This document shows positions 1 through 64,000 of a stretch of DNA of 64,000 bases, in pieces; positions within the stretch are counted from its first letter, which is position 1, and each line of letters opens with the position of its first letter. The stretch spans positions 64,001 to 128,000 of the forward strand of contig CBDCTA010000004.1 of the NCBI GenBank assembly GCA_965221955.1. The letters run 5' to 3'. A program made the translations under genes and the position numbers. The notes under the pieces are model-generated. The model saw nothing but the letters and a program-made list of their open reading frames with translations. It had not been told where the DNA came from and did no database searches. The stretch is from Gammaproteobacteria bacterium (GTDB lineage: Bacteria; Pseudomonadota; Gammaproteobacteria; UBA4575).

Positions 1-400
1 ATTCGAAAAACTCAGTATCTTCTGGTTGAGATATTTCTTTGAGTTCATCTGCTAATTCAGCATCCCATTTTTTATATTCTGCGGTTCTATTTTTTGAATC
101 AAATACTTCGCTCCAGCTACCATATTGCGCGCGATCAAGCTCTGTCATGGGATAGTCTTCGCGAAACACATCATAGCCAATCCAAAAGAACTTCATATTC
201 GCTTCGCGACATGCTTTTGCAACCTTAATGGTTTTCTCTAATGTGCCACGTTCCCACTGTTTTTCATTACCCTGTGCACCTTCCGATTTATAAAGACTGT
301 TACATTGGCTAATTGAAATAAAAGCTGCTGGTTGAGCTAATATATTAACGAGATCAAGACTCTTCCATTGCTCAGGTAATTCAGGAACTTGTGACGTCAT
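1..400 (-). CDS. Partial CDS (runs off the window start), probable isochorismatase/cysteine hydrolase family
   Basis: Manually translated from ATG at 400 with an upstream GGAG: MTSQVPELPEQW...AAFISISQCNSLY...TIKVAKACREANMKFFW...WDAELADELKEISQPEDTEFFE; the frame is open to position 1. Confidence 0.6.
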   Translation of the reverse strand, partial: MTSQVPELPEQWKSLDLVNILAQPAAFISISQCNSLYKSEGAQGNEKQWERGTLEKTIKVAKACREANMKFFWIGYDVFREDYPMTELDRAQYGSWSEVFDSKNRTAEYKKWDAELADELKEISQPEDTEFFE

Positions 401-535
401 AATTATTCTCCAGGCAAATTAATTCTTTATATAAATGGTATAACAAGCTTATTTCGTTGAATAATTAATATAGTAACTCTTAGAAATTAATTGGATCTAT
501 AGAGCTCAGATATTTAGACAATGGTATATCGATTT

Positions 536-574
536 GTAGCTCAAACCTCGCTATAGAAGCCAGGTTCGTGCTAC
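536..574. repeat. GTAG-ended imperfect hairpin (REP/MITE-like), copy A
   Basis: gtagctcaaacct...aggttcgtgctac; the right arm ccaggttcgtgctacc (560-575) recurs at 1995-2011. Confidence 0.5.
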
Positions 575-594
575 CAAAAATACTCATTCTGAAA

Positions 595-622
595 ATGTCC
601 GCTTTCGGCTAATAGCGGACAT
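595..622 (+). repeat. 28-bp palindromic repeat, copy 1
   Basis: atgtccgct-ttcggctaat-agcggacat, a perfect 9-bp inverted repeat with a 10-nt loop. Confidence 0.8.
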
Positions 623-725
623 ACAGCTCTAAATTATAAAGTAGCCTTGGGAACATAAAATGTAAGCTCATTCCGACTTCAAAAAACCTTCAATTTATTA
701 GCATATTTTAGAAAATCACATTTTC

Positions 726-739
726 CTGATCTAGATCAG
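726..739. promoter_or_regulatory. Perfect palindrome, FNR/CRP-like site
   Basis: CTGAT-CTAG-ATCAG about 85 bp upstream of ORF 823. Confidence 0.3.
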
Positions 740-822
740 AATATCTTCTCATTTGGTTTTGTAGCTTAATTTTCATTTTTAAATGAGGCTACCAGCATAG
801 CAATTATTAGGAGGTTAAATTA

Positions 823-1011
823 ATGGACAATGTAAAAGAATTTGGGATTAAAGATCTTACAGCCGAAATGATCAAAGTGGTCAGAAAAGAAACCCGCGCA
901 GGCACTATTGATTGCAGAGACGCACTAATTGAAAGTCACGGAGATACTATTAAAGCCATAGAAATTTTGAAAGAAAAAGGCATCGAAACTCCAAGAAAAG
1001 TATACGTGTAG
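823..1011 (+). CDS. Small protein consisting of an EF-Ts N-terminal (UBA-like) domain only
   Basis: LTAEMIKVVRKETRAGTIDCRDALIESHGDTIKAIEILKEKG matches the EF-Ts N-terminal pattern ITAxxVKELRExTGAGMMDCKxALxExxGDxxxAIExL; strong RBS AGGAGG. Confidence 0.7.
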   Translation: MDNVKEFGIKDLTAEMIKVVRKETRAGTIDCRDALIESHGDTIKAIEILKEKGIETPRKVYV

Positions 1012-1093
1012 GTGATTCTATCATCGCTTAAACGATGACTAAAGACAGCTAGTTAATTATCACAGTTTTAAAAATATAGTAGAGGAAATTTCA

Positions 1094-1399
1094 ATGACAC
1101 ATAATAGCCCTAACTATAAGCTGCTTCAGAAAATAGCTGATACGGAATCCTATCGCACTGATACGTCAACATTGCTGGCGTATGATGAGGAAAATAAACA
1201 ATATTTGTTTCGAGCTTTAAATTCCAATTACTTTCTTCAGCATGATGACTCTGAAAGTATAGAAGTTATGAGCATGGATGAAGCAGAAAACATGTATGAA
1301 CGCATGCCCATCAAACACATTACAAATATTGTTGCAGCATTTCCTAAATTTCATGGTGGGGTTGGAATGTGTACCCATACCAACCTCTATGATGATTAA
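1094..1399 (+). CDS. Hypothetical protein
   Basis: 101-aa ORF with a GAGG RBS and no recognised motif. Confidence 0.6.
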   Translation: MTHNSPNYKLLQKIADTESYRTDTSTLLAYDEENKQYLFRALNSNYFLQHDDSESIEVMSMDEAENMYERMPIKHITNIVAAFPKFHGGVGMCTHTNLYDD

Positions 1400-1483
1400 G
1401 CTCTTATATATACGCTTTTTTAATTATTTAATATTCCAAGTATCGCTATATACATTTGGAACAAGCAGGTCTCGAGCAAACAG

Positions 1484-1511
1484 ATATCCGCTTTCGGCCA
1501 GTAGCGGTCAT
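1484..1511 (+). repeat. 28-bp palindromic repeat, copy 2
   Basis: atatccgct-ttcggccagt-agcggtcat. Confidence 0.75.
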
Positions 1512-1602
1512 ATAATTATTTTTTAATTTGAAGATTAATAGACAGTATTAATCAAAGAATTTACATTGTGATAGTGTAGTGTTTTGGTATGAAGGAGGGG
1601 TT

Positions 1603-1701
1603 ATGGTTGAAATAATTGAGTGGACTATTTATATCATAATTGTTGGATTAGCTTTGACGATTTGGGCAGTAGTTGCCAAGAATAAAAAAGAAAAGAATTA
1701 G
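1603..1701 (+). CDS. 32-aa single-pass membrane mini-protein
   Basis: AAGGAGGGG RBS immediately upstream; MVEIIEWTIYIIIVGLALTIWAVVAKNKKEKN (hydrophobic helix plus basic tail). Confidence 0.55.
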   Translation: MVEIIEWTIYIIIVGLALTIWAVVAKNKKEKN

Positions 1702-1718
1702 TAAACCATAAATATAAA

Positions 1719-1746
1719 ATTTCCGCTTTGGGTCGTTAGCAGTCGT
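1719..1746 (+). repeat. 28-bp palindromic repeat, copy 3
   Basis: atttccgct-ttgggtcgtt-agcagtcgt. Confidence 0.7.
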
Positions 1747-1789
1747 TTTAGTTTTGTAAGTAAGTGATTCCAACCTAATTCGCCCTAAT

Positions 1790-1817
1790 ATAACTGCTTT
1801 CGGCCAATAGCGGTCAT
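1790..1817 (+). repeat. 28-bp palindromic repeat, copy 4
   Basis: ataactgct-ttcggccaat-agcggtcat. Confidence 0.7.
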
Positions 1818-1939
1818 TTTGGTTTTCAAAAATTTTATAAAATTATCTCGCACCCTTACCTGCTACTGATCTAAAAATGTGTTTTTTGCCTCATCTCCCT
1901 ACATAAATAAGTATCTAAAATCCTATTTATTCAGACCTT

Positions 1940-2011
1940 GGTAGGCACAGGCCTGGATTGAATAGCCAGCTCCAACCTTGCTTATTTTTGTAATCCAGGT
2001 TTCGTGCTACC
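1940..2011. repeat. GTAG-ended inverted-repeat element (REPIN/MITE-like), copy B
   Basis: ggtaggcacaggcctggatt (1940-1959) pairs with aatccaggtttcgtgctacc (1992-2011). Confidence 0.6.
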
Positions 2012-2080
2012 GCTTCTTTTTGAAATTCAGAATTACCGCTATAGTCTCATGTAAACATTTGTATAAAACAAGCTAATGTA

Positions 2081-2094
2081 TTGATAAGTATCAA
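2081..2094. promoter_or_regulatory. FNR-type binding site upstream of soxYZ
   Basis: TTGAT-AAGT-ATCAA is an exact FNR consensus; a TG-n-TAAAAT extended -10-like element follows at 2124-2132. Confidence 0.55.
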
Positions 2095-2223
2095 AAAAAT
2101 ATGAGCAAGAAAAGGAACTTACGTGATAAAATAGCGTCTTATTACATACACTATTTCAATCTTATTTATATAAATATTAGCTAGTTAGCGTAACTAGTTA
2201 ATTGAATAACTGACGAGGGATTC

Positions 2224-2673
2224 ATGAAGATATCCAGAAGAAATTTTTTAGAAAAAAGCTTTTATGTGGGACTGCTACCGGTAATTGGCATCCCTTCTAT
2301 TCTTTCAGCCGAGTGGCCGGCTGCAGCCTTTGATGAGACCGAATATGAGCCTGCATTGAAAGGCTTAATTGGTGATGAAGCACTCAATGAAGGTGGTGTA
2401 AATATAGATGCCCCTGAAATTGCAGAAAATGGTGCAACGGTTCCTGTAAAAGTTTCTACTGATTTAGCTAACGTTGAATGGATTAGCATTTTAGGCGATA
2501 AAAATCCTCGTCCTTGGATTTCACGCTTTTATTTCCATGGAAAATCCAAACCATTTGTATCCACTCGCATTAAGTTACGTGAGTCTTCAAACGTGGTCGC
2601 TATTGTTAAGGCAGATGGAAAACTTCACATTGGCAAATCAGCGGTTAAAGTAACTGCTGGTGGTTGTGTATAA
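2224..2673 (+). CDS. soxY: Sulfur carrier protein SoxY (Tat exported)
   Basis: SRRNFL twin-arginine signal, APEIAENGATVPV, TRIKL, C-terminal VKVTAGGC. Confidence 0.93.
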   Translation: MKISRRNFLEKSFYVGLLPVIGIPSILSAEWPAAAFDETEYEPALKGLIGDEALNEGGVNIDAPEIAENGATVPVKVSTDLANVEWISILGDKNPRPWISRFYFHGKSKPFVSTRIKLRESSNVVAIVKADGKLHIGKSAVKVTAGGCV

Positions 2674-2691
2674 AGATAAAGGGAAAGAACT

Positions 2692-3009
2692 ATGGCTGAT
2701 AAAGAAATGAAAATTCGGGCGAAGCTAAAAGATGGCGTGACGACCGTTAAAGCGATTATGTACCATGAAATGGAGTCTGGTAGCCGAAAAGACAAAGAAA
2801 CAGGTGAATTGATTCCTGCACACTTTATTAAAGAAGTGAAAGCGGAGCTTAATGGTGAAGTGATTATTTCTGCTGAATGGGGTACGGGTGTTTCAAAGAA
2901 CCCTTATTGGTCTTTTGAGTTTGAAGGCGGTAACGCTGGAGACACCGTTAAGATTACTTGGGTGGATAATAAAGGTGAAACCGGTTCTGGAGAAGCAGTT
3001 ATTAAATAA
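2692..3009 (+). CDS. soxZ: SoxZ
   Basis: HEMESGSRKD...IPAHFI...VSKNPY...WVDNKG, directly after soxY. Confidence 0.95.
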   Translation: MADKEMKIRAKLKDGVTTVKAIMYHEMESGSRKDKETGELIPAHFIKEVKAELNGEVIISAEWGTGVSKNPYWSFEFEGGNAGDTVKITWVDNKGETGSGEAVIK

Positions 3010-3082
3010 TCGTTGTTTTACAGATTTATCTGTCTAAGAAAATTATAATTTAGAAATATTCAGCAGTGATTGAATTGATTAA

Positions 3083-3472
3083 TTACTGCTGAATAGAGTC
3101 AAGATAAAGAATAAGTTCTAAGATCCTCCCGCGCACTATTTGCTCATCCACCTGACTACAACCTTCCCAAATCGTATCGGATAAAAACAAATCACCCCAT
3201 GTAGGCATGGCACGTGTACCATGTTCTTGCAACACTTCTCTGCCATCAATAATTGCATAGACTCTTGAAACCGGGAATTGCCCGTTATTTCTTTCTGATA
3301 TTAAAGTTAAATCTGGGGCACTTTTCCCTTTTGCATCTTCACCATGGCAGGACGCACATTTAGCATTAAAGGTTTGTTTTCCAGTAACTACGGGGTCATC
3401 CTGATCTGCGAAGAGATTTGTTGAGAGGGTAATAAAAAAGAAAAATATCAGACTTCGAAGAATTGAGGTCAT
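3083..3472 (-). CDS. Monoheme cytochrome c
   Basis: Signal peptide, CASCH, HGTRAMPTWG distal Met motif. Confidence 0.85.
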   Translation of the reverse strand: MTSILRSLIFFFFITLSTNLFADQDDPVVTGKQTFNAKCASCHGEDAKGKSAPDLTLISERNNGQFPVSRVYAIIDGREVLQEHGTRAMPTWGDLFLSDTIWEGCSQVDEQIVRGRILELILYLDSIQQ

Positions 3473-3514
3473 TTAGAAATACTCTATATTTAAATAATTA
3501 TTTGTATTTTTCGA

Positions 3515-4660
3515 TTAAGCTTCTTGTTTTTTCCAAGGTAGTAGCAATTCTGCTAGACCTGTACCTAACGCGCCAAAAAATCCTTTCTCATCTAACATGT
3601 GGTACTGTATTTTCATTGTTAGTGCGCTACCAAAAATGATCGAAACTAATGTCAGGATAGAGCCTATTGCTAACGTAGACATACCAGTTACACCTTGTCC
3701 TATTGTGCAACCAAATGAGAGCACACCACCAAAGCCCATCATTACCGCTCCGATTAAATGATTCACCATTTCTGACTTATTGCTAAAGGTTTCGATTCTG
3801 AAGTTTCCAGAAAAAATTGCGTATAAGAATGAACCGGTAATCATGCCGAAGACTATTGCAATGCCGAAGTTAATTTCAGCACCTGTAAACGTCATTAAAT
3901 AACTAATGCTATTACCTGTTGGCCCAATGAACGCCATGCCTTGCGGTGTGATGGGGTCAAAGTCATCTTGCCCTACAAAACCTGAAACATACCATGCGGC
4001 GACTACGCATAATCCGATGGCCACACCTGCCAAAACGTTATCAAAGCTTTTACGAAATTCTTCATGCTTAAATGCATAGGCAATAAAACCAAAAGCAACA
4101 ATAAAACCACCTACCTTATTAAGCCAACCGATATCTTCTAAATTTAATAATGAACCGATATAGCTGAATAGTCCTTGATCATTTAGACCCTGATTAGTGA
4201 GGTCTACATTTACTGCATAGATCCAATTCAATCGAAAGTTTGCGAAGATGCCTCGCATGGTCATGTAAGCCGTGATGCCTAAAACAAGCACGACGACAAG
4301 TGCTTTAAGATTGCCACCCCCTACTCTTACAAGATTTCTTTGTCCACAACCTGCTGCTAATGTCATGCCGACACCAAAAATTAGCCCGCCTAATATATAA
4401 CTGAGTACATATAGGTTTGGAGAGCGATATACAGACTCATCGATATCGACCATGCCTTGTATATATAAGAATTGAACACCTAAGATGGCTATACCTATAG
4501 CAAGAAACCACGCGCCGAGTCGTCCCTTGGCGCCCATATTCACGACATCACTTACCGCACCCATTGAACAAAAGTGTGTTTTGTTACCGACGAACCCAAA
4601 TACGATTGCAATTACAAAACCTAATAGGGCTACTAAGTGAAGGTTAGATAATTCTTCCAT
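3515..4660 (-). CDS. YeeE/YedE family sulfur-compound transporter
   Basis: Multi-TM protein with the three conserved Cys motifs HFCSMGA, LAAGCG and FGCTIGQG. Confidence 0.9.
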   Translation of the reverse strand: MEELSNLHLVALLGFVIAIVFGFVGNKTHFCSMGAVSDVVNMGAKGRLGAWFLAIGIAILGVQFLYIQGMVDIDESVYRSPNLYVLSYILGGLIFGVGMTLAAGCGQRNLVRVGGGNLKALVVVLVLGITAYMTMRGIFANFRLNWIYAVNVDLTNQGLNDQGLFSYIGSLLNLEDIGWLNKVGGFIVAFGFIAYAFKHEEFRKSFDNVLAGVAIGLCVVAAWYVSGFVGQDDFDPITPQGMAFIGPTGNSISYLMTFTGAEINFGIAIVFGMITGSFLYAIFSGNFRIETFSNKSEMVNHLIGAVMMGFGGVLSFGCTIGQGVTGMSTLAIGSILTLVSIIFGSALTMKIQYHMLDEKGFFGALGTGLAELLLPWKKQEA

Positions 4661-4778
4661 GGCTATCTACAAATATATGTCTCGTTAGTTCTAAAGGTCG
4701 CGAATTATAGCAATGGTTTTGCTGTTGTACACGATCAATTCGTGAGCTATTAGTGAAATTCACAATGTTTATTAGAGG

Positions 4779-5276
4779 TTAGTTATTGGGCTTTTCTAGT
4801 TCTTGTTGTTGCTTGTACCATTCTTCATATTCATCGGGATGCATGGGTTGTTGTACTGGACGATGGAATTGATTAGGCGCCATCATATGGGGATTCATCC
4901 ATGCTGCTGGATTCATCATGTATGCAGGCATTGCCGCCATTTGCTGCATCATTTGTATCATCTGCATGTAGTTCGCCATATTCATCATCAATTGAAACCA
5001 AATAGCGGGGTTCATAGGGTTTTGCATTGCTGACGTTAGTGCAAATGGATCTTGGGCTGAAAAAGGCTCAATCATCGCAAATTGCTTTGATTCAACCACA
5101 TTTGGTGCATCAAAATCAGAATCAATCGAACGGTTGAATTGAGGGAATGTTGTGTGTGAAGCGGAGTTCAAAACTTCTGAAGTAGACGCTTTATTTTTAT
5201 GGTCAATAATTAAGGGAGCAACAATTAGCGCAATAATTGGGACGATAAAGAGTGCTTGTTGTACTACATTTTTCAT
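4779..5276 (-). CDS. Met-rich protein 5 (N-terminal membrane anchor)
   Basis: Hydrophobic N-terminus, MMNP repeats, degenerate C-terminal motif MHPDEYEEWYKQQ. Confidence 0.75.
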   Translation of the reverse strand: MKNVVQQALFIVPIIALIVAPLIIDHKNKASTSEVLNSASHTTFPQFNRSIDSDFDAPNVVESKQFAMIEPFSAQDPFALTSAMQNPMNPAIWFQLMMNMANYMQMIQMMQQMAAMPAYMMNPAAWMNPHMMAPNQFHRPVQQPMHPDEYEEWYKQQQELEKPNN

Positions 5277-5301
5277 TTAAATAAATTTTCTTAACTGAAT
5301 T

Positions 5302-5811
5302 TTATTTAGTAGAGGCTTGTCCTTGTTGCGTAAAATTTTGCATCATTTCAGTCCACTGGCTAAACCATTGTTCATATTGCTTTGGATCCATCATTTGTGC
5401 GCCAGGCATTTGATTCATAGGGTTTCCACCGTGTGAACCCATTCCAGGCATTCCCATACCCATGCCCATCATCGGATTCATCATTGGGCCCATCATGCCC
5501 ATCATGGGGTACATCATGTTCATACCCATCATAGGGTTCATCATGCCCATCATAGGACTCATCATCATGGTGGGGTTCATCATGCCCATCATGGGATTCA
5601 TCATCATGTTTGGATTCATCATGCCCGTCATTGGGGTCATCATGTGATTCATCATGTTCATATACATTGTTGGATTCATCATACCCATCATTGCATCCAT
5701 ATCTGGCATTGTAGATTGTTTTTTCTCTTCAGCATGCGTGAAAGAGACTCCTAGTACGAATAGGCAACTAGTAAATAAAACCAGTCGGAGTGATTTTTGT
5801 AGAGATTTCAT
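5302..5811 (-). CDS. Met-rich exported protein 4
   Basis: Sec signal ending THA, MMNPMMG repeats (about 53 Met in 169 aa by manual count), C-terminal MMDPKQYEQWFSQW. Confidence 0.8.
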   Translation of the reverse strand: MKSLQKSLRLVLFTSCLFVLGVSFTHAEEKKQSTMPDMDAMMGMMNPTMYMNMMNHMMTPMTGMMNPNMMMNPMMGMMNPTMMMSPMMGMMNPMMGMNMMYPMMGMMGPMMNPMMGMGMGMPGMGSHGGNPMNQMPGAQMMDPKQYEQWFSQWTEMMQNFTQQGQASTK

Positions 5812-5852
5812 GTTTTCAGCCTCTTTATAGAATTAATCAAAGGTAACGTTAT

Positions 5853-6326
5853 TTATTGGTTCACTTGAGGGGTCATGTTTTTCATCATTTCAGTCCATTG
5901 ACTAAACCATTGCTCATATTGCTTTGGATCCATCATTTGGTTCATTGGGTTATAACTGCCATAGCTACCCATTCCACCCATCATCCCCATCGGATTCATC
6001 ATTGGAGTCATCATGCCCATCATGGGTCCCATCATGCTCATGTAGGCCATTGGATTCATCATTTGCATATAGTTTCCTGGATTCATCCAAACACCTGGAT
6101 GCATTAAAGACATATAGTTTCCTGGGTTCATCCACGTCATTGGATTCATCCACATCGCTGGATTGAACATGGGGTGATAAGTCCCCATCCCAGGATAGGT
6201 AGTTTGTCCCCAATTAGGGAAAGCAAACTGATTGTTAGTATTATTCTGGGCTTGTGTGTTAGAGATTCCAATAAAGCACAGGCAGCTTGTAATCAATACT
6301 ATTCGAATTAAATTTCGAAAAAACAT
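5853..6326 (-). CDS. Met-rich exported protein 3 (start moved to ATG 6326)
   Basis: GAGG RBS before 6326, signal peptide ending TQA, WMNP/MMNP repeats, MMDPKQYEQWFSQW. Confidence 0.8.
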   Translation of the reverse strand: MFFRNLIRIVLITSCLCFIGISNTQAQNNTNNQFAFPNWGQTTYPGMGTYHPMFNPAMWMNPMTWMNPGNYMSLMHPGVWMNPGNYMQMMNPMAYMSMMGPMMGMMTPMMNPMGMMGGMGSYGSYNPMNQMMDPKQYEQWFSQWTEMMKNMTPQVNQ

Positions 6327-6363
6327 AGAGAGTTCCTCATAATTTTGGTCTGTAATTAAAAAT

Positions 6364-6963
6364 TTATTTTTTAGAATCCGTGTTACTCCACTGATTGAAC
6401 CATTGTTCATACTGTTTAGGATCCATCATTCCCATTGGGTTCATCATTGGAGCCATCATTGGGTTCATCATGCCCATCATAGGACTCATCATTGCACCGC
6501 TCATATCCATCATTGGGTTCACCATAGGGTTCATCATGCCCATTGCAGGTGCCATCATTGGGTTCATCATGCCCATCGTTGGGCCCATCATTCCCATCAT
6601 TGGATTCACCATGGGTGCCATCATTGGATACATCATGCCCATCATAGGATTCATCATACTCATCATTGGCTTCATAGCATCCATCATGGGACCGAAGTCT
6701 TTTTGATATCTCGCTACGTCTTCATCCGTATGGCATTCAGCGCATGATTCTATTGACATCAATTTATCGGGACTTGTCATCATCATATTCATCATGTTGT
6801 TCATAACCTTAGGGTCCATAGACTTTTGCATGGCTTGACTCATGTCACCCCAAGCAGGAGCTGCTTGCTTTGCTTCTTCTGCCTGTAGTGTTGCAGCGGT
6901 TGCTACAAACAAACAGATCGCTATGACAATTATTTGAGTAATTTTATTTTTCATTAACATCAC
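6364..6963 (-). CDS. Met-rich exported protein 2 with a heme-c motif
   Basis: Signal peptide ending LQA, CAECH, MMNPMM repeats, MMDPKQYEQWFNQW. Confidence 0.8.
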   Translation of the reverse strand: MMLMKNKITQIIVIAICLFVATAATLQAEEAKQAAPAWGDMSQAMQKSMDPKVMNNMMNMMMTSPDKLMSIESCAECHTDEDVARYQKDFGPMMDAMKPMMSMMNPMMGMMYPMMAPMVNPMMGMMGPTMGMMNPMMAPAMGMMNPMVNPMMDMSGAMMSPMMGMMNPMMAPMMNPMGMMDPKQYEQWFNQWSNTDSKK

Positions 6964-6999
6964 TTGTTTATCTCCACTATTACTATTTAAATTTCAAAA

Positions 7000-8361
7000 T
7001 TAAAAATCGCCTGTTGCAGCACCTTCCATGATGTATTGAATATTTTCCCTTATTACTTTTGCATGCTCGCGTATATCTTTTGATAAATGACTGTTAGGGT
7101 TTTGTGCATAATCCAACCAACTGACATCCCAATCTAACGTCATTACCCATAACTTGCCTTCAGCATCTTCCATTAATGCAATTTTACAAGGCAAGAAAAC
7201 AATGAACTCTGGAACTTCATCCAGAATTTTGCGTGCCATTCTTGCATCACAAAAACGAAACATCTCAACTTTTGCTGAAGGTTGTTCAGTTTCAGCTTCG
7301 ATTTGCTTCCATAATGGGCTTGAACCCACAAATTTAAAATTTACTTCATTAGCACGTAGTTTCATGGCTTCTACGGCATCATCCCAGGAAACGCCCTCTT
7401 CTACTGGAATCTTTTCTGCCATCATGCTCACCATATTGCGCATGGATAACGGACTCATCGCCATCGCTGTTTGAAATGCATGCTGTTTTGCTTCGCGTGA
7501 AACGCTTGGAGAGACGGTATTTTTAGGCCAGTTTTCGTAGGTTTGTGTTGGAAGACCTGGAATCGTGATGACGGGGAGTTGCTCGGGTGTTTCCCCATTT
7601 TTATATGCTTCACTAGGTTGCCCAAACATTCCGAACATCATTTCTGGATCCATTGATTTCATCATGGCATTCATGTTTTGCGTTTGTGTCATGATGTTGA
7701 CCGGATGATTCATCATGGTCATAGGATTCATATAGATGTTTGGGTTCATCATGGTTCCCATCATGCTCATCATCATGGGTGTCATCATCACCATTGGGTT
7801 CATATACATCCCAGGATTCATCATGTTTGGATTCATCATTGGAGTCCCCATATTAGGATGCATAGTTTGCATCCAATTGGTGGCTACAGTTGTAGAATTT
7901 GATGGTGTAGCTTCGCTTGAATTACTTGCTTGGGAATTGTTTGTTTGGGTGGCTACTTCAGCATTTGAATCGATTTTTGCAATTTCTATTTCTGTATCGT
8001 CAGCTTCTTCGTCTAAATCTGATTCAGATACGCCAGTTTCATCATTAATTTCTATTGTTTGATTTGTTGTTACTTCTAAAGCGATTTCTTCCCCATCAAG
8101 TTTTTCAGTGGATGCTTCTTCTATTGCCTCATCTGAAGGTTCTAGAGCACTCTTTTCTTGTGGCTCGATTACTGCCTTATTAGTATCTAATTCTGCAAGT
8201 TGTACATTGGTAGTGGGCTGCTTTGTATCTTCTATAAGTTCAATATCCTCAACCTCAGGATGAATAAAGCTTGTCATTTTTGAATACACAGTCTGGTAAT
8301 TAGTAGCTAACAACCATCCAAGTAGACCAAATACAAATATAAATACGGTTTTCATTTTCAT
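7000..8361 (-). CDS. Met-rich protein 1: anchor/signal + acidic linker + Met-rich repeats + DUF302 domain
   Basis: C-terminal SWDDAVEAMKLRAN...MFRFCDARMARKIL...VFLPCKIALMED...GKLWV resembles DUF302. Confidence 0.8.
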   Translation of the reverse strand: MKMKTVFIFVFGLLGWLLATNYQTVYSKMTSFIHPEVEDIELIEDTKQPTTNVQLAELDTNKAVIEPQEKSALEPSDEAIEEASTEKLDGEEIALEVTTNQTIEINDETGVSESDLDEEADDTEIEIAKIDSNAEVATQTNNSQASNSSEATPSNSTTVATNWMQTMHPNMGTPMMNPNMMNPGMYMNPMVMMTPMMMSMMGTMMNPNIYMNPMTMMNHPVNIMTQTQNMNAMMKSMDPEMMFGMFGQPSEAYKNGETPEQLPVITIPGLPTQTYENWPKNTVSPSVSREAKQHAFQTAMAMSPLSMRNMVSMMAEKIPVEEGVSWDDAVEAMKLRANEVNFKFVGSSPLWKQIEAETEQPSAKVEMFRFCDARMARKILDEVPEFIVFLPCKIALMEDAEGKLWVMTLDWDVSWLDYAQNPNSHLSKDIREHAKVIRENIQYIMEGAATGDF

Positions 8362-8744
8362 ATTAGTTAGTGAGTACTTCTGATATAAATTTTATGTTTT
8401 ATACAAGCGCAAGTTTAGCGCGTGACTTTATATTAATATATTAATATATTCTAATTTTTTTTATTTATATGTTTATGATTTTGTTAATATCTCTTTTTAT
8501 TCAATAAGTTATTTACTGTATTTTAAGTAAATTATAGTCAAATAATATTGATATTGTTTAAAAATCACACACATTAAGCTTAATTATTCTTATCGTGAAA
8601 CTATTTTATTTTATAAAAACTACCAAAACAGAGGCTTGGTATGAATATGTCTGAATGGCACAATGTATCCATAAAATATGAGTGATAGCCCTTTACCCCT
8701 ACTCATAAAAATAAGTGTCTTAAATTAATCACGGTTGATCTTTA

Positions 8745-9266
8745 ATGAAATTGATTTCTGTTCTTTTTTTGCTAGCAATTGGATTTGCCATAGCTTTTGC
8801 TTCTTCAAAAACGCTCGAGTCTACTAATCAAACTGAGTTTTGTACTTCATGTCACTCTATGCAGTGGGTCAAACAAGAATGGATGGAGAGTATTCACTAT
8901 TCAAATATTTCAGGGGTAAGAGCTAATTGTTCGGACTGTCATGTGCCACATGATACTGGACCTAAATTGGTTGCAAAGTTACGAGCAGCAAAGGACGTTT
9001 GGCATGAAATTCTTGGCACTATTGATACTGAAGAAAAATTTGAACACCATCGTTGGCAAATGGCTAACGCTGTATGGGATAGAATGAAGGCAACAGACTC
9101 CCGAGAATGCAAATCATGTCATACGGTTGCCGCGATGGATCTTAAAGAACAAGATCGTTCAGCGCGCAAAAAGCATAAAAAGATTGCTAAAGGAGATAGC
9201 GAGAAAACTTGTATCGATTGCCACAAAGGTGTTGCTCATGAAGCACCTAGTGAACCAGAGGAATAA
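8745..9266 (+). CDS. NapC/NirT family tetraheme cytochrome c
   Basis: N-terminal TM helix and four CXXCH motifs (CTSCH, CSDCH, CKSCH, CIDCH) with SGVRA and HKGVAH. Confidence 0.9.
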   Translation: MKLISVLFLLAIGFAIAFASSKTLESTNQTEFCTSCHSMQWVKQEWMESIHYSNISGVRANCSDCHVPHDTGPKLVAKLRAAKDVWHEILGTIDTEEKFEHHRWQMANAVWDRMKATDSRECKSCHTVAAMDLKEQDRSARKKHKKIAKGDSEKTCIDCHKGVAHEAPSEPEE

Positions 9267-9427
9267 GCAAAACCTGTAAATGATGATATAAATCAGCAAA
9301 TTTCTATATAAAAGCCCTAAATACTGGCAATTCAATGTGCTAAAGTTTCGAAAAGTTATGAACCTTTGTTTATGGCTTACTACTAATTAATAACAACCAT
9401 ATGGATCCAGGAATTAGGAGGAGTTCT

Positions 9428-10087
9428 ATGTTTAATCATCGCATCCTCGCGACTCTAATTACGCTTGTATTTGGAGTATGTTTTGTTTCACCCGCAGCAG
9501 CAGAAGGTGCCAGTGCTGAAATGCTGTCTAACACATGCCTTGGTTGCCATGGTCCTGGCGGAATTAGTAAAGGCCCAGCAACACCTACCATTTCAGGAAT
9601 GTCAGAGCTTTATATTATCGCTGCGATGTTAGCCTATAAATATGATAACGATGAAGACAAAATCGATGAGATTATTGAATCAGATCCTGATTTAGAGGAT
9701 GTTGAATATTTTGCAAGAACCTCAACCGTGATGAATCGTATCGCGAAAGGTTATTCCGAAGAAGAAATTAAAATTATTTCTAAACACTTTGCTGAGCTAC
9801 CTTTTGAGAGTGCTGCGCAAAGTGCAAATGCTGATCAAGCCAAGTCTGGTGCAAAGTTACACGAAGCACATTGTGAAAAATGTCATGAAGATGGAGGCAG
9901 TTCCGCAGAAGATGACGCGGGTGTGCTAGCTGGACAATGGGCTCCTTACCTTGAATACACCATGGCAGATTTTGCAAGTGGTGATCGGAAAATGCCTAAG
10001 AAAATGAAGAAACAGATGGAAGAAGCACATGCAGCAAATGAAGAAGCTATAAGAGATCTGATTCAGTTTTACATAAACCAAAAGTAA
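9428..10087 (+). CDS. fccA: Flavocytochrome c sulfide dehydrogenase, diheme cytochrome subunit
   Basis: AGGAGG RBS before ATG 9428; CLGCH and CEKCH; LAGQWAPYL; directly upstream of fccB. Confidence 0.88.
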   Translation: MFNHRILATLITLVFGVCFVSPAAAEGASAEMLSNTCLGCHGPGGISKGPATPTISGMSELYIIAAMLAYKYDNDEDKIDEIIESDPDLEDVEYFARTSTVMNRIAKGYSEEEIKIISKHFAELPFESAAQSANADQAKSGAKLHEAHCEKCHEDGGSSAEDDAGVLAGQWAPYLEYTMADFASGDRKMPKKMKKQMEEAHAANEEAIRDLIQFYINQK

Positions 10088-10114
10088 CTATTGATTAGCT
10101 TAGGAGTTTAAAAA

Positions 10115-11392
10115 ATGACAAATATAAATCGAAGAAGTTTTTTAAAAGCCACTGGCGGTGCATTAGCTACTGGTGGTTTAGGTGTTCCATTTCTAGCCCA
10201 TGCAGCAAAGAAACGTGTTGTCGTTGTAGGTGGTGGAGTTGGCGGTTTAATTGCTGCTAAATATATTGCAAAAGGTGACTCATCAATAGAAGTTACGATT
10301 GTTGAGCCTAAAGCACATCACCACACGTGTTTTATGAGTAATGAAGTTATTGGTGGAGATCGTGATATTTCTACCATTAAATTTGGCTATGACAATCTTG
10401 CGAATCACGGCATCAAGCTGGTTCAAGACAAAGTCACTATGGTTGATGCGGAAGCACATAAAGTGAAGACTGCAGGTGGTACAACTTTAGAGTATGACCG
10501 TTGCGTAGTTTCTCCAGGAATTGCACTAAAGTTTGGTGCAATTGAAGGATATAGCGAAGAAGCTGCAGAAATAATGCCGCACTCTTGGATTGCAGGACAG
10601 CAAACTGCCCTACTTCGTAGCCAGCTTGAATCAATGGAAGATGGTGGCCTAGTCGTTATCGCGCCTCCTCAAAACCCTTTCCGTTGCCCTCCTGGTCCAT
10701 ATGAGCGTGCGGCACAAATTGCACATCATCTAAAACACAACAAACCTAAATCTAAACTTTTAATTTTAGATGCTAAAGATAAGTTTTCTAAGCAAGGCTT
10801 GTTCATGCAAGGTTATAAAGATGTGTATGGTGAAATGATTGAATGGGTTGCAGGTGCTGATACGGGTGGTGGTGTTAAGTCAGTAGATACTAAAGCCATG
10901 ACCGTGAGTACAGACTTTGATGACCATAAAGTGGCAGTCGCTAATATCATACCTCCACAACAGGCAGCACAAGTCGCACATGATTCAGATTTAGTGGACG
11001 ATTCTGGTTGGTGCCCGGTTGATCTAGGCACATTTGAATCAAAGAAACATAAAGATGTACATGTAATTGGTGATGCAAGCATCGCGAAAGGTATGCCGAA
11101 GTCTGGCTATGCAGCGAGTACTCAAGCAAAAGTATGCGCAGCAGCGGTTGTTAGCATGTTGCAAGGTAAAGATGCACCGGTAACATCATACGCTAATGCA
11201 TGTTATAGCTTAATTGCACCGGATTATGGTATTTCAGTCGTAGCGGTTTATGCCCTTGCAGAAGATCGTTCTGAAATCAAAAAACTTGGTGGTGGTTTAA
11301 CTCCCATGGATGCAACTGCTGAAGCGCGCGCACGTGAAGTGGAATATGCATATAGTTGGTTTAATAATATGACAGCAGAAATGTTTGGCTAA
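10115..11392 (+). CDS. fccB: Flavocytochrome c sulfide dehydrogenase, flavoprotein subunit
   Basis: Tat signal [41 protein letters not shown]. Confidence 0.93.
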
Positions 11393-11417
11393 AACTAACT
11401 AATTTGGCGAAATGATT

Positions 11418-11445
11418 AAAAAGGCTACCTTGTGTAGCCTTTTTT
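11418..11445 (+). terminator. Intrinsic terminator after fccB
   Basis: aaaaaGGCTAC-cttgt-GTAGCCtttttt. Confidence 0.85.
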
Positions 11446-11465
11446 ATTTCTTATAACCATATGAT

Positions 11466-11726
11466 ATGAATAGAAACTTAACGGATCTAAAAAATATTGG
11501 CGAAAAACTCGCTAAACGTTTACATGAGGTTGGTATTCGATCTGAAGCAGACTTACGAAAGGCAGGCTCAGCAAAAGCACATAAAATGATTAAGGCAAAA
11601 TATCCTAATGAAACACTTGCTGTTTGCTACTACTTATATTCTTTCGAAGGCGCTCTCGCAAATAAGCATTGGGATAAATTAAGCAAAAAAAGGAAGCAAG
11701 AATTGCGTAACGAAATTGAAAACTAA
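11466..11726 (+). CDS. TfoX/Sxy C-terminal domain protein
   Basis: LTDLKNIGEKL...VGI...LYSFEGAL...HW pattern. Confidence 0.85.
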   Translation: MNRNLTDLKNIGEKLAKRLHEVGIRSEADLRKAGSAKAHKMIKAKYPNETLAVCYYLYSFEGALANKHWDKLSKKRKQELRNEIEN

Positions 11727-11732
11727 TACTCG

Positions 11733-12299
11733 TTAAAGATTTATCTTAACTGTAAATGCACCCCGTATATCACCTGCTTGAAACCCGGTTGCTTGGTCTT
11801 CAGGATAAAGGTCATTAATTTTTTCAGCAATGACAGGAGCTAACTTTTTTCCATGGCACAACAAACAAGGTTCTTGCATGGGTATCGCTTTCATATAGCG
11901 AAAGATTTTTTCCCCATCTTCCTTTACAACTTCACTTATTTCTAGAGTTTTAATATCTACATTTAAATTTTTCTGAGATTCAAACCAGTGTAACTGTTTT
12001 GTTTCCCATGCATCCGCTTGATTAGTAGGATTGCGAAGTTTTAAAGATGTGCGCCCTACTTTGAGATTATTTTTAACAGAGATTTTTTTGCTGATTTCTA
12101 CAGCTTCAAGATTACAAATTGTAATTGCTGCTTCAGGTCCCTCTGATTGTATTGTGCTGACGAGTTTGTTTTTTAACTGTTTGCCTAGTTGTTTACTCGC
12201 GCTTTGACTTAAAGCCAATTCTTGTTCGGTATTAGGAGTACACGCAATATTTGTTAACGCAAATAAAGCGGCTATTAAAATAAAAACGAACTTGTTCAA
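11733..12299 (-). CDS. DUF3365/Tll0287-like heme-c protein, probable lipoprotein
   Basis: RTSLKLRNP.N, FRYMKAI, CLLCH, YPEDQATGF..GDIRGAF. Confidence 0.85.
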   Translation of the reverse strand: MNKFVFILIAALFALTNIACTPNTEQELALSQSASKQLGKQLKNKLVSTIQSEGPEAAITICNLEAVEISKKISVKNNLKVGRTSLKLRNPTNQADAWETKQLHWFESQKNLNVDIKTLEISEVVKEDGEKIFRYMKAIPMQEPCLLCHGKKLAPVIAEKINDLYPEDQATGFQAGDIRGAFTVKINL

Positions 12300-12309
12300 A
12301 CTGAAGTGT

Positions 12310-12915
12310 TTAAATAAACAAGCAGATATCAGATTTTTGTGCAGCAGGTAAAAAGGATGCTGCCCCTACCCAATCACTCACATCATCAATAAATTGATCT
12401 TTCTCGTAACCAAATAAGTCTACTGTCATTTGGCATGCAACCAATTTCACTTCAGCTTCTACTGCAAGCTCACGTAGTTCTTCGACACTTGCTACACCTT
12501 TGTTTTTGAGTGTTTTAGACATCATAGTCGTTGCAAACTTTTCAAAACCAGGAATGTTACTGCTGAGTGCATTAGGAATATTCCATTCGATACTCTTAAA
12601 CCATTCTGGTCCAAATGGCATTTTCATAGGCATCGCGGGGTTACCTAAAGGTGAGATTTCTAAATCTAAATCTTTTTTTAATAAATTTAAGCCATAAAAT
12701 GTAAAGAAACAGGATACTTCCCAACCTAATGCTGCAGCGGTAGATGCAAGAATAAAAGGTGGATAAGCCATATCCATAGTGCCTTTCGTGGCAATTAAAG
12801 ATAGTTGAGGGATACGAGATTCTTCACGTTCTTGTAATTTTTGTTCTAGTCTTTCATCAAACCATTGATCTAACATTTCAGGAGTTAGATTTTGAGTATC
12901 AAGTGAATTCGCCAT
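12310..12915 (-). CDS. dsrE2: DsrE2-like sulfur-trafficking protein (DsrE/DsrF/DrsH family)
   Basis: KGTMDMAYPPFILASTAAALG...FFTFYGL...ACQMTVDLF. Confidence 0.85.
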   Translation of the reverse strand: MANSLDTQNLTPEMLDQWFDERLEQKLQEREESRIPQLSLIATKGTMDMAYPPFILASTAAALGWEVSCFFTFYGLNLLKKDLDLEISPLGNPAMPMKMPFGPEWFKSIEWNIPNALSSNIPGFEKFATTMMSKTLKNKGVASVEELRELAVEAEVKLVACQMTVDLFGYEKDQFIDDVSDWVGAASFLPAAQKSDICLFI

Positions 12916-13357
12916 GATGTGCTCCTGTAAACAACTTTTTTAAAGCTGACCTATATTACTATCTACTTATTTACTGATACTGTAGCAAATGTGCGCAATA
13001 AGAATGTACATCCAATGCGGGTAGTCTACTATGAGTAGCTTTCTTCATTTAGATATTTAAATTTTCATTAATTATTAACAGGTTAAGATAGTTATTTAAT
13101 CTAATTTCACTCGGATGATAAATAAATAATTTTTCTTAATTTATGACCTGAAAAATGAACGAGTACGTGCTTCATTTTGGTATCGCTAAAATTGGTTTTT
13201 TGTAAGAAATTAAACGACCAAATATAAGCTATTTACTACCCCTCATCAGAGCATTAGTATCTCAAGCTTGTATAAAACTCTATGTTTAATGAGTGAGTTA
13301 GAGTCGAGGATGTCTATTGAAATGAACTGTTACAAGCATAGCTTGAAGTCAGAGTTA

Positions 13358-13433
13358 TGGCGTCCCCAGGGGGATTCGAACCCCCGTTGCCGCCGTGAAA
13401 GGGCGATGTCCTAGGCCTCTAGACGATGGGGAC
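13358..13433 (-). tRNA. tRNA-Glu (TTC)
   Basis: 76-nt cloverleaf on the minus strand, anticodon loop CTTTCAC, GTTCGAA T-loop, encoded CCA. Confidence 0.97.
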
Positions 13434-13607
13434 GGGATCAGACGACATAACTCTATTTTGATGAAATCTTCGTCATCAGAGCCGGCGCAAGTTACGCTAA
13501 CCTAGGTTTTGATGTCAAGTATATTTGCAGATTACTTACCAAGTCGTTTTGATGAACTTAAATATTTACATTCAGACTAATAGCGGATCATGAGCACCTA
13601 ATAGAGT

Positions 13608-14501
13608 ATGGATGCTGCAACACTGACAAATCTTTGGCCAAAGATTGAAATGAAGCTGCCTCGTTGGGTAAGCATTGCTTTGGTTGTATTGATTTTGATT
13701 ACTCTGGCTAAATTAGTTTGGGGATTTTTCGATAGTGGCTCTAATCAAGTGATTGCACCACCTGTTACTACACCTACAAATGTTAAACCGCAACCACGCG
13801 CTAACCATGATCGCAAGATTGCTCAATTGCACTTAATGGGTAAGCCAGCCCCTGTCGCTTCATCTTCGAAAAAAGTTGAAGATGCTCCCGATACAACATT
13901 GAACCTAAAGCTTTTAGGGGTGTTGGCGGGCGATAAAGATTACGGCTACGCCATTATTTCTAGTGGTGCGAATAAAATTAAGCACTATGGACTTGGGGAT
14001 GATATCCCTGGAGGTGCCGTATTACATGCGGTGTATTCGGATCGAGTTATCCTTGAACGTGATATCAGGATGGAAACGTTACGTTTACCTAGAGCCAATG
14101 CAAAAGGCTTCAATCAAAAGAAGTTCTCAAATACTAAGCCAAAAACTGCAACCCAATCGAAGGCTGCTGGAAATCTTAACAATTTTGAAACGCTTGGGCA
14201 GTTTCGCCAAGAAATTATGAAAAATCCTGTTCGTTTAACAGAGTTCATCAATGCGGCACCCGAAAACAACGAAGATGGGCAGTTTTTGGGTTATAAACTT
14301 ACGCCAAGCAAGAATACAGATATGTTCTATCAGCTCGGTTTACAACCTGGAGATGTTGTGACAAACATTAATGGAGTGACATTGGATGCGCCAAATAAAG
14401 GCCCTGAAGCCATGCAGTCTTTAGCCACGGCTTCTGAAGTCACCATGATTGTGATGCGCGAAGGTACTGAAATCACCTTATTTCAGGATTTGAGTCAATA
14501 A
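13608..14501 (+). CDS. gspC: T2SS protein C (with PDZ domain)
   Basis: TM helix, APDTTLNLKLLGVL, C-terminal GLQPGDVVTNING PDZ domain. Confidence 0.92.
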   Translation: MDAATLTNLWPKIEMKLPRWVSIALVVLILITLAKLVWGFFDSGSNQVIAPPVTTPTNVKPQPRANHDRKIAQLHLMGKPAPVASSSKKVEDAPDTTLNLKLLGVLAGDKDYGYAIISSGANKIKHYGLGDDIPGGAVLHAVYSDRVILERDIRMETLRLPRANAKGFNQKKFSNTKPKTATQSKAAGNLNNFETLGQFRQEIMKNPVRLTEFINAAPENNEDGQFLGYKLTPSKNTDMFYQLGLQPGDVVTNINGVTLDAPNKGPEAMQSLATASEVTMIVMREGTEITLFQDLSQ

Positions 14502-14692
14502 TTGCTTGTGAGGGAGCAGGAAGCAAGTGAAGAAGCTTATCCATTAGTCCAGGAATAGCTAACACAGGGATAAATTTGACCAAGTAAAAATAGGATTTAG
14601 TGTATAAAAGTCAGGCAACTTCTATTCGATGTAGAAATATCCTGATAAGCTGAATGAACATATAATTTTTATTGAAAAAACTACATAACTAA

Positions 14693-16828
14693 ATGAAATA
14701 TAAGTCTAACTTTAGCCGAATTTTTAAAGCGTTGGGTGTTTATGTGGTGTTTGTTGCATTCATATGTCAGCTCGCTCTAGCCGAAACAGGTGTAACACTT
14801 AATCTGAAGGATGCGGATATTCGTTCGTTCATTGAAACGGTAGCTGACGCCACTGGCCGAAATTTTGTAGTAGATCCCCGTGTAAAAGCAAAAGTAACCG
14901 TGGTGTCCGCACGGCCAATGAACCGTGAAGAAGTGTATCAAGTATTCCTCTCTGTATTACAGGTGCATGGTTATGCTGCAGTGCAAGTTGGAGAAATTAT
15001 TAAAATTCTCCCGGATGTAAATGCGAAACAAGGGCCTGTAGTTACTGGAAGCGGTAGCGCAGATGCAATCGGTGATGAGCTGGTAACGCGTGTGGTACCA
15101 ATTAAAAATGTTCCTGCGGCGCAAATGGTACCTATACTAAGACCTTTAGTACCGCAACAAGGTCATTTAGCTGCATATCCGAATAGCAATGTTTTAGTAG
15201 TTTCGGATCGTGCTGCAAACATTCAAAGATTAATTTCAATTATTAATCGTATTGACCGTCCAGATAGTCAAGAAATTGAAATTGTACCTCTTCAACATGC
15301 ATCTGCTGCAGAAGTCGTTCGGATTATTAACTCCATGAACCGTCAAGATGCTCAAGGTCAGGTCCCAGGTGGCACAACCCTCGCAGCGGATGAACGATCA
15401 AACAGTGTCTTACTTTCTGGTGATAATGCAGCACGTCTTAGAATCCGAGGCATCATTGCCCATCTCGACACGCCTTTACAAGGTGGTGGAAATTCGCAAG
15501 TTGTGTTTTTGAAATATGCTAAAGCTGCAGAGTTGGCCCCTATTCTACTTGGTGTTTCACAATTTGAAGCGCAGGAAGGTCAGCAAGGTGGAAATGCAGC
15601 CGCCGCTGTAAATGGCTCTAATGAAGTAGATATACAAGCAGATGAAACTAATAACGCATTAATTATCACGGCAGCTCCGGCTAAGTTTGATAGTTTAAGA
15701 AGAATTATTAGTCAACTTGATGTACGTCGTGCACAAGTGTTAGTAGAAGCAGTGATAGCAGAAGTTTCAACCAACCTTGCTAAAGATTTAGGTGTTGAAT
15801 TTGCTTATGTACCCACCGATCGATCCTCTGGTACAACGCCAGCTTTTGGAACTTTACTACCGAATAGCGGAATTGATTTAACAGGTGTTCTTGGTGGTGA
15901 TGCAGCTAATGCAATAACAGCGGTTACAAGTGGTGCATTTGTTGGTGCAGCTAAACTAAGTGGCAAAGATCGATTTGCTGCTTTAATACGTGCGCTTGAA
16001 GGAGATTCTGCTACAAATATTTTATCTACCCCTCAGTTAATGACGCTAGATAATGAAGAAGCAGAGATCGTTGTAGCGCAAAATGTTCCTTTCATTACAG
16101 GTCAGTTCACTAATACAGGTTCTGGAACCGATTCTGCAGTAAACCCATTTCAAACAATTGAACGTGAAGACGTAGGTATAACACTACGTATAACACCTCA
16201 AATCAATGAAGGTGATAGCGTTAAATTGGATATAGAAACAGAGTCATCTTCTATTTCAACTTCTGCAGTAGCCAGTGATCTCATCACAAATAAACGCTCA
16301 ATTAGCACTAGTGTTTTAGCTAAGGATCAGCAAACGATTGTACTAGGTGGTTTGATTGAAGATTCGTTTAGAGACAATGTGCAAAAAGTACCGTTATTGG
16401 GCGATATTCCTTTGTTAGGTCATTTGTTTAAAGCAACATCTACAACAAATGACAAACAAAACTTAATGGTATTTATACATCCGGTAATTGTTCGCGATGC
16501 TGCGACTGGTAGCTATGCTACAAACTCTAAGTATAGTTTCTTACGTGCTAAACAAATTGAATCTGAAATAAATGACCGTGGCCTAATTAAAAATGGCGCG
16601 AGTTTATTGCCTGACTTGGATGAATTGGTAACCCAAATTCCTGGTGGTGGAACAGCATCTTCTACATCAGCTGTTTCAATAGATCAATTACTACAACAAT
16701 CACCAGGTGTTGAAACTACTGCTGCTGAAGAATTATCCGATATAGCCGTAGAAGAAATTCAAGCTGAAGATTTGCCTGCTGAAAATATTTCTATTGAAAC
16801 GGATTCAGACGTAATTATTCTGGAATAA
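14693..16828 (+). CDS. gspD: T2SS secretin D
   Basis: LNLKDADIRSFIETV, QVLVEAVIAEV, KVPLLGDIPLLG; acidic C-terminal tail. Confidence 0.96.
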   Translation: MKYKSNFSRIFKALGVYVVFVAFICQLALAETGVTLNLKDADIRSFIETVADATGRNFVVDPRVKAKVTVVSARPMNREEVYQVFLSVLQVHGYAAVQVGEIIKILPDVNAKQGPVVTGSGSADAIGDELVTRVVPIKNVPAAQMVPILRPLVPQQGHLAAYPNSNVLVVSDRAANIQRLISIINRIDRPDSQEIEIVPLQHASAAEVVRIINSMNRQDAQGQVPGGTTLAADERSNSVLLSGDNAARLRIRGIIAHLDTPLQGGGNSQVVFLKYAKAAELAPILLGVSQFEAQEGQQGGNAAAAVNGSNEVDIQADETNNALIITAAPAKFDSLRRIISQLDVRRAQVLVEAVIAEVSTNLAKDLGVEFAYVPTDRSSGTTPAFGTLLPNSGIDLTGVLGGDAANAITAVTSGAFVGAAKLSGKDRFAALIRALEGDSATNILSTPQLMTLDNEEAEIVVAQNVPFITGQFTNTGSGTDSAVNPFQTIEREDVGITLRITPQINEGDSVKLDIETESSSISTSAVASDLITNKRSISTSVLAKDQQTIVLGGLIEDSFRDNVQKVPLLGDIPLLGHLFKATSTTNDKQNLMVFIHPVIVRDAATGSYATNSKYSFLRAKQIESEINDRGLIKNGASLLPDLDELVTQIPGGGTASSTSAVSIDQLLQQSPGVETTAAEELSDIAVEEIQAEDLPAENISIETDSDVIILE

Positions 16829-16834
16829 TTCCAA

Positions 16835-18361
16835 ATGGAAACTGAAAAGGCACAACCTTCATTAGCACCGCGAGAAATTCGTAGACCGCCGTTTAGCTTT
16901 GCTAAACGCCATGGCATTTTAATTGGTAATGAAATTAATGGCCGTGTGATGATTTTTCAACGCCCCGATGTAAAACCACCTTCGTTAGCTGAAGCGCGGC
17001 GCTTTGTTGGCAAACCGTTAAATATTCGTACCCTCTCGGATGATGAATTCGATGAGCTATTAACACAACTCTATGATGATAGTGCTACGGGTACATTGGC
17101 TTTGATGGAAGGTTTTGAAGATGATCTTGATTTAGCCAGTCTTGCAGAAGCCTTGCCTGAGCCACAAGATTTGATGGATGCAGATGATGATGCACCGATT
17201 ATTCGTTTAATAAATGCATTGCTTACTCAAGCGGTTAAAGAAGGTGCATCAGATATACATATTGAAACGTTTGAATCTAGATTATCCGTACGTATGCGCG
17301 TAGATGGTGTATTGCGTGAAGTGCTACAACCGCCCCGCAATTTAGGTGCGCTTGTTGTTTCACGTATTAAAGTGATGGCTGCGTTAGATATTGCAGAAAA
17401 ACGTTTACCGCAAGATGGACGTATATCTTTGCGAATAGCAGGCCGACCTGTAGATGTACGTGTTTCCACCCTTCCCTCTGGACATGGCGAACGTGTCGTA
17501 TTGCGTTTATTAGATAAGCAAGCGGGACGGCTAGATTTAGAACACTTAGGCTTGCACCCAGATCTTCATGATAAAATTAAACAAGCCATTGAAAAGCCTC
17601 ATGGCATTGTTTTAGTTACGGGTCCAACTGGTTCAGGTAAAACCACCACCTTATACGCTGCATTAAGCGAAATTAACGATAAGAAACGCAATATTCTTAC
17701 CGTTGAAGATCCAATTGAATATTTCATTGATGGCATTGGACAAACACAAGTCAATGGCAAAGTGGACATGACCTTTGCACGTGGTTTACGCGCCATTCTT
17801 CGTCAAGACCCTGATGTGGTGATGGTTGGTGAGATTCGTGACTTAGAAACTGCATCCATTGCAGTACAAGCTAGTTTGACAGGCCATATGGTGTTCTCTA
17901 CTTTGCATACCAACACTGCAGTAGGTGCTATTACACGTATGCGTGATATGGGTGTCGAACCTTTCTTGCTCGCATCTAGTTTGGTCGCAGTATTAGCACA
18001 ACGTTTAGTACGCGTTTTGTGCGAGGAATGCAAAGTTTCACATATCGCAAATGACGTTGAGCTAAAACAATTACGGTCGGATGGTAAAGATTTTAACCAG
18101 TCACCTAATATTTACTCACCTGGTTCTTGTAGCGCGTGTAACGGTACAGGTTATGCAGGTAGAACCGGTATTTACGAACTTGTCACGATTGATGAAAACA
18201 TGCGGCGCATGATTCATGATATTGGTGCTGAACAAGAACTAGAAAAATACGCACACCAACATACGGCGAGCATCCGTCAAGATGGAATTCGCTTAGTGCT
18301 TGAGGGAGTAACCACACTTGAAGAAGTCATGCGCGTGACTAAAGAAGATGTTGAATACTAA
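16835..18361 (+). CDS. gspE: T2SS ATPase E
   Basis: GPTGSGKTT, LRQDPDVVMVGEIRD, Cys4 motif. Confidence 0.96.
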   Translation: METEKAQPSLAPREIRRPPFSFAKRHGILIGNEINGRVMIFQRPDVKPPSLAEARRFVGKPLNIRTLSDDEFDELLTQLYDDSATGTLALMEGFEDDLDLASLAEALPEPQDLMDADDDAPIIRLINALLTQAVKEGASDIHIETFESRLSVRMRVDGVLREVLQPPRNLGALVVSRIKVMAALDIAEKRLPQDGRISLRIAGRPVDVRVSTLPSGHGERVVLRLLDKQAGRLDLEHLGLHPDLHDKIKQAIEKPHGIVLVTGPTGSGKTTTLYAALSEINDKKRNILTVEDPIEYFIDGIGQTQVNGKVDMTFARGLRAILRQDPDVVMVGEIRDLETASIAVQASLTGHMVFSTLHTNTAVGAITRMRDMGVEPFLLASSLVAVLAQRLVRVLCEECKVSHIANDVELKQLRSDGKDFNQSPNIYSPGSCSACNGTGYAGRTGIYELVTIDENMRRMIHDIGAEQELEKYAHQHTASIRQDGIRLVLEGVTTLEEVMRVTKEDVEY

Positions 18362-18375
18362 ACCTCGAGCAATTT

Positions 18376-19593
18376 ATGCCTGCATTTGAATATACAGCAT
18401 TAGATACAGCTGGTCGTGAAAAACGCGGGGTTATTGAAGGCGATAGTCCACGAGCGGCACGACAGCAGTTACGTTCAAAAGGATTTGATCCTCTCGCAAT
18501 CAATCAAGTTAAAGATCGTAAAGAGAAATCTGCAGTAAAGGGGTTATTTTCTCGCGGTTTTAGTTCTACAGATCTTGCTTTATTTACACGTCAGTTATCT
18601 ACACTTGTACGTTCAGGCACACCGCTAGAAGAATCTTTACGTACAGTAGGAAACCATACTGAAAAACCTCGAGTTAAACGCACTATTATGGGTGTGAGAT
18701 CGCGTGTAACAGAAGGTTATTCATTGGAAAAAGCCATGGGTGAATTTCCTTCCGCATTTCCTGAAATGTACCGAGCCACCATTGCCGCAGGTGAAAAGTC
18801 AGGACATTTGGATGCAGTGCTAGATCGACTTGCAGATTACACAGAAACGAAACAAGAAACTACACAAAGTGTTGTGGGAGCTTTGGTCTACCCTATCGCG
18901 TTATTATTTATCGCAATTAGTGTAGTCGTCCTATTAGTTGTTGTCGTAGTGCCCAAAGTGGTTGGAATTTTTGCAGATTTGGGACAAGAATTACCATTAC
19001 TTACTCGCATTTTAATATCTTTTAGTAATTTTCTTGCTGCGTATGGAATTTATATACTCATTGCCATTATTGTTGGCGCGATTGCCTTTAGCCGCGCAAT
19101 GCGTAGCGAAATGTTCAAACAAAAAATGCATAAAATCTTTCTTGGCTTACCTATAGTGGGCAAGCTTACAAGAGGTGTAAATACTGCACGCTTTTCACGA
19201 ACTTTGAGCATTATGACTGCATCAGGTGTGCCTGTCTTAGATTCATTACGAATTGCCGCTGAAGTCATTATGAACCGTCCTATGCGGCAAGCCGTACAAG
19301 AAGCTGCGGTAAGTATTAGCGAAGGCGCAACCATACATTCCTCACTAGAACGTTCAGGGCATTTTCCGCCAATGACCTTGCACTTAATTGCCAGTGGTGA
19401 ACAAAGTGGTAATTTAGAAGAAATGTTAGACCGAGCTGCATCTCAGCAAGAGCGTGAATTGAATACTGTAATTAATACGACATTAAAATTACTTGAGCCT
19501 TTAATTATTGTAGGTATGGGTATTTTGGTATTAGGGATCGTGATGGCGATCTTAATGCCTATCTTTAATCTCAACCAATTAGTGGGACAATAG
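18376..19593 (+). CDS. gspF: T2SS inner-membrane protein F
   Basis: FTRQLSTL, AGEKSGHLD, GEQSGNL, LLEP. Confidence 0.96.
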   Translation: MPAFEYTALDTAGREKRGVIEGDSPRAARQQLRSKGFDPLAINQVKDRKEKSAVKGLFSRGFSSTDLALFTRQLSTLVRSGTPLEESLRTVGNHTEKPRVKRTIMGVRSRVTEGYSLEKAMGEFPSAFPEMYRATIAAGEKSGHLDAVLDRLADYTETKQETTQSVVGALVYPIALLFIAISVVVLLVVVVVPKVVGIFADLGQELPLLTRILISFSNFLAAYGIYILIAIIVGAIAFSRAMRSEMFKQKMHKIFLGLPIVGKLTRGVNTARFSRTLSIMTASGVPVLDSLRIAAEVIMNRPMRQAVQEAAVSISEGATIHSSLERSGHFPPMTLHLIASGEQSGNLEEMLDRAASQQERELNTVINTTLKLLEPLIIVGMGILVLGIVMAILMPIFNLNQLVGQ

Positions 19594-19822
19594 TCGAGTG
19601 TTTTTAAAGCTAACTTACATTAAAAAATATTCTTAAGATCATGAAAAATATAAAACTATTAAATAATTTTCCTCATCGATCATGAGAACATCAGCACCGA
19701 TTATCTGTCTAAATTGACCGACAAAACTATCAATTCAATCTCGCTTACTACGGTTCTTGATACAATTTTATTATATTTACCCTTAATAATCAGCGAGTTA
19801 ATAAATGAGAGAGTGATTACAA

Positions 19823-20281
19823 ATGAAAAAACTCAAAAACTTTCAAAATAATAAAAGCCAGCGAGTGAAGGGCTTTACATTAATCGAGATCATCGTCGTG
19901 GTGGTCATTATTGGTTTATTAGCTGCAGTGATTGCCCCAAATATTTTTGGGCAAGTTGAAGAAGCACGTGTAAAGAAAGCATTAAGCGATATCCGTGCGA
20001 TTGAATCTGCTTTAAATCTTTATCGTTTAGATAATTTTAACTACCCCACAACAGAGCAAGGCATTCAAGCATTGGTCACTAAACCAAGCGGAGGTCCAGA
20101 AGCAAAGAATTGGCGTAAAGGTGGTTACTTACCTAGATTGCCTTTGGACCCTTGGGGTAGCGAATATCAGTATGCGAGCCCTGGCACCAGCGGTGAAATC
20201 GATTTATTTACTTTTGGTGCGGATGGCAAGCTAGGCGGCGAAGAAAACAATAAAGATTTATCTTTGGCAGATTTGAGATAA
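19823..20281 (+). CDS. gspG: T2SS major pseudopilin G
   Basis: GFTLIE prepilin site, YPTTEQG, DPWG, GADG. Confidence 0.96.
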   Translation: MKKLKNFQNNKSQRVKGFTLIEIIVVVVIIGLLAAVIAPNIFGQVEEARVKKALSDIRAIESALNLYRLDNFNYPTTEQGIQALVTKPSGGPEAKNWRKGGYLPRLPLDPWGSEYQYASPGTSGEIDLFTFGADGKLGGEENNKDLSLADLR

Positions 20282-20290
20282 AAATTCTAA

Positions 20291-20890
20291 ATGCATAGCT
20301 TGGCAATAAATATGTTTTTACCTATAAATAAATTAGTTGAGCGTAATTGGAAAACAGGTACTTCTATAAAGAAAAATATTGCAGGTTTTACATTAATTGA
20401 ACTACTGGCTGTATTGCTAATTATTGGAATCGCTGTTTCTGCTGCCACACTTGCTTTTGGGGATAATCAAGCTGAGCGTATGGGTCGAAAATCTCAACAG
20501 CTTGCCGCATTGATTGATTTAGCAAAAGAACAAGCTATTTTTAATTCACAAGAGTTAGGCCTTTTGTTTACAGAAAATAGTTACTCTTTTTATACCTTGG
20601 TTTCAAGTATAGATAAGGAAAAACAAGAAAAGCTAAGTTGGGTGCTTATAGAACAAGATAAAGTATTAACAAAACGCACATTACCAGAAGGATTAGAATA
20701 CGAGCTTTTTCTTGAAGGTGTGAAAGTAAATTTTTCGGCAGCTAAGTTAAAAGATATTACCCCACATGTTTTCGTACTCTCCGATGGCACAGTAAGTCCT
20801 TTTGAGTTAAAGCTTACCGACCATATTGATCATACATTTAATATGAAATTTTCTGGTAATGGCGAGTATGAAATCGCTGAGCTTAATTAA
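20291..20890 (+). CDS. gspH: T2SS minor pseudopilin H
   Basis: GFTLIE motif and gene order. Confidence 0.88.
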   Translation: MHSLAINMFLPINKLVERNWKTGTSIKKNIAGFTLIELLAVLLIIGIAVSAATLAFGDNQAERMGRKSQQLAALIDLAKEQAIFNSQELGLLFTENSYSFYTLVSSIDKEKQEKLSWVLIEQDKVLTKRTLPEGLEYELFLEGVKVNFSAAKLKDITPHVFVLSDGTVSPFELKLTDHIDHTFNMKFSGNGEYEIAELN

Positions 20891-20893
20891 GTA

Positions 20894-21274
20894 ATGTTAC
20901 TTTTTCGAAGACACAAAGGATTTACTCTAGTAGAAGTTATGGTCGCTGTTGCCGTAATCGGGCTAGGTTTAGCGGCTGTGATTAAAACTGTGACTTCTAC
21001 AACGAATAACACAATTTATTTACGTGATAAAACATTTGCTTATTGGGTGGCACAAAATCAATTAGCTGAATTGGAAATCATCTCTGCAAAACCAAAAACT
21101 GGATTTACGGATGGTGAAGAAATGTTGGCCGGTTTAACCTGGCATTGGACGAGAAAAGTAGAAGGTACTGAAGACCCAGATACGAGTCGCGTGGAGATTA
21201 CTGTAAGAAAGGATAAAGACAAAAGCGCTCAAAACTATGCAACATTAATCACTTTGCTTTTTAACCCAAAATAG
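20894..21274 (+). CDS. gspI: T2SS minor pseudopilin I
   Basis: GFTLVEV, LRDKTFAYWVAQN. Confidence 0.92.
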   Translation: MLLFRRHKGFTLVEVMVAVAVIGLGLAAVIKTVTSTTNNTIYLRDKTFAYWVAQNQLAELEIISAKPKTGFTDGEEMLAGLTWHWTRKVEGTEDPDTSRVEITVRKDKDKSAQNYATLITLLFNPK

Positions 21275-21278
21275 AGCT

Positions 21279-21899
21279 ATGCATACACAAGACTATAGAT
21301 TTAAGCAACCCGGATTTACTTTGATAGAGGTCATGGTGGCTATCTTTGTTTTCAGTGTAATGTCCGTATTCGCATATGGTGGCTTGAATCAGGTGCTAAA
21401 AGGCCAGAATTACTTGCAAAGCTCTTCAGATCAACTAAAAGATTTACAACTTACCTTCCGCTATTTTGAAAAAGATATTAATCAATTAATCAATCGTGCT
21501 ATTCGTAATCAATATGCAGATCTGCAGCCGGCTTTTGTAGGCGATGAAGACAAAGCATTAAGCTTTACCCATGCAGGCTGGCGTAACCCTGCCAATTTAG
21601 TACGTAGCAAATTGCAACGTGTTACTTATGAACTGTCAGAAAATACATTAAAGCGTTATACCTGGGGTCAACTTGACGGCGCTATCGCAGAAGACTATTT
21701 CACTACAAACTTAATCAATGGTGTCGAATCCATTAAGCTGCGATATTTAGACGCAAATAACCAGTGGCATGCTACATGGCCACCTTTAAATAGTAATAGT
21801 TTTCAGCAAGTCGGCATTCCTCGTGCAATGGAGCTCACTATAAAGGTTGAACAAATGGAAGAAGTTAGGCGACTATTCTCTGCACCAGCTGCTTCATAG
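21279..21899 (+). CDS. gspJ: T2SS minor pseudopilin J
   Basis: GFTLIEV, GWRNP...RSKLQRVTY, WP. Confidence 0.92.
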   Translation: MHTQDYRFKQPGFTLIEVMVAIFVFSVMSVFAYGGLNQVLKGQNYLQSSSDQLKDLQLTFRYFEKDINQLINRAIRNQYADLQPAFVGDEDKALSFTHAGWRNPANLVRSKLQRVTYELSENTLKRYTWGQLDGAIAEDYFTTNLINGVESIKLRYLDANNQWHATWPPLNSNSFQQVGIPRAMELTIKVEQMEEVRRLFSAPAAS

Positions 21900-21907
21900 A
21901 GAACATC

Positions 21908-22864
21908 GTGATGAAGAGTAAAATAAATAAACAATCTGGAGTAGCTTTAATTACGGCTGTACTCATCATTGCATTAGCTGTAACAGCGGCTGTTACGATT
22001 GCAACGAACTATCAATTAAATTTTCATCGAACAGAAAATACATTCAATAGTGGGCAAGCATGGGCCTATGCTAAAGGCGCGGAAGAATGGGCCATGGCAA
22101 TCCTTGCGAGAGATCAAAAAGATAATACGCACGATGCTTATGACGTAGATAATGCTTGGTGGAATAACGGTGAGCCTTTAGTATTTCCACTGCCTAATGG
22201 TTTTATTGAAGGCCAATTAGAAGATGCTCAAGGAAAGCTAAATGTTAATTTACTAATGGATGGGAGATAAACCCGATCCACTTGTACGTAAGACATTTGA
22301 GATTCTATTTACAAATTTAAATATTAATCCAGGCTTAGTGTGTGCCATCATTGACTGGATTGATGCAGATGTAAACCCAGCCTGCCCTGATGGCGCTGAA
22401 GTTGATATCTATACAGGTTTAGAAGTGCCCTACTTGCCCTCTGACCAACCTATGCAAGATATTTCTGAACTACGATTAGTGCATGGCATCACAGATGATA
22501 TTTATACGAGTTTACTCCCTCATTTAACTGCATTGCCTGACAATAATGCTGTGTTAAACCTCAATACAGCCTCTGCACAAGTTCTAGAAAGTCTAGGGAA
22601 AAATATTTCGCCAGGCACTGGAGAAGAATTAGTAGAATATAGATCAGATAAGCCATTTAAAAATATAAATGATATTGAGAGCCATCCCTCAATGAGCGCA
22701 CAAATGGTGCAAAAATTGAATTTCCTAAGTATGGTTTTGCTACAAATCATTTTTTACTCAATACAAAATGCGTAATCGGTAAAAGCCAAGTAAGAATGGT
22801 AAGTACCATCTATCGTGGCGGTGGTAATAATTTGCAAGTGATTAAGCGTAGTCAAAAAATTTAA
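21908..22864 (+). pseudogene. gspK: T2SS minor pseudopilin K, split by two frameshifts (probably sequencing error)
   Basis: GVALITAV N-terminus (21908-22270), IIDWIDAD middle part (22260-), and C-terminus NHFLLNTKCVIG...VIKRSQKI* in the original frame ending 22864; indels near 22262 and about 22700. Confidence 0.85.
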
Positions 22865-22890
22865 AGAGAGTCGAAAAAGAGAGAAGATAA

Positions 22891-24144
22891 ATGGAAGAAA
22901 CTGTAATCATATATATTCAAAGTGATTTACTTGAAAATCTTGATATTGAGGACTCTCATTTTGTTAAGTGGATTAAGCTTGATGAAGAAGGTGTTCCAAT
23001 CACTAGAGGTGCGGAAGCACGATTAGAACAAGTCTCTTCTGTTACACAGAATGCAAATGTAATTGTGTTGTTACCTCTTGAGCAGATGCTACTCACTAGC
23101 GTTAACACACGTGCACGTAAACAAAAGCATTTACAAAAAGCAGTGCCTTTTGCGCTTGAAGATGAATTAGCGGATGACGTAGAAAATTTACATTTTGCAT
23201 TAGGACAACGCTATGGGGAAAATGACTTTCCTGTAGCTGTCATTGATAAACACACCTTAGATGTCATTATTGACGAACTTTCTGAAGCGGGTATCTATCC
23301 AGATATCATTACCGCAGATGTGTTTGGCTTACCTTTCAGAGAAGGTACTTGGACGCTATTAATTGAAAATGAACGCGCATTAGTGCGCACCCATCAGTAT
23401 CAAGGTTTCACCATTGATCTGCATAATTTGCAGCAAATGTTGACTTCTTCTTTGCGACAGGCAGAAGTGACCCCCGCAGAACTAAATGTTTATTGCTGTG
23501 ATGACCAACAAATAGGGATCAAGAAACTTAACTTACCCATTAGCACGAATGAATTAGATGATTGTCCTCCTAGTTTATTTGCCGATGGTTTAAATGAGAA
23601 CGAATGCATTAACTTATTGCAAACAAGTTATAAGAAAAAAGATAAAAAACATCGTCAATTTAGTGCCTGGAAAGTAGCAGCAATGTTATTTGGTGCTTGG
23701 TTAGCATTATCATTTGTATCTGTGTTTCTTGATCATGCTCGACTTAACAAACAAGAAAAAAACCTGAATAAACAAATTGTGCAAATCACCAAACAGATAT
23801 TTCCAGACATGCAAAATGTTACAGCTGATAGCGCACGCACAAAGATGGAAGCACGGCTTAAAAATTTCATGGATACGGCTAGTTCTCAGTCCAAGGCTGG
23901 GTTCATGGAACTCCTTGCAATGAGTGGAGAATCCATGAAACAAGCAGGAAAAGTTGATATCGATACGCTCAGTTATCGTGAAGGTAAATTAAATATGAGT
24001 GTTAAATCCTCTGATATACAAGTGCTTGATACCGTTAAACAAACTCTTAAGGGCAAGAACTACGCTACAGATATTCAGTCTGCTAATACGCAAGGTAACA
24101 CTATTGAAGCCAAGTTGGTGGTTGCTAAAGGAGAATTGAAATGA
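22891..24144 (+). CDS. gspL: T2SS protein L
   Basis: AVPFALEDELADDVENLHFA, INLLQ, TM helix. Confidence 0.93.
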   Translation: MEETVIIYIQSDLLENLDIEDSHFVKWIKLDEEGVPITRGAEARLEQVSSVTQNANVIVLLPLEQMLLTSVNTRARKQKHLQKAVPFALEDELADDVENLHFALGQRYGENDFPVAVIDKHTLDVIIDELSEAGIYPDIITADVFGLPFREGTWTLLIENERALVRTHQYQGFTIDLHNLQQMLTSSLRQAEVTPAELNVYCCDDQQIGIKKLNLPISTNELDDCPPSLFADGLNENECINLLQTSYKKKDKKHRQFSAWKVAAMLFGAWLALSFVSVFLDHARLNKQEKNLNKQIVQITKQIFPDMQNVTADSARTKMEARLKNFMDTASSQSKAGFMELLAMSGESMKQAGKVDIDTLSYREGKLNMSVKSSDIQVLDTVKQTLKGKNYATDIQSANTQGNTIEAKLVVAKGELK

Positions 24145-24626
24145 AAGATTGGTGGGAAACTCTTCAATTACGTGAGCGCTATATGGTGTTCGCAGCAGCA
24201 GTTTTAGTAAGCCTTGCGATACTCTACTTTGCAATATGGTCACCTATCACATCAAGCCGTGACAATAAACAAACTAGAGTCGAAGCTAAACGTGAAACCG
24301 TTACTTGGATGATGCAGAAGAAACAAGAAGTTGAGCACCTTAAACGCATTAACCCAAATATGTTCAACAGAACAAATGATAATCGTTCTTTGTTAGCAGT
24401 GGTGGATACGGGTGCGAAGCAAATGGGCATACGTCCTGCAATTACGAGAATTGAACCTAAAGGCGAAGATAGTGTACAACTTTGGTTAGAAAACATTGCA
24501 TTTGATTATCTAATTGTATTATTAGGTGAACTAGAGCGTAGAAATAATATTGAGGTTGCTAATGCAGCTTTTAATCGTTCAGAGCAGATCGGAAAAGTAA
24601 GTGGAAAAGTTACGCTAATTAGATAA
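24141..24626 (+). CDS. gspM: T2SS protein M
   Basis: WW..L..RER, TM helix, VQLWLENIAFD. Confidence 0.9.
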   Translation: MKDWWETLQLRERYMVFAAAVLVSLAILYFAIWSPITSSRDNKQTRVEAKRETVTWMMQKKQEVEHLKRINPNMFNRTNDNRSLLAVVDTGAKQMGIRPAITRIEPKGEDSVQLWLENIAFDYLIVLLGELERRNNIEVANAAFNRSEQIGKVSGKVTLIR

Positions 24627-24663
24627 ATTTGTCTGATTGAGTGCACTTATACAGTAATTTCAA

Positions 24664-25404
24664 ATGAAAATTTTCTTTAAGTTTTTTCTAGGTTTAATAA
24701 TCTTTATAGGCGCTGTGGCCTATTTTGCACCTGCTTCAATTATTGAGAAATATTTGCCTAGCAATATTTCAACAGCTGGAATGGGTGGAACCTTATGGAA
24801 CGGGAATGTGCAAAATATTGTTATTGATAGAATCGGCTTGCAAAATGCTAAGTGGTCAGCCAACCCTCTTAGTTTACTAACAGGCAAAGTGAGTGCTGAT
24901 GTATCGATTAATTCAAACAATCTTAAAGGTGATTTCGAGACTACAGTTGCAAGCTCTGAAGTTGTCAGTGAAAACATAAATTTAAATGGAGAATTAACTT
25001 TATTAAGCCCCTACTTCGAAAAACTGGGTCTAACAATAAGTGGTCAATTTGATGCTAAATTCGATAATTTGCACATTAAAAACGGCATTCCACATGATGC
25101 TAATGGCACGTTAAATACTTACAACACCAGCATACTTGGTTTTATTCCTTTGAATTTAGGTGAAGTGAATAGTGTATTTGCCCCTCAAGATAATGGTATT
25201 CAAGTATCTTTAGTAAATCAGAATGGTGAGTTAGATGTAAACGGAGTCATTAATATTGCTAACAATGGTGTCTATAACGCTGACTTAACCCTATCTAGAA
25301 ATTCTCGCACCCCCGATAATGTCTTAAAAACGGTTGAGATGATTGGCAATAAAATAAGCGAAGATACGATTAAAGTACTTCATCAAGGACAATTGAGAAT
25401 CTAG
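24664..25404 (+). CDS. gspN: T2SS protein N
   Basis: APAS, GTLWNG, W...PLSLLTG. Confidence 0.85.
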   Translation: MKIFFKFFLGLIIFIGAVAYFAPASIIEKYLPSNISTAGMGGTLWNGNVQNIVIDRIGLQNAKWSANPLSLLTGKVSADVSINSNNLKGDFETTVASSEVVSENINLNGELTLLSPYFEKLGLTISGQFDAKFDNLHIKNGIPHDANGTLNTYNTSILGFIPLNLGEVNSVFAPQDNGIQVSLVNQNGELDVNGVINIANNGVYNADLTLSRNSRTPDNVLKTVEMIGNKISEDTIKVLHQGQLRI

Positions 25405-25407
25405 CTG

Positions 25408-25632
25408 TTAATTTTCATTTTCAGTCTTGTAATTAAACAAGACCTTAAATATTGAATTTTTAACACTCCACTCTTTAACAACTATATTTGAAATGCGTCG
25501 TTCAGGAATTGTGCGGCGATCGTTACGTATACATGTGCCTTGTGTAGTGATAATAGGAAATTGACTAGCGGACCCAGTGCTACGCCTATCTTGCTTGTTT
25601 CGTCGGTCATTAATGATTGGGTTTGCTGGCAT
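25408..25632 (-). CDS. Small hypothetical protein with DRR/ERR repeats
   Basis: DRRNKQDRR...NDRRTIPERR. Confidence 0.55.
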   Translation of the reverse strand: MPANPIINDRRNKQDRRSTGSASQFPIITTQGTCIRNDRRTIPERRISNIVVKEWSVKNSIFKVLFNYKTENEN

Positions 25633-25666
25633 CGCTTTATTATAAACAAATAATGGTCGATAAGTT

Positions 25667-25742
<76 letters not shown>

Positions 25743-25766
25743 AAATTATCTATTTATAATGGCAAT

Positions 25767-27173
25767 CTAACCTGTCGTCGCAATATATTCAATTGCTTGA
25801 TCAATACGCTTTAATGTCTTTTTCTGGCCCAATAATTCCAGCGTTAAATCTATGGATGGAGAATCTGCACCGCCTGTTACCGCTAACCTTAATGGAGGTG
25901 CAACCTGACCCATTTTCAAATTAAGCTTATCAGCGGTTAACTTAATTTCTGCATGGATATTTTCTGCAACCCAATCCTGAATAGCGCCTAGTTTAGCTTT
26001 TAATATTTTCAAGGTTTCAGCACTTTCATGAGTGAAATTTTTCTTAGTAGATTTTGTGTCATATTCTTCAATATCCCGATACAAAAATTCACTTGCTTTA
26101 CAAAGTTCTTCTAAGGTTTTGTTACGGTCTTTTAATGCATCAAATAATTGCGCAGTATCGGGTTGCCCGTCTACTTTTATATCTAGCTCATGAAAGTATT
26201 CAGTTAAAGTGCGATTAATATCTTTTCCAGATATATTTTTCATATGCTGTTGATTTACCCACAACAATTTATCCATATCGAAGGTTGCAGCAGATTGTTG
26301 AATGTTTTGTAAGCTAAAGTTTTCGATCATTTGATTTAAGCTGAAAATTTCTTGGTCACCATATGACCATCCTAATCGTACTAGGTAGTTTAATAAGCCT
26401 TGTGGTAAAAAGCCTTGTTCGCGATATTGATTAACCGAAACTGCGCCATGTCTTTTAGATAAACGTTTTCCATCAGTACCGTGAATAAGTGGTATATGTG
26501 CATAGGTAGGCGCCTGCTGTCCAAGTGCTGAAAAAATATTATGCTGTCTGAAGGTATTATTTAGATGATCATCGCCACGTATAATATGGCTAATTTCTAA
26601 TTCAATATCATCTACTACTACCGTTAAGTGATAAGTTGCTGAGCCATCTGAACGCGCAAGAATTAAATCATCTAATTCAGAATTTTGTACAGTAACTTTT
26701 CCACGAACTTGATCGTTTATGGTTATTTTACCTTGTTGTGGGTTTTTAAGACGCACAACTGGCGAACCAGATGTGTTTGGCGGTTGAGTAAGATCACGAC
26801 AGGTACCATCATAACGTGGCTTTTGTTTATTTTTGATCTGCTCTTCTCGCATCGCATCTAACCGCTCTTTTGTACAATAACAGTGATATGCTTTTCCCTC
26901 ATCGAGTAATTTTTGAATGGCAAGTTGGTAGTTTTCAGTGCGTTTTGACTGGAATATAGGTTGGACATCCGAATTTATTCCTAGCCAAGACAAGCTATCT
27001 AAAATATCTTGAGTGTATTCAACTTTAGAGCGTTCTTTATCCGTATCTTCTACTCGTAATACATATTCACCTTCATGCTTTCTTGCATACAGCCAGTTGA
27101 ACAAAGCAGTACGTGCACCACCTATGTGTAAATATCCGGTAGGACTAGGGGCAAAACGCGTGCGTACTTTCAT
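25767..27173 (-). CDS. gltX: Glutamate-tRNA ligase
   Basis: RTRFAPSPTGYLHIGG, LSKR; ATG at 27173. Confidence 0.97.
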   Translation of the reverse strand: MKVRTRFAPSPTGYLHIGGARTALFNWLYARKHEGEYVLRVEDTDKERSKVEYTQDILDSLSWLGINSDVQPIFQSKRTENYQLAIQKLLDEGKAYHCYCTKERLDAMREEQIKNKQKPRYDGTCRDLTQPPNTSGSPVVRLKNPQQGKITINDQVRGKVTVQNSELDDLILARSDGSATYHLTVVVDDIELEISHIIRGDDHLNNTFRQHNIFSALGQQAPTYAHIPLIHGTDGKRLSKRHGAVSVNQYREQGFLPQGLLNYLVRLGWSYGDQEIFSLNQMIENFSLQNIQQSAATFDMDKLLWVNQQHMKNISGKDINRTLTEYFHELDIKVDGQPDTAQLFDALKDRNKTLEELCKASEFLYRDIEEYDTKSTKKNFTHESAETLKILKAKLGAIQDWVAENIHAEIKLTADKLNLKMGQVAPPLRLAVTGGADSPSIDLTLELLGQKKTLKRIDQAIEYIATTG

Positions 27174-27264
27174 GAAGGCAAAACAATGCAATTACAATTA
27201 AATTCAATCATTGTACCTATTTCATATGAAATAGGCTCTATATTGAATTGGAGATTGTATTTAT

Positions 27265-28158
27265 TTAATGAGAGGCAAAGTGAATTAAGTCGTCAGAGCT
27301 ATGATCAACTATCGTTTTACCCAAGCTAATTTTACCTTCACCCCATAAAGGAAATTCTTCGCGACGAAGATAAATACTACGACCATCTTCGGTTTGTACA
27401 TACGTACCATTAGTGCTCTGATCTCTTATTAGAAACTTGCCTCGGCGGTATTCGATAACTGCATGTTGTCTCGATACTAAAGTACCTTCAACAACGATAC
27501 CACTGTTTAAATCACGACCAATGGTTAATGCAGGCATGTTGGCAAGTAACGCTATTTCAGTATCTTCAAAAGACAACTGCAGTTTGGATGACTTCATATT
27601 TTCTAATGTAGTCGTACCAGATAAAATTTGCGTAGAAGCTTCCCCTTCCCACATTACTTCGTAAATTATAGTTTGTTCTTGACGGCCTTTAATACGTGAA
27701 GTGTCGTATCGACGTGTGAAATGGGCAATTTCTGGCGGTATGTGTTCTACCATGGCATCAGTGGCAATAATTTGCCCACCTTTTGCTATATCACGCATCG
27801 CGGCAGATACATTTACTGAATCACCATACATATCCGTAGCTTCAACAATTGCTGAACCATAATGCATGCCAATGCGTAGCGCTAAACGCACACCATTTGG
27901 ATCTACCGTATCTTTAGCGGTTTCTTGAAGTTTAAAAGCTGCTTGGAATGCTAACTCAGGATCAGTTAAGTAGCAAAGGATCTCATCACCGATAAATTTT
28001 ACTACTGTACCTTTATGTCGTTTAATAATTTCTGACATTCGTATAAGGCAACGTGCAATACTATCTTGAGCCAGTGTGTCGCCATATTCTTGATATAAAC
28101 GAGTACTTCCCGCGATATCAACGAACATTATGGTAACGTCTTTACTGTCTTTAGCCAT
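27265..28158 (-). CDS. Class III nucleotide cyclase + FHA domain protein
   Basis: FVDIAGST, KFIGDE, GDSVN; FHA motifs IGR, VSRQHA, DQSTNGT. Confidence 0.88.
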   Translation of the reverse strand: MAKDSKDVTIMFVDIAGSTRLYQEYGDTLAQDSIARCLIRMSEIIKRHKGTVVKFIGDEILCYLTDPELAFQAAFKLQETAKDTVDPNGVRLALRIGMHYGSAIVEATDMYGDSVNVSAAMRDIAKGGQIIATDAMVEHIPPEIAHFTRRYDTSRIKGRQEQTIIYEVMWEGEASTQILSGTTTLENMKSSKLQLSFEDTEIALLANMPALTIGRDLNSGIVVEGTLVSRQHAVIEYRRGKFLIRDQSTNGTYVQTEDGRSIYLRREEFPLWGEGKISLGKTIVDHSSDDLIHFASH

Positions 28159-28203
28159 GTGTGTGTTCTACTTAAAAACCTTTCTGTATTAAGATTTTCT
28201 TCT

Positions 28204-28860
28204 TCAGAATTTCTCTTCTAGGCTCATCAATTGGCCTTCATTATTAATATTAAGACGCCCAAGATAAGACATGCCAAGTAATGGTGTATTAGGGCTGTTA
28301 CCTTCGATAATTACTGCATCGACATTTCTTAGCATAATCTCCCCAACTTTGACTTGATCCAAATCTACTGAGTAAGCTAATTCCCTGCCTGAGGCCGTAG
28401 CCACTACAGTTTCTTCACCTTTAAGTTTATATTGTATCCCAAGTCGTTTCGCTAAGGCAGAATTTAATGCGATAACACTTGCACCAGTATCTATAAGAAA
28501 ATCAACAGTATATCCATTGATTGAACCCACCGTTTTAAACATACCATTGCTATCACGATAGATATTAACTTTTTTCCTCTCTGCTTTTGTGTAGCTCGCT
28601 TGTACTCGATTACCTAAATTATATTTAGATTGTTTACCATTTATTTCTAAAATTGCGTACTTACTACTTGCTTTAATTAACTTAACTCCCAGAGTAGCCG
28701 GCTCACCTACTTTCAATAAATGTTGTTCATCATCTATATTCACCATGGCTTTATTTTTGAATAATGCCATTACTTCAATATGTGAAATTTCTTTATTTGC
28801 AGCGGTGCTTGCTATTGAACAAATTAACAAACTCGTGAGGATGCATAACCGCATGAACAT
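28204..28860 (-). CDS. Clan AA retropepsin-like aspartic protease, exported
   Basis: Signal peptide, FLIDTGAS, LLGMSYL. Confidence 0.9.
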   Translation of the reverse strand: MFMRLCILTSLLICSIASTAANKEISHIEVMALFKNKAMVNIDDEQHLLKVGEPATLGVKLIKASSKYAILEINGKQSKYNLGNRVQASYTKAERKKVNIYRDSNGMFKTVGSINGYTVDFLIDTGASVIALNSALAKRLGIQYKLKGEETVVATASGRELAYSVDLDQVKVGEIMLRNVDAVIIEGNSPNTPLLGMSYLGRLNINNEGQLMSLEEKF

Positions 28861-28869
28861 GATATAGGC

Positions 28870-29955
28870 TTAGTTTACAGCTTCAGATTTTTTGAGATAT
28901 TTCATGAACTGACTTTTATCATTAGCGGCTTCAAAAGCTGCTTCTGGCGTTATTTTCTCTTCCTCAAGTAGCTTCTTGATTGCGGTATCCATGCTTTGCA
29001 TACCAAAACTGCGACCACCTTGAATAGAGTTATCGATTTGATCTGTTTTTCCTTCGCGAATGATATTTGCCATTGCAGGTGTATTCACCATGATTTCAAC
29101 AGCTGCTGCTCGGCCATTGCCATCTTTTGTTTTAATAAGCTGTTGTGAAATAACAGCACGTAATGAAGTCGATAACATAGTTCGTATGTGGTCTTGTTTA
29201 TTAGTTGGGAAAGCATTAATGATTCGATCTACGGTAGATGCAGCACTGTTCGTATGTAAAGTACCTAATACCATAATCCCTGTTTCTGCTGCGGTAACTG
29301 CCAAGCTCATGGTTTCAAGATCACGCATCTCACCCACCAGAATAACGTCTGGGTCTTCACGTAAAGCTGAATGCAATGCACTTGCAAACGATTTTGCGTG
29401 TTGTCCAACTTCACGTTGACTCATTAAACAATTTTTTTGTTCATGCACAAATTCAACCGGATCTTCAATGGTTAAAACATGTCCCTTCAAAGAGTTATTA
29501 ATTTCATTAACCATTGCAGCTAACGTGGTGGACTTACCAGAACCTGTTTTACCTGTAACAAGTATCATTCCGGCTTTTTGCCGACTGATACTTGCTAAAA
29601 TTTCAGGCATTTTTAAATCTTCTAAAGAAGCGGTTTCAGCAGGGATAGAGCGAAAAATTGCACCTACTCCATTTAGATGCCTAAAAGCATTAACCCTAAA
29701 GCGTCCAGTACCTTCTATGCTATAAGCAAAATCAGCGTTATCCTCATTCTCAAATATCGTTTTAGAACGTGGCGGCATGATTTTTAACATAGGTTCAAGT
29801 AATTCTTTCGCACTAAGCGCATCTTCAGAAATTGCCTCTAAATCACCATATACCCGCATTCTTGGTGGATCATTGGAGACTAAATGTAAATCAGACCCTC
29901 CACGTGCAACTAACATTTCTAAAAGTGTATCAATATCAACCATGAATATACTCAA
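28870..29955 (-). CDS. PilT/PilU family ATPase (paralog 2)
   Basis: GSDLHL, GKTGSGKSTT, EDPVE, LREDPDVILVGEMRD, TLHT. Confidence 0.9.
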   Translation of the reverse strand: MSIFMVDIDTLLEMLVARGGSDLHLVSNDPPRMRVYGDLEAISEDALSAKELLEPMLKIMPPRSKTIFENEDNADFAYSIEGTGRFRVNAFRHLNGVGAIFRSIPAETASLEDLKMPEILASISRQKAGMILVTGKTGSGKSTTLAAMVNEINNSLKGHVLTIEDPVEFVHEQKNCLMSQREVGQHAKSFASALHSALREDPDVILVGEMRDLETMSLAVTAAETGIMVLGTLHTNSAASTVDRIINAFPTNKQDHIRTMLSTSLRAVISQQLIKTKDGNGRAAAVEIMVNTPAMANIIREGKTDQIDNSIQGGRSFGMQSMDTAIKKLLEEEKITPEAAFEAANDKSQFMKYLKKSEAVN

Positions 29956-31034
29956 CCTGCTTTGGGTAATAAGTCAGGATCAGAAACAAACTGTTGAAAG
30001 AGTTTCTTGTCGTTAGCATGCAAATAGGCGTCATCTGGATCCACTTCTTTATTTTGTACTGCAGTAAGCAATGCTTGATCCTTTAACTGCATACCGATTG
30101 AACTTCCTGTTTGTATTTGATTCGGGATTTGGAAGGTTTTGTCAGACATGACCAAATTAGAAATTGCATTATTCATAATCATAATTTCTACAATTGCACG
30201 TCGACCTCTACCATCTACCGTTTTAACCAGCTCTTGGGTCACTACAGCATGTAAGTTTTGTGATAAAAATATTTTTCCTTGTCCTTGCTGTTCTGCAGGT
30301 AATGCATCAATGATACGGTCAATAGATTTAGTTGCTGAAGTAGTATGTAAAGTACCGAACACTAAATGACCCGTTTCAGCTGCAAGCATTGCCATACTAA
30401 TAGTTTCAGAATCTCGCATCTCACCCACTAGAATAATATCTGGGTCTTGGCGTAATGATGCACGCAAGCCATCACCAAAACTATTCAAGTGTGTTCCTAC
30501 TTCACGTTGAATAACTTGTGAATTCATGCTTGGATGAATAAATTCAATTGGGTCTTCAAGAGTAATAATATTTTCTTTGCGTGTATTATTGATATGGTGA
30601 ATAAGCGAAGCTAAAGTCGTAGACTTACCTGTGCCGGTTGAGCCCGTTACTAACACCATACCTTGTTTAAACTCTGCAAAGGTTTTAATTACAGGAGGTA
30701 GTTTTAATGACTCAAATGCAGGAATCTCTGTTGGTATATGTCGAAACGTAGCACCTATTCCAGATGTTTTTCTAAACAGATTGACACGAAAACGTCCTAC
30801 ACCTTCAGACATGTAGGAAAAATCTAAATCGTCTCCTTTACGAAATTTTTCCTTTTGTGATTTTGATAGTATTTCACTCATATATCCTTCTAGTTCGCTA
30901 TCACCAAGGTCACGGAATTTAATCGGCATAAGGTCTCCGTGCATACGAAACATAGGAGGCACCCCTACAGCTAGATGAATATCTGAGCAGCTTTGCTCGC
31001 GCCCCAATTTCAAGAATGCATCAATTCTAGCCAT
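29952..31034 (-). CDS. PilT/PilU family ATPase (paralog 1)
   Basis: SDIHL, GSTGTGKSTT, EDPIE, LRQDPDIILVGEMRD, TLHT. Confidence 0.9.
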   Translation of the reverse strand: MARIDAFLKLGREQSCSDIHLAVGVPPMFRMHGDLMPIKFRDLGDSELEGYMSEILSKSQKEKFRKGDDLDFSYMSEGVGRFRVNLFRKTSGIGATFRHIPTEIPAFESLKLPPVIKTFAEFKQGMVLVTGSTGTGKSTTLASLIHHINNTRKENIITLEDPIEFIHPSMNSQVIQREVGTHLNSFGDGLRASLRQDPDIILVGEMRDSETISMAMLAAETGHLVFGTLHTTSATKSIDRIIDALPAEQQGQGKIFLSQNLHAVVTQELVKTVDGRGRRAIVEIMIMNNAISNLVMSDKTFQIPNQIQTGSSIGMQLKDQALLTAVQNKEVDPDDAYLHANDKKLFQQFVSDPDLLPKAG

Positions 31035-33422
31035 TTATACTTCTGCCTGTTCAACTGCATTTTTAAATTCAGTCATATTTTGAAAACGATGTTCTGGTTT
31101 TACGCTCATCGCTTTAGATACTACATCACTAAGTTCTTGTGAAACTTCTTCATTCTTCTCGCATACCTTCGCTGCTTTGCCTTGTACATGCTGATACATA
31201 ATCGACATACTATCTTTACCAGAGTACGGAGGTTTCCCGGTTAACATTTCGTACATAATTGCACCTAAGCTGTAGATATCTGTACGCTCGTCTACTTCTT
31301 TTCCAAGTACTTGCTCAGGCGCCATATACGTCGGCGTGCCAACTAATAAGCCTGTTTTAGTTAATTTTGTATCTGTTGATTGCGTCGCTGCTGCTACACC
31401 AAAATCAACGATTTTTAAGTGATTATCTTCATTGATAAGAATATTGTTTGGTTTTAAATCACGATGCACAACATTTGCAGCATGAGCACTTTCCATTCCA
31501 CTACACACGTCGAAAGTAAATTTCTTAGCTCTTTCTATATCCATTGGTTTCTTATCTTTTACTTCGGCACTTAGGGTATGACTTCTAAAATATTCCATAG
31601 AAATAGCATGCGCTTTGCCAAACGACACCATGTCATAAATACGGATAACATTAGGATGAGTAATCTTACGTGCAAAACGGAGCTCGTAAATAAAGCGTTT
31701 AATAATGCTCTCATCAGTAACAAATTGAGTATTTAAAAACTTAAGGATAATCTCTTCACTAATCATCGTGTCCTCAACCAAGAACACTGAACCAAATGCG
31801 CCTTTACCAATTTTCTTAATGTAGCGATAACGATCTGCCAGCATATCATCAGGTTGCATATCATCTGGATTTACCGTCTTACTTTCTATAGAAGTGTCCC
31901 CACGAGTGATCTTACCTTTCATGGTGACGGTATCTTTGCTTATATCAATCTCATCAACTTCATCTTTGAATACTTCGATGGAAGAACTATCAGGTTCTTG
32001 TTCGACAATATGGTTAATCGCTTCTTGTCCTAGCTCTTGTACCTCTTCTGAGTGATTAGCAATAACCTTGTCAATTGCCTTAACTACGAGCTCTACTTTA
32101 TTTTCAGAGGTAATCACCATTAAGGTTTTAATAGCTTCTTTAATAATATTTTCTGATTTCGATTTTAATTGATTTACTGTAACCGTAATGGCCTCTTCTG
32201 CTTTTAAGGTGGCAAATGCTTTTAGCAAGACTACTATCATCGCTTCATTATCGGGGTTATTACTCAGCATATTCACCAAGACAGGAATACACTTTTTATT
32301 ACCAAGCTCTGCAAGGCCATCAATTGCTCGCTCTCTCACCCACCAGTCAGAATCATCTAATGATTGCACCAAAGCATCAAAAGTACTTTCATCTTTAGTT
32401 GCATTAATAATTTCAATCGCTGAGCGTCGAATAAACTCGTCATCGTCTTTAATTAATTGAATTACAGCCTGAACGACACGTTTACCACCAATTTTTCCTA
32501 GGGCATCTGCAGCCCGGCTACGTACCCACCAATCTTCATCTTTAATTGCATTCAGAAGGTCTTTAACTGACTCTTTGCTCGCAATTTCATTTAAAACTTC
32601 GACTGCCGCTCTACGAGTATATTCAGACTCGTCTTTTAAATGAGGTATCAGATGTAAGACGGTTTTAGGATGATTAGTTTTTACAATTGCTTCTATCGCT
32701 TTGTTTTGGACTTTATAATCAGGGTCACTGATAAGGGTACAAAGCTTTTCAATATCATTGATCTTATTTGAACGAGCTAAGCCATCCAATGCTGCAAGAC
32801 GAACGGCTTTGTTTTCGTCCGAAAGTAATTTGCTTAAAGATTCGATCACACTCGGCATGTCAAATTTAGACATGACTTTTGTAATGTATGTGCGAATGAT
32901 TGGATCTTTTGTATCCACACGGTTCACAAGCTCAGGAACGATTGTATCGTTTGCAATAGACTCTAATAATTTAAATAATGCTGCTTGGTCGTTATGCTCC
33001 AGCTTATATGCATAACGTAATAATTTTGAACCATTTACTTTTTGTTTTTGCGCTGTCAACAGACTAATTACCATCGGCTTTGAGGCATTTTGTTTTTCAA
33101 ACAAATCAACAAATCGATTTGGATCAATTTCAGTAGATTTTGAGAGTGCTTCAACGACACCATCTCTCACTTGATTATTTTGGTGCGAAAATAGTGGTTT
33201 AAAATATTCAGAATTTTTAAGAGTTGCCAAGTCAGATAAAATTTGCACGATACTTTTGGCTTGCTCTTGGTTTGCACCTTCAAGGCGAACAGCAAGTTTT
33301 GGAATCGCTTTACCTGCTATTTTTTGGAGTTTACTCAGGTTCTTCTGATAATCTCCACCAGAACCTTGCGAGATGATTTGATCAATCGTTCCATCTACGC
33401 GAATTGCGCCTAATACACCCAT
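31035..33422 (-). CDS. HEAT-repeat + Hanks-type Ser/Thr protein kinase
   Basis: Repeated L.D....VR..A..AL HEAT units; GKGAFG, HRDLKPNN, DFG, YMAPE. Confidence 0.92.
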   Translation of the reverse strand: MGVLGAIRVDGTIDQIISQGSGGDYQKNLSKLQKIAGKAIPKLAVRLEGANQEQAKSIVQILSDLATLKNSEYFKPLFSHQNNQVRDGVVEALSKSTEIDPNRFVDLFEKQNASKPMVISLLTAQKQKVNGSKLLRYAYKLEHNDQAALFKLLESIANDTIVPELVNRVDTKDPIIRTYITKVMSKFDMPSVIESLSKLLSDENKAVRLAALDGLARSNKINDIEKLCTLISDPDYKVQNKAIEAIVKTNHPKTVLHLIPHLKDESEYTRRAAVEVLNEIASKESVKDLLNAIKDEDWWVRSRAADALGKIGGKRVVQAVIQLIKDDDEFIRRSAIEIINATKDESTFDALVQSLDDSDWWVRERAIDGLAELGNKKCIPVLVNMLSNNPDNEAMIVVLLKAFATLKAEEAITVTVNQLKSKSENIIKEAIKTLMVITSENKVELVVKAIDKVIANHSEEVQELGQEAINHIVEQEPDSSSIEVFKDEVDEIDISKDTVTMKGKITRGDTSIESKTVNPDDMQPDDMLADRYRYIKKIGKGAFGSVFLVEDTMISEEIILKFLNTQFVTDESIIKRFIYELRFARKITHPNVIRIYDMVSFGKAHAISMEYFRSHTLSAEVKDKKPMDIERAKKFTFDVCSGMESAHAANVVHRDLKPNNILINEDNHLKIVDFGVAAATQSTDTKLTKTGLLVGTPTYMAPEQVLGKEVDERTDIYSLGAIMYEMLTGKPPYSGKDSMSIMYQHVQGKAAKVCEKNEEVSQELSDVVSKAMSVKPEHRFQNMTEFKNAVEQAEV

Positions 33423-33606
33423 ATTTCCTAGTAGCTTGTTTGTTTACTTAATTTTTAACTGTGAAATTTGCGAGCTCATTTAGCCCGAACCCGTCCCCCT
33501 CACATAGCCTAAATCTGGCTTTGAGAAACGGCTATATCTATCTGAAATATAGTAGTATATTCCTCAACCCGTTGAGTTTACCTTGCCTAGTGAGCCAGGT
33601 CATGGA

Positions 33607-34092
33607 TTACAGGATTTTGGCCGACCAAATCACGAGATGCAGGGATAGCAGGCTGTAAAAAGCAGCAAGGACATCGTCTAGCATGATCCCTAGTCCTCCC
33701 TTGACACGTTTGTCTAGAATTGAGATTGGCCAAGGCTTCCAGATATCGAATAGACGAAATAAGAGAAACCCCATTACCACCCAATACCACGTTACTGGCA
33801 CGAAGAGCATGGTAATTAAATAGCCCACTATCTCATCAATCACGATACCGGGGTGATCATGCACATTGAGTGCATTTGCTGTCAGGCCAGCGGCCCAACA
33901 ACCTACAAAGAATAATGTAGTTAAAAAAATCAAATAAATAATGGGTGAGAAAGCAGTCACAAGTAAAAATATCGGAATAGCAACTAGAGTCCCCATCGTT
34001 CCAGGAGCAATCGGCGAAAAACCTGCCCCAAATCCAAACGAAAACATATGTACTGGATTGCGTAAAACAATTTGTCTAATAATGTCTGACAT
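33607..34092 (-). CDS. pgpA: Phosphatidylglycerophosphatase A
   Basis: APGTMGT, HDHPGIVIDE, FRLFDIWKP, GIMLDD. Confidence 0.95.
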   Translation of the reverse strand: MSDIIRQIVLRNPVHMFSFGFGAGFSPIAPGTMGTLVAIPIFLLVTAFSPIIYLIFLTTLFFVGCWAAGLTANALNVHDHPGIVIDEIVGYLITMLFVPVTWYWVVMGFLLFRLFDIWKPWPISILDKRVKGGLGIMLDDVLAAFYSLLSLHLVIWSAKIL

Positions 34093-34097
34093 CTTCG

Positions 34098-35064
34098 TTA
34101 CGTAAAATGATCAAAGCCAAGTGGTTTGGGTAAGCCCATTGGTTTGCCTTTATTTAGCAGACAAATGTTTGATCCTGTCACTATTTTTCCTATTTCGGTA
34201 ACCATAATGCTTTGAGCGACAAATATTTGTTCCAGTTTATCTTGATCTTTTGATTTGATAGTAAAAATAAGTTGATAATCTTCACCTGAGCTCAAAACGT
34301 TGCTTACCACTTCAGAATCTTTTAAATAGCTATTGTAATTGTTTTGAAATAGGTATTTTCTCTACATCGATTACAGCACCTTTGTTGCTCGCCGAAAGCA
34401 AGCGATTTAAGTCGATCAAAAAACCATCTGAAATATCTATAGCTGCATTTGCAATTCCTGTGATTAGTCTGGATACATCGAGTCTAGGCGTCGGTTGTTG
34501 AAGATGAGTTAAGAAATAGTCTTGATCCTTTTGGTTAACATTTAAATCATTATCATTTTTAAGCTTTAGCCCAAACCCTGCATCACCAAGATATCCAGTC
34601 ACATAAAGCAAATCATCAACTTGACAATTATTACGTAATAATGATTGTTCATCTTTTAAATATCCAATTACTTGAATAGTGATCGATAAAGGTCCCTTGA
34701 CAAGATCGCCACCAATAAGTCGCACACCATGTTGTTCTGCTAAGTTATATAATCCATCAGAAAATCTTTTTAACCAATGATGGTCAACTTCAGATAAAGA
34801 TAAACTTAACGTTGCCCATAAAGGTATTGCACCCATCGCTGCAATGTCACTTAAACTAACAGCAAGTGATTTATGACCAACATATTTTGCATCACAGTCT
34901 GCTAAAAAATGTATGCCTACGTTAAGTGTATCTGTAGTAACAACAAGTTTTGAATTCTCAGGTGGATTTACTACTGCTGCATCATCTCCAACTCCTACTA
35001 TTACAGACTTAGAGGCTGTTTGATGCCGTGAAAAATACTTATCGATTAAAGTTTGTTCAGTCAA
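34098..35064 (-). pseudogene. thiL: Thiamine-monophosphate kinase, frameshifted near 34330 (probably sequencing error)
   Basis: GVGDDAA, SDIAAMG, GGD and DISDG in 34330-35064; the C-terminal GEDYQLIFT...GFDHF is in another frame. Confidence 0.88.
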
Positions 35065-35084
35065 GCCGAGATATCTATCAGAGT

Positions 35085-35492
35085 TTAGATTCGTAATTCC
35101 ACTACTTTATCTAGCACACCATTAACAAACTTATAACCTTCAACCGAACCAAATTTTTTACATAAATTAATTGCCTCCGAAAGTACGACTTTTATCGGAG
35201 TTTCTGGCTTATGCATTATTTCATAGGTAGCAAAAAGTAAAATAGCTTTCTCGATTGGGTCAATCTGCTCAGAGGGTAAATTTAAATAGGGTGAAAAGGT
35301 ACTAGTAAGTGACCGCTCTTGACCAATAGATTCGCTTACTAAATCAACAAAATAATCTTTATCTACCTTATGCCAATTTTCATCTTCAACATATTGCGCT
35401 AACAACTCATCTATACTGTTCCCACTCAATTGCCACTGATATAGAGCCTGCAGTGCTAATCTTCGTGACCAATGACGTTTTTGTGGTTGCAC
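35085..35492 (-). CDS. nusB: Transcription antitermination factor NusB
   Basis: RRLALQALYQW, EAINLCKKFG, FVNGVLD. Confidence 0.95.
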   Translation of the reverse strand: MQPQKRHWSRRLALQALYQWQLSGNSIDELLAQYVEDENWHKVDKDYFVDLVSESIGQERSLTSTFSPYLNLPSEQIDPIEKAILLFATYEIMHKPETPIKVVLSEAINLCKKFGSVEGYKFVNGVLDKVVELRI

Positions 35493-35507
35493 AGATCGCT
35501 CTTATCA

Positions 35508-35981
35508 CTAGATAGACTTAAGAGCATTAATCATTTCTAGCACACATAAAGCCGCATCACGCCCTTTGTTATGCTCAATATTTGTTGTAGAAGATCTCTC
35601 TAATGCTTGTTCAGTGCTATCCGTTGTTAATACACCAAACGCAATCGGAATATTGGTTTCTAGGTTCGCTTGCTGAATTCCAGCTGATACGCCATTACAA
35701 ACATACTCAAAATGAGGCGTGTCTCCTCGTATAACACAACCCAATGCAATCACTGCATCATAGTCGCTCTTGGCTAATATTTTACTAGCTAGAGGCAATT
35801 CAAATGCACCAGGAACATGCATTTGAAAAATATCAGTTTCACTAACATCGTTATCTAATAAGGTTTGATGCGCAGCAGTACGCATTGCCTCAACAATCTC
35901 ACCGTTAAAACGTGCAGCAACAATAGCAATTTTTTTATTCTTGCCAGAGTAATTTGCCCCTATAGTTTCACTATGTTTCAT
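35508..35981 (-). CDS. ribH: 6,7-dimethyl-8-ribityllumazine synthase
   Basis: ARFN, VPGAFELP, GCVIRGDTPHFEYV, NKG. Confidence 0.96.
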   Translation of the reverse strand: MKHSETIGANYSGKNKKIAIVAARFNGEIVEAMRTAAHQTLLDNDVSETDIFQMHVPGAFELPLASKILAKSDYDAVIALGCVIRGDTPHFEYVCNGVSAGIQQANLETNIPIAFGVLTTDSTEQALERSSTTNIEHNKGRDAALCVLEMINALKSI

Positions 35982-35991
35982 AATTTATCTT

Positions 35992-36588
35992 TCATGATTT
36001 GGCTTGAATAATACGCTCTAAATACCTAGCGATTAAATCAACTTCAATGTTTACTCTATCTTGAACTTTAATCGCATTTAGCGTCGTATTCGTTAATGTA
36101 TGCGGAATAATTGTGATGCAACACTGGTCACCTTTGACTTTATTAACAGTCAAACTGACTCCATTGATGCAAATGGAACCTTTAACCGCAATATACTTAC
36201 TCAAATTTTCAGGTGCTTGGATCCATAAAATAGTTTCATTTTCCTTGTCTTCACGCTGTACTAAAGCACCTAAACCATCAACATGTCCACTAACAAAGTG
36301 TCCTCCAAGACGCGTTGAAGGGGTAACTGCGCGTTCTAAATTTACTTGACTATTATCTGAAATATAACCAAAGCTAGTACATTTTTGCGTCTCTTGTGAC
36401 ACATCAACATAGAATGAATCAGCTTGAACATCATAAGCAGTTAAGCATACCCCATTTACTGCAATACTATCGCCTTGTTGTACTCCTTGAATAAAATCAT
36501 TAGATGCTTGAATCTGATATTGATGAATGTCTTGTTTATTGGCAACACTATGAATATTACCAACTTCTTCAATGATACCGGTAAACAT
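35992..36588 (-). CDS. ribE: Riboflavin synthase alpha chain
   Basis: MFTGII, GDSIAVNGVCLT, LGGHFVSGHVDG. Confidence 0.96.
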   Translation of the reverse strand: MFTGIIEEVGNIHSVANKQDIHQYQIQASNDFIQGVQQGDSIAVNGVCLTAYDVQADSFYVDVSQETQKCTSFGYISDNSQVNLERAVTPSTRLGGHFVSGHVDGLGALVQREDKENETILWIQAPENLSKYIAVKGSICINGVSLTVNKVKGDQCCITIIPHTLTNTTLNAIKVQDRVNIEVDLIARYLERIIQAKS

Positions 36589-36591
36589 AGT

Positions 36592-37164
36592 TCAGCTAAT
36601 TAAATCGATAGTATAAGAAGTTAAAGGTAAGGCTGTAGCATTGTTAAATGTTGCACCTGCTTCAACACCGACTTTTGCAATCTCTTCAGCATTGTCTAAA
36701 CGATCATAAATCGCATACATCGCCCCTAATGCAATATCTCCCCCTGAGCCAACCGCCCAAAATCTCGAGTATTCGAATACTTCACGCAATGCATATACAG
36801 CATAAATACCATGTGGGTTAATTAACAATGTATCAATCCTTGATGACTCGTAAGGATCTTCCTCCTCATCTTTCGGATTTAAATAGTATTCTTCTTTAAG
36901 CACAGGATGTAATTTACGAAATGACTCAAAAATCTCTAATTGAGAACTGAAATTTAAATCCTTTCCATGCTTAGCTAACAAGCTTTGTATAACAATATGA
37001 TGCGCAGCACTTCCAACTATTCCGAAATAATTGCCCTGGTGTAAATATATTTTGTCGTGTGTATTGTCAAACTCGCTAGATTGCTTGACTTCGCCAAAAG
37101 TAGTAAGCGTATCTGCTGCAATACACGCCTTACCATTCTTTTTAACTGCTACGATTGTGGACAT
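36592..37164 (-). CDS. Proteasome-like Ntn hydrolase (HslV/BPH-like)
   Basis: MSTIVAVKK..ACIAAD, DKI, WAVGSG..IALGA. Confidence 0.8.
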   Translation of the reverse strand: MSTIVAVKKNGKACIAADTLTTFGEVKQSSEFDNTHDKIYLHQGNYFGIVGSAAHHIVIQSLLAKHGKDLNFSSQLEIFESFRKLHPVLKEEYYLNPKDEEEDPYESSRIDTLLINPHGIYAVYALREVFEYSRFWAVGSGGDIALGAMYAIYDRLDNAEEIAKVGVEAGATFNNATALPLTSYTIDLIS

Positions 37165-37170
37165 CTTTTT

Positions 37171-38289
37171 TTACACAAATACGGGTTTAACTTGTAGTTT
37201 TATATCAGCGCCTACCTTTCTTAGGTCATTAATTTGTAATTCAATGCGGTCTTGCATCGAATGAATAGGCAAAAATTTAGCTAAACCCTGGCCTTCATCT
37301 CCCATAATGTGTGGAGCCATATAAATGATCATTTCATCTACTAGTTTTTCTTTAAGCAAACTTCCAACCAAAGTTGGACCAGATTCCACTAGTATTTCAT
37401 TAAATTCTCTATGTGCAAGATCTTCTAATACAGCCACTAGGTCTACATGTTCATTTGTGCTATTCACTTTGACAATTTCTACATTAAGTTTTCTCAGTGT
37501 TTCTAGTTTTTCATTATCTTGCGAGCATGTATATATAATTACTTCTTCAGCCTGATTCAATATTTTAGCATTCGCTGAAATGCGAAGCTGACTATCGAGT
37601 ATGACGCGTTTTGGTTGTTGTATATCTTGATCAATACCTAAATCATGTTTAGAAAGTCTGACGGTTAATTTCGGATCGTCTGCTAATACAGTATCGATGC
37701 CTGTGATAATTGCGCAACTTCTTGCACGTAGTTTCTGCACATCTAAACGTGACTCTTCACTGGTAATCCATTTACTTTCACCAGACTGAAGTGCTGTTTT
37801 ACCATCAAGACTGATTGCTGACTTAATCGTCACATAAGGCCGATTAATAGAAACACGTTGAATAAAACCTTTATTAAGCTCAGTAGCTTCAGAGTTTAAA
37901 ATATCACAAGCAGTATCGATATTATTTTCTTGTAAATACTTGAGCCCTTTTCCATTTACCAATGGATTTGGATCTTGCATGGCAGCCACAACACGCCCCA
38001 CCTTGGCGTTAACTAAAGCTTCTATACAAGGTGGTGTTTTACCATGATGTGTACAAGGCTCAAGTGTGACATATACCGTAGAGTTTTCAGCACTTCCTTT
38101 AATACTTTCTAGTGCATTAATCTCTGCATGTGGTTGCCCAGGATATGCGTGAAAACCTTGTCCGATAACTTCATTTTGCTGCACGATCACACAGCCCACC
38201 CTGGGGTTGTTACGTGTTGTATACAAACCTTTTTTGGCTAAGCGCAAAGCTTGGGCCATATAGGCATAGTCATAGTGTGTTTTATTCAT
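37171..38289 (-). CDS. ribD: Riboflavin biosynthesis deaminase/reductase
   Basis: NPRVGCV, HAE, TLEPCTHHGKTPPC, SLDG, ESKWIT. Confidence 0.96.
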   Translation of the reverse strand: MNKTHYDYAYMAQALRLAKKGLYTTRNNPRVGCVIVQQNEVIGQGFHAYPGQPHAEINALESIKGSAENSTVYVTLEPCTHHGKTPPCIEALVNAKVGRVVAAMQDPNPLVNGKGLKYLQENNIDTACDILNSEATELNKGFIQRVSINRPYVTIKSAISLDGKTALQSGESKWITSEESRLDVQKLRARSCAIITGIDTVLADDPKLTVRLSKHDLGIDQDIQQPKRVILDSQLRISANAKILNQAEEVIIYTCSQDNEKLETLRKLNVEIVKVNSTNEHVDLVAVLEDLAHREFNEILVESGPTLVGSLLKEKLVDEMIIYMAPHIMGDEGQGLAKFLPIHSMQDRIELQINDLRKVGADIKLQVKPVFV

Positions 38290-38321
38290 ACTGACGATTT
38301 GCCAGTCATACAATAGACTTT

Positions 38322-38840
38322 TTAGTGAGTTTTTTTATCACTATCTTCAGTGATGAGCGATAGCTGACTCTTAAGCATTTCAGGTGTTAAATCGTTTTCA
38401 ACGCGATCAATTATATCTTTAAAGGCTTGCACATCCTCGAAACTCATATACACCGACGCAAAACGAACATAAGCGACTTGATCTAAAGAACGTAGCTCTT
38501 GCATAACCCATTCACCAATAACTTTAGCAGGAATCTCTCGTTCTCCTACACCAAGTGCTTTGCGGGAAATATGATTGATTGCAGCATCGATATGCTCCGT
38601 TGCAACAGGTCTCTTTTCACACGCAAGTATGATGCCCTTTCGAAGTTTTTCTTCATTAAAAGGTTCTCTACGCCCATCATGTTTAACCACCCTTGGTAGG
38701 TTCCTTTCTGCTGTCTCAAAGGTGGTAAACCGTTCATTGCAATCCAAGCATTCACGCCGTCTACGAACTTGATAGCCCTCATTAGCAAGTCTTGAGTCTA
38801 TGACTTTGGTTTCTTCTGAGCGGCAGAAAGGACAATGCAT
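38322..38840 (-). CDS. nrdR: Transcriptional repressor NrdR
   Basis: MHCPFC...[23 protein letters not shown]. Confidence 0.97.
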
Positions 38841-38876
38841 TTTCTAAACGCAAGACTTAACTAGAATTTAAGTATC

Positions 38877-40157
38877 TTAGGCTACTGCTTGTTGCTCAGA
38901 GCTTGAACGATATACAGGAAAACGTTTACATAGATCTAACACTTGACCCTTAACTCGATCAATTGTGCTGGTATCTTCCAGATTATCCAAGATATCGCAG
39001 ATCCAGTTCACTAACTCTTTGCATTCTTGTTCTTTAAAGCCTCGAGTCGTTGCTGCTGGTGTACCAATACGCAAACCACTTGTTACAAATGGTGACTGCG
39101 GATCACCAGGAACCGTATTTTTATTAACAGTAATGTTAGCTTTTCCGAGAGCAGCATCTGCATCTTTACCGGTAATCCCTTTATCGATCAGGTCTACCAA
39201 GAACAAATGATCATCTGTGCCACCAGAAACAATTTTATATCCACGATCCATGAATTGCTGCGCCATGGCTTTTGCATTATTTAGTACTTGCTGCTGATAC
39301 TCTTTAAACTCAGGCTGCAATGCTTCCAAAAATGCTACTGCCTTACCGGCAATAACGTGCATCAATGGACCCCCTTGAGTGCCTGGAAATACCATAGAAT
39401 TTAACTTCTTAGTAATATCTTCGTTTTCTTTGGCTAGAATAATTCCGCCACGTGGTCCACGTAATGTTTTGTGAGTAGTTGATGTCACAACATCTGCAAT
39501 TGGAACTGGATTTGGATATAAACCTGCAGCAATAAGACCCGATACATGCGCCATGTCTACGAAGAATATCGCGCCTACCTCATCACAAATATCGCGGAAA
39601 CGCTGCCAATCCCACACGCGTGAATAAGCAGAAAAACCTGCAACAATCATTTTCGGTTTATGCTCTCTCGCGAGACGTTCTACTTCCTCATAATCCACTT
39701 CACCAGTGTCAGGGTTCAATCCATATTGAACTGCATTAAAGATTTTTCCAGAGAAGTTAACCGGACAACCATGTGTTAAATGGCCACCATGCGACAAAGA
39801 TAAACCCATGATCGTGTCATGTGGTTCTAACAAGGCAAAATATACCGCAGCATTTGCTTGTGAACCTGAATGAGGTTGCACATTGGCATAATCTGCAGAA
39901 AATAATTTTTTTAAGCGATCAATTGCAAGTTGTTCAGCAATATCTACATACTCACATCCGCCGTAATAACGCTTTGCAGGATAACCTTCTGCATATTTGT
40001 TAGTTAGCACAGAACCTTGTGCTTCCATCACGCGTGGACTTGTGTAGTTTTCAGATGCAATAAGTTCTACATGTTCTTCTTGACGGCGAATTTCTGACTT
40101 AATCGCTTCAGTCAGTTCCTTGTCAAAATTGGCAATTGTCATGTCGGCTGTAAACAT
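38877..40157 (-). CDS. glyA: Serine hydroxymethyltransferase
   Basis: [26 protein letters not shown]. Confidence 0.98.
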
Positions 40158-40355
40158 CGCGAGCTCTCCTGCTGGAATTTCTATAATTTATTAGGGTTAA
40201 TAGACTGAACTAAGAATTATAGCCCAAATACGTGTGATTATTAGAAAATTATGCCTGATTTCAGGTGTTTAGCCCCTAATAAGGACTTCAATTACGGTCT
40301 TTATCTGCCAATGGAGATAGCAAATAGATGAGTGAGAGAAGGGTTGAATATGGAT

Positions 40356-40973
40356 TTAAAATTTAAACTTAAGTTTTGTAGAGAGGTAGTCAATATCAGA
40401 ATTATCCATTTGATAACGCTCCCATTCTGCGCTGACTCCAAACCTAGTATTTAAGTCATAGTTTGCGCCTAAGCCATAAAAAATATCCGTGCCACGACTA
40501 CGCCCCAAATACTTTTCACTCGCTTCATAGTAATTAGAATCAATTTCCCAATTAAATAAACCACCTTTCATATATAGAACACCGCTTTCATTGATGGGAT
40601 AACTACTTATCCCAGAAATAAATAAGGCATTTGAGCCAAAGTTTTCTGTGTGATTCTCAGGAAACCAAAGCGAAGATCCGGCAAACATATTATCGATGCC
40701 AAACGAAAGATCATCTTGATATTCGAGCTGTAAAGAAAAGCGTTCGGTACCACGGTACCCACCATACAAAGAAAGACTATTTTTATATGGATCAGTTTGA
40801 TAGGTATAAAAACTGTCCACAGTTAGGCTTTCATAAGACAGACTATCTGGGGATGGCAGAATTTCTTTTTCACTTACATTTGCACCAACGTACCACTCTG
40901 CTTGCACACTCGCGCATATGAAGAGTATCAAAGCTGAAAAAGAATTAAGTATACTTTTATTAAAATTGTGCAT
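40356..40973 (-). CDS. Outer-membrane beta-barrel protein (OmpA-like transmembrane domain)
   Basis: Signal peptide, WYVGA, YGLGANY, C-terminal KFKF. Confidence 0.8.
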   Translation of the reverse strand: MHNFNKSILNSFSALILFICASVQAEWYVGANVSEKEILPSPDSLSYESLTVDSFYTYQTDPYKNSLSLYGGYRGTERFSLQLEYQDDLSFGIDNMFAGSSLWFPENHTENFGSNALFISGISSYPINESGVLYMKGGLFNWEIDSNYYEASEKYLGRSRGTDIFYGLGANYDLNTRFGVSAEWERYQMDNSDIDYLSTKLKFKF

Positions 40974-41202
40974 AATGTGTTCGATTCTACCATAAGCCTT
41001 TTAGGGCTTTGTTGTAGAGTTAATTATAGAATAACCGCGTGAGAAAGAGACATATTAAACTTACAATAATTGACTAAATTAACGTTTTTTTGACGGAAAT
41101 CCCGACAAAAAGCATCGAATTAGACCGTTCATTTTCACTACTTAAAGGTTGATAATTAATACCCATCAGTCACATAAGTGAATCAGATTTAAGAAAAACG
41201 CA

Positions 41203-44200
41203 TTAGTTTAAGAATTTTCTAGCATTTCTAAACATTCTCATCCACGGACCATCTTCTTTCCAATATTTTGGTTGCCAAGAATATTGTACTGAACGGAATA
41301 GCCTCTCTGGGTGCGGCATCATTATCGTAAACCGCCCATCTTGATTACAGAACCCTGTTGCACCTAAAGGTGATCCGTTTGGGTTAAATGGATATTTTTC
41401 AGTAACTTGCAAGTTATTATTAATGTATTGTATTGCGATCAAGCGTTCTTCTTGTAACTTTTGCATTGCTTCATTTGAGCAATCTGCTCTGCCTTCACCA
41501 TGTGCTACCACTACAGGCAATGCTGAATTCTGCATATCTTGTAAAAATATAGATAGAGAAGCATTAATTTCTACCATCACAAGCCGAGCTTCAAATTGTT
41601 CCGAATCATTTTGTACAAATTGCGGCCATAACTCTGCACCAGGAATAATGTCTTTAAGTTGCGACATCATTTGACAACCATTACAAACGCCTAAAGCAAA
41701 TACATCTTTATTATTAAAAAATTGCTCAAATTCATCTTTAAGGTAACTATTAAATAAGATTGACTTTGCCCAACCTCCTCCAGCACCTAAAACATCTCCA
41801 TAAGAAAAACCACCACAGGCAACAAAGCCATTAAAGTTTTCTAGTTTTTGCCGTTGTTCAATTAAATCAGTCATATGAACATCAATGGCATCAAATCCAG
41901 CGCGATCAAATGCAGCAGCCATTTCTACATGTCCATTTACACCTTGCTCTCTTAACACTGCAATTTTTGGATTCACGCCTTTATTAACAAAAGGCAGTGC
42001 GATATCTTCATTAATATCAAAGCTTAAATTACTACTTAATCCTGGATTATTTTCATCTGTAATAATCATTAATTCTTCATCTGCACAAACTGGATTATCT
42101 CGTAATGATTGAATCGCATGGCTTGTACTTGACCATGTTTTTATCAGTTTTGACCATTTATTTTCATATACAACTTTTTCTGAATGTGAAATTGAAAGCG
42201 TATCACTATCATTTGGTTTGCCTATGACATGCATGAAAGAATCTAAATTATATTTAGACATTGTTCTTACAACAGCATCGTAATCTTCTTCAGCAATTTG
42301 AATCACTGCACCTAATTCTTCTGAAAATAAACTTGCGATGAAGTCGTCGCCTAAATGATCAATATGAACATCCATACCTATATGGCTAGCAAAACTCATT
42401 TCACATAGACAAGCAAATAAACCACCATCTGAACGGTCATGGTAAGCATGAATTAGGTTTTCGGATTTCAATTCGGTAATCACTGTAAAAAAGTTTTTAA
42501 GCCGTGTTGAATCATCAAGATCTGCGGATTGGTCGCCGATCTGTGAATACACTTGTGCTAATGCTGAACCACCTAAACGGTTTTTCTTAGCACCAAGATC
42601 TATAAGCAAAAGACGAGAGTCTTCCAAGTCCTTATTTAATTCTGGAGTTAACGTCTTGCGTACATCTTGTACAGGAGAAAATGCAGAAATGATTAATGAT
42701 AATGGTGCAGTAACAGATTTAGCTTTTACATTTTCTTCGGCACCGTCTTCTCCCTTTTCGTACCAATGGCTTTTCATCGATAGAGAGTCTTTACCAACTG
42801 GAATAGCAATTTTTAATTCAGGACACAGCTCTTCTCCCACTGCTTTTACAGTCGCAAATAAATTTGCATCTTCACCTTCATGTCCAGCAGGTGCCATCCA
42901 ATTCGCAGATAATCGGATATCTGATAACTGTTTTACATCTGCTGCAAGAATGTTTGTAATAGCTTCACCGATCGCCATACGCCCCGATGCAGGACCTGAA
43001 AGTAATGCGACAGGAGTACGCTCACCCATCGCCATGGCTTCGCCCGCATAACCTTGATAATCACTACAGGTAACAGCAACATCTGCAACAGGCACTTGCC
43101 ATGGGCCAACAAATTGATCTCTTGTAACCATACCCGTAACGGTACGATCACCAATCGTAATTAAAAAGCTTTTAGACGCTACAGTAGGCAACTGCAGAAC
43201 GCGATTAATCGCTTCACTTAATTCAATTTTCTTTGTATCAATTTCTTGAGATAAATTCGCTTTAGAATATACATCGCGCTCCATTTTAGGTGTTTTGCCT
43301 AGCAAAACATCCATTGGCAGCTCTATAGGATAGTTATTAAATTCCTCGTCACTAAGAACAAGCTGTTGTTCTTCTGTGCTTGCACCTAAAACTGCATAAG
43401 GACAACGCTCACGAACACATAGCGCTTCAAAGGCTTTCAACTTATTCTTATCTACCGCAAGCACATAACGTTCTTGCGCTTCATTGCACCAAATTTCTTT
43501 TGGCGACATACCGGGTTCAGCATTTGGGATATTTCTTAACTCAAATGTGCCACCAAGATCAGCATCATGAATGAGTTCTGGGAGCGCATTAGATAATCCA
43601 CCTGCTCCTACATCATGCACTGAAAGTATTGGGCTTTCTTTACCTTGAACAATGCACTGCTCAATGACTTCTTGGCAGCGTCTTTGCATTTCAGCATTAC
43701 CACGTTGTACGGAAGCAAAATCCAAGTCTTCTGAGCGAGTACCGCTTGCCATTGAAGATGCAGCCCCTCCGCCTAGACCAATCAACATGGCCGGGCCACC
43801 TAAAACAATAATGGGTGTGTCACTTGGGAATTTTTCTTTTAAAACGTGCTCTGATCTAACATTTCCAAGACCTCCCGCAATCATGATAGGTTTGTGATAG
43901 CCACGCACATCACTATTATCTTTTTGCTTAGAAACATCTAATTCAAAAGATCGAAAATAACCAAGAATATTTGGACGTCCAAATTCATTATTAAAAGAAG
44001 CTGCTCCAATAGGACCTTCAATCATAATGTCTAAAGCACTGACAATTCGGTTGGGTTTACCATACTCAAATTCCCAAGGTTGTAATTTTTCAGGCAAATG
44101 TAAATTTGAAACAGAGAATCCACATAAACCTGCTTTGGGTTTACCACCGCGCCCAACTGCACCTTCATCTCGTATTTCTCCACCTGAACCTGTAGCTGCA

Positions 44201-45120
44201 CCCGGAAAAGGAGAAATCGCAGTTGGATGATTATGCGTTTCGACTTTCATTAAGATATGAACATCTTCATGATCAAATTGATATTGATGATTTGCAGGAT
44301 TCACATGAAAACGGGAAGCCTCATGACCTACAATGACTGCAGCATTATCACTATAAGCTGACAATATATTTTCAGAAGAATGTTGGTAGGTATTTTTAAT
44401 CATGCCAAATAAACTTTTTTGTTTAGGCTGATCATCTATTTTCCAATTGGCATTAAAAATTTTATGTCGGCAATGTTCAGAGTTTGCTTGCGCAAACATC
44501 ATCAATTCAACATCTGTAGGTGCTCTATCAAGAATCTTATAATTTTCAATTAAATATTCAATTTCATCCTCTGCAAGTGCTAAACCCATTTCTTGATTCG
44601 CTTTCGAAAGTGCATCGTGAGCATTATCGCCCAAAGATATTTGTTGTAACTCGCGCTTAGTTTCTTCTATAAATAATTTTTGACCCTCATCGAGTGAATA
44701 TGAAACCGATTCAGTCATTCGATCATGCAAGTTGACATCCAACTGTTCTTTTTCTTCAGTAGTTAATGCATCACTTAAGGTGAATTCGTACCAGATACCT
44801 CGTTCGACGCGGTTTATTTTTTCTAAACCGCAGTTATGTGCAATATCTGTTGCTTTAGATGACCAAGGAGAAATCGTTCCAAAACGCGGAGTTACGAGAA
44901 GCGCAAAATCACTTTTTGATTCACTTGATGAAGATATGGATTTAGAAAGCAATGCTTTAAGTTTCAAATGATCATTTTCAGTAATTTCACCATTCGTATG
45001 AACAAAATGAACATATCTAGCCGAAATGTTGGTGACCTTAGAAGTGAACGTTTGAAGCAGGCGCTGAAGGTTCTGAATCCTAAATGGAGATAACGCTTGA
45101 TCTCCTTGAATGATCAACAT
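41203..45120 (-). CDS. purL: Phosphoribosylformylglycinamidine synthase (large form)
   Basis: [36 protein letters not shown]. Confidence 0.98.
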
Positions 45121-45281
45121 TTAAAATGAACGCCTTTTAGGTGAAAAATCAGTACTAAAGAGGCCGGAATCATATCGGAAAAGTACGGTCCAATATATAG
45201 ATCGTGCGTTTTATCAACAATGTTTGATACTTATATATAGTATAGTTATATATTCATCGTATCGCTCTTATGTAAACAATG

Positions 45282-45638
45282 GGGGGCGACTCGGTTTCGA
45301 CGTGGATTGCGAAACTGGAGGTGCATGCCGAGGATGTTAGCTAGCCTCGTAAATAATGCTGCAAAATTATAGTTGCAAACGATGACAACTACGCTCTAGC
45401 TGCTTAAAAACCAGTCTATTGCCGTCCGACCAGTTCAGCTTACGGTTCTGACTCGGGCGTAACCTTAGTAAGCTCGTGGTGAAGTCTGTCTGGAGCGGAT
45501 CCATTAAAACTAATCCAGGCTCCCCGTTATATGCCCTGTCGTTCGGGAGTATAGCGGTTAAGTTAAAGAGCGACTAAGCATGTAGTACCAAAGGCAGAGA
45601 ATTTGCGGACGCGGGTTCGATTCCCGCCGCCTCCACCA
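45282..45638 (+). ncRNA. ssrA: tmRNA
   Basis: 5' GGGGGCG pairs with CGCCTCC-A-CCA; GGTTCGATTCC T-arm; tag reading frame 45375-45407 encodes ANDDNYALAA*. Confidence 0.97.
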
Positions 45639-45756
45639 ATGATTTAATCAAACATATTAGAAGGCATTTTGGGGATTCCTTTTACTTCTTAATTCTCTTC
45701 ACTTATTTTTTAAAAAAAGCCAATAGATACTGTTCATTTGAGTCGAATTACGACTA

Positions 45757-45797
45757 GGGATGCGGGTTTTGTAAAGGGGTGAACTTACCCACTCTAC
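45757..45797. repeat. 41-bp hairpin repeat, copy 1
   Basis: 30/41 identical to 50460-50500; internal GGGTGA/TTACCC stem. Confidence 0.6.
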
Positions 45798-45857
45798 CTA
45801 GTCATACAGAATTTTTGCTTAAAACTCTTAAACTATTAGTACATAGTTCGAAATTAA

Positions 45858-47919
45858 TTATCCGATCGCAGTATCTTGGATATTGTCCCAATTGATAACT
45901 ATAGTTGTGGGTTCGTCAAAGTAATATCCTTGTCCATAATCAACACCAATACCTTTTAGTATTTTTAAAATTTCTTCATTTTCAACGAACTCCGCTACCG
46001 TTTGTTTCCCACTGGCGCTCGCAATCTCATGAATTGACTTCACGGTGGCTCGATCTATCGAGTCGGCATCCATGTTTTTCACAAAGGCACCATCAATTTT
46101 TATAATATCGACAGGCAAATTCTTTAAATATTGAAATGAAGAAAGCCCGCTTCCAAAATCATCTAGTGCAAATAAACATCCATGATCTTTTAATTTGTTT
46201 ATAAAATTCTTAGCATTTGTAATATCTGTGACGGCAGCGCTTTCGGTGATTTCGAAGCATATTTTATTGGCTGGCATATTTACTTCAATGAGCTTATCGA
46301 TAATAAAATCAGCCATATTTAAATTACTAAAGCTTTGTCCTGATAAATTTATATTGCACACGCCTAAATGTTCTAGCTGCTCAGGATGACTCATCAATAA
46401 TTCAAAAGTATGACTGATCACCCATTGATCCAGTTTGGTTGCAAGATGATATCGTTCTGCAGTGGGAAGAAATCCATACGGACTCATCAATTGGCCTTCG
46501 TTTGAGACCATCCTGATCAGCACTTCAAAGTGTGGTGTGCGATGTGTTTGAGGATTCAATGGGACGATATTCTGGCGATACAGTACAAATCGATTTTCTT
46601 CAAGCGCTAAGTGAATTTGATTGATACATGACATTTCGGTTCGTTTACGTGCAAGTTCAGTATCCGATTTATTAAAGGCGTGCACTCGATTGCGTCCTAA
46701 TTCTTTTGCTACTGCACACGCTGTATCTGCAATATTTAATATCTCACCGGCTGTACAGTTTTGCGCATCGATTTCTGCTAATCCAATGCATGCACTGATA
46801 CGAAATGCTTTGTCTTCCCACATATAACGTAGATTTTCAATATCATCGCGAATTTTATTACTAATTTTCAGCGCGGTATCCATATCGCAGTCATACAAGA
46901 TAAAGCAAAATTCATCGCCACCAATTCGCGATACAAAATCTGATCGTCTCACACCATTTTTTATAATTGCTGCAATGTTTTTTAATAGTTCATCTCCTGC
47001 AATATGACCGCAGGTGTCATTTACAATTTTGAATTGATCTAAATCGAGATAACAAAGCATGTTATTGCAATCATTGCCTGTTGAATCTGATTGCGCAGTA
47101 TAACTATTTAAATTTCGTTCTAGTTCACGACGGTTATATAAATCGGTAAGGGCATCGTGAGAAGCTTGATGGGATAAGGTATTGGTTAATATAGAAAGGC
47201 TTTTGCTAAGATCGACAATTTCCTTAGGCCCTTTATTGATACCTTCAAAACTCGTTATATTTCCCAAGGATGATTCAGCAGCATGTTTAAGTTTCCCTAG
47301 TGGATCACATACACGTTTATACGCCCATATCCATAATATAAATAAGAACATACCAAAAATACCCGCACCTATTATTCTCGCGTGACGTGCACTTTCTCTT
47401 TTGTCTAGTAAAAGTTTAAATCTTTGATCCGTCATTACTTGTGCATGATTCAGTAAATCAGTGACATTGGTTGCAAGACGTTGGGTCGTTTTATCCGATT
47501 GCAATAACAAGTTATTCAAGGTTGATTGACGGTCATCACCTAAAATATTTCTTGATTGAGCAAGTAGATTATTTACTTGTTTAACATCATTTTTACTTTG
47601 AATTAATAATTGTGGATTATCAAAAATAGTAGAATAAGATGTAAATTTTTGAATGGTTTTAGAGAGTAATCGACCTTTTTCAATTGCCCCATCAATAAGA
47701 TAGGTTTCACCGCTACCCAGAATTAAATCTACACTTATAAAGTATTGATATAATTCCTTTTCAAATGTTCTTAAATTACTGATAACAATTTGATCAGAAA
47801 TATTTTCATTTGATACGGACGTAACACTATTTCGCCTTATCATTAATGATATATTCAAGCACAAACCCACTGGACAAGCAGGCTAAAATGATCACAGCAA
47901 AATATAATTTAATATTCAA
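45858..47919 (-). CDS. Membrane-bound GGDEF-EAL c-di-GMP enzyme (N-terminal TM in a shifted frame near 47830)
   Basis: HDALTDLYNR, GGDEF, EVLIR, DDFGSG, KIDG; upstream frame from TTG 47919 gives MNIKLYFAVIILACLSSGFVLEY. Confidence 0.88.
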
Positions 47920-47939
47920 GGCGATAGCTGAATCAAAAA

Positions 47940-48958
47940 CTATTGATGTACACCACTCATGAAATAAACTTCTGAAGCTGCAATTTCTGCAAGCGTATTA
48001 CACTCAGATGGAATAGCTATCGTTCTACCCACTACCACATCAAATGATTCCTTTATTTCTTGACTGGGCCATATAGATTTAGGGAGTATGGCTAAAATTT
48101 TCCCATATGTTGAAAATAACCACATAAATTCACCCATTTGTTCATCAGCATTCCATTGTGCTTCTACCAAATAACCGAGCAGATTCTTATTGTGATCATT
48201 TATCTGAAAACTTTTGATGGAATCAAAATTAATGAACGTAGAATCATAACCTAACGCTTCATGTACCTCTGAGCGATCCATCGACAATGAATCCTTAGCT
48301 GCGATCTCAATTTCTTTTGCTTGTGGGAAATATTTTTTAGTCAAAGCATGTTGATGAAATATTTTGAGATCTTCTTTCCATACGATATCTGTGACAGAAA
48401 TTGTCTTCAACGCGGATTGCACAATCGATAACGATAAAGATTGAATGTCGTCTGATTTTATAGAAAGGTCGATATCGAGTTTATTCCCTTCAGAATTAAG
48501 CATGTTTAATATTTGCTTAAATGTTTTTCCTTTCAAATAATCTTTAAAAAATTTAAATTTGAATCACTGCACGCAGGAATACGGCATCGCTGTATATAAA
48601 AATTATGCACCGATAAATCGAAATTTAATGCCCATGCAATTTCTACAATTCCCCAATCAGACAACTCTGAACGTGCATGGATTAGACCGGTAGGTGTTTT
48701 ATCGTCTAACGCGACATATAACGTATGTTTTCCAAGTTCATTAAAATGCAATGTGAATGGTAACTGCTCACTCACCGCGTTGCGTGCTTCTTTGTCTACA
48801 ACCTTTACGATTGATTGATGATCTGTGGCTTGTGGATATAGATGATGAATAGCAGCCATGGGATCACGCAGTGAACAGTATGCGTTGGCACTCACAATAG
48901 ATGGAATGCACATTAACCCTATACAAATCAGAAATTGGAGGTTTCGAATTTTTATCAT
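47940..48958 (-). pseudogene. Exported protein, possibly FMN-binding-like, split at the homopolymer 48546-48551
   Basis: ORFs 48533-48958 (signal peptide) and 47940-48536 join if one indel is removed (...FKDYLKGKTF...); family assignment tentative. Confidence 0.55.
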
Positions 48959-48997
48959 CTTGTATCCTTTTTAGTACGCATTTGATGGGTACACTAA

Positions 48998-50068
48998 TTA
49001 AATCCTCACTCTTAATTGAAATGAGGCCGTGGTATCTGCTTTCATACCTGTGGGGTTATCAACTTCATGAAAAAGTTGTGAGCTCAACGAAAGTTGTCTA
49101 TTGAATTTCCAAGTAGCACCAAAGGTGAGACCCAAGGCTTCATCCCAGCTACCTTTTAACTTTTCATACGAAGTATTTGTTTGGAGGTATAATTGAATAG
49201 ATTCAGCTAAATTGCGCCATGAGAGTTCGCCCAACCAGTTGAATACTTCATTGTCATCATTTTCACCACCCGAGAACTCAGACAAAAGTTCCCATTGATA
49301 AATGTAGTGTGCGATATCAATGCCTAGATGTTTTCTTTTAACTGCTTGATCACCGGCAAGCACTTCTCCGTAAAAGTAGGAGAACCCAAAAATTGTATTT
49401 TGATGACTCGGCGTCCCCACCCGTCCAGATAGGACATAAGGATTGTCACGATCTAAAAATTCATTACTGGATCCACGTGTAAATGCAAACTCGTAATCGA
49501 ATTTCGGCAAGCTGCCATTTATTGAAGTACCCCAGTCAGCTTTGATCCCTCTTTTTTTGAATGTATATTGTCGCAGCGTACCATTCGTATCAGTGTTTTG
49601 TTCCAATCCAAATGGAACTTCAAAATGTCCAATTCGGATATTAAATTTCCCATGGGCCAGTCCGGTGTAGTTAAAATTTGCAATTCGCCACGTAAGTTCC
49701 CAATCATCTCCATCATCAAAGAAAAAAGGTGGATTCGGAATATTTTTAAGATGTACAAGATAAGGTTGGAATACTAAGGTGCCATAGTCTCCATTCGAAC
49801 CCGAAAAGACTTTATGTAGATCAAACCCATATACATCTTGTGCATACCACTCATCTGCTTCTAGGTTTCGTATTTGGCGTGTCGAGACATCCAATGCCCA
49901 TCGTAGATTTTCCAATATTTTATTTTCCTCAAATTCGCTCACCGTAATCTCAGATTGCTCTGCGCCTAATGTGTCGGAAGAATATGAATCAGGATCTGCC
50001 AATGCGGATATACTGATCATCATTAAAAGAGGAATGAAACTTAAGTATTTAATAAAGTGTGCTTCCAT
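48998..50068 (-). CDS. Putative outer-membrane beta-barrel/porin-like protein
   Basis: Signal peptide, IRIGHFEVPFGLE, alternating beta strands, C-terminal FQLRVRI. Confidence 0.65.
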   Translation of the reverse strand: MEAHFIKYLSFIPLLMMISISALADPDSYSSDTLGAEQSEITVSEFEENKILENLRWALDVSTRQIRNLEADEWYAQDVYGFDLHKVFSGSNGDYGTLVFQPYLVHLKNIPNPPFFFDDGDDWELTWRIANFNYTGLAHGKFNIRIGHFEVPFGLEQNTDTNGTLRQYTFKKRGIKADWGTSINGSLPKFDYEFAFTRGSSNEFLDRDNPYVLSGRVGTPSHQNTIFGFSYFYGEVLAGDQAVKRKHLGIDIAHYIYQWELLSEFSGGENDDNEVFNWLGELSWRNLAESIQLYLQTNTSYEKLKGSWDEALGLTFGATWKFNRQLSLSSQLFHEVDNPTGMKADTTASFQLRVRI

Positions 50069-50350
50069 GCTTTTGCCAGCTTTTACAAATAGTTACCCAC
50101 ATTAATTATCGGCAGCACATGCAATAACTTGTATCGAATTACGAGTTTATGGGTCATAAATATGAAAAATGTGAGCAAATACACCACATTTAAAATACAA
50201 ATAGAAAATTTATAAGAAAGTTCAGTAAGTTACAGAGAGTCTGTACCTATCGAAAAATTTATGCGCTATATCAAATAACGATTAAATTGTTATATAGAGA
50301 GAATACCGAAGCAGCTTATAAAATTTGCTTTTGTTTCAACTCAACAAATT

Positions 50351-50371
50351 TGAGGGGTACTTTTGGGGGTA
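50351..50371. other. Tandem GGGGTA motif resembling integrase arm-type sites
   Basis: tgaggggtacttttgggggta; the resemblance to sites beside tRNA/tmRNA island ends is from recall. Confidence 0.35.
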
Positions 50372-50459
50372 TTTAGGATTGCTAGAATAAATTTATTCAA
50401 TTCAATCAGGATTTTATTCAATTAATGTAGTTGATGACCCGTCAACCGAATTAATATCA

Positions 50460-50500
50460 GGGACGTGGGTTCTGTAGTGGGGTGAGCATCCTTACTCAAC
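50460..50500. repeat. 41-bp hairpin repeat, copy 2
   Basis: gggacgtgggttctgtagtggggtgagcatccttactcaac. Confidence 0.6.
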
Positions 50501-50508
50501 TTTTTAGA

Positions 50509-50536
50509 ATGTCCGCTTTGGGTCCTTAGCGGGCAT
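50509..50536 (+). repeat. 28-bp palindromic repeat, copy 5
   Basis: atgtccgct-ttgggtcctt-agcgggcat, same family as the copies in 595-1817. Confidence 0.75.
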
Positions 50537-50562
50537 TTTGGTAATTAGTTGCTTTGTCTATT

Positions 50563-51180
50563 TTATGCTTGACTCGCTACGCCACAATGCTCGAAAGATA
50601 CAAACTTTGGACCAGGAATATATGCGGATTCAATTGTATTAATCTTAAATCCACCCTCCTCAAGATAACGTGGAATGGGTCGATTAAGATGACATCCACC
50701 AGCAATTTTCCCCCATAACGGATCGATCCGCTCTTGCCATTTGCGAACATTTTCATCCGGCGCTTCACCATGTTCACAAAAAATAAGACTACCTCCCGGC
50801 TTGAGCACTCTACGCATTTGCTGTAAAGCTAGTTTCCAATCCGGAATAGTACAAAGCGTATATGTAAGAACCACAGTATCAACACTATTGTCTTCTAATG
50901 GTATCTCTTCACTTGGCAAGTCCAACCATCGAACTTCAAACGGTGCACGTTTAAGGTTAGTTTGTGCTTTCTTACGCATCCCTTCTGATGGTTCAAGTCC
51001 CCATACCAATTCTATATTTTCGGCATTGTAGTGAGGAATATTTAATCCTGATCCCATACCAATTTCTAATACTCGACCTTTTGCGAGAGGAACTACCTTT
51101 TCACGTTGATCCTGTATATCTTTTAGGCCACAAACAAAATTTATAAAATGCGGTAAACAATATCTTTCGTAAATACTCAT
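50563..51180 (-). CDS. Class I SAM-dependent methyltransferase
   Basis: VLEIGMGSG, DTVVLTYTLCTIPD, RVLKPGG, GGCHLNR. Confidence 0.92.
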   Translation of the reverse strand: MSIYERYCLPHFINFVCGLKDIQDQREKVVPLAKGRVLEIGMGSGLNIPHYNAENIELVWGLEPSEGMRKKAQTNLKRAPFEVRWLDLPSEEIPLEDNSVDTVVLTYTLCTIPDWKLALQQMRRVLKPGGSLIFCEHGEAPDENVRKWQERIDPLWGKIAGGCHLNRPIPRYLEEGGFKINTIESAYIPGPKFVSFEHCGVASQA

Positions 51181-51239
51181 GATTATGAACTCTCTTTGGT
51201 CAACTAATACCTGAGAACTTTATCGTAGGATGTATTCTA

Positions 51240-51255
51240 TAGCTACCGCCTCCAC
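51240..51255 (+). repeat. att-like copy of the tmRNA 3' end
   Basis: tagctaccgcctccac, identical to 58215-58230. Confidence 0.7.
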
Positions 51256-51624
51256 TACCCACTTATGTGCTAAAGCGTACATATACGTAGGAGCATATCT
51301 TAAAAATTTAGACTAGAAATTCGGTTCTGTAGCGAAGTGATTCACTCTACTCTTAACGAATAAGAGCATATTTAGTTGAGGAGACATCCTTAAAACAATA
51401 GGTGGAAATCTTATTAGATAAGAGCAGGACATGGCGCTGTCTTATTTTGATGCAACCTTCCATCAAATAAGGCCTCACGAATATCCGCTTACTACCAAAA
51501 TGGATGCTCATATTTTGATATAGATCAATATAATGCAACCCTTTAGCATGAAATTGTTGCAACTTTTTTATTCTAGGTCTAGTCTAAAAGCACATAAAAG
51601 GTAAAAGTAAATTTAAAGCATAAG

Positions 51625-52050
51625 ATGAGTATTCTTCATAAAATAAGAAGAAAAACTTTATTCAGCCGGGTTATATTACCCTCGCTGATATTATCGCTTT
51701 TATTATTGCCATTGGCCTCATGGAGTTCATTCGAACACACCATGCAATCCTCCTCACATTCTGGCAATGAAATGGAAATGAGCGCTGATGTCAATATGAA
51801 CAATTGTCATCAAATATCTAATAATATAGATCAGCAAAGTCGTACTAAAAATTGCTGCAAAGATATTGGGTCAGGTCATAGCTGCCAGGATTGTCAAAAT
51901 AGTTGTACTTCGACAGTATTCTTTATCTCTAACACTAAGAATTTAAACCAATTAATATCTAACCTTGGGTTCATACAGTCTTTCCAGTCTGCGATCTCAT
52001 CCAGAAAAATAAGCCCCCCTTTTCGACCGCCAATAACACTTCTTTCATAG
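51625..52050 (+). CDS. CopL/DUF2946-like Cys/His-rich leader protein
   Basis: Hydrophobic N-terminus, HSCQDCQNSC, C-terminal PPFRPP, first gene before cusCBA. Confidence 0.65.
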   Translation: MSILHKIRRKTLFSRVILPSLILSLLLLPLASWSSFEHTMQSSSHSGNEMEMSADVNMNNCHQISNNIDQQSRTKNCCKDIGSGHSCQDCQNSCTSTVFFISNTKNLNQLISNLGFIQSFQSAISSRKISPPFRPPITLLS

Positions 52051-52145
52051 AGTTATTCATACACCATAATTGAGCGCCCATACGAAGGTGCTCTATGTGT
52101 TTCGAACTCAGTCATTCGAGTTGAACTTTTGAAAGGAGCACTGTT

Positions 52146-53489
52146 ATGTGCAAACTGAAATACATTACCAACGATTGTGCAGTTCAATCGTATACATATA
52201 TTGATAACCGTACCAATAAAATAAAGTACAAATGTGTCAAATATATTGTGCCATCGCTATTGATCGTACTGATCGTTCAGTTCTTTTATTTATCACCAAC
52301 TTATGCATTAAATTTGCGTGAAGTTGAGCAGATCACAGAACAAACAGATTTTATCTCCAAAGCGCGCCAATTTCGAGGCGATGCGCTTGGTGAATCTGCC
52401 ATTGCAGATGCGCAGCTACCAGATCCACAATTGAATCTTGGCTTATTTAATCTACCTACAGATGACTTTGATATAAATAGTGAACCCAATACTCAATTAC
52501 GACTTGGTGTATCACAATCTTTCCCGCGTGGAAAAACACTTGCTTTTAAAGAAAAACAAACTAAATGGGCAAGTGATGCAGAATATAAACGTGCATCTGA
52601 TGAAGTTTTAAAATCTATTCGATCAGTACGCGAACATTACTTTAGCCTTTACTATCAAATTGGTGCCCAAGAAATAATAGAAGAAAGTCGCCAATATTTT
52701 GTGCAGCTAGTTGACATTGCAGAATCTTATTACAAAGTTGGACGCGTCAATCAACAAGACCTATTACGTGCACAACTCGAGCTATCACGATTAGATGATC
52801 GGGTTATCGACTTAAAAACTAATGAAGACCTAGCTAGAGCTGAGTTAAGTAAGTGGCTAGACAAAAAAGCGTTTGAGTCAATAGAAAAAGATTACCCAAC
52901 ACTCCCTAAACTTGACTCAGAACAAGTAATTATTGATTCACTAATCAATCATCAGTCTATTCAAGTAGAAGACGCCATGATTTCATTTTTTAATGAAGGC
53001 GTTGAAATCGCTCGCGAACAATACAAGCCTGGATGGAGTATTGGTGTTGAGTATAGAAAACGCTTCGGAGACAACATAGATGGAACAAACCGTGAAGACC
53101 AAGCAGCTGCGATGGTAAAACTGGACCTGCCTATATTCACTAATAAACGCCAAGATCGACGTTTAGTTGCTAGTCAACATCAAGTCTCAGCTGCGAAATA
53201 TGTACGAGACGATAAGTTGCAATCACTTAGACAAGCTGTTTTAAGAGACTATGCTAATTGGGAGCGGCTATCACAAAGAAGTGATCTTTATGAATCTAAA
53301 CTTGTGCCAGAAGCAAATGCGAATGCAAATGCCTCATTGACGGCATATCAAAGTGGAGTAACTGAGTTTACAACCCTAGCACGAGCTCGTATTACACAAC
53401 TTAATGTGCGTTTAGAAGCATTACGAGCAAAAACAGAACGCAGTCGAGCGCATGCGCGTCTTTTGTATCTTTCTGAAGGAGCACTGTGA
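52146..53489 (+). CDS. cusC: TolC-family outer-membrane efflux factor (true start may be later)
   Basis: QLPDPQL, QQDLLRAQLELS, YQSG; position before the MFP and RND genes. Confidence 0.8.
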   Translation: MCKLKYITNDCAVQSYTYIDNRTNKIKYKCVKYIVPSLLIVLIVQFFYLSPTYALNLREVEQITEQTDFISKARQFRGDALGESAIADAQLPDPQLNLGLFNLPTDDFDINSEPNTQLRLGVSQSFPRGKTLAFKEKQTKWASDAEYKRASDEVLKSIRSVREHYFSLYYQIGAQEIIEESRQYFVQLVDIAESYYKVGRVNQQDLLRAQLELSRLDDRVIDLKTNEDLARAELSKWLDKKAFESIEKDYPTLPKLDSEQVIIDSLINHQSIQVEDAMISFFNEGVEIAREQYKPGWSIGVEYRKRFGDNIDGTNREDQAAAMVKLDLPIFTNKRQDRRLVASQHQVSAAKYVRDDKLQSLRQAVLRDYANWERLSQRSDLYESKLVPEANANANASLTAYQSGVTEFTTLARARITQLNVRLEALRAKTERSRAHARLLYLSEGAL

Positions 53490-54937
53490 TGAATAAAGTA
53501 TTAAATTTTTCACTTTACTTTATATTGAGCTTATTTACTTTTGTTAACAGCAACACACTTCTAGCTGAAGAAGAGAAAGAAGTTTTGTATTGGGTCGCCC
53601 CTATGGATCCAAACTATAAAAGGGACAAACCAGGTAAATCTCCGATGGGAATGGACCTAATACCCGTTTACAAAGGTCAACAACAAGGAGCTGGTAGTGA
53701 AGTCGTCATTGCACCTGAAGTGGTACAGAATTTAGGAGTTCGTACTGCAACGGCTGATAGATCTAAGCTGTGGCAAAAAGTAAGTACTGTGGGTTTTGTG
53801 GATTATGACGAATCTAAGCTAAGTCATATTCATTTGCGTACACAAGGTTGGATAGAAAATTTGACTGTGCAGTCTGAAGGAGATCGTGTGCAAAAAGGTC
53901 AGCTTCTTTTCAAACTTTACTCGCCTGAACTTGTAAATGCACAGGAAGAATATCTACAGGCACTTACGCTTGGCAATAAAACATTAGTCAATGCATCCAA
54001 ACAACGCTTGTTTGCTTTAGGCGTTCCCTCTTCAGAAATTAAACGTCTCAATAAAGAGCGCATCGCCCGACAGAATATATCTTACTATGCGCCCCAAAAC
54101 GGTGTTGTATCTTCACTTAAAGTAAGAGAAGGCATGTTTGTGAAACCTGAAAACCAAGTAGCCACACTTGCAGACCTTTCTACAGTATGGGTGATGGCTG
54201 AAGTATTTGAAAGACAAAGTAGTTGGATTAAAGTTGGACAACCAGCTGAAGTACGCTTCTCTTACTTGCCAGGGAAAAAATTTGAAGGGCAAGTCGAATA
54301 TATTTATCCAGACCTGGATCAGATGACTAGGGCGCTTACCGTTCGAATAAAATTTGAAAATCCAGATGAAGCATTAAAACCAAATATGTTTGGCGATGTG
54401 TATATATTTGCTGGAGCAAAAGAAAACATCATTGTTGTACCACGTGAATCCGTAATTCGTACAGGCACTAGTGAACGCGTCATTCTTGCAAAAGGAGAAG
54501 GACGTTTTGAACCTCGTGAAGTGGTTACTGGAATCGAAAGTGGTGATTGGATTGAAATTCAAAGTGGCTTGAATGAAGGAGAAAAAGTCGTTATTTCAGG
54601 TCAGTTTCTTATTGATTCTGAAGCCAGTACTAAAGCCAGCTTTACTCGAATGACTACCCTTTCAAATACCAAAGAAATGGATGAGAGTGAATCGATGAGT
54701 AAGGAAATTGTGGCAACAGGAATTGTAGAAAAGATTTTCGAAGCAGAACAAAAATTACGGATTACACATGGACCTATAGAAGCACTGGGCTGGCCACAAA
54801 TGAAAATGGATTTTCAAGTCACTAAAGACTATTACGTGGATGAATTCAATTTACAACCGGGCGAACACATAACCTTCACTTTAATAAAAGTGGGAGACAG
54901 TTACGAAATCTCCTCCATCAAGAAGATGGATCATTAA
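53486..54937 (+). CDS. cusB: CusB-type periplasmic adaptor with C-terminal CusF-like domain
   Basis: YWVAPMDP...PGKSPMGMDL, YSPELV.AQEEYL, LKPNMF; C-terminal THGPIEALGWPQMKMDF. Confidence 0.9.
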   Translation: MMNKVLNFSLYFILSLFTFVNSNTLLAEEEKEVLYWVAPMDPNYKRDKPGKSPMGMDLIPVYKGQQQGAGSEVVIAPEVVQNLGVRTATADRSKLWQKVSTVGFVDYDESKLSHIHLRTQGWIENLTVQSEGDRVQKGQLLFKLYSPELVNAQEEYLQALTLGNKTLVNASKQRLFALGVPSSEIKRLNKERIARQNISYYAPQNGVVSSLKVREGMFVKPENQVATLADLSTVWVMAEVFERQSSWIKVGQPAEVRFSYLPGKKFEGQVEYIYPDLDQMTRALTVRIKFENPDEALKPNMFGDVYIFAGAKENIIVVPRESVIRTGTSERVILAKGEGRFEPREVVTGIESGDWIEIQSGLNEGEKVVISGQFLIDSEASTKASFTRMTTLSNTKEMDESESMSKEIVATGIVEKIFEAEQKLRITHGPIEALGWPQMKMDFQVTKDYYVDEFNLQPGEHITFTLIKVGDSYEISSIKKMDH

Positions 54938-54951
54938 AAGGAGAATCTCAA

Positions 54952-57900
54952 ATGATTGAAAAAATAATCGATTATTCAATTAAGAATCGTGCACTCGTTT
55001 TACTGATTATATTCTTTGTTATTGGCTGGGGGGTTTATGCAGTTAAAAGTACACCACTTGATGCAATTCCAGATTTATCAGATGTACAAGTCATCATTAA
55101 AACAAGTTATCCGGGGCAATCACCCCAAGTTGTTGAAGATCAAGTAACGTATCCATTAAGTGTTGCGATGTTATCCGTACCTAAAGCGGTTAATGTTCGT
55201 GGATATTCGTTTTTTGGTGACTCTTATATATACATCATTTTTGAAGATGGCACTGATCTTTATTGGGCACGCACACGTGTGCTCGAATATTTAAGTCAAG
55301 TAGCTAGTAACTTGCCTACTGCTGCAAAGACGCAGCTTGGCCCTGATGCTACAGGTGTTGGTTGGATTTATGAGTATGCATTAGTTGATCGCAGTGGAGG
55401 TCACGATCTTGCACAACTGCGTAGTCTTCAAGATTGGTATTTGAAGTATGAATTACAGACTGTGAATGGTGTATCTGAAGTCGCAACAGTTGGTGGAATG
55501 GTCAAACAGTACCAGGTAGTTGTGAACCCAAATAGTTTGCGCGCACATGGCATCCCTCTTTCAAAAGTACGCCAAGCTATTGCAAGGGCAAACCAGGAAA
55601 CGGGTGGCTCTGTAATTGAAATGGCAGAAGCTGAATACATGGTGCGCGCAACAGGCTATATCGATGATATACAGGATCTACACAAAATACCTTTGGCTGT
55701 TAATGAACGTGGGACACCAATATTACTTGAAGATGTAGCTGAAATACGAATGGGACCACAGTTAAGGCGAGGTATTGCAGAGCTTGACGGAGAAGGTGAA
55801 GTAGTTGGAGGTATAGTCGTTATGCGATTTGGGGAAAACGCATTACAAACTATCCAAAATGTAAAGATCAAGTTAGAAGAGCTAAAAAAGGGATTGCCTG
55901 ATAGTGTAGAAATTATTGAAACATATAACCGCGCTGCATTAATTGAGCGAGCTGTTGATACACTCAATGTTAGATTAATCGAAGAATTTATTATTGTAGC
56001 ACTTGTTTGTGCTTTATTTTTATTTCATTTTCGCTCCGCACTCGTCATTGTTTTATCCTTACCGGTTGGCATTCTCATTGCGTTTATTGTTATGCAGCAG
56101 ATGGGTATTAACGCCAACATCATGTCCTTAGGTGGCATTGCTATTGCGATTGGCGTCATGGTGGATGCTGCAGTGGTAATGATTGAAAACACTCATAAGC
56201 ATTTAGAAGTAGTGGGCGCCGAACAACGAAATCGTTGGGAAATTATCAGTGAAGCGACGAAAGAAGTAGGCCCACCAATTTTTTTCTCATTGATTATCAC
56301 GACTTTAAGCTTCTTACCTGTATTTACTTTAGAAGCACAGGAAGGCCGATTATTTAGTCCTCTTGCCTATACTAAAACTTTTGCTATGGCAGGAGCCGCG
56401 GCCTTGTCTATAACATTTGTACCCGTTTTAATGGGTTATTTTATTCGTGGACATATAACACCTGAACGTAAAAACCCGATTAATCGAATTCTCATTGCAG
56501 GGTATCGTCCACTTATCAGTTTTATCCTTAAAGCACCGAAATTGGTTTTGCTAATCGCATTGATTGTAATTATTGCAGGACTATGGCCCATGACACGTCT
56601 TGGTAGTGAATTTATGCCAGATCTAAATGAAGGCGACTTGTTGTATATGCCCACAACCTACCCTTCAATTTCGATTGGTAAAGCTCAAGAACTGTTACAA
56701 CAAACCGATAAATTAATTCGAACTGTACCTGAAGTCGAAACGGTATTTGGAAAAATAGGTCGAGCGGACACTGCAACCGATACTGCACCTCTCACAATGA
56801 TAGAAACCACGATAAAACTTAAACCAGAAAAAGAATGGCGTGAAGGTGTAAATATTGATGATTTAAAAAGTGAATTAAATAAACTCATTCAGTTTCCTGG
56901 ATTAACCAATGCATGGGTCATGCCAATAAAAACTCGAATCGATATGCTTTCAACGGGAATTAAGACACCGGTTGGAATTAAGATCGCAGGCGCTGACTTA
57001 TCTGTAATTCAAGATATAGGTGAAGATATTCAAGAGGTCGTGAAACAAGTACCTGGTACGGCAAGCGCTTATTCTGAACGAGTATCAAGTGGTCGATACA
57101 TTATTATTGATATCGATCGTAATGCTGCAGCACGCTATGCGCTCGATATAATGGAAATTCAAGCGGTCGTGCAAACCGCTATCGGTGGAATGCAAATATC
57201 AATGACAACGGAGGGACTTGAACGCTATCCGATTAACTTAAGATACCCACGGGACTGGCGTGATTCATTAGCGCGTCTTCGTGATCTTCCTGTCGTAACA
57301 CCTACAGGTGCACAAGTCGCATTACAAGAAGTTGCAGACATTCGTATCGAAGATGGTCCAGCTTTGATTAAAACAGAAAACGCAAGGCTAAACGGCTGGA
57401 TCTATGTTGATATAGAAAATCGGGACCTCGGCTCATATGTTCAAGATGCGCAAAAAGCGGTTGCAGAACATGTAAACTTACCCCCGGGTTATACCGTCTC
57501 TTGGTCAGGACAATACGAGTATCTTTTGCGTGCAAAACAACGCCTGACAATAGTCATTCCCATTACATTAGCCATTATTGTTCTGCTTTTATATTTGAAC
57601 TTTCGCCGCTTAACAGAAGTATTCATTATCATGGCGACACTTCCGATGGCGTTGGTGGGTGGGGTTTTGTTGATGTACTTATTAAATTATGACATGTCCG
57701 TTGCGGTTGGGGTTGGATTCATTGCACTTGCTGGTGTCAGCGTAGAAATTGGCATTGTAATGTTAGTGTACTTAAACCAAGCACTGAGAAAAGTAAAAGA
57801 ACAAGCAGAAACTGATCGTCGCGAATTAATTAGAGATGACATTCGAAATGCAGTGATCTCAGGAGCATTGTTGCGGGTTAGGCCAATTATGATGACCGTC

Positions 57901-58101
57901 GCAGCTACAATTGCGGGTCTGTTGCCTATTATGCTTGGAGGTGGCACTGGATCAGAAGTCATGCGACGCATCGCAACACCGATGGTTGGTGGATTGATTA
58001 GTGCAACTTTGCTCACACTTATCGTTATTCCTGCAGTATTTCTAGTTATAAATCAATTCAAGCTGCCAGAATCAATAGATACAGAAGCTACTATCCAGTA
58101 G
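54952..58101 (+). CDS. cusA: CusA heavy-metal efflux RND permease
   Basis: DAIPDLSDVQVII, GPDATGVGW, GSEFMP..EGDLLYMP, APLTMIET, WVMPIKTRIDM. Confidence 0.95.
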   Translation: MIEKIIDYSIKNRALVLLIIFFVIGWGVYAVKSTPLDAIPDLSDVQVIIKTSYPGQSPQVVEDQVTYPLSVAMLSVPKAVNVRGYSFFGDSYIYIIFEDGTDLYWARTRVLEYLSQVASNLPTAAKTQLGPDATGVGWIYEYALVDRSGGHDLAQLRSLQDWYLKYELQTVNGVSEVATVGGMVKQYQVVVNPNSLRAHGIPLSKVRQAIARANQETGGSVIEMAEAEYMVRATGYIDDIQDLHKIPLAVNERGTPILLEDVAEIRMGPQLRRGIAELDGEGEVVGGIVVMRFGENALQTIQNVKIKLEELKKGLPDSVEIIETYNRAALIERAVDTLNVRLIEEFIIVALVCALFLFHFRSALVIVLSLPVGILIAFIVMQQMGINANIMSLGGIAIAIGVMVDAAVVMIENTHKHLEVVGAEQRNRWEIISEATKEVGPPIFFSLIITTLSFLPVFTLEAQEGRLFSPLAYTKTFAMAGAAALSITFVPVLMGYFIRGHITPERKNPINRILIAGYRPLISFILKAPKLVLLIALIVIIAGLWPMTRLGSEFMPDLNEGDLLYMPTTYPSISIGKAQELLQQTDKLIRTVPEVETVFGKIGRADTATDTAPLTMIETTIKLKPEKEWREGVNIDDLKSELNKLIQFPGLTNAWVMPIKTRIDMLSTGIKTPVGIKIAGADLSVIQDIGEDIQEVVKQVPGTASAYSERVSSGRYIIIDIDRNAAARYALDIMEIQAVVQTAIGGMQISMTTEGLERYPINLRYPRDWRDSLARLRDLPVVTPTGAQVALQEVADIRIEDGPALIKTENARLNGWIYVDIENRDLGSYVQDAQKAVAEHVNLPPGYTVSWSGQYEYLLRAKQRLTIVIPITLAIIVLLLYLNFRRLTEVFIIMATLPMALVGGVLLMYLLNYDMSVAVGVGFIALAGVSVEIGIVMLVYLNQALRKVKEQAETDRRELIRDDIRNAVISGALLRVRPIMMTVAATIAGLLPIMLGGGTGSEVMRRIATPMVGGLISATLLTLIVIPAVFLVINQFKLPESIDTEATIQ

Positions 58102-58214
58102 CTTCTGTAGAAGTTTATCCACAGCCGAGAAAATTAAGGTATAAATTAGTGGCGCATTAACTTGAGTGTGACAATTTAGTTTATATAATTCAATAAGATA
58201 GACGAATTATAAAG

Positions 58215-58233
58215 TAGCTACCGCCTCCACCAA
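58215..58233 (+). repeat. att-like copy of the tmRNA 3' end
   Basis: ccgcctccaccaa (58221-58233) is identical to 45627-45639. Confidence 0.75.
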
Positions 58234-58408
58234 ATTGCATACGATGATATTACTCATTATCTCTGGAATTTTTTGCATAACCTATTTTCCAGACCTAACA
58301 AATTAGGGGAAATCTTTATTTTTAACGTATTAATCTCATAGGCAAAATCAGGAATCTTTTGGCCTGCGTAAATGCTCTAAAAGCGATGAACATACTTGTG
58401 TTGTGGAC

Positions 58409-58425
58409 ATTCCCGCGCCTCTACC
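58409..58425 (+). repeat. Degenerate copy of the tmRNA 3' end
   Basis: attcccg-cgcctctacc versus tmRNA attcccgccgcctccacc (one gap, one mismatch). Confidence 0.5.
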
Positions 58426-58558
58426 TTTTCTCTGAAGATTAGTGTGATAACATCGCCCGTTGGCGGAAATCTAAACAATTAGGCTCGCTCTCTGGTTTGA
58501 CGATTTTGAGCTTTTTATAAATTAATAGAACAATAAATGTGTAAATACATAGGGATAT

Positions 58559-59935
58559 TTGAAAATGACGAATGAATTAATCTCTCCACTTTCAGGACTT
58601 AGACGTCTTATCGAAACAAATCAGATAGAAGCATCTGATGTAGACTTTATTAACGACAAGTCTTATGTCTGGTCACCACATAACAAAATCATCAATGTCA
58701 CACCGGGTCCTGCATTTGGATCAGACTTGGTAACACAATTTACCTCTACGCAAACAAGAGGCATGCGTGGTCCAGGTGTTGCAAATTACTTTACACGTGT
58801 CCGCGAAGATTATGCGAGAGTGGTGGATATGCAAGAAGGTGGACGAGCATTGTTTTACACTGGCTCGGGCACATCGGCTACCGAAGCAGCTGCAAGCTCA
58901 TGTCGCACTCCAGATGAAGTGGGTTCCGACAAAGCGGTTATCGTTACTTTAGAAATCGGTTGCTTTAGTAACGCCATGGGTAATTGCGTAGAAAACATTG
59001 GTCGAGGGGTAATTCGTCTAGAGGCTGATCTTGGGGAAGACTTACCCTATGCAAAACTAAAAGAAGTTTTAGAACAAGACACAGATAAGAACATTAAGAT
59101 GGTCATGGCACCACATAACGAAACGGGTGCAGGTGTTACAACAGATCCTAAAAAGTTACGTAACTTATTAGATGAACTTAACCACCCCGCTCTACTTGTG
59201 ATCGATGGTATTTCTTCCATCGGTTGCATGCCATGTTCGATGAAAGACATGGGCATTGACATGCTGATTGGTTGTAGCCAAAAAGGAATGATGGGCACAC
59301 CAAGCATTGGCATGATTACCTTAAGCCCGAAAGCGGTACAACAAATTCAAAAATCTGAAAAAACCATGGCTGATGCTGGGCTTAAGAAAGGAAGTCATTA
59401 CCTTAACCTTGGCAAAATGATTGAAGCCATGGATGGACTTGGTTTACATATTGAAACACCAAGTAATTACTCTCAATTCGCTGTTGCATTAGATTCAATT
59501 GCTATCGAAGGCATCGATCGTGTTTGCGAACGACATAAAGAGTGTTCAGAAGTGTATCGAACAGCCGCGATTGAAGCCGGTTTTGAATTAGTAGCGAAAG
59601 ATTTGAATACTGCATCCAATGCGGTAACGGCCATTAAAGCACCTGACGGTCATGGCGAGAAAGACATCATGCAAGTGCTCATGATCATGTTTTATAAGCA
59701 CGCTGTTGAAGCAGCCGCAATTCCAGGTTACCCCGATATGGGTTGGCGTTTGTGTGCAACTGGTGGCATTCATCCGCAACATGCACTCATGGCTGCTATT
59801 GCATTCTTGAAGTCTGCTGAAGAAGCAGGTCTACCGATTGATGCAGATAAAGGCATCGCAGCAGCTGCGAATAAATATGCAGAAGTTGTTAAGTATCATC
59901 GCCCACTTCCAGGAATTGATGTATACGGAAGATAA
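58559..59935 (+). CDS. Class V PLP-dependent aminotransferase (serine/alanine-glyoxylate-like), divergent
   Basis: TPGP, GSGT, HNETGAGV, IDGISSIG, SQKG with the PLP lysine. Confidence 0.85.
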   Translation: MKMTNELISPLSGLRRLIETNQIEASDVDFINDKSYVWSPHNKIINVTPGPAFGSDLVTQFTSTQTRGMRGPGVANYFTRVREDYARVVDMQEGGRALFYTGSGTSATEAAASSCRTPDEVGSDKAVIVTLEIGCFSNAMGNCVENIGRGVIRLEADLGEDLPYAKLKEVLEQDTDKNIKMVMAPHNETGAGVTTDPKKLRNLLDELNHPALLVIDGISSIGCMPCSMKDMGIDMLIGCSQKGMMGTPSIGMITLSPKAVQQIQKSEKTMADAGLKKGSHYLNLGKMIEAMDGLGLHIETPSNYSQFAVALDSIAIEGIDRVCERHKECSEVYRTAAIEAGFELVAKDLNTASNAVTAIKAPDGHGEKDIMQVLMIMFYKHAVEAAAIPGYPDMGWRLCATGGIHPQHALMAAIAFLKSAEEAGLPIDADKGIAAAANKYAEVVKYHRPLPGIDVYGR

Positions 59936-59978
59936 GCTTTTAAATATACGTCCTAGCAAGGACACTAAAACATGCACT

Positions 59979-60009
59979 AAAGCCGAGGATGTATGTCCTC
60001 GGCTTTTTT
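59979..60009. terminator. Bidirectional intrinsic terminator
   Basis: aaaGCCGAGGA-tgtatg-TCCTCGGCtttttt between convergent genes. Confidence 0.85.
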
Positions 60010-63000
60010 ATTCGACATAGTTAAATCTGCCATATCCACCCCCACCTGGTGTTTCGATGACAAAAACATCCCCTGGCTTTAACTCAATCTTATCCACACC
60101 TGATAATTCTGTAACTGAACCATCCGGGTGCTCTACTCTATTGTTTCCGACTTGTGCGCTTTCTCCTCCGGCAAGTCCGTAGGGGGGTACTTTTCGATGG
60201 CTTGAAATAATATTAGCGGTCATGCTTTCTAAGAATTGCATCTTGCGTGTAATACCATTGCCTCCACGATGTTTACCTTTACCACCTGAATTCAATTTGA
60301 TTTCAAAAGAATTCAGTATGACTGGGAATCGCCATTCCAACACTTCTGGGTCTGTGAGTTTAGAATTTGTCATGTGACTGTGAACCGCATCGGTGCCATC
60401 ATAATCCTTACTGGCACCTGTGCCTCCACACAAGGTTTCATAATACTGATATTTTTCGTTCCCCCAAACGAAATTATTCATGGTGCCTTGTGAGGCTGAA
60501 ATGATACCCAGTGCACCAAATAATGCATCGACAATGTATTGGGATGTTTCAACATTACCGGCAAACACGGCGCCAGGATATTCTGGATTAATCATGGAAT
60601 GTTTTGGAATGATAATTTCGAAAGGTTTCAAACAACCATCATTGAGTGGAATGTTGTCATCCACAAGACATCTAAATACATACAAGACAGCCGCCTTCAC
60701 CACTGCAGAAGGCGCATTAAAATTACCAGGGTGTTGAGCACTCGTTCCTGTAAAATCAATTTTGGCTTTGCGTTGCTCTTGATCCACCTTAATGGACACG
60801 ACAATTTGATAACCATCATCCATTTCATATTTGAATTTTCCATCTTCAAGCACGCTTAATGCTCTGCGTACAGATTCTTCAGCATTGTTTTGCACATGTT
60901 GCATATAGGCATGTACTGTTTTCACGCCATAATGGTTTACGATTTTGTTGAGTTCATCTGCGCCTTTTTCACAGGCTGCCAATTGCGCTTTAATATCCGC
61001 AATATTCATTGTTGGATTGCGTGCTGGCCAACGACAGCTTGTTAAAAATGAATAGATTTCTTGTTCACGAAAGCACCCACTTTCCACAATCTTAAAGATA
61101 TCAATAATAATCCCTTCTTCTTCTATGCTGACAGAATGTGCAGGTGCAGAACCTGGTGTAGTGCCACCAATGTCGGTATGGTGCCCGCGAGCCGCTACAT
61201 AAAATAATAATTCGGTTTGTTTAGAGAACACAGGTTTAATCACAGTGATGTCGGGAAGGTGTGTGCCGCCGTTGTAGGGTGTGTTTAAAATAAATGCATC
61301 GCCAGGTGTCAGATTATTTCTGTGTTCATGAATGACAGTTTTAATACTTTCACTCATGGATCCAAGATGTACTGGCACATGCGGCGCGTTGGCCACAAGG
61401 CTTCCTGTTGGATCAAAAATGGCACAGGAAAAATCTAATCGTTCTTTTATGTTGACGGATACTGCAGTATTTTCAAGTACAGTGCCCATCTGTTCAGCAA
61501 TTGACATGAACATATTATTGAAAATTTCTAACATCACCGGATCCACATCAGTACCGATGGCTTTTATTGCTTTTCTTTCTATGAAACGTTCAAGCATTAA
61601 ATTATTATCAGTGGTGAGTGTACTCCGCCAACCGGTCTCTATCACAATAGTGTTGATTGAGTCATAAATAACTGCTGGCCCATTAATATGTTCATTCACG
61701 GAAAGTGAATTACGATGATAAAATGGTGTCGACTGCCACTTTCCATCGATGTAGCAATTATTCGCTACATCTGCATTGCTTTGCTGAATTTCAGAATTTA
61801 ACTTTTCGAATTCAATTGGATGTTGAGTTTGAGAAGTGACTTCTACTTCAATCGCTTCAACGACAATGTTGTGTTCTGGAGAAATGAATCCAAATCTTCT
61901 TTGATGAGTTTGCTCAAATTGTGTAACAACATTATCAATTGGTGCATGAGGAACAGTTAATATCGTATCTGATCCTTTATATCTTAAACGTAGATTGCGT
62001 TTGAAAGTTGGGTCTGTATGTTCACTATTTTGTTGTTTAAGTTCATCAATTCCTTCTTGTTGCAATTGGTTGAACAGCTTTTTTAATTCTTCCAACAAGA
62101 TTCCATCCAAGATTTTGCCTATAGATTGTTGTCGATCGATAACAATATCAGCAAGACCAATACCATAGGCTGAGAGTACACTTGCATAAGGATGAATGAT
62201 GATTTGTTTCATATTTAATGCATCGGCTACCAAACACGCATGTTGCCCTCCTGCACCGCCAAAACAACACAATGTATATTCGGAAACATCGTAACCACGC
62301 ATCACAGATATTTTTTTGATGGCATTAGCCATGTTTTCGATGGCGATAGAAAGAAAACCTGTTGCAACCGCTTCAGGTGGTCGTTTATCACCCGTTTCTT
62401 TTCCAATGCGATCGCTAAGTTTTTGGAATTGTGCGGCAACGGTTTCATTATCCAATGATTGATTGGCATCAGTACCGAACACATTTGGAAATAAAGCAGG
62501 TTGTAATTTACCCACCATCACGTTGCAGTCGGTAATAGTAAGTGGGCCATCATTTCGGTAACACGCAGGGCCTGGATGCGCACCGGCTGAATTTGGACCA
62601 ACTTGATAACGCTCATCGTCAAATTTAAGAACGGAACCTCCGCCAGCAGCAATAGTATTGATCAGCATCATAGGAGCTTGCAATCGAACGCCCGCGATTT
62701 GTGTATCAAAAGTTTTATCAAAGTCACCATTGTAATGGCTTACATCCGTGGAGGTACCGCCCATATCAAAACCGATAATCTTTTTTAAGCCTGCGAGCTC
62801 GCACACTTTTACCATGCCTACCACTCCACCTGTAGGCCCAGATAAAACTGCATCTTTCCCCCGAAACAATTTCGCATCGGTAAGACCACCATTTGATTTC
62901 ATAAACATCAAATTACTTGCTTGTTCACTATGCCTTGGTAATTGTGATGAAACCTGATTTATGTATTTTCTTAGTACGGGAGAAAGATAAGCATCAATGA

Positions 63001-63643
63001 CGGTTGTATCCCCGCGAGAAACCAATTTTATTAATGGACTGACTTCATGACTGATGGATATTTGAGTAAAACCAATTTCTTTGGCTAATTTTGCCAATCG
63101 ATTTTCATGTTCGTGATACCGATAACCATGCATGAACACAATGGCCACCGAACGCAAACCATTCCTATAGTGATTTATTAGATCTTGACGTGCAGCTGCT
63201 TCATTCAACGTTTTGAGAACTTGACCGTGTGCATCTATTCGTTCTTCAATCTCCAACACATCACAATAAAGCAGTTCGGGAAGTTTAATGTGTAACGCAA
63301 AAAGGTCTGGTCGTGTTTGATAACCAATACGAAGCTGATCTTTAAATCCTTTAGTAATAACTAATAACGTGTCTTCTCCTTTGTGCTCCAATAATGCATT
63401 GGTGGCAAGTGTTGTGCCCATTTTTACATCGGATATTTGTTCACACGGCAATTTATCTTCACTATCGACGCCCAGCATTTCCTTTATGCCGTGTATAACC
63501 GGATCTTGATATTGTTGCGGATTTTCAGAAAGAAGCTTGTGTGTTAGCAATTGACCATTTGGCTGCCGCGCAACGATATCCGTAAAGGTACCACCGCGAT
63601 CAATCCAGAATTGCCACTTTTGATGAATACTTTTAGCTTGCAT
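60008..63643 (-). CDS. oplA: ATP-dependent 5-oxoprolinase (fused hydantoinase A/B)
   Basis: [48 protein letters not shown]. Confidence 0.92.
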
Positions 63644-63824
63644 GGTAAAAGTGTACTATGAAATAAATACATCAAGCCTTGAATTCTTCCTTATCGAACA
63701 TTACTCAAAAAGTAGACAAGTTTTGCAGAACTTCAGGGGTTAAGTGATACTGCTAGATAATTTTTAGCCGAAATCTCTGAAGATATAAGCTCATCTGAAA
63801 TCGATGAAACTAATATATTAAGTG

Positions 63825-64000
63825 TTAAGTGTTAAGTGTAGAGAGAAAGGTTGCAGGGGCTTTAGATCTATAATCAGCACCATTCACGTCAGCGAAAATT
63901 GTACGTGATAGAAATGAATCTAGTTCTCCATATTCTACTAACTGTCGAAGAAAAAGATGGTCGACATTCCCATTGGTAAATTCAACAGCCATAAGACTAC
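63825..64000 (-). CDS. Possible 3' end of a CDS running off the window
   Basis: Open frame SLMAVEFTNGNVDHLFLRQLVEYGELD...STLNT* ending inside a (TTAAGTG)3 repeat. Confidence 0.35.
   Translation of the reverse strand, partial: SLMAVEFTNGNVDHLFLRQLVEYGELDSFLSRTIFADVNGADYRSKAPATFLSTLNT

Follow-up and report, generated by a model that had tools for sequence, protein, structure and literature searches.

What does a run of genes for exported, methionine-rich repeat proteins do in the middle of a sulfur-oxidation locus? The question is raised by a 64,000-nucleotide stretch of gammaproteobacterial DNA (hereafter the window), for which a preliminary description had proposed a new sulfur-globule or periplasmic sulfur-handling system.

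Gene content of the methionine-rich operon

Analysis of the window showed five tandem genes on the minus strand at 4779 to 8361, and all five open reading frames of the preliminary description were present. The gene g5 (7000..8361) codes for a protein with a membrane anchor (residues 1-27), an acidic linker (28-160, 26% D+E), a Met-rich segment (161-245, 36% Met), about 100 conserved residues and a DUF302 domain (approximately 317-453). It is followed by g4 (6364..6963), with a signal peptide, a small helical CxxCH domain and a disordered Met-rich core, and by g3 (5853..6326), coding for an exported Met/Asn/Pro/Gly/Trp repeat protein. The ORF of g3 extends to 6410, and the start is most likely the ATG at 6326, since AGGA precedes this ATG and the N-termini of g3 homologs agree with it. 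The gene g2 (5302..5811) codes for an exported repeat protein with 58% M+N+P+G, and g1 (4779..5276) for a divergent paralog that has an EPF motif and a hydrophobic anchor at its N-terminus. Once g3 starts at 6326, the intergenic gaps are 25, 41, 37 and 36 bp, in line with the gaps of less than about 45 bp described earlier.

The Met content was 11.5% in g1, 31.4% in g2 (described earlier as about 30%), 21.0% in g3, 27.6% in g4 and 10.2% in g5, and the median across the 46 ORFs of the window longer than 150 aa was 2.8%. The N-terminal signal or anchor attributed to each protein was found as a hydrophobic segment, read by eye as a signal peptide or anchor. The Met cores were predicted to be disordered (pLDDT under 50 in the structure model), and the length of the core differs among homologs through in-frame repeats. 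A C-terminal motif, MxP[KE]xYxxW[FY], is common to the Met-rich proteins; g2 and g3 carry it, g1 carries a variant, and in the g4 of the window it is shortened relative to homologs.

All five are real genes under purifying selection. Compared with homologs, synonymous sites were saturated (pS 0.68-0.85), with pN of 0.12-0.24 for g2 to g5 and 0.30-0.44 for g1. Near-identical sequence was also present in contigs from a second study. His-rich ORFs on the plus strand were rejected as genes; because ATG reads as CAT on the opposite strand, these ORFs are mirror images of the ATG repeats. A promoter-like site was located upstream of g5 (8531..8560, minus strand, consensus match only), and the promoter scan placed another, belonging to the downstream transporter gene yeeE, at 4731-4704 (minus strand); in both scans, for terminators and for promoters, shuffled sequences yielded at least as many sites. 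The gap between g1 and yeeE is 118 bp, and because of this gap and its own promoter-like site, co-transcription of yeeE with g1 to g5 is putative.

Searches of Pfam and NCBIfam gave no named family above cut-off in g1 to g4. Only g5 received a name, DUF302 (PF03625, 37.9 bits, cut-off 23), and the DUF302 subunit noted previously was thereby upheld. A model with pLDDT of 60-88 over this domain matched the TT1751-like folds 1q9u (Foldseek E 1.2e-5, TMt 0.70) and 1j3m (1.1e-4), and a search of the PDB by sequence returned TT1751 alone (E 0.34). Two Cys residues, 371 and 392, are invariant in the domain. Unlike the short DUF302 proteins, g5 adds the anchor, the acidic linker, the Met-rich segment and the conserved region of about 100 residues, and it forms a separate clade. 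Complex prediction for the DUF302 domain with the common C-terminal 45 residues scored 0.00, which is uninformative either way on binding.

The CAECH region pointed out earlier in g4 is a CxxCH haem motif, with C74, C77 and H78 invariant in 22 of the 22 aligned sequences and present also in the distant representatives that were read. From the CxxCH motif, and from it alone, we infer haem attachment, and g4 is probably a monohaem c-type protein. The only profile match of g4 in Pfam was DUF1924, at 20.2 bits (below the cut-off of 22.5). For g4, the PDB gave no match by sequence and the ESM Atlas no usable match; with the whole g4 model, Foldseek gave no match and the VIA-wide fold search gave single-helix matches only (Z 4.6 or less), lying on the signal peptide region. 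A literature search found no paper that describes the Met-rich family.

The g5-g4 pair and its sulfur-gene neighbourhood

The conserved core of the operon is the pair of g5 and g4, previously undescribed, and g1 to g3 are extra paralogs. In 37 of the 38 related loci g5 lies directly upstream of g4, a count that, like all synteny counts given here, is drawn from related genomes and hence not independent. The extra Met-rich paralogs after the pair numbered 0 to 3 per locus, with three in the window. The idea that five variants divide labour as one unit was therefore not supported, as the pair alone is conserved.

The neighbours of the operon were all as earlier described when searched against Pfam and NCBIfam. 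On one side are soxY and soxZ (2224..3009, plus strand), a 129-aa c-type cytochrome (3083..3472, minus strand) downstream of yeeE, and yeeE itself (3515..4660, minus strand), whose product is a member of the YeeE family by PF04143 (Sulf_transp, 222.9 bits); it scored 114.6 and 70.2 bits against the TsuA models of NCBIfam (cut-offs 400 and 645). On the other side, divergent from g5, are genes for a NapC/NirT tetrahaem cytochrome, an fccA-like cytochrome and fccB (8745..11392, plus strand), followed by a Tll0287-like protein and the sulfur carrier DsrE2 (11733..12915, minus strand; NF047629, 218.4 bits, cut-off 210).

Across several lineages, the g5-g4 pair is linked in the genome to yeeE, dsrE2 and soxYZ. 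Among the 38 related loci, yeeE was found near the pair in 30, dsrE2 in 34, soxYZ in 30 (within the fetched stretch), fccB in 21 and the 129-aa cytochrome in 4, in three different gene orders; some loci had the order dsrE2-g5-g4-yeeE on a single strand. Three loci from two further gammaproteobacterial families contained g5, a Met-rich ORF with CxxCH and yeeE, and full-length g5 was also found in a third further family, G206 (gene search only). The neighbours in further-family and distant loci included TusA, SoxA, a SoxB-like gene and thioredoxin-like proteins. Beyond the window, too, the homologs bear out the connection with sulfur oxidation drawn earlier: they adjoin soxYZ, yeeE, dsrE2, tusA, soxA, the SoxB-like gene or fccAB. 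All homologs found were from metagenome-assembled genomes of uncultured Gammaproteobacteria/Thiotrichales.

The host genome contained DsrAB and FccAB, and the yeeE adjoining the operon was the only Sulf_transp gene found in it. SoxB was not found in the host genome, and neither was SoxC, since its only Oxidored_molyb gene is MsrP-like. Of the 56 genomes in the host's own order, 54 had dsrA, 55 fccB, 49 soxY and 37 g5, and g5 was present in 22 of the 24 assemblies of 10 contigs or fewer. At E <= 1e-20 g5 was missing from 19 of the 56 genomes, including assemblies of 3 and 8 contigs, so the module is not indispensable for Dsr-type oxidation.

Proposed sulfur hand-over and possible sulfur storage in the periplasm

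We propose that the operon encodes a module of the periplasm in which zero-valent or carrier-bound sulfur is kept and then handed to YeeE, a reading drawn from sequence and gene context and held with a confidence just short of even. The module would be placed between FccAB/SoxYZ in the periplasm and the YeeE importer, which would feed cytoplasmic DsrE2/TusA and then reverse Dsr. The disordered Met/Asn/Pro/Gly segments would form a flexible, thioether-rich surface holding hydrophobic zero-valent sulfur or polysulfide; g5, tethered to the inner membrane, would present sulfur to YeeE through its DUF302 domain with the two invariant Cys; the haem domain of g4 would supply or remove electrons for sulfur mobilisation; and the extra paralogs g1 to g3 would add capacity. 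To our knowledge, thioethers have not been described as ligands of S8 or polysulfide, which leaves the sulfur-holding chemistry conjectural. Other DUF302 genes speak for the hand-over reading: one lies inside the sox clusters without soxCD described for Acidithiobacillia (PMC5037610), and 12 of the 68 loci of DUF302 relatives adjoin an fccA-like cytochrome or fccB.

According to PMC11582611, it is not known by which route sulfane sulfur in the periplasm gets to YeeE-like SoxT importers; the paper acknowledges the step from periplasm to cytoplasm, towards the Dsr or sHdr enzymes, as a gap, and it proposes that thiol-disulfide oxidoreductases of the periplasm, with genes next to soxT, act as presenters. 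The module gives concrete candidate proteins for that gap, and it adjoins the sole YeeE-family gene of a Dsr-type oxidiser. The SoxT1A and SoxT1B modules of Hyphomicrobium denitrificans are alike in combining a YeeE-family transporter, periplasmic proteins and a cytoplasmic sulfur carrier beside soxYZ with a truncated Sox system; the presenters proposed there are DsbA- or SoxS-type thioredoxins (PMC11582611), whereas DUF302, CxxCH and Met-rich repeat proteins are found here. The cytoplasmic carrier beside the module is DsrE2 in the window and TusA in another locus (L011).

A bolder form of the proposal, which we regard as doubtful, is that the Met-rich proteins constitute a hitherto unknown class of disordered sulfur-binding proteins and would form, in the periplasm, a phase or coat able to dissolve the S8 or polysulfide made by FccAB/SoxYZ in lineages where Sgp is absent, with g5 and g4 coupling this store to YeeE. 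If true, the Met-rich phase together with g5 and g4 would be the missing link from periplasmic sulfur storage to cytoplasmic Dsr oxidation. Nothing described in sulfur metabolism matches a composition of up to 31% Met, and the module touches a second question, namely how stored sulfur is organised in lineages where SGP-family proteins are missing.

With the weight placed on storage, the operon could also code for proteins that, in place of Sgp, coat sulfur globules in the periplasm or form their structural matrix, with abundant Met-rich paralogs and g5 as the anchor. This explanation overlaps with the hand-over of sulfur to YeeE and is rather unlikely. Like SgpA-D (PF17228) of Allochromatium vinosum and other Gammaproteobacteria, which occur in Dsr-type oxidisers without SoxCD, g1 to g4 are small, repetitive, low-complexity proteins with N-terminal signals or anchors (read by eye) and several paralogs per genome. 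The SGP profile, however, had no match in g1 to g4 or in the host genome. The SGP-family ORFs inspected are Gly/Asn/Trp-rich rather than Met/Asn/Pro/Gly-rich, and the Sgp proteins lack a haem motif, a conserved C-terminal motif and an obligatory DUF302 partner. A structural coat also fits poorly with a system in which only g5 and g4 are conserved and many loci are without an extra paralog.

The distribution of SGP bears on the coat in both directions. Pfam SGP was present in 52 of the 401 sampled genomes of the class and in none of the 7 genomes that carry the Met-rich system in full (Fisher p 0.046, uncorrected for kinship). Its absence from 56 of the 56 genomes of the host's order agrees with the globule coat suggested by the preliminary description, but the complementarity is weak, since 70 of the 122 dsrA-positive genomes in the class sample had neither SGP nor the Met-rich system, and it was rejected as proof of a globule role. 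Candidatus Thioglobus autotrophicus is reported with four putative sgp genes (PMC6509183), and no Thioglobus record was among the homologs found. A DUF302 clade beside SGP genes, with an SGP-like ORF within about 4 kb at 7 of the 25 loci and 21 of the 25 in SGP-positive genomes, seemed to favour the coat. As direct support for g5 it was weakened, because the genes concerned form another clade, one that is TM-anchored and accompanied by a ParA-like ATPase and a TPR protein. Short DUF302 relatives also co-occurred with SGP (33 of 50 against 12 of 65 dsrA-positive genomes, uncorrected for kinship).

Less likely roles: metal buffering, electron transfer and oxidant defence

Buffering of Cu(I), Ag(I) or further thiophilic metals in the periplasm, so as to protect or supply the sulfur-oxidising enzymes, is improbable. 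Met-rich segments are a known device for binding Cu(I), the literature treats Met-rich periplasmic proteins as copper proteins, and sulfidic habitats are often rich in metals. The metal binders CusF, SilE, PcoE and CopM are likewise Met-rich or Met/His-rich periplasmic proteins, but the Met-rich set has no family match (no Pfam copper family, and no NCBIfam match) and only 0.5-3% His, and cop, cus or sil genes are not among its neighbours. Across 41 loci (708 kb), the flanking 10 kb or so contained no cus homologs except one weak RND piece, and the CusCBA of the window, with its CusF domain, lies 44 kb away. The conserved partners of the pair are all sulfur genes. Homologs mostly outside sulfur oxidisers, beside cop/cus genes or within a characterised family had been named in advance as evidence against a sulfur role; those found adjoin sulfur-oxidation genes, none lay beside cus or msrPQ, and no characterised family was matched.

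It is quite improbable that the operon is an electron-transfer accessory, in which g4 as a monohaem cytochrome would carry electrons from FccAB/Sox to the NapC/NirT-type quinone reductase with the Met-rich tails as tethers. The invariant CxxCH of g4 is in its favour, as is the arrangement of the genes, with the pair divergent from napC-fccAB in the window and fccB adjacent in 21 of the 38 loci. In the remaining 17 loci, as in those from two further families, however, the pair occurs with yeeE and dsrE2 and with no napC or fccAB nearby; g1 to g3 have no haem motif, and a content of 30% Met is left unexplained.

The least probable explanation is a sacrificial Met sink for periplasmic oxidants recycled by MsrPQ, on the model of MrpX of Azospira suillum. 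MrpX is an exported and probably disordered 20%-Met periplasmic peptide that acts against hypochlorite; once oxidised, it is reduced again by YedY (PMC4436054). An MsrP/MsrQ-like pair is encoded in the host genome (assigned from size, a Tat motif and a membrane neighbour rather than from an MsrP model), but these genes are on another contig (C2) and in 0 of the 41 related loci, the haem motif and the DUF302 partner would be superfluous, and MrpX differs in composition, regulation and yedYZ partners, with no homology to the Met-rich set. MrpX, encoded in a yedYZ operon, has 44% charged residues (PMC4436054), compared with D+E+K+R of 8.3% in g2, 4.5% in g3 and 14.1% in g4. Copper buffering and the oxidant sink are both without genomic support; if metal or oxidant buffering were nevertheless true, the proteins would still be an unusual family closely tied to sulfur-oxidation loci. 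Their small soluble parts make haem content and the binding of S8, polysulfide and Cu(I) approachable in vitro without culturing the hosts.

Conserved gene pair and its neighbourhood

The preliminary description treated the five tandem minus-strand genes for methionine-rich proteins (g1 to g5, g5 being the most upstream) as one unit. A pattern scan with one genome per species yielded 38 loci, all from uncultured Gammaproteobacteria, Thiotrichales or Pseudomonadota MAGs, and a homolog of g5 (membrane-anchored DUF302 protein) lay immediately upstream of a homolog of g4 (methionine-rich, CxxCH motif) in 37 of them. The number of extra methionine-rich ORFs behind g4 varied from 0 to 3, the window having the maximum, and therefore the conserved unit is the g5 and g4 pair rather than all five genes.

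The pair was syntenic with sulfur genes. The fetched stretches contained dsrE2 in at least 34/38 loci, yeeE and soxYZ in at least 30/38 each, and fccB in at least 21/38, these counts being lower bounds because several stretches stop at contig ends. Three gene orders were found among the 38 loci, one of which was dsrE2-g5-g4-yeeE on a single strand. Further neighbours in distant loci were TusA, SoxA, a SoxB-like Tat protein, thioredoxin-like proteins and a FadL/TodX-type outer-membrane protein. Two of the distant pair-bearing loci encoded the FadL/TodX-family channel (L011:4252-5619 and L066:15269-16627) near their yeeE, dsrE2, tusA and sox genes. FadL/TodX is a family for hydrophobic substrates, and hydrophobic sulfur could cross the outer membrane through this channel.

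The order of the source genome was represented by 56 species genomes of one family, of which 37 contained g5, 54 dsrA, 55 fccB and 49 soxY. As g5 was found in 22/24 assemblies with 10 or fewer contigs versus 15/32 more fragmented ones, and several g5-negative genomes had fccB at a contig end, many of the absences are probably assembly breaks at repeats. Such breaks were illustrated by the contigs of a second study, which carried near-identical sequence in 29/30 bins and were fragmented at the methionine repeats of the window. The gene was also missing in two near-complete assemblies of the order (3 and 8 contigs). Across the class, 401 evenly sampled genomes were searched for full-length g5 (E <= 1e-115), which was present in three genomes of the same family and four genomes from three other families. 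Three of these four other-family loci, from two families, were examined, and all three contained a CxxCH methionine-rich ORF and yeeE, with dsrE2 in two and soxYZ in one.

Features of the five genes and their protein family

All five ORFs were found on the minus strand where they had been reported, with the start of g3 corrected. They were g1 (4779-5276, 165 aa, 11.5% Met), g2 (5302-5811, 169 aa, 31.4% Met, in line with the earlier estimate of about 30%), g3 (5853-6326, 157 aa, 21.0% Met), g4 (6364-6963, 199 aa, 27.6% Met) and g5 (7000-8361, 453 aa, 10.2% Met, rising to 36% in residues 161-245), while the window-wide median was 2.8% (46 ORFs above 150 aa). Met, Asn, Pro and Gly together made up 58% of g2, and charged residues 8%. 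The ATG at 6326 is the most likely start of g3 because it is preceded by AGGA and the N-termini of homologs agree; given this start, the gaps between genes were 25, 41, 37 and 36 bp, within the limit of about 45 bp claimed previously. A hydrophobic N-terminal segment was read by eye in every protein, and looks like a cleavable signal peptide in g2 to g4 and an anchor in g1 and g5.

In the DNA, the methionine cores consisted of degenerate repeats, all in frame, whose periods were 12, 21, 33 and 39 bp (62-88% matches). Comparison with homologs showed purifying selection on the minus-strand frames: pS was saturated (0.68-0.85) and pN was 0.12-0.24 for g2 to g5 and 0.30-0.44 for g1, compared with pS 0.66 and pN 0.10 for fccB. 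Long plus-strand ORFs rich in His, Ile and Gly at 4803-5033, 5462-5647, 5856-6107, 6395-6747 and 7678-8062 were rejected as artefacts, CAT being the reverse complement of the repeated ATG; these ORFs could mislead gene callers.

No Pfam or NCBIfam match was obtained for g1 to g3, and the sole family match of g4 was a sub-threshold one to DUF1924 (20.2 versus 22.5 bits). Searching 5.8 billion cluster representatives gave 164 homologs of g4 (E <= 1e-3), few of them with source names (“hypothetical protein” and one “cytochrome c553”), and g2 had 149 homologs, none named. The 22 g4 homologs that were aligned begin with a signal peptide, followed by a conserved domain (about 70 residues) in which C74, C77 and H78 (CxxCH) are invariant, then by a methionine-rich core of varying length and a C-terminal motif. 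In the AlphaFold model of g4, a helical domain had a pLDDT of about 80 and the core one below 50, with a terminal helix behind it. As a lone query against 1.84 billion proteins, the haem-motif domain matched just 43 representatives. Among these, minimal forms (135-144 aa) with a very short methionine linker retained the C-terminal motif, and in other forms the haem-motif domain was fused to a g1-type N-terminal part with an EPF motif (both kinds among P0184, P0186, P0193, P0194, P0198, P0199 and P0202). On account of these forms, the family is modular, with a signal or anchor, an optional EPF motif, an optional haem domain, a methionine-rich spacer and a C-terminal motif; the modules were shuffled among paralogs, with the spacer as an expandable element. 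When proteins of the g1, g2 and g3 types were aligned, the invariant positions were limited to two Met and, within the C-terminal motif, M141, P143 and Y146.

Relative to homologs, g4 in the window lacked about 8-10 residues at its C-terminus (6364-6400), diverging after QW and cutting into the conserved terminal helix, which may reflect a small indel or genuine variation. Near 6448-6451, one contig of another study omitted 2+1 bases.

DUF302 relatives and sulfur globule proteins

The g5 protein matched DUF302 with 37.9 bits, and its predicted model resembled the DUF302 structures 1q9u and 1j3m. Its last 237 residues showed 57-84% identity among 21 sequences, with invariant Cys 371 and 392 (full-protein numbering). 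Another 57 genomes from the class sample contained shorter proteins matching this domain (about 160-230 aa, E 1e-26 to 1e-42). All 68 loci were examined, and trees built with IQ-TREE (24 rows) and FastTree (73 rows) both gave three groups. One group comprised 32 rows with cleavable-looking signals, of which 8 adjoined an fccA-like cytochrome or fccB and 1 adjoined genes of the Pfam sulfur globule protein family (SGP). A second group was TM-anchored; in its larger clade (25 rows), 17 adjoined a ParA-like ATPase, 21 were in SGP-positive genomes and 7 had an SGP-like ORF no more than about 4 kb away. Such DUF302 proteins are therefore repeatedly tied to sulfide oxidation and globule proteins. The g5 clade (support 100) joined between the two groups along with one other sequence, and the SGP-adjacent proteins are not its nearest relatives. 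A DUF302 gene within sox clusters lacking soxCD is already on record in the part of PMC5037610 consulted.

In SGP-positive Gammaproteobacteria, a conserved cluster beside the SGP genes combined genes for a ParA/MinD-like ATPase and a TPR membrane protein with those for a small membrane protein and a TM-anchored DUF302 protein (L073:4822-7948; L074:2690-6169 and 16536-16886; L072:4557-8849; also L068, L086, L091 and L104). Pfam confirmed the order SGP, CbiA/ParA, TPR, DUF302 in L073 and DUF302, TPR, ParA in L074, where SGP lay about 13 kb off. The cluster is a candidate for a role in the organisation of sulfur globules, and we know of no description of it.

SGP was detected in 52/401 genomes of the class sample and 45/122 of its dsrA-positive genomes. 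The proposed co-occurrence of the methionine-rich system with absence of SGP held insofar as 0/7 genomes with the full system and 0/56 genomes of the order were SGP-positive, but 70 of the dsrA-positive genomes had neither. The exclusivity (Fisher p 0.046, uncorrected for kinship) is for this reason only suggestive.

Possible function and novelty

The source genome contained DsrAB and SoxYZ, and SoxB (TIGR04486, E <= 1e-20; assembly 96.6% complete) and SGP were not found in it. Its sole Oxidored_molyb gene, on a different contig from the operon, encoded a Tat protein of 317 aa and was followed by a gene for a membrane protein of 197 aa; the two were read as MsrPQ, so no SoxC-type molybdoenzyme was found in this genome. 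SoxYZ may here be a stand-alone sulfur carrier. The only Sulf_transp gene found in the genome (yeeE, 3515-4660, minus strand) lay 118 bp downstream of g1.

The evidence puts the module between the oxidation or carriage of sulfur in the periplasm and its import through YeeE, a position that several chemistries fit. We tentatively favour the hand-over or holding of zero-valent or carrier-bound sulfur, in which the methionine repeats would bind sulfur, the DUF302 protein would act as presenter and the haem would have a redox role. A structural globule coat is compatible with the evidence but unlikely, and the extra paralogs, being variable and often absent, suit it less well. Copper buffering, a plain electron carrier and an MrpX-type sink in which methionines take up oxidants, as outlined in the portion of PMC4436054 consulted, are all highly improbable; each lacks genomic support or leaves the composition unexplained. 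A search of 41 loci (708 kb) for homologs of msrP, msrQ and cusCBA gave nothing beyond one weak RND piece. The window itself encoded a CusC-like OEP, a CusB-like fusion protein (HMBD and CusF domains) and a CusA-like RND pump at 52146-58101, which at 44 kb from the operon are a separate, unlinked copper/silver efflux system. Upstream of them, 51625-52050 encoded an exported 141-aa protein without family.

The family was undescribed in the full-text literature searched, and no methionine-rich proteins were found in that on DsrE2. In the excerpts seen, the sulfur-globule literature mentioned such proteins only via reference to MrpX. Titles and abstract openings on periplasmic methionine-rich proteins and sulfur oxidisers dealt mostly with copper/metal resistance, (per)chlorate or iodate and did not describe the family. 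According to the accessible part of PMC6509183, its Fig. S5 names four putative sgp genes of the SUP05 bacterium Ca. Thioglobus autotrophicus, and the novelty would weaken if these were methionine-rich members of the family. No record named Thioglobus occurred among the g4 and g2 homologs or related loci.

Elsewhere in the window, a small TfoX_C-domain protein (11466-11726) was encoded between fccB and the Tll0287-like/DsrE2 pair. Read by eye, a run of plus-strand genes (13608-25404) looked like a type II secretion cluster, with one large protein resembling a secretin and several short ones with pseudopilin-like N-termini, and a GGDEF-EAL protein was encoded farther along at 45858-47870.
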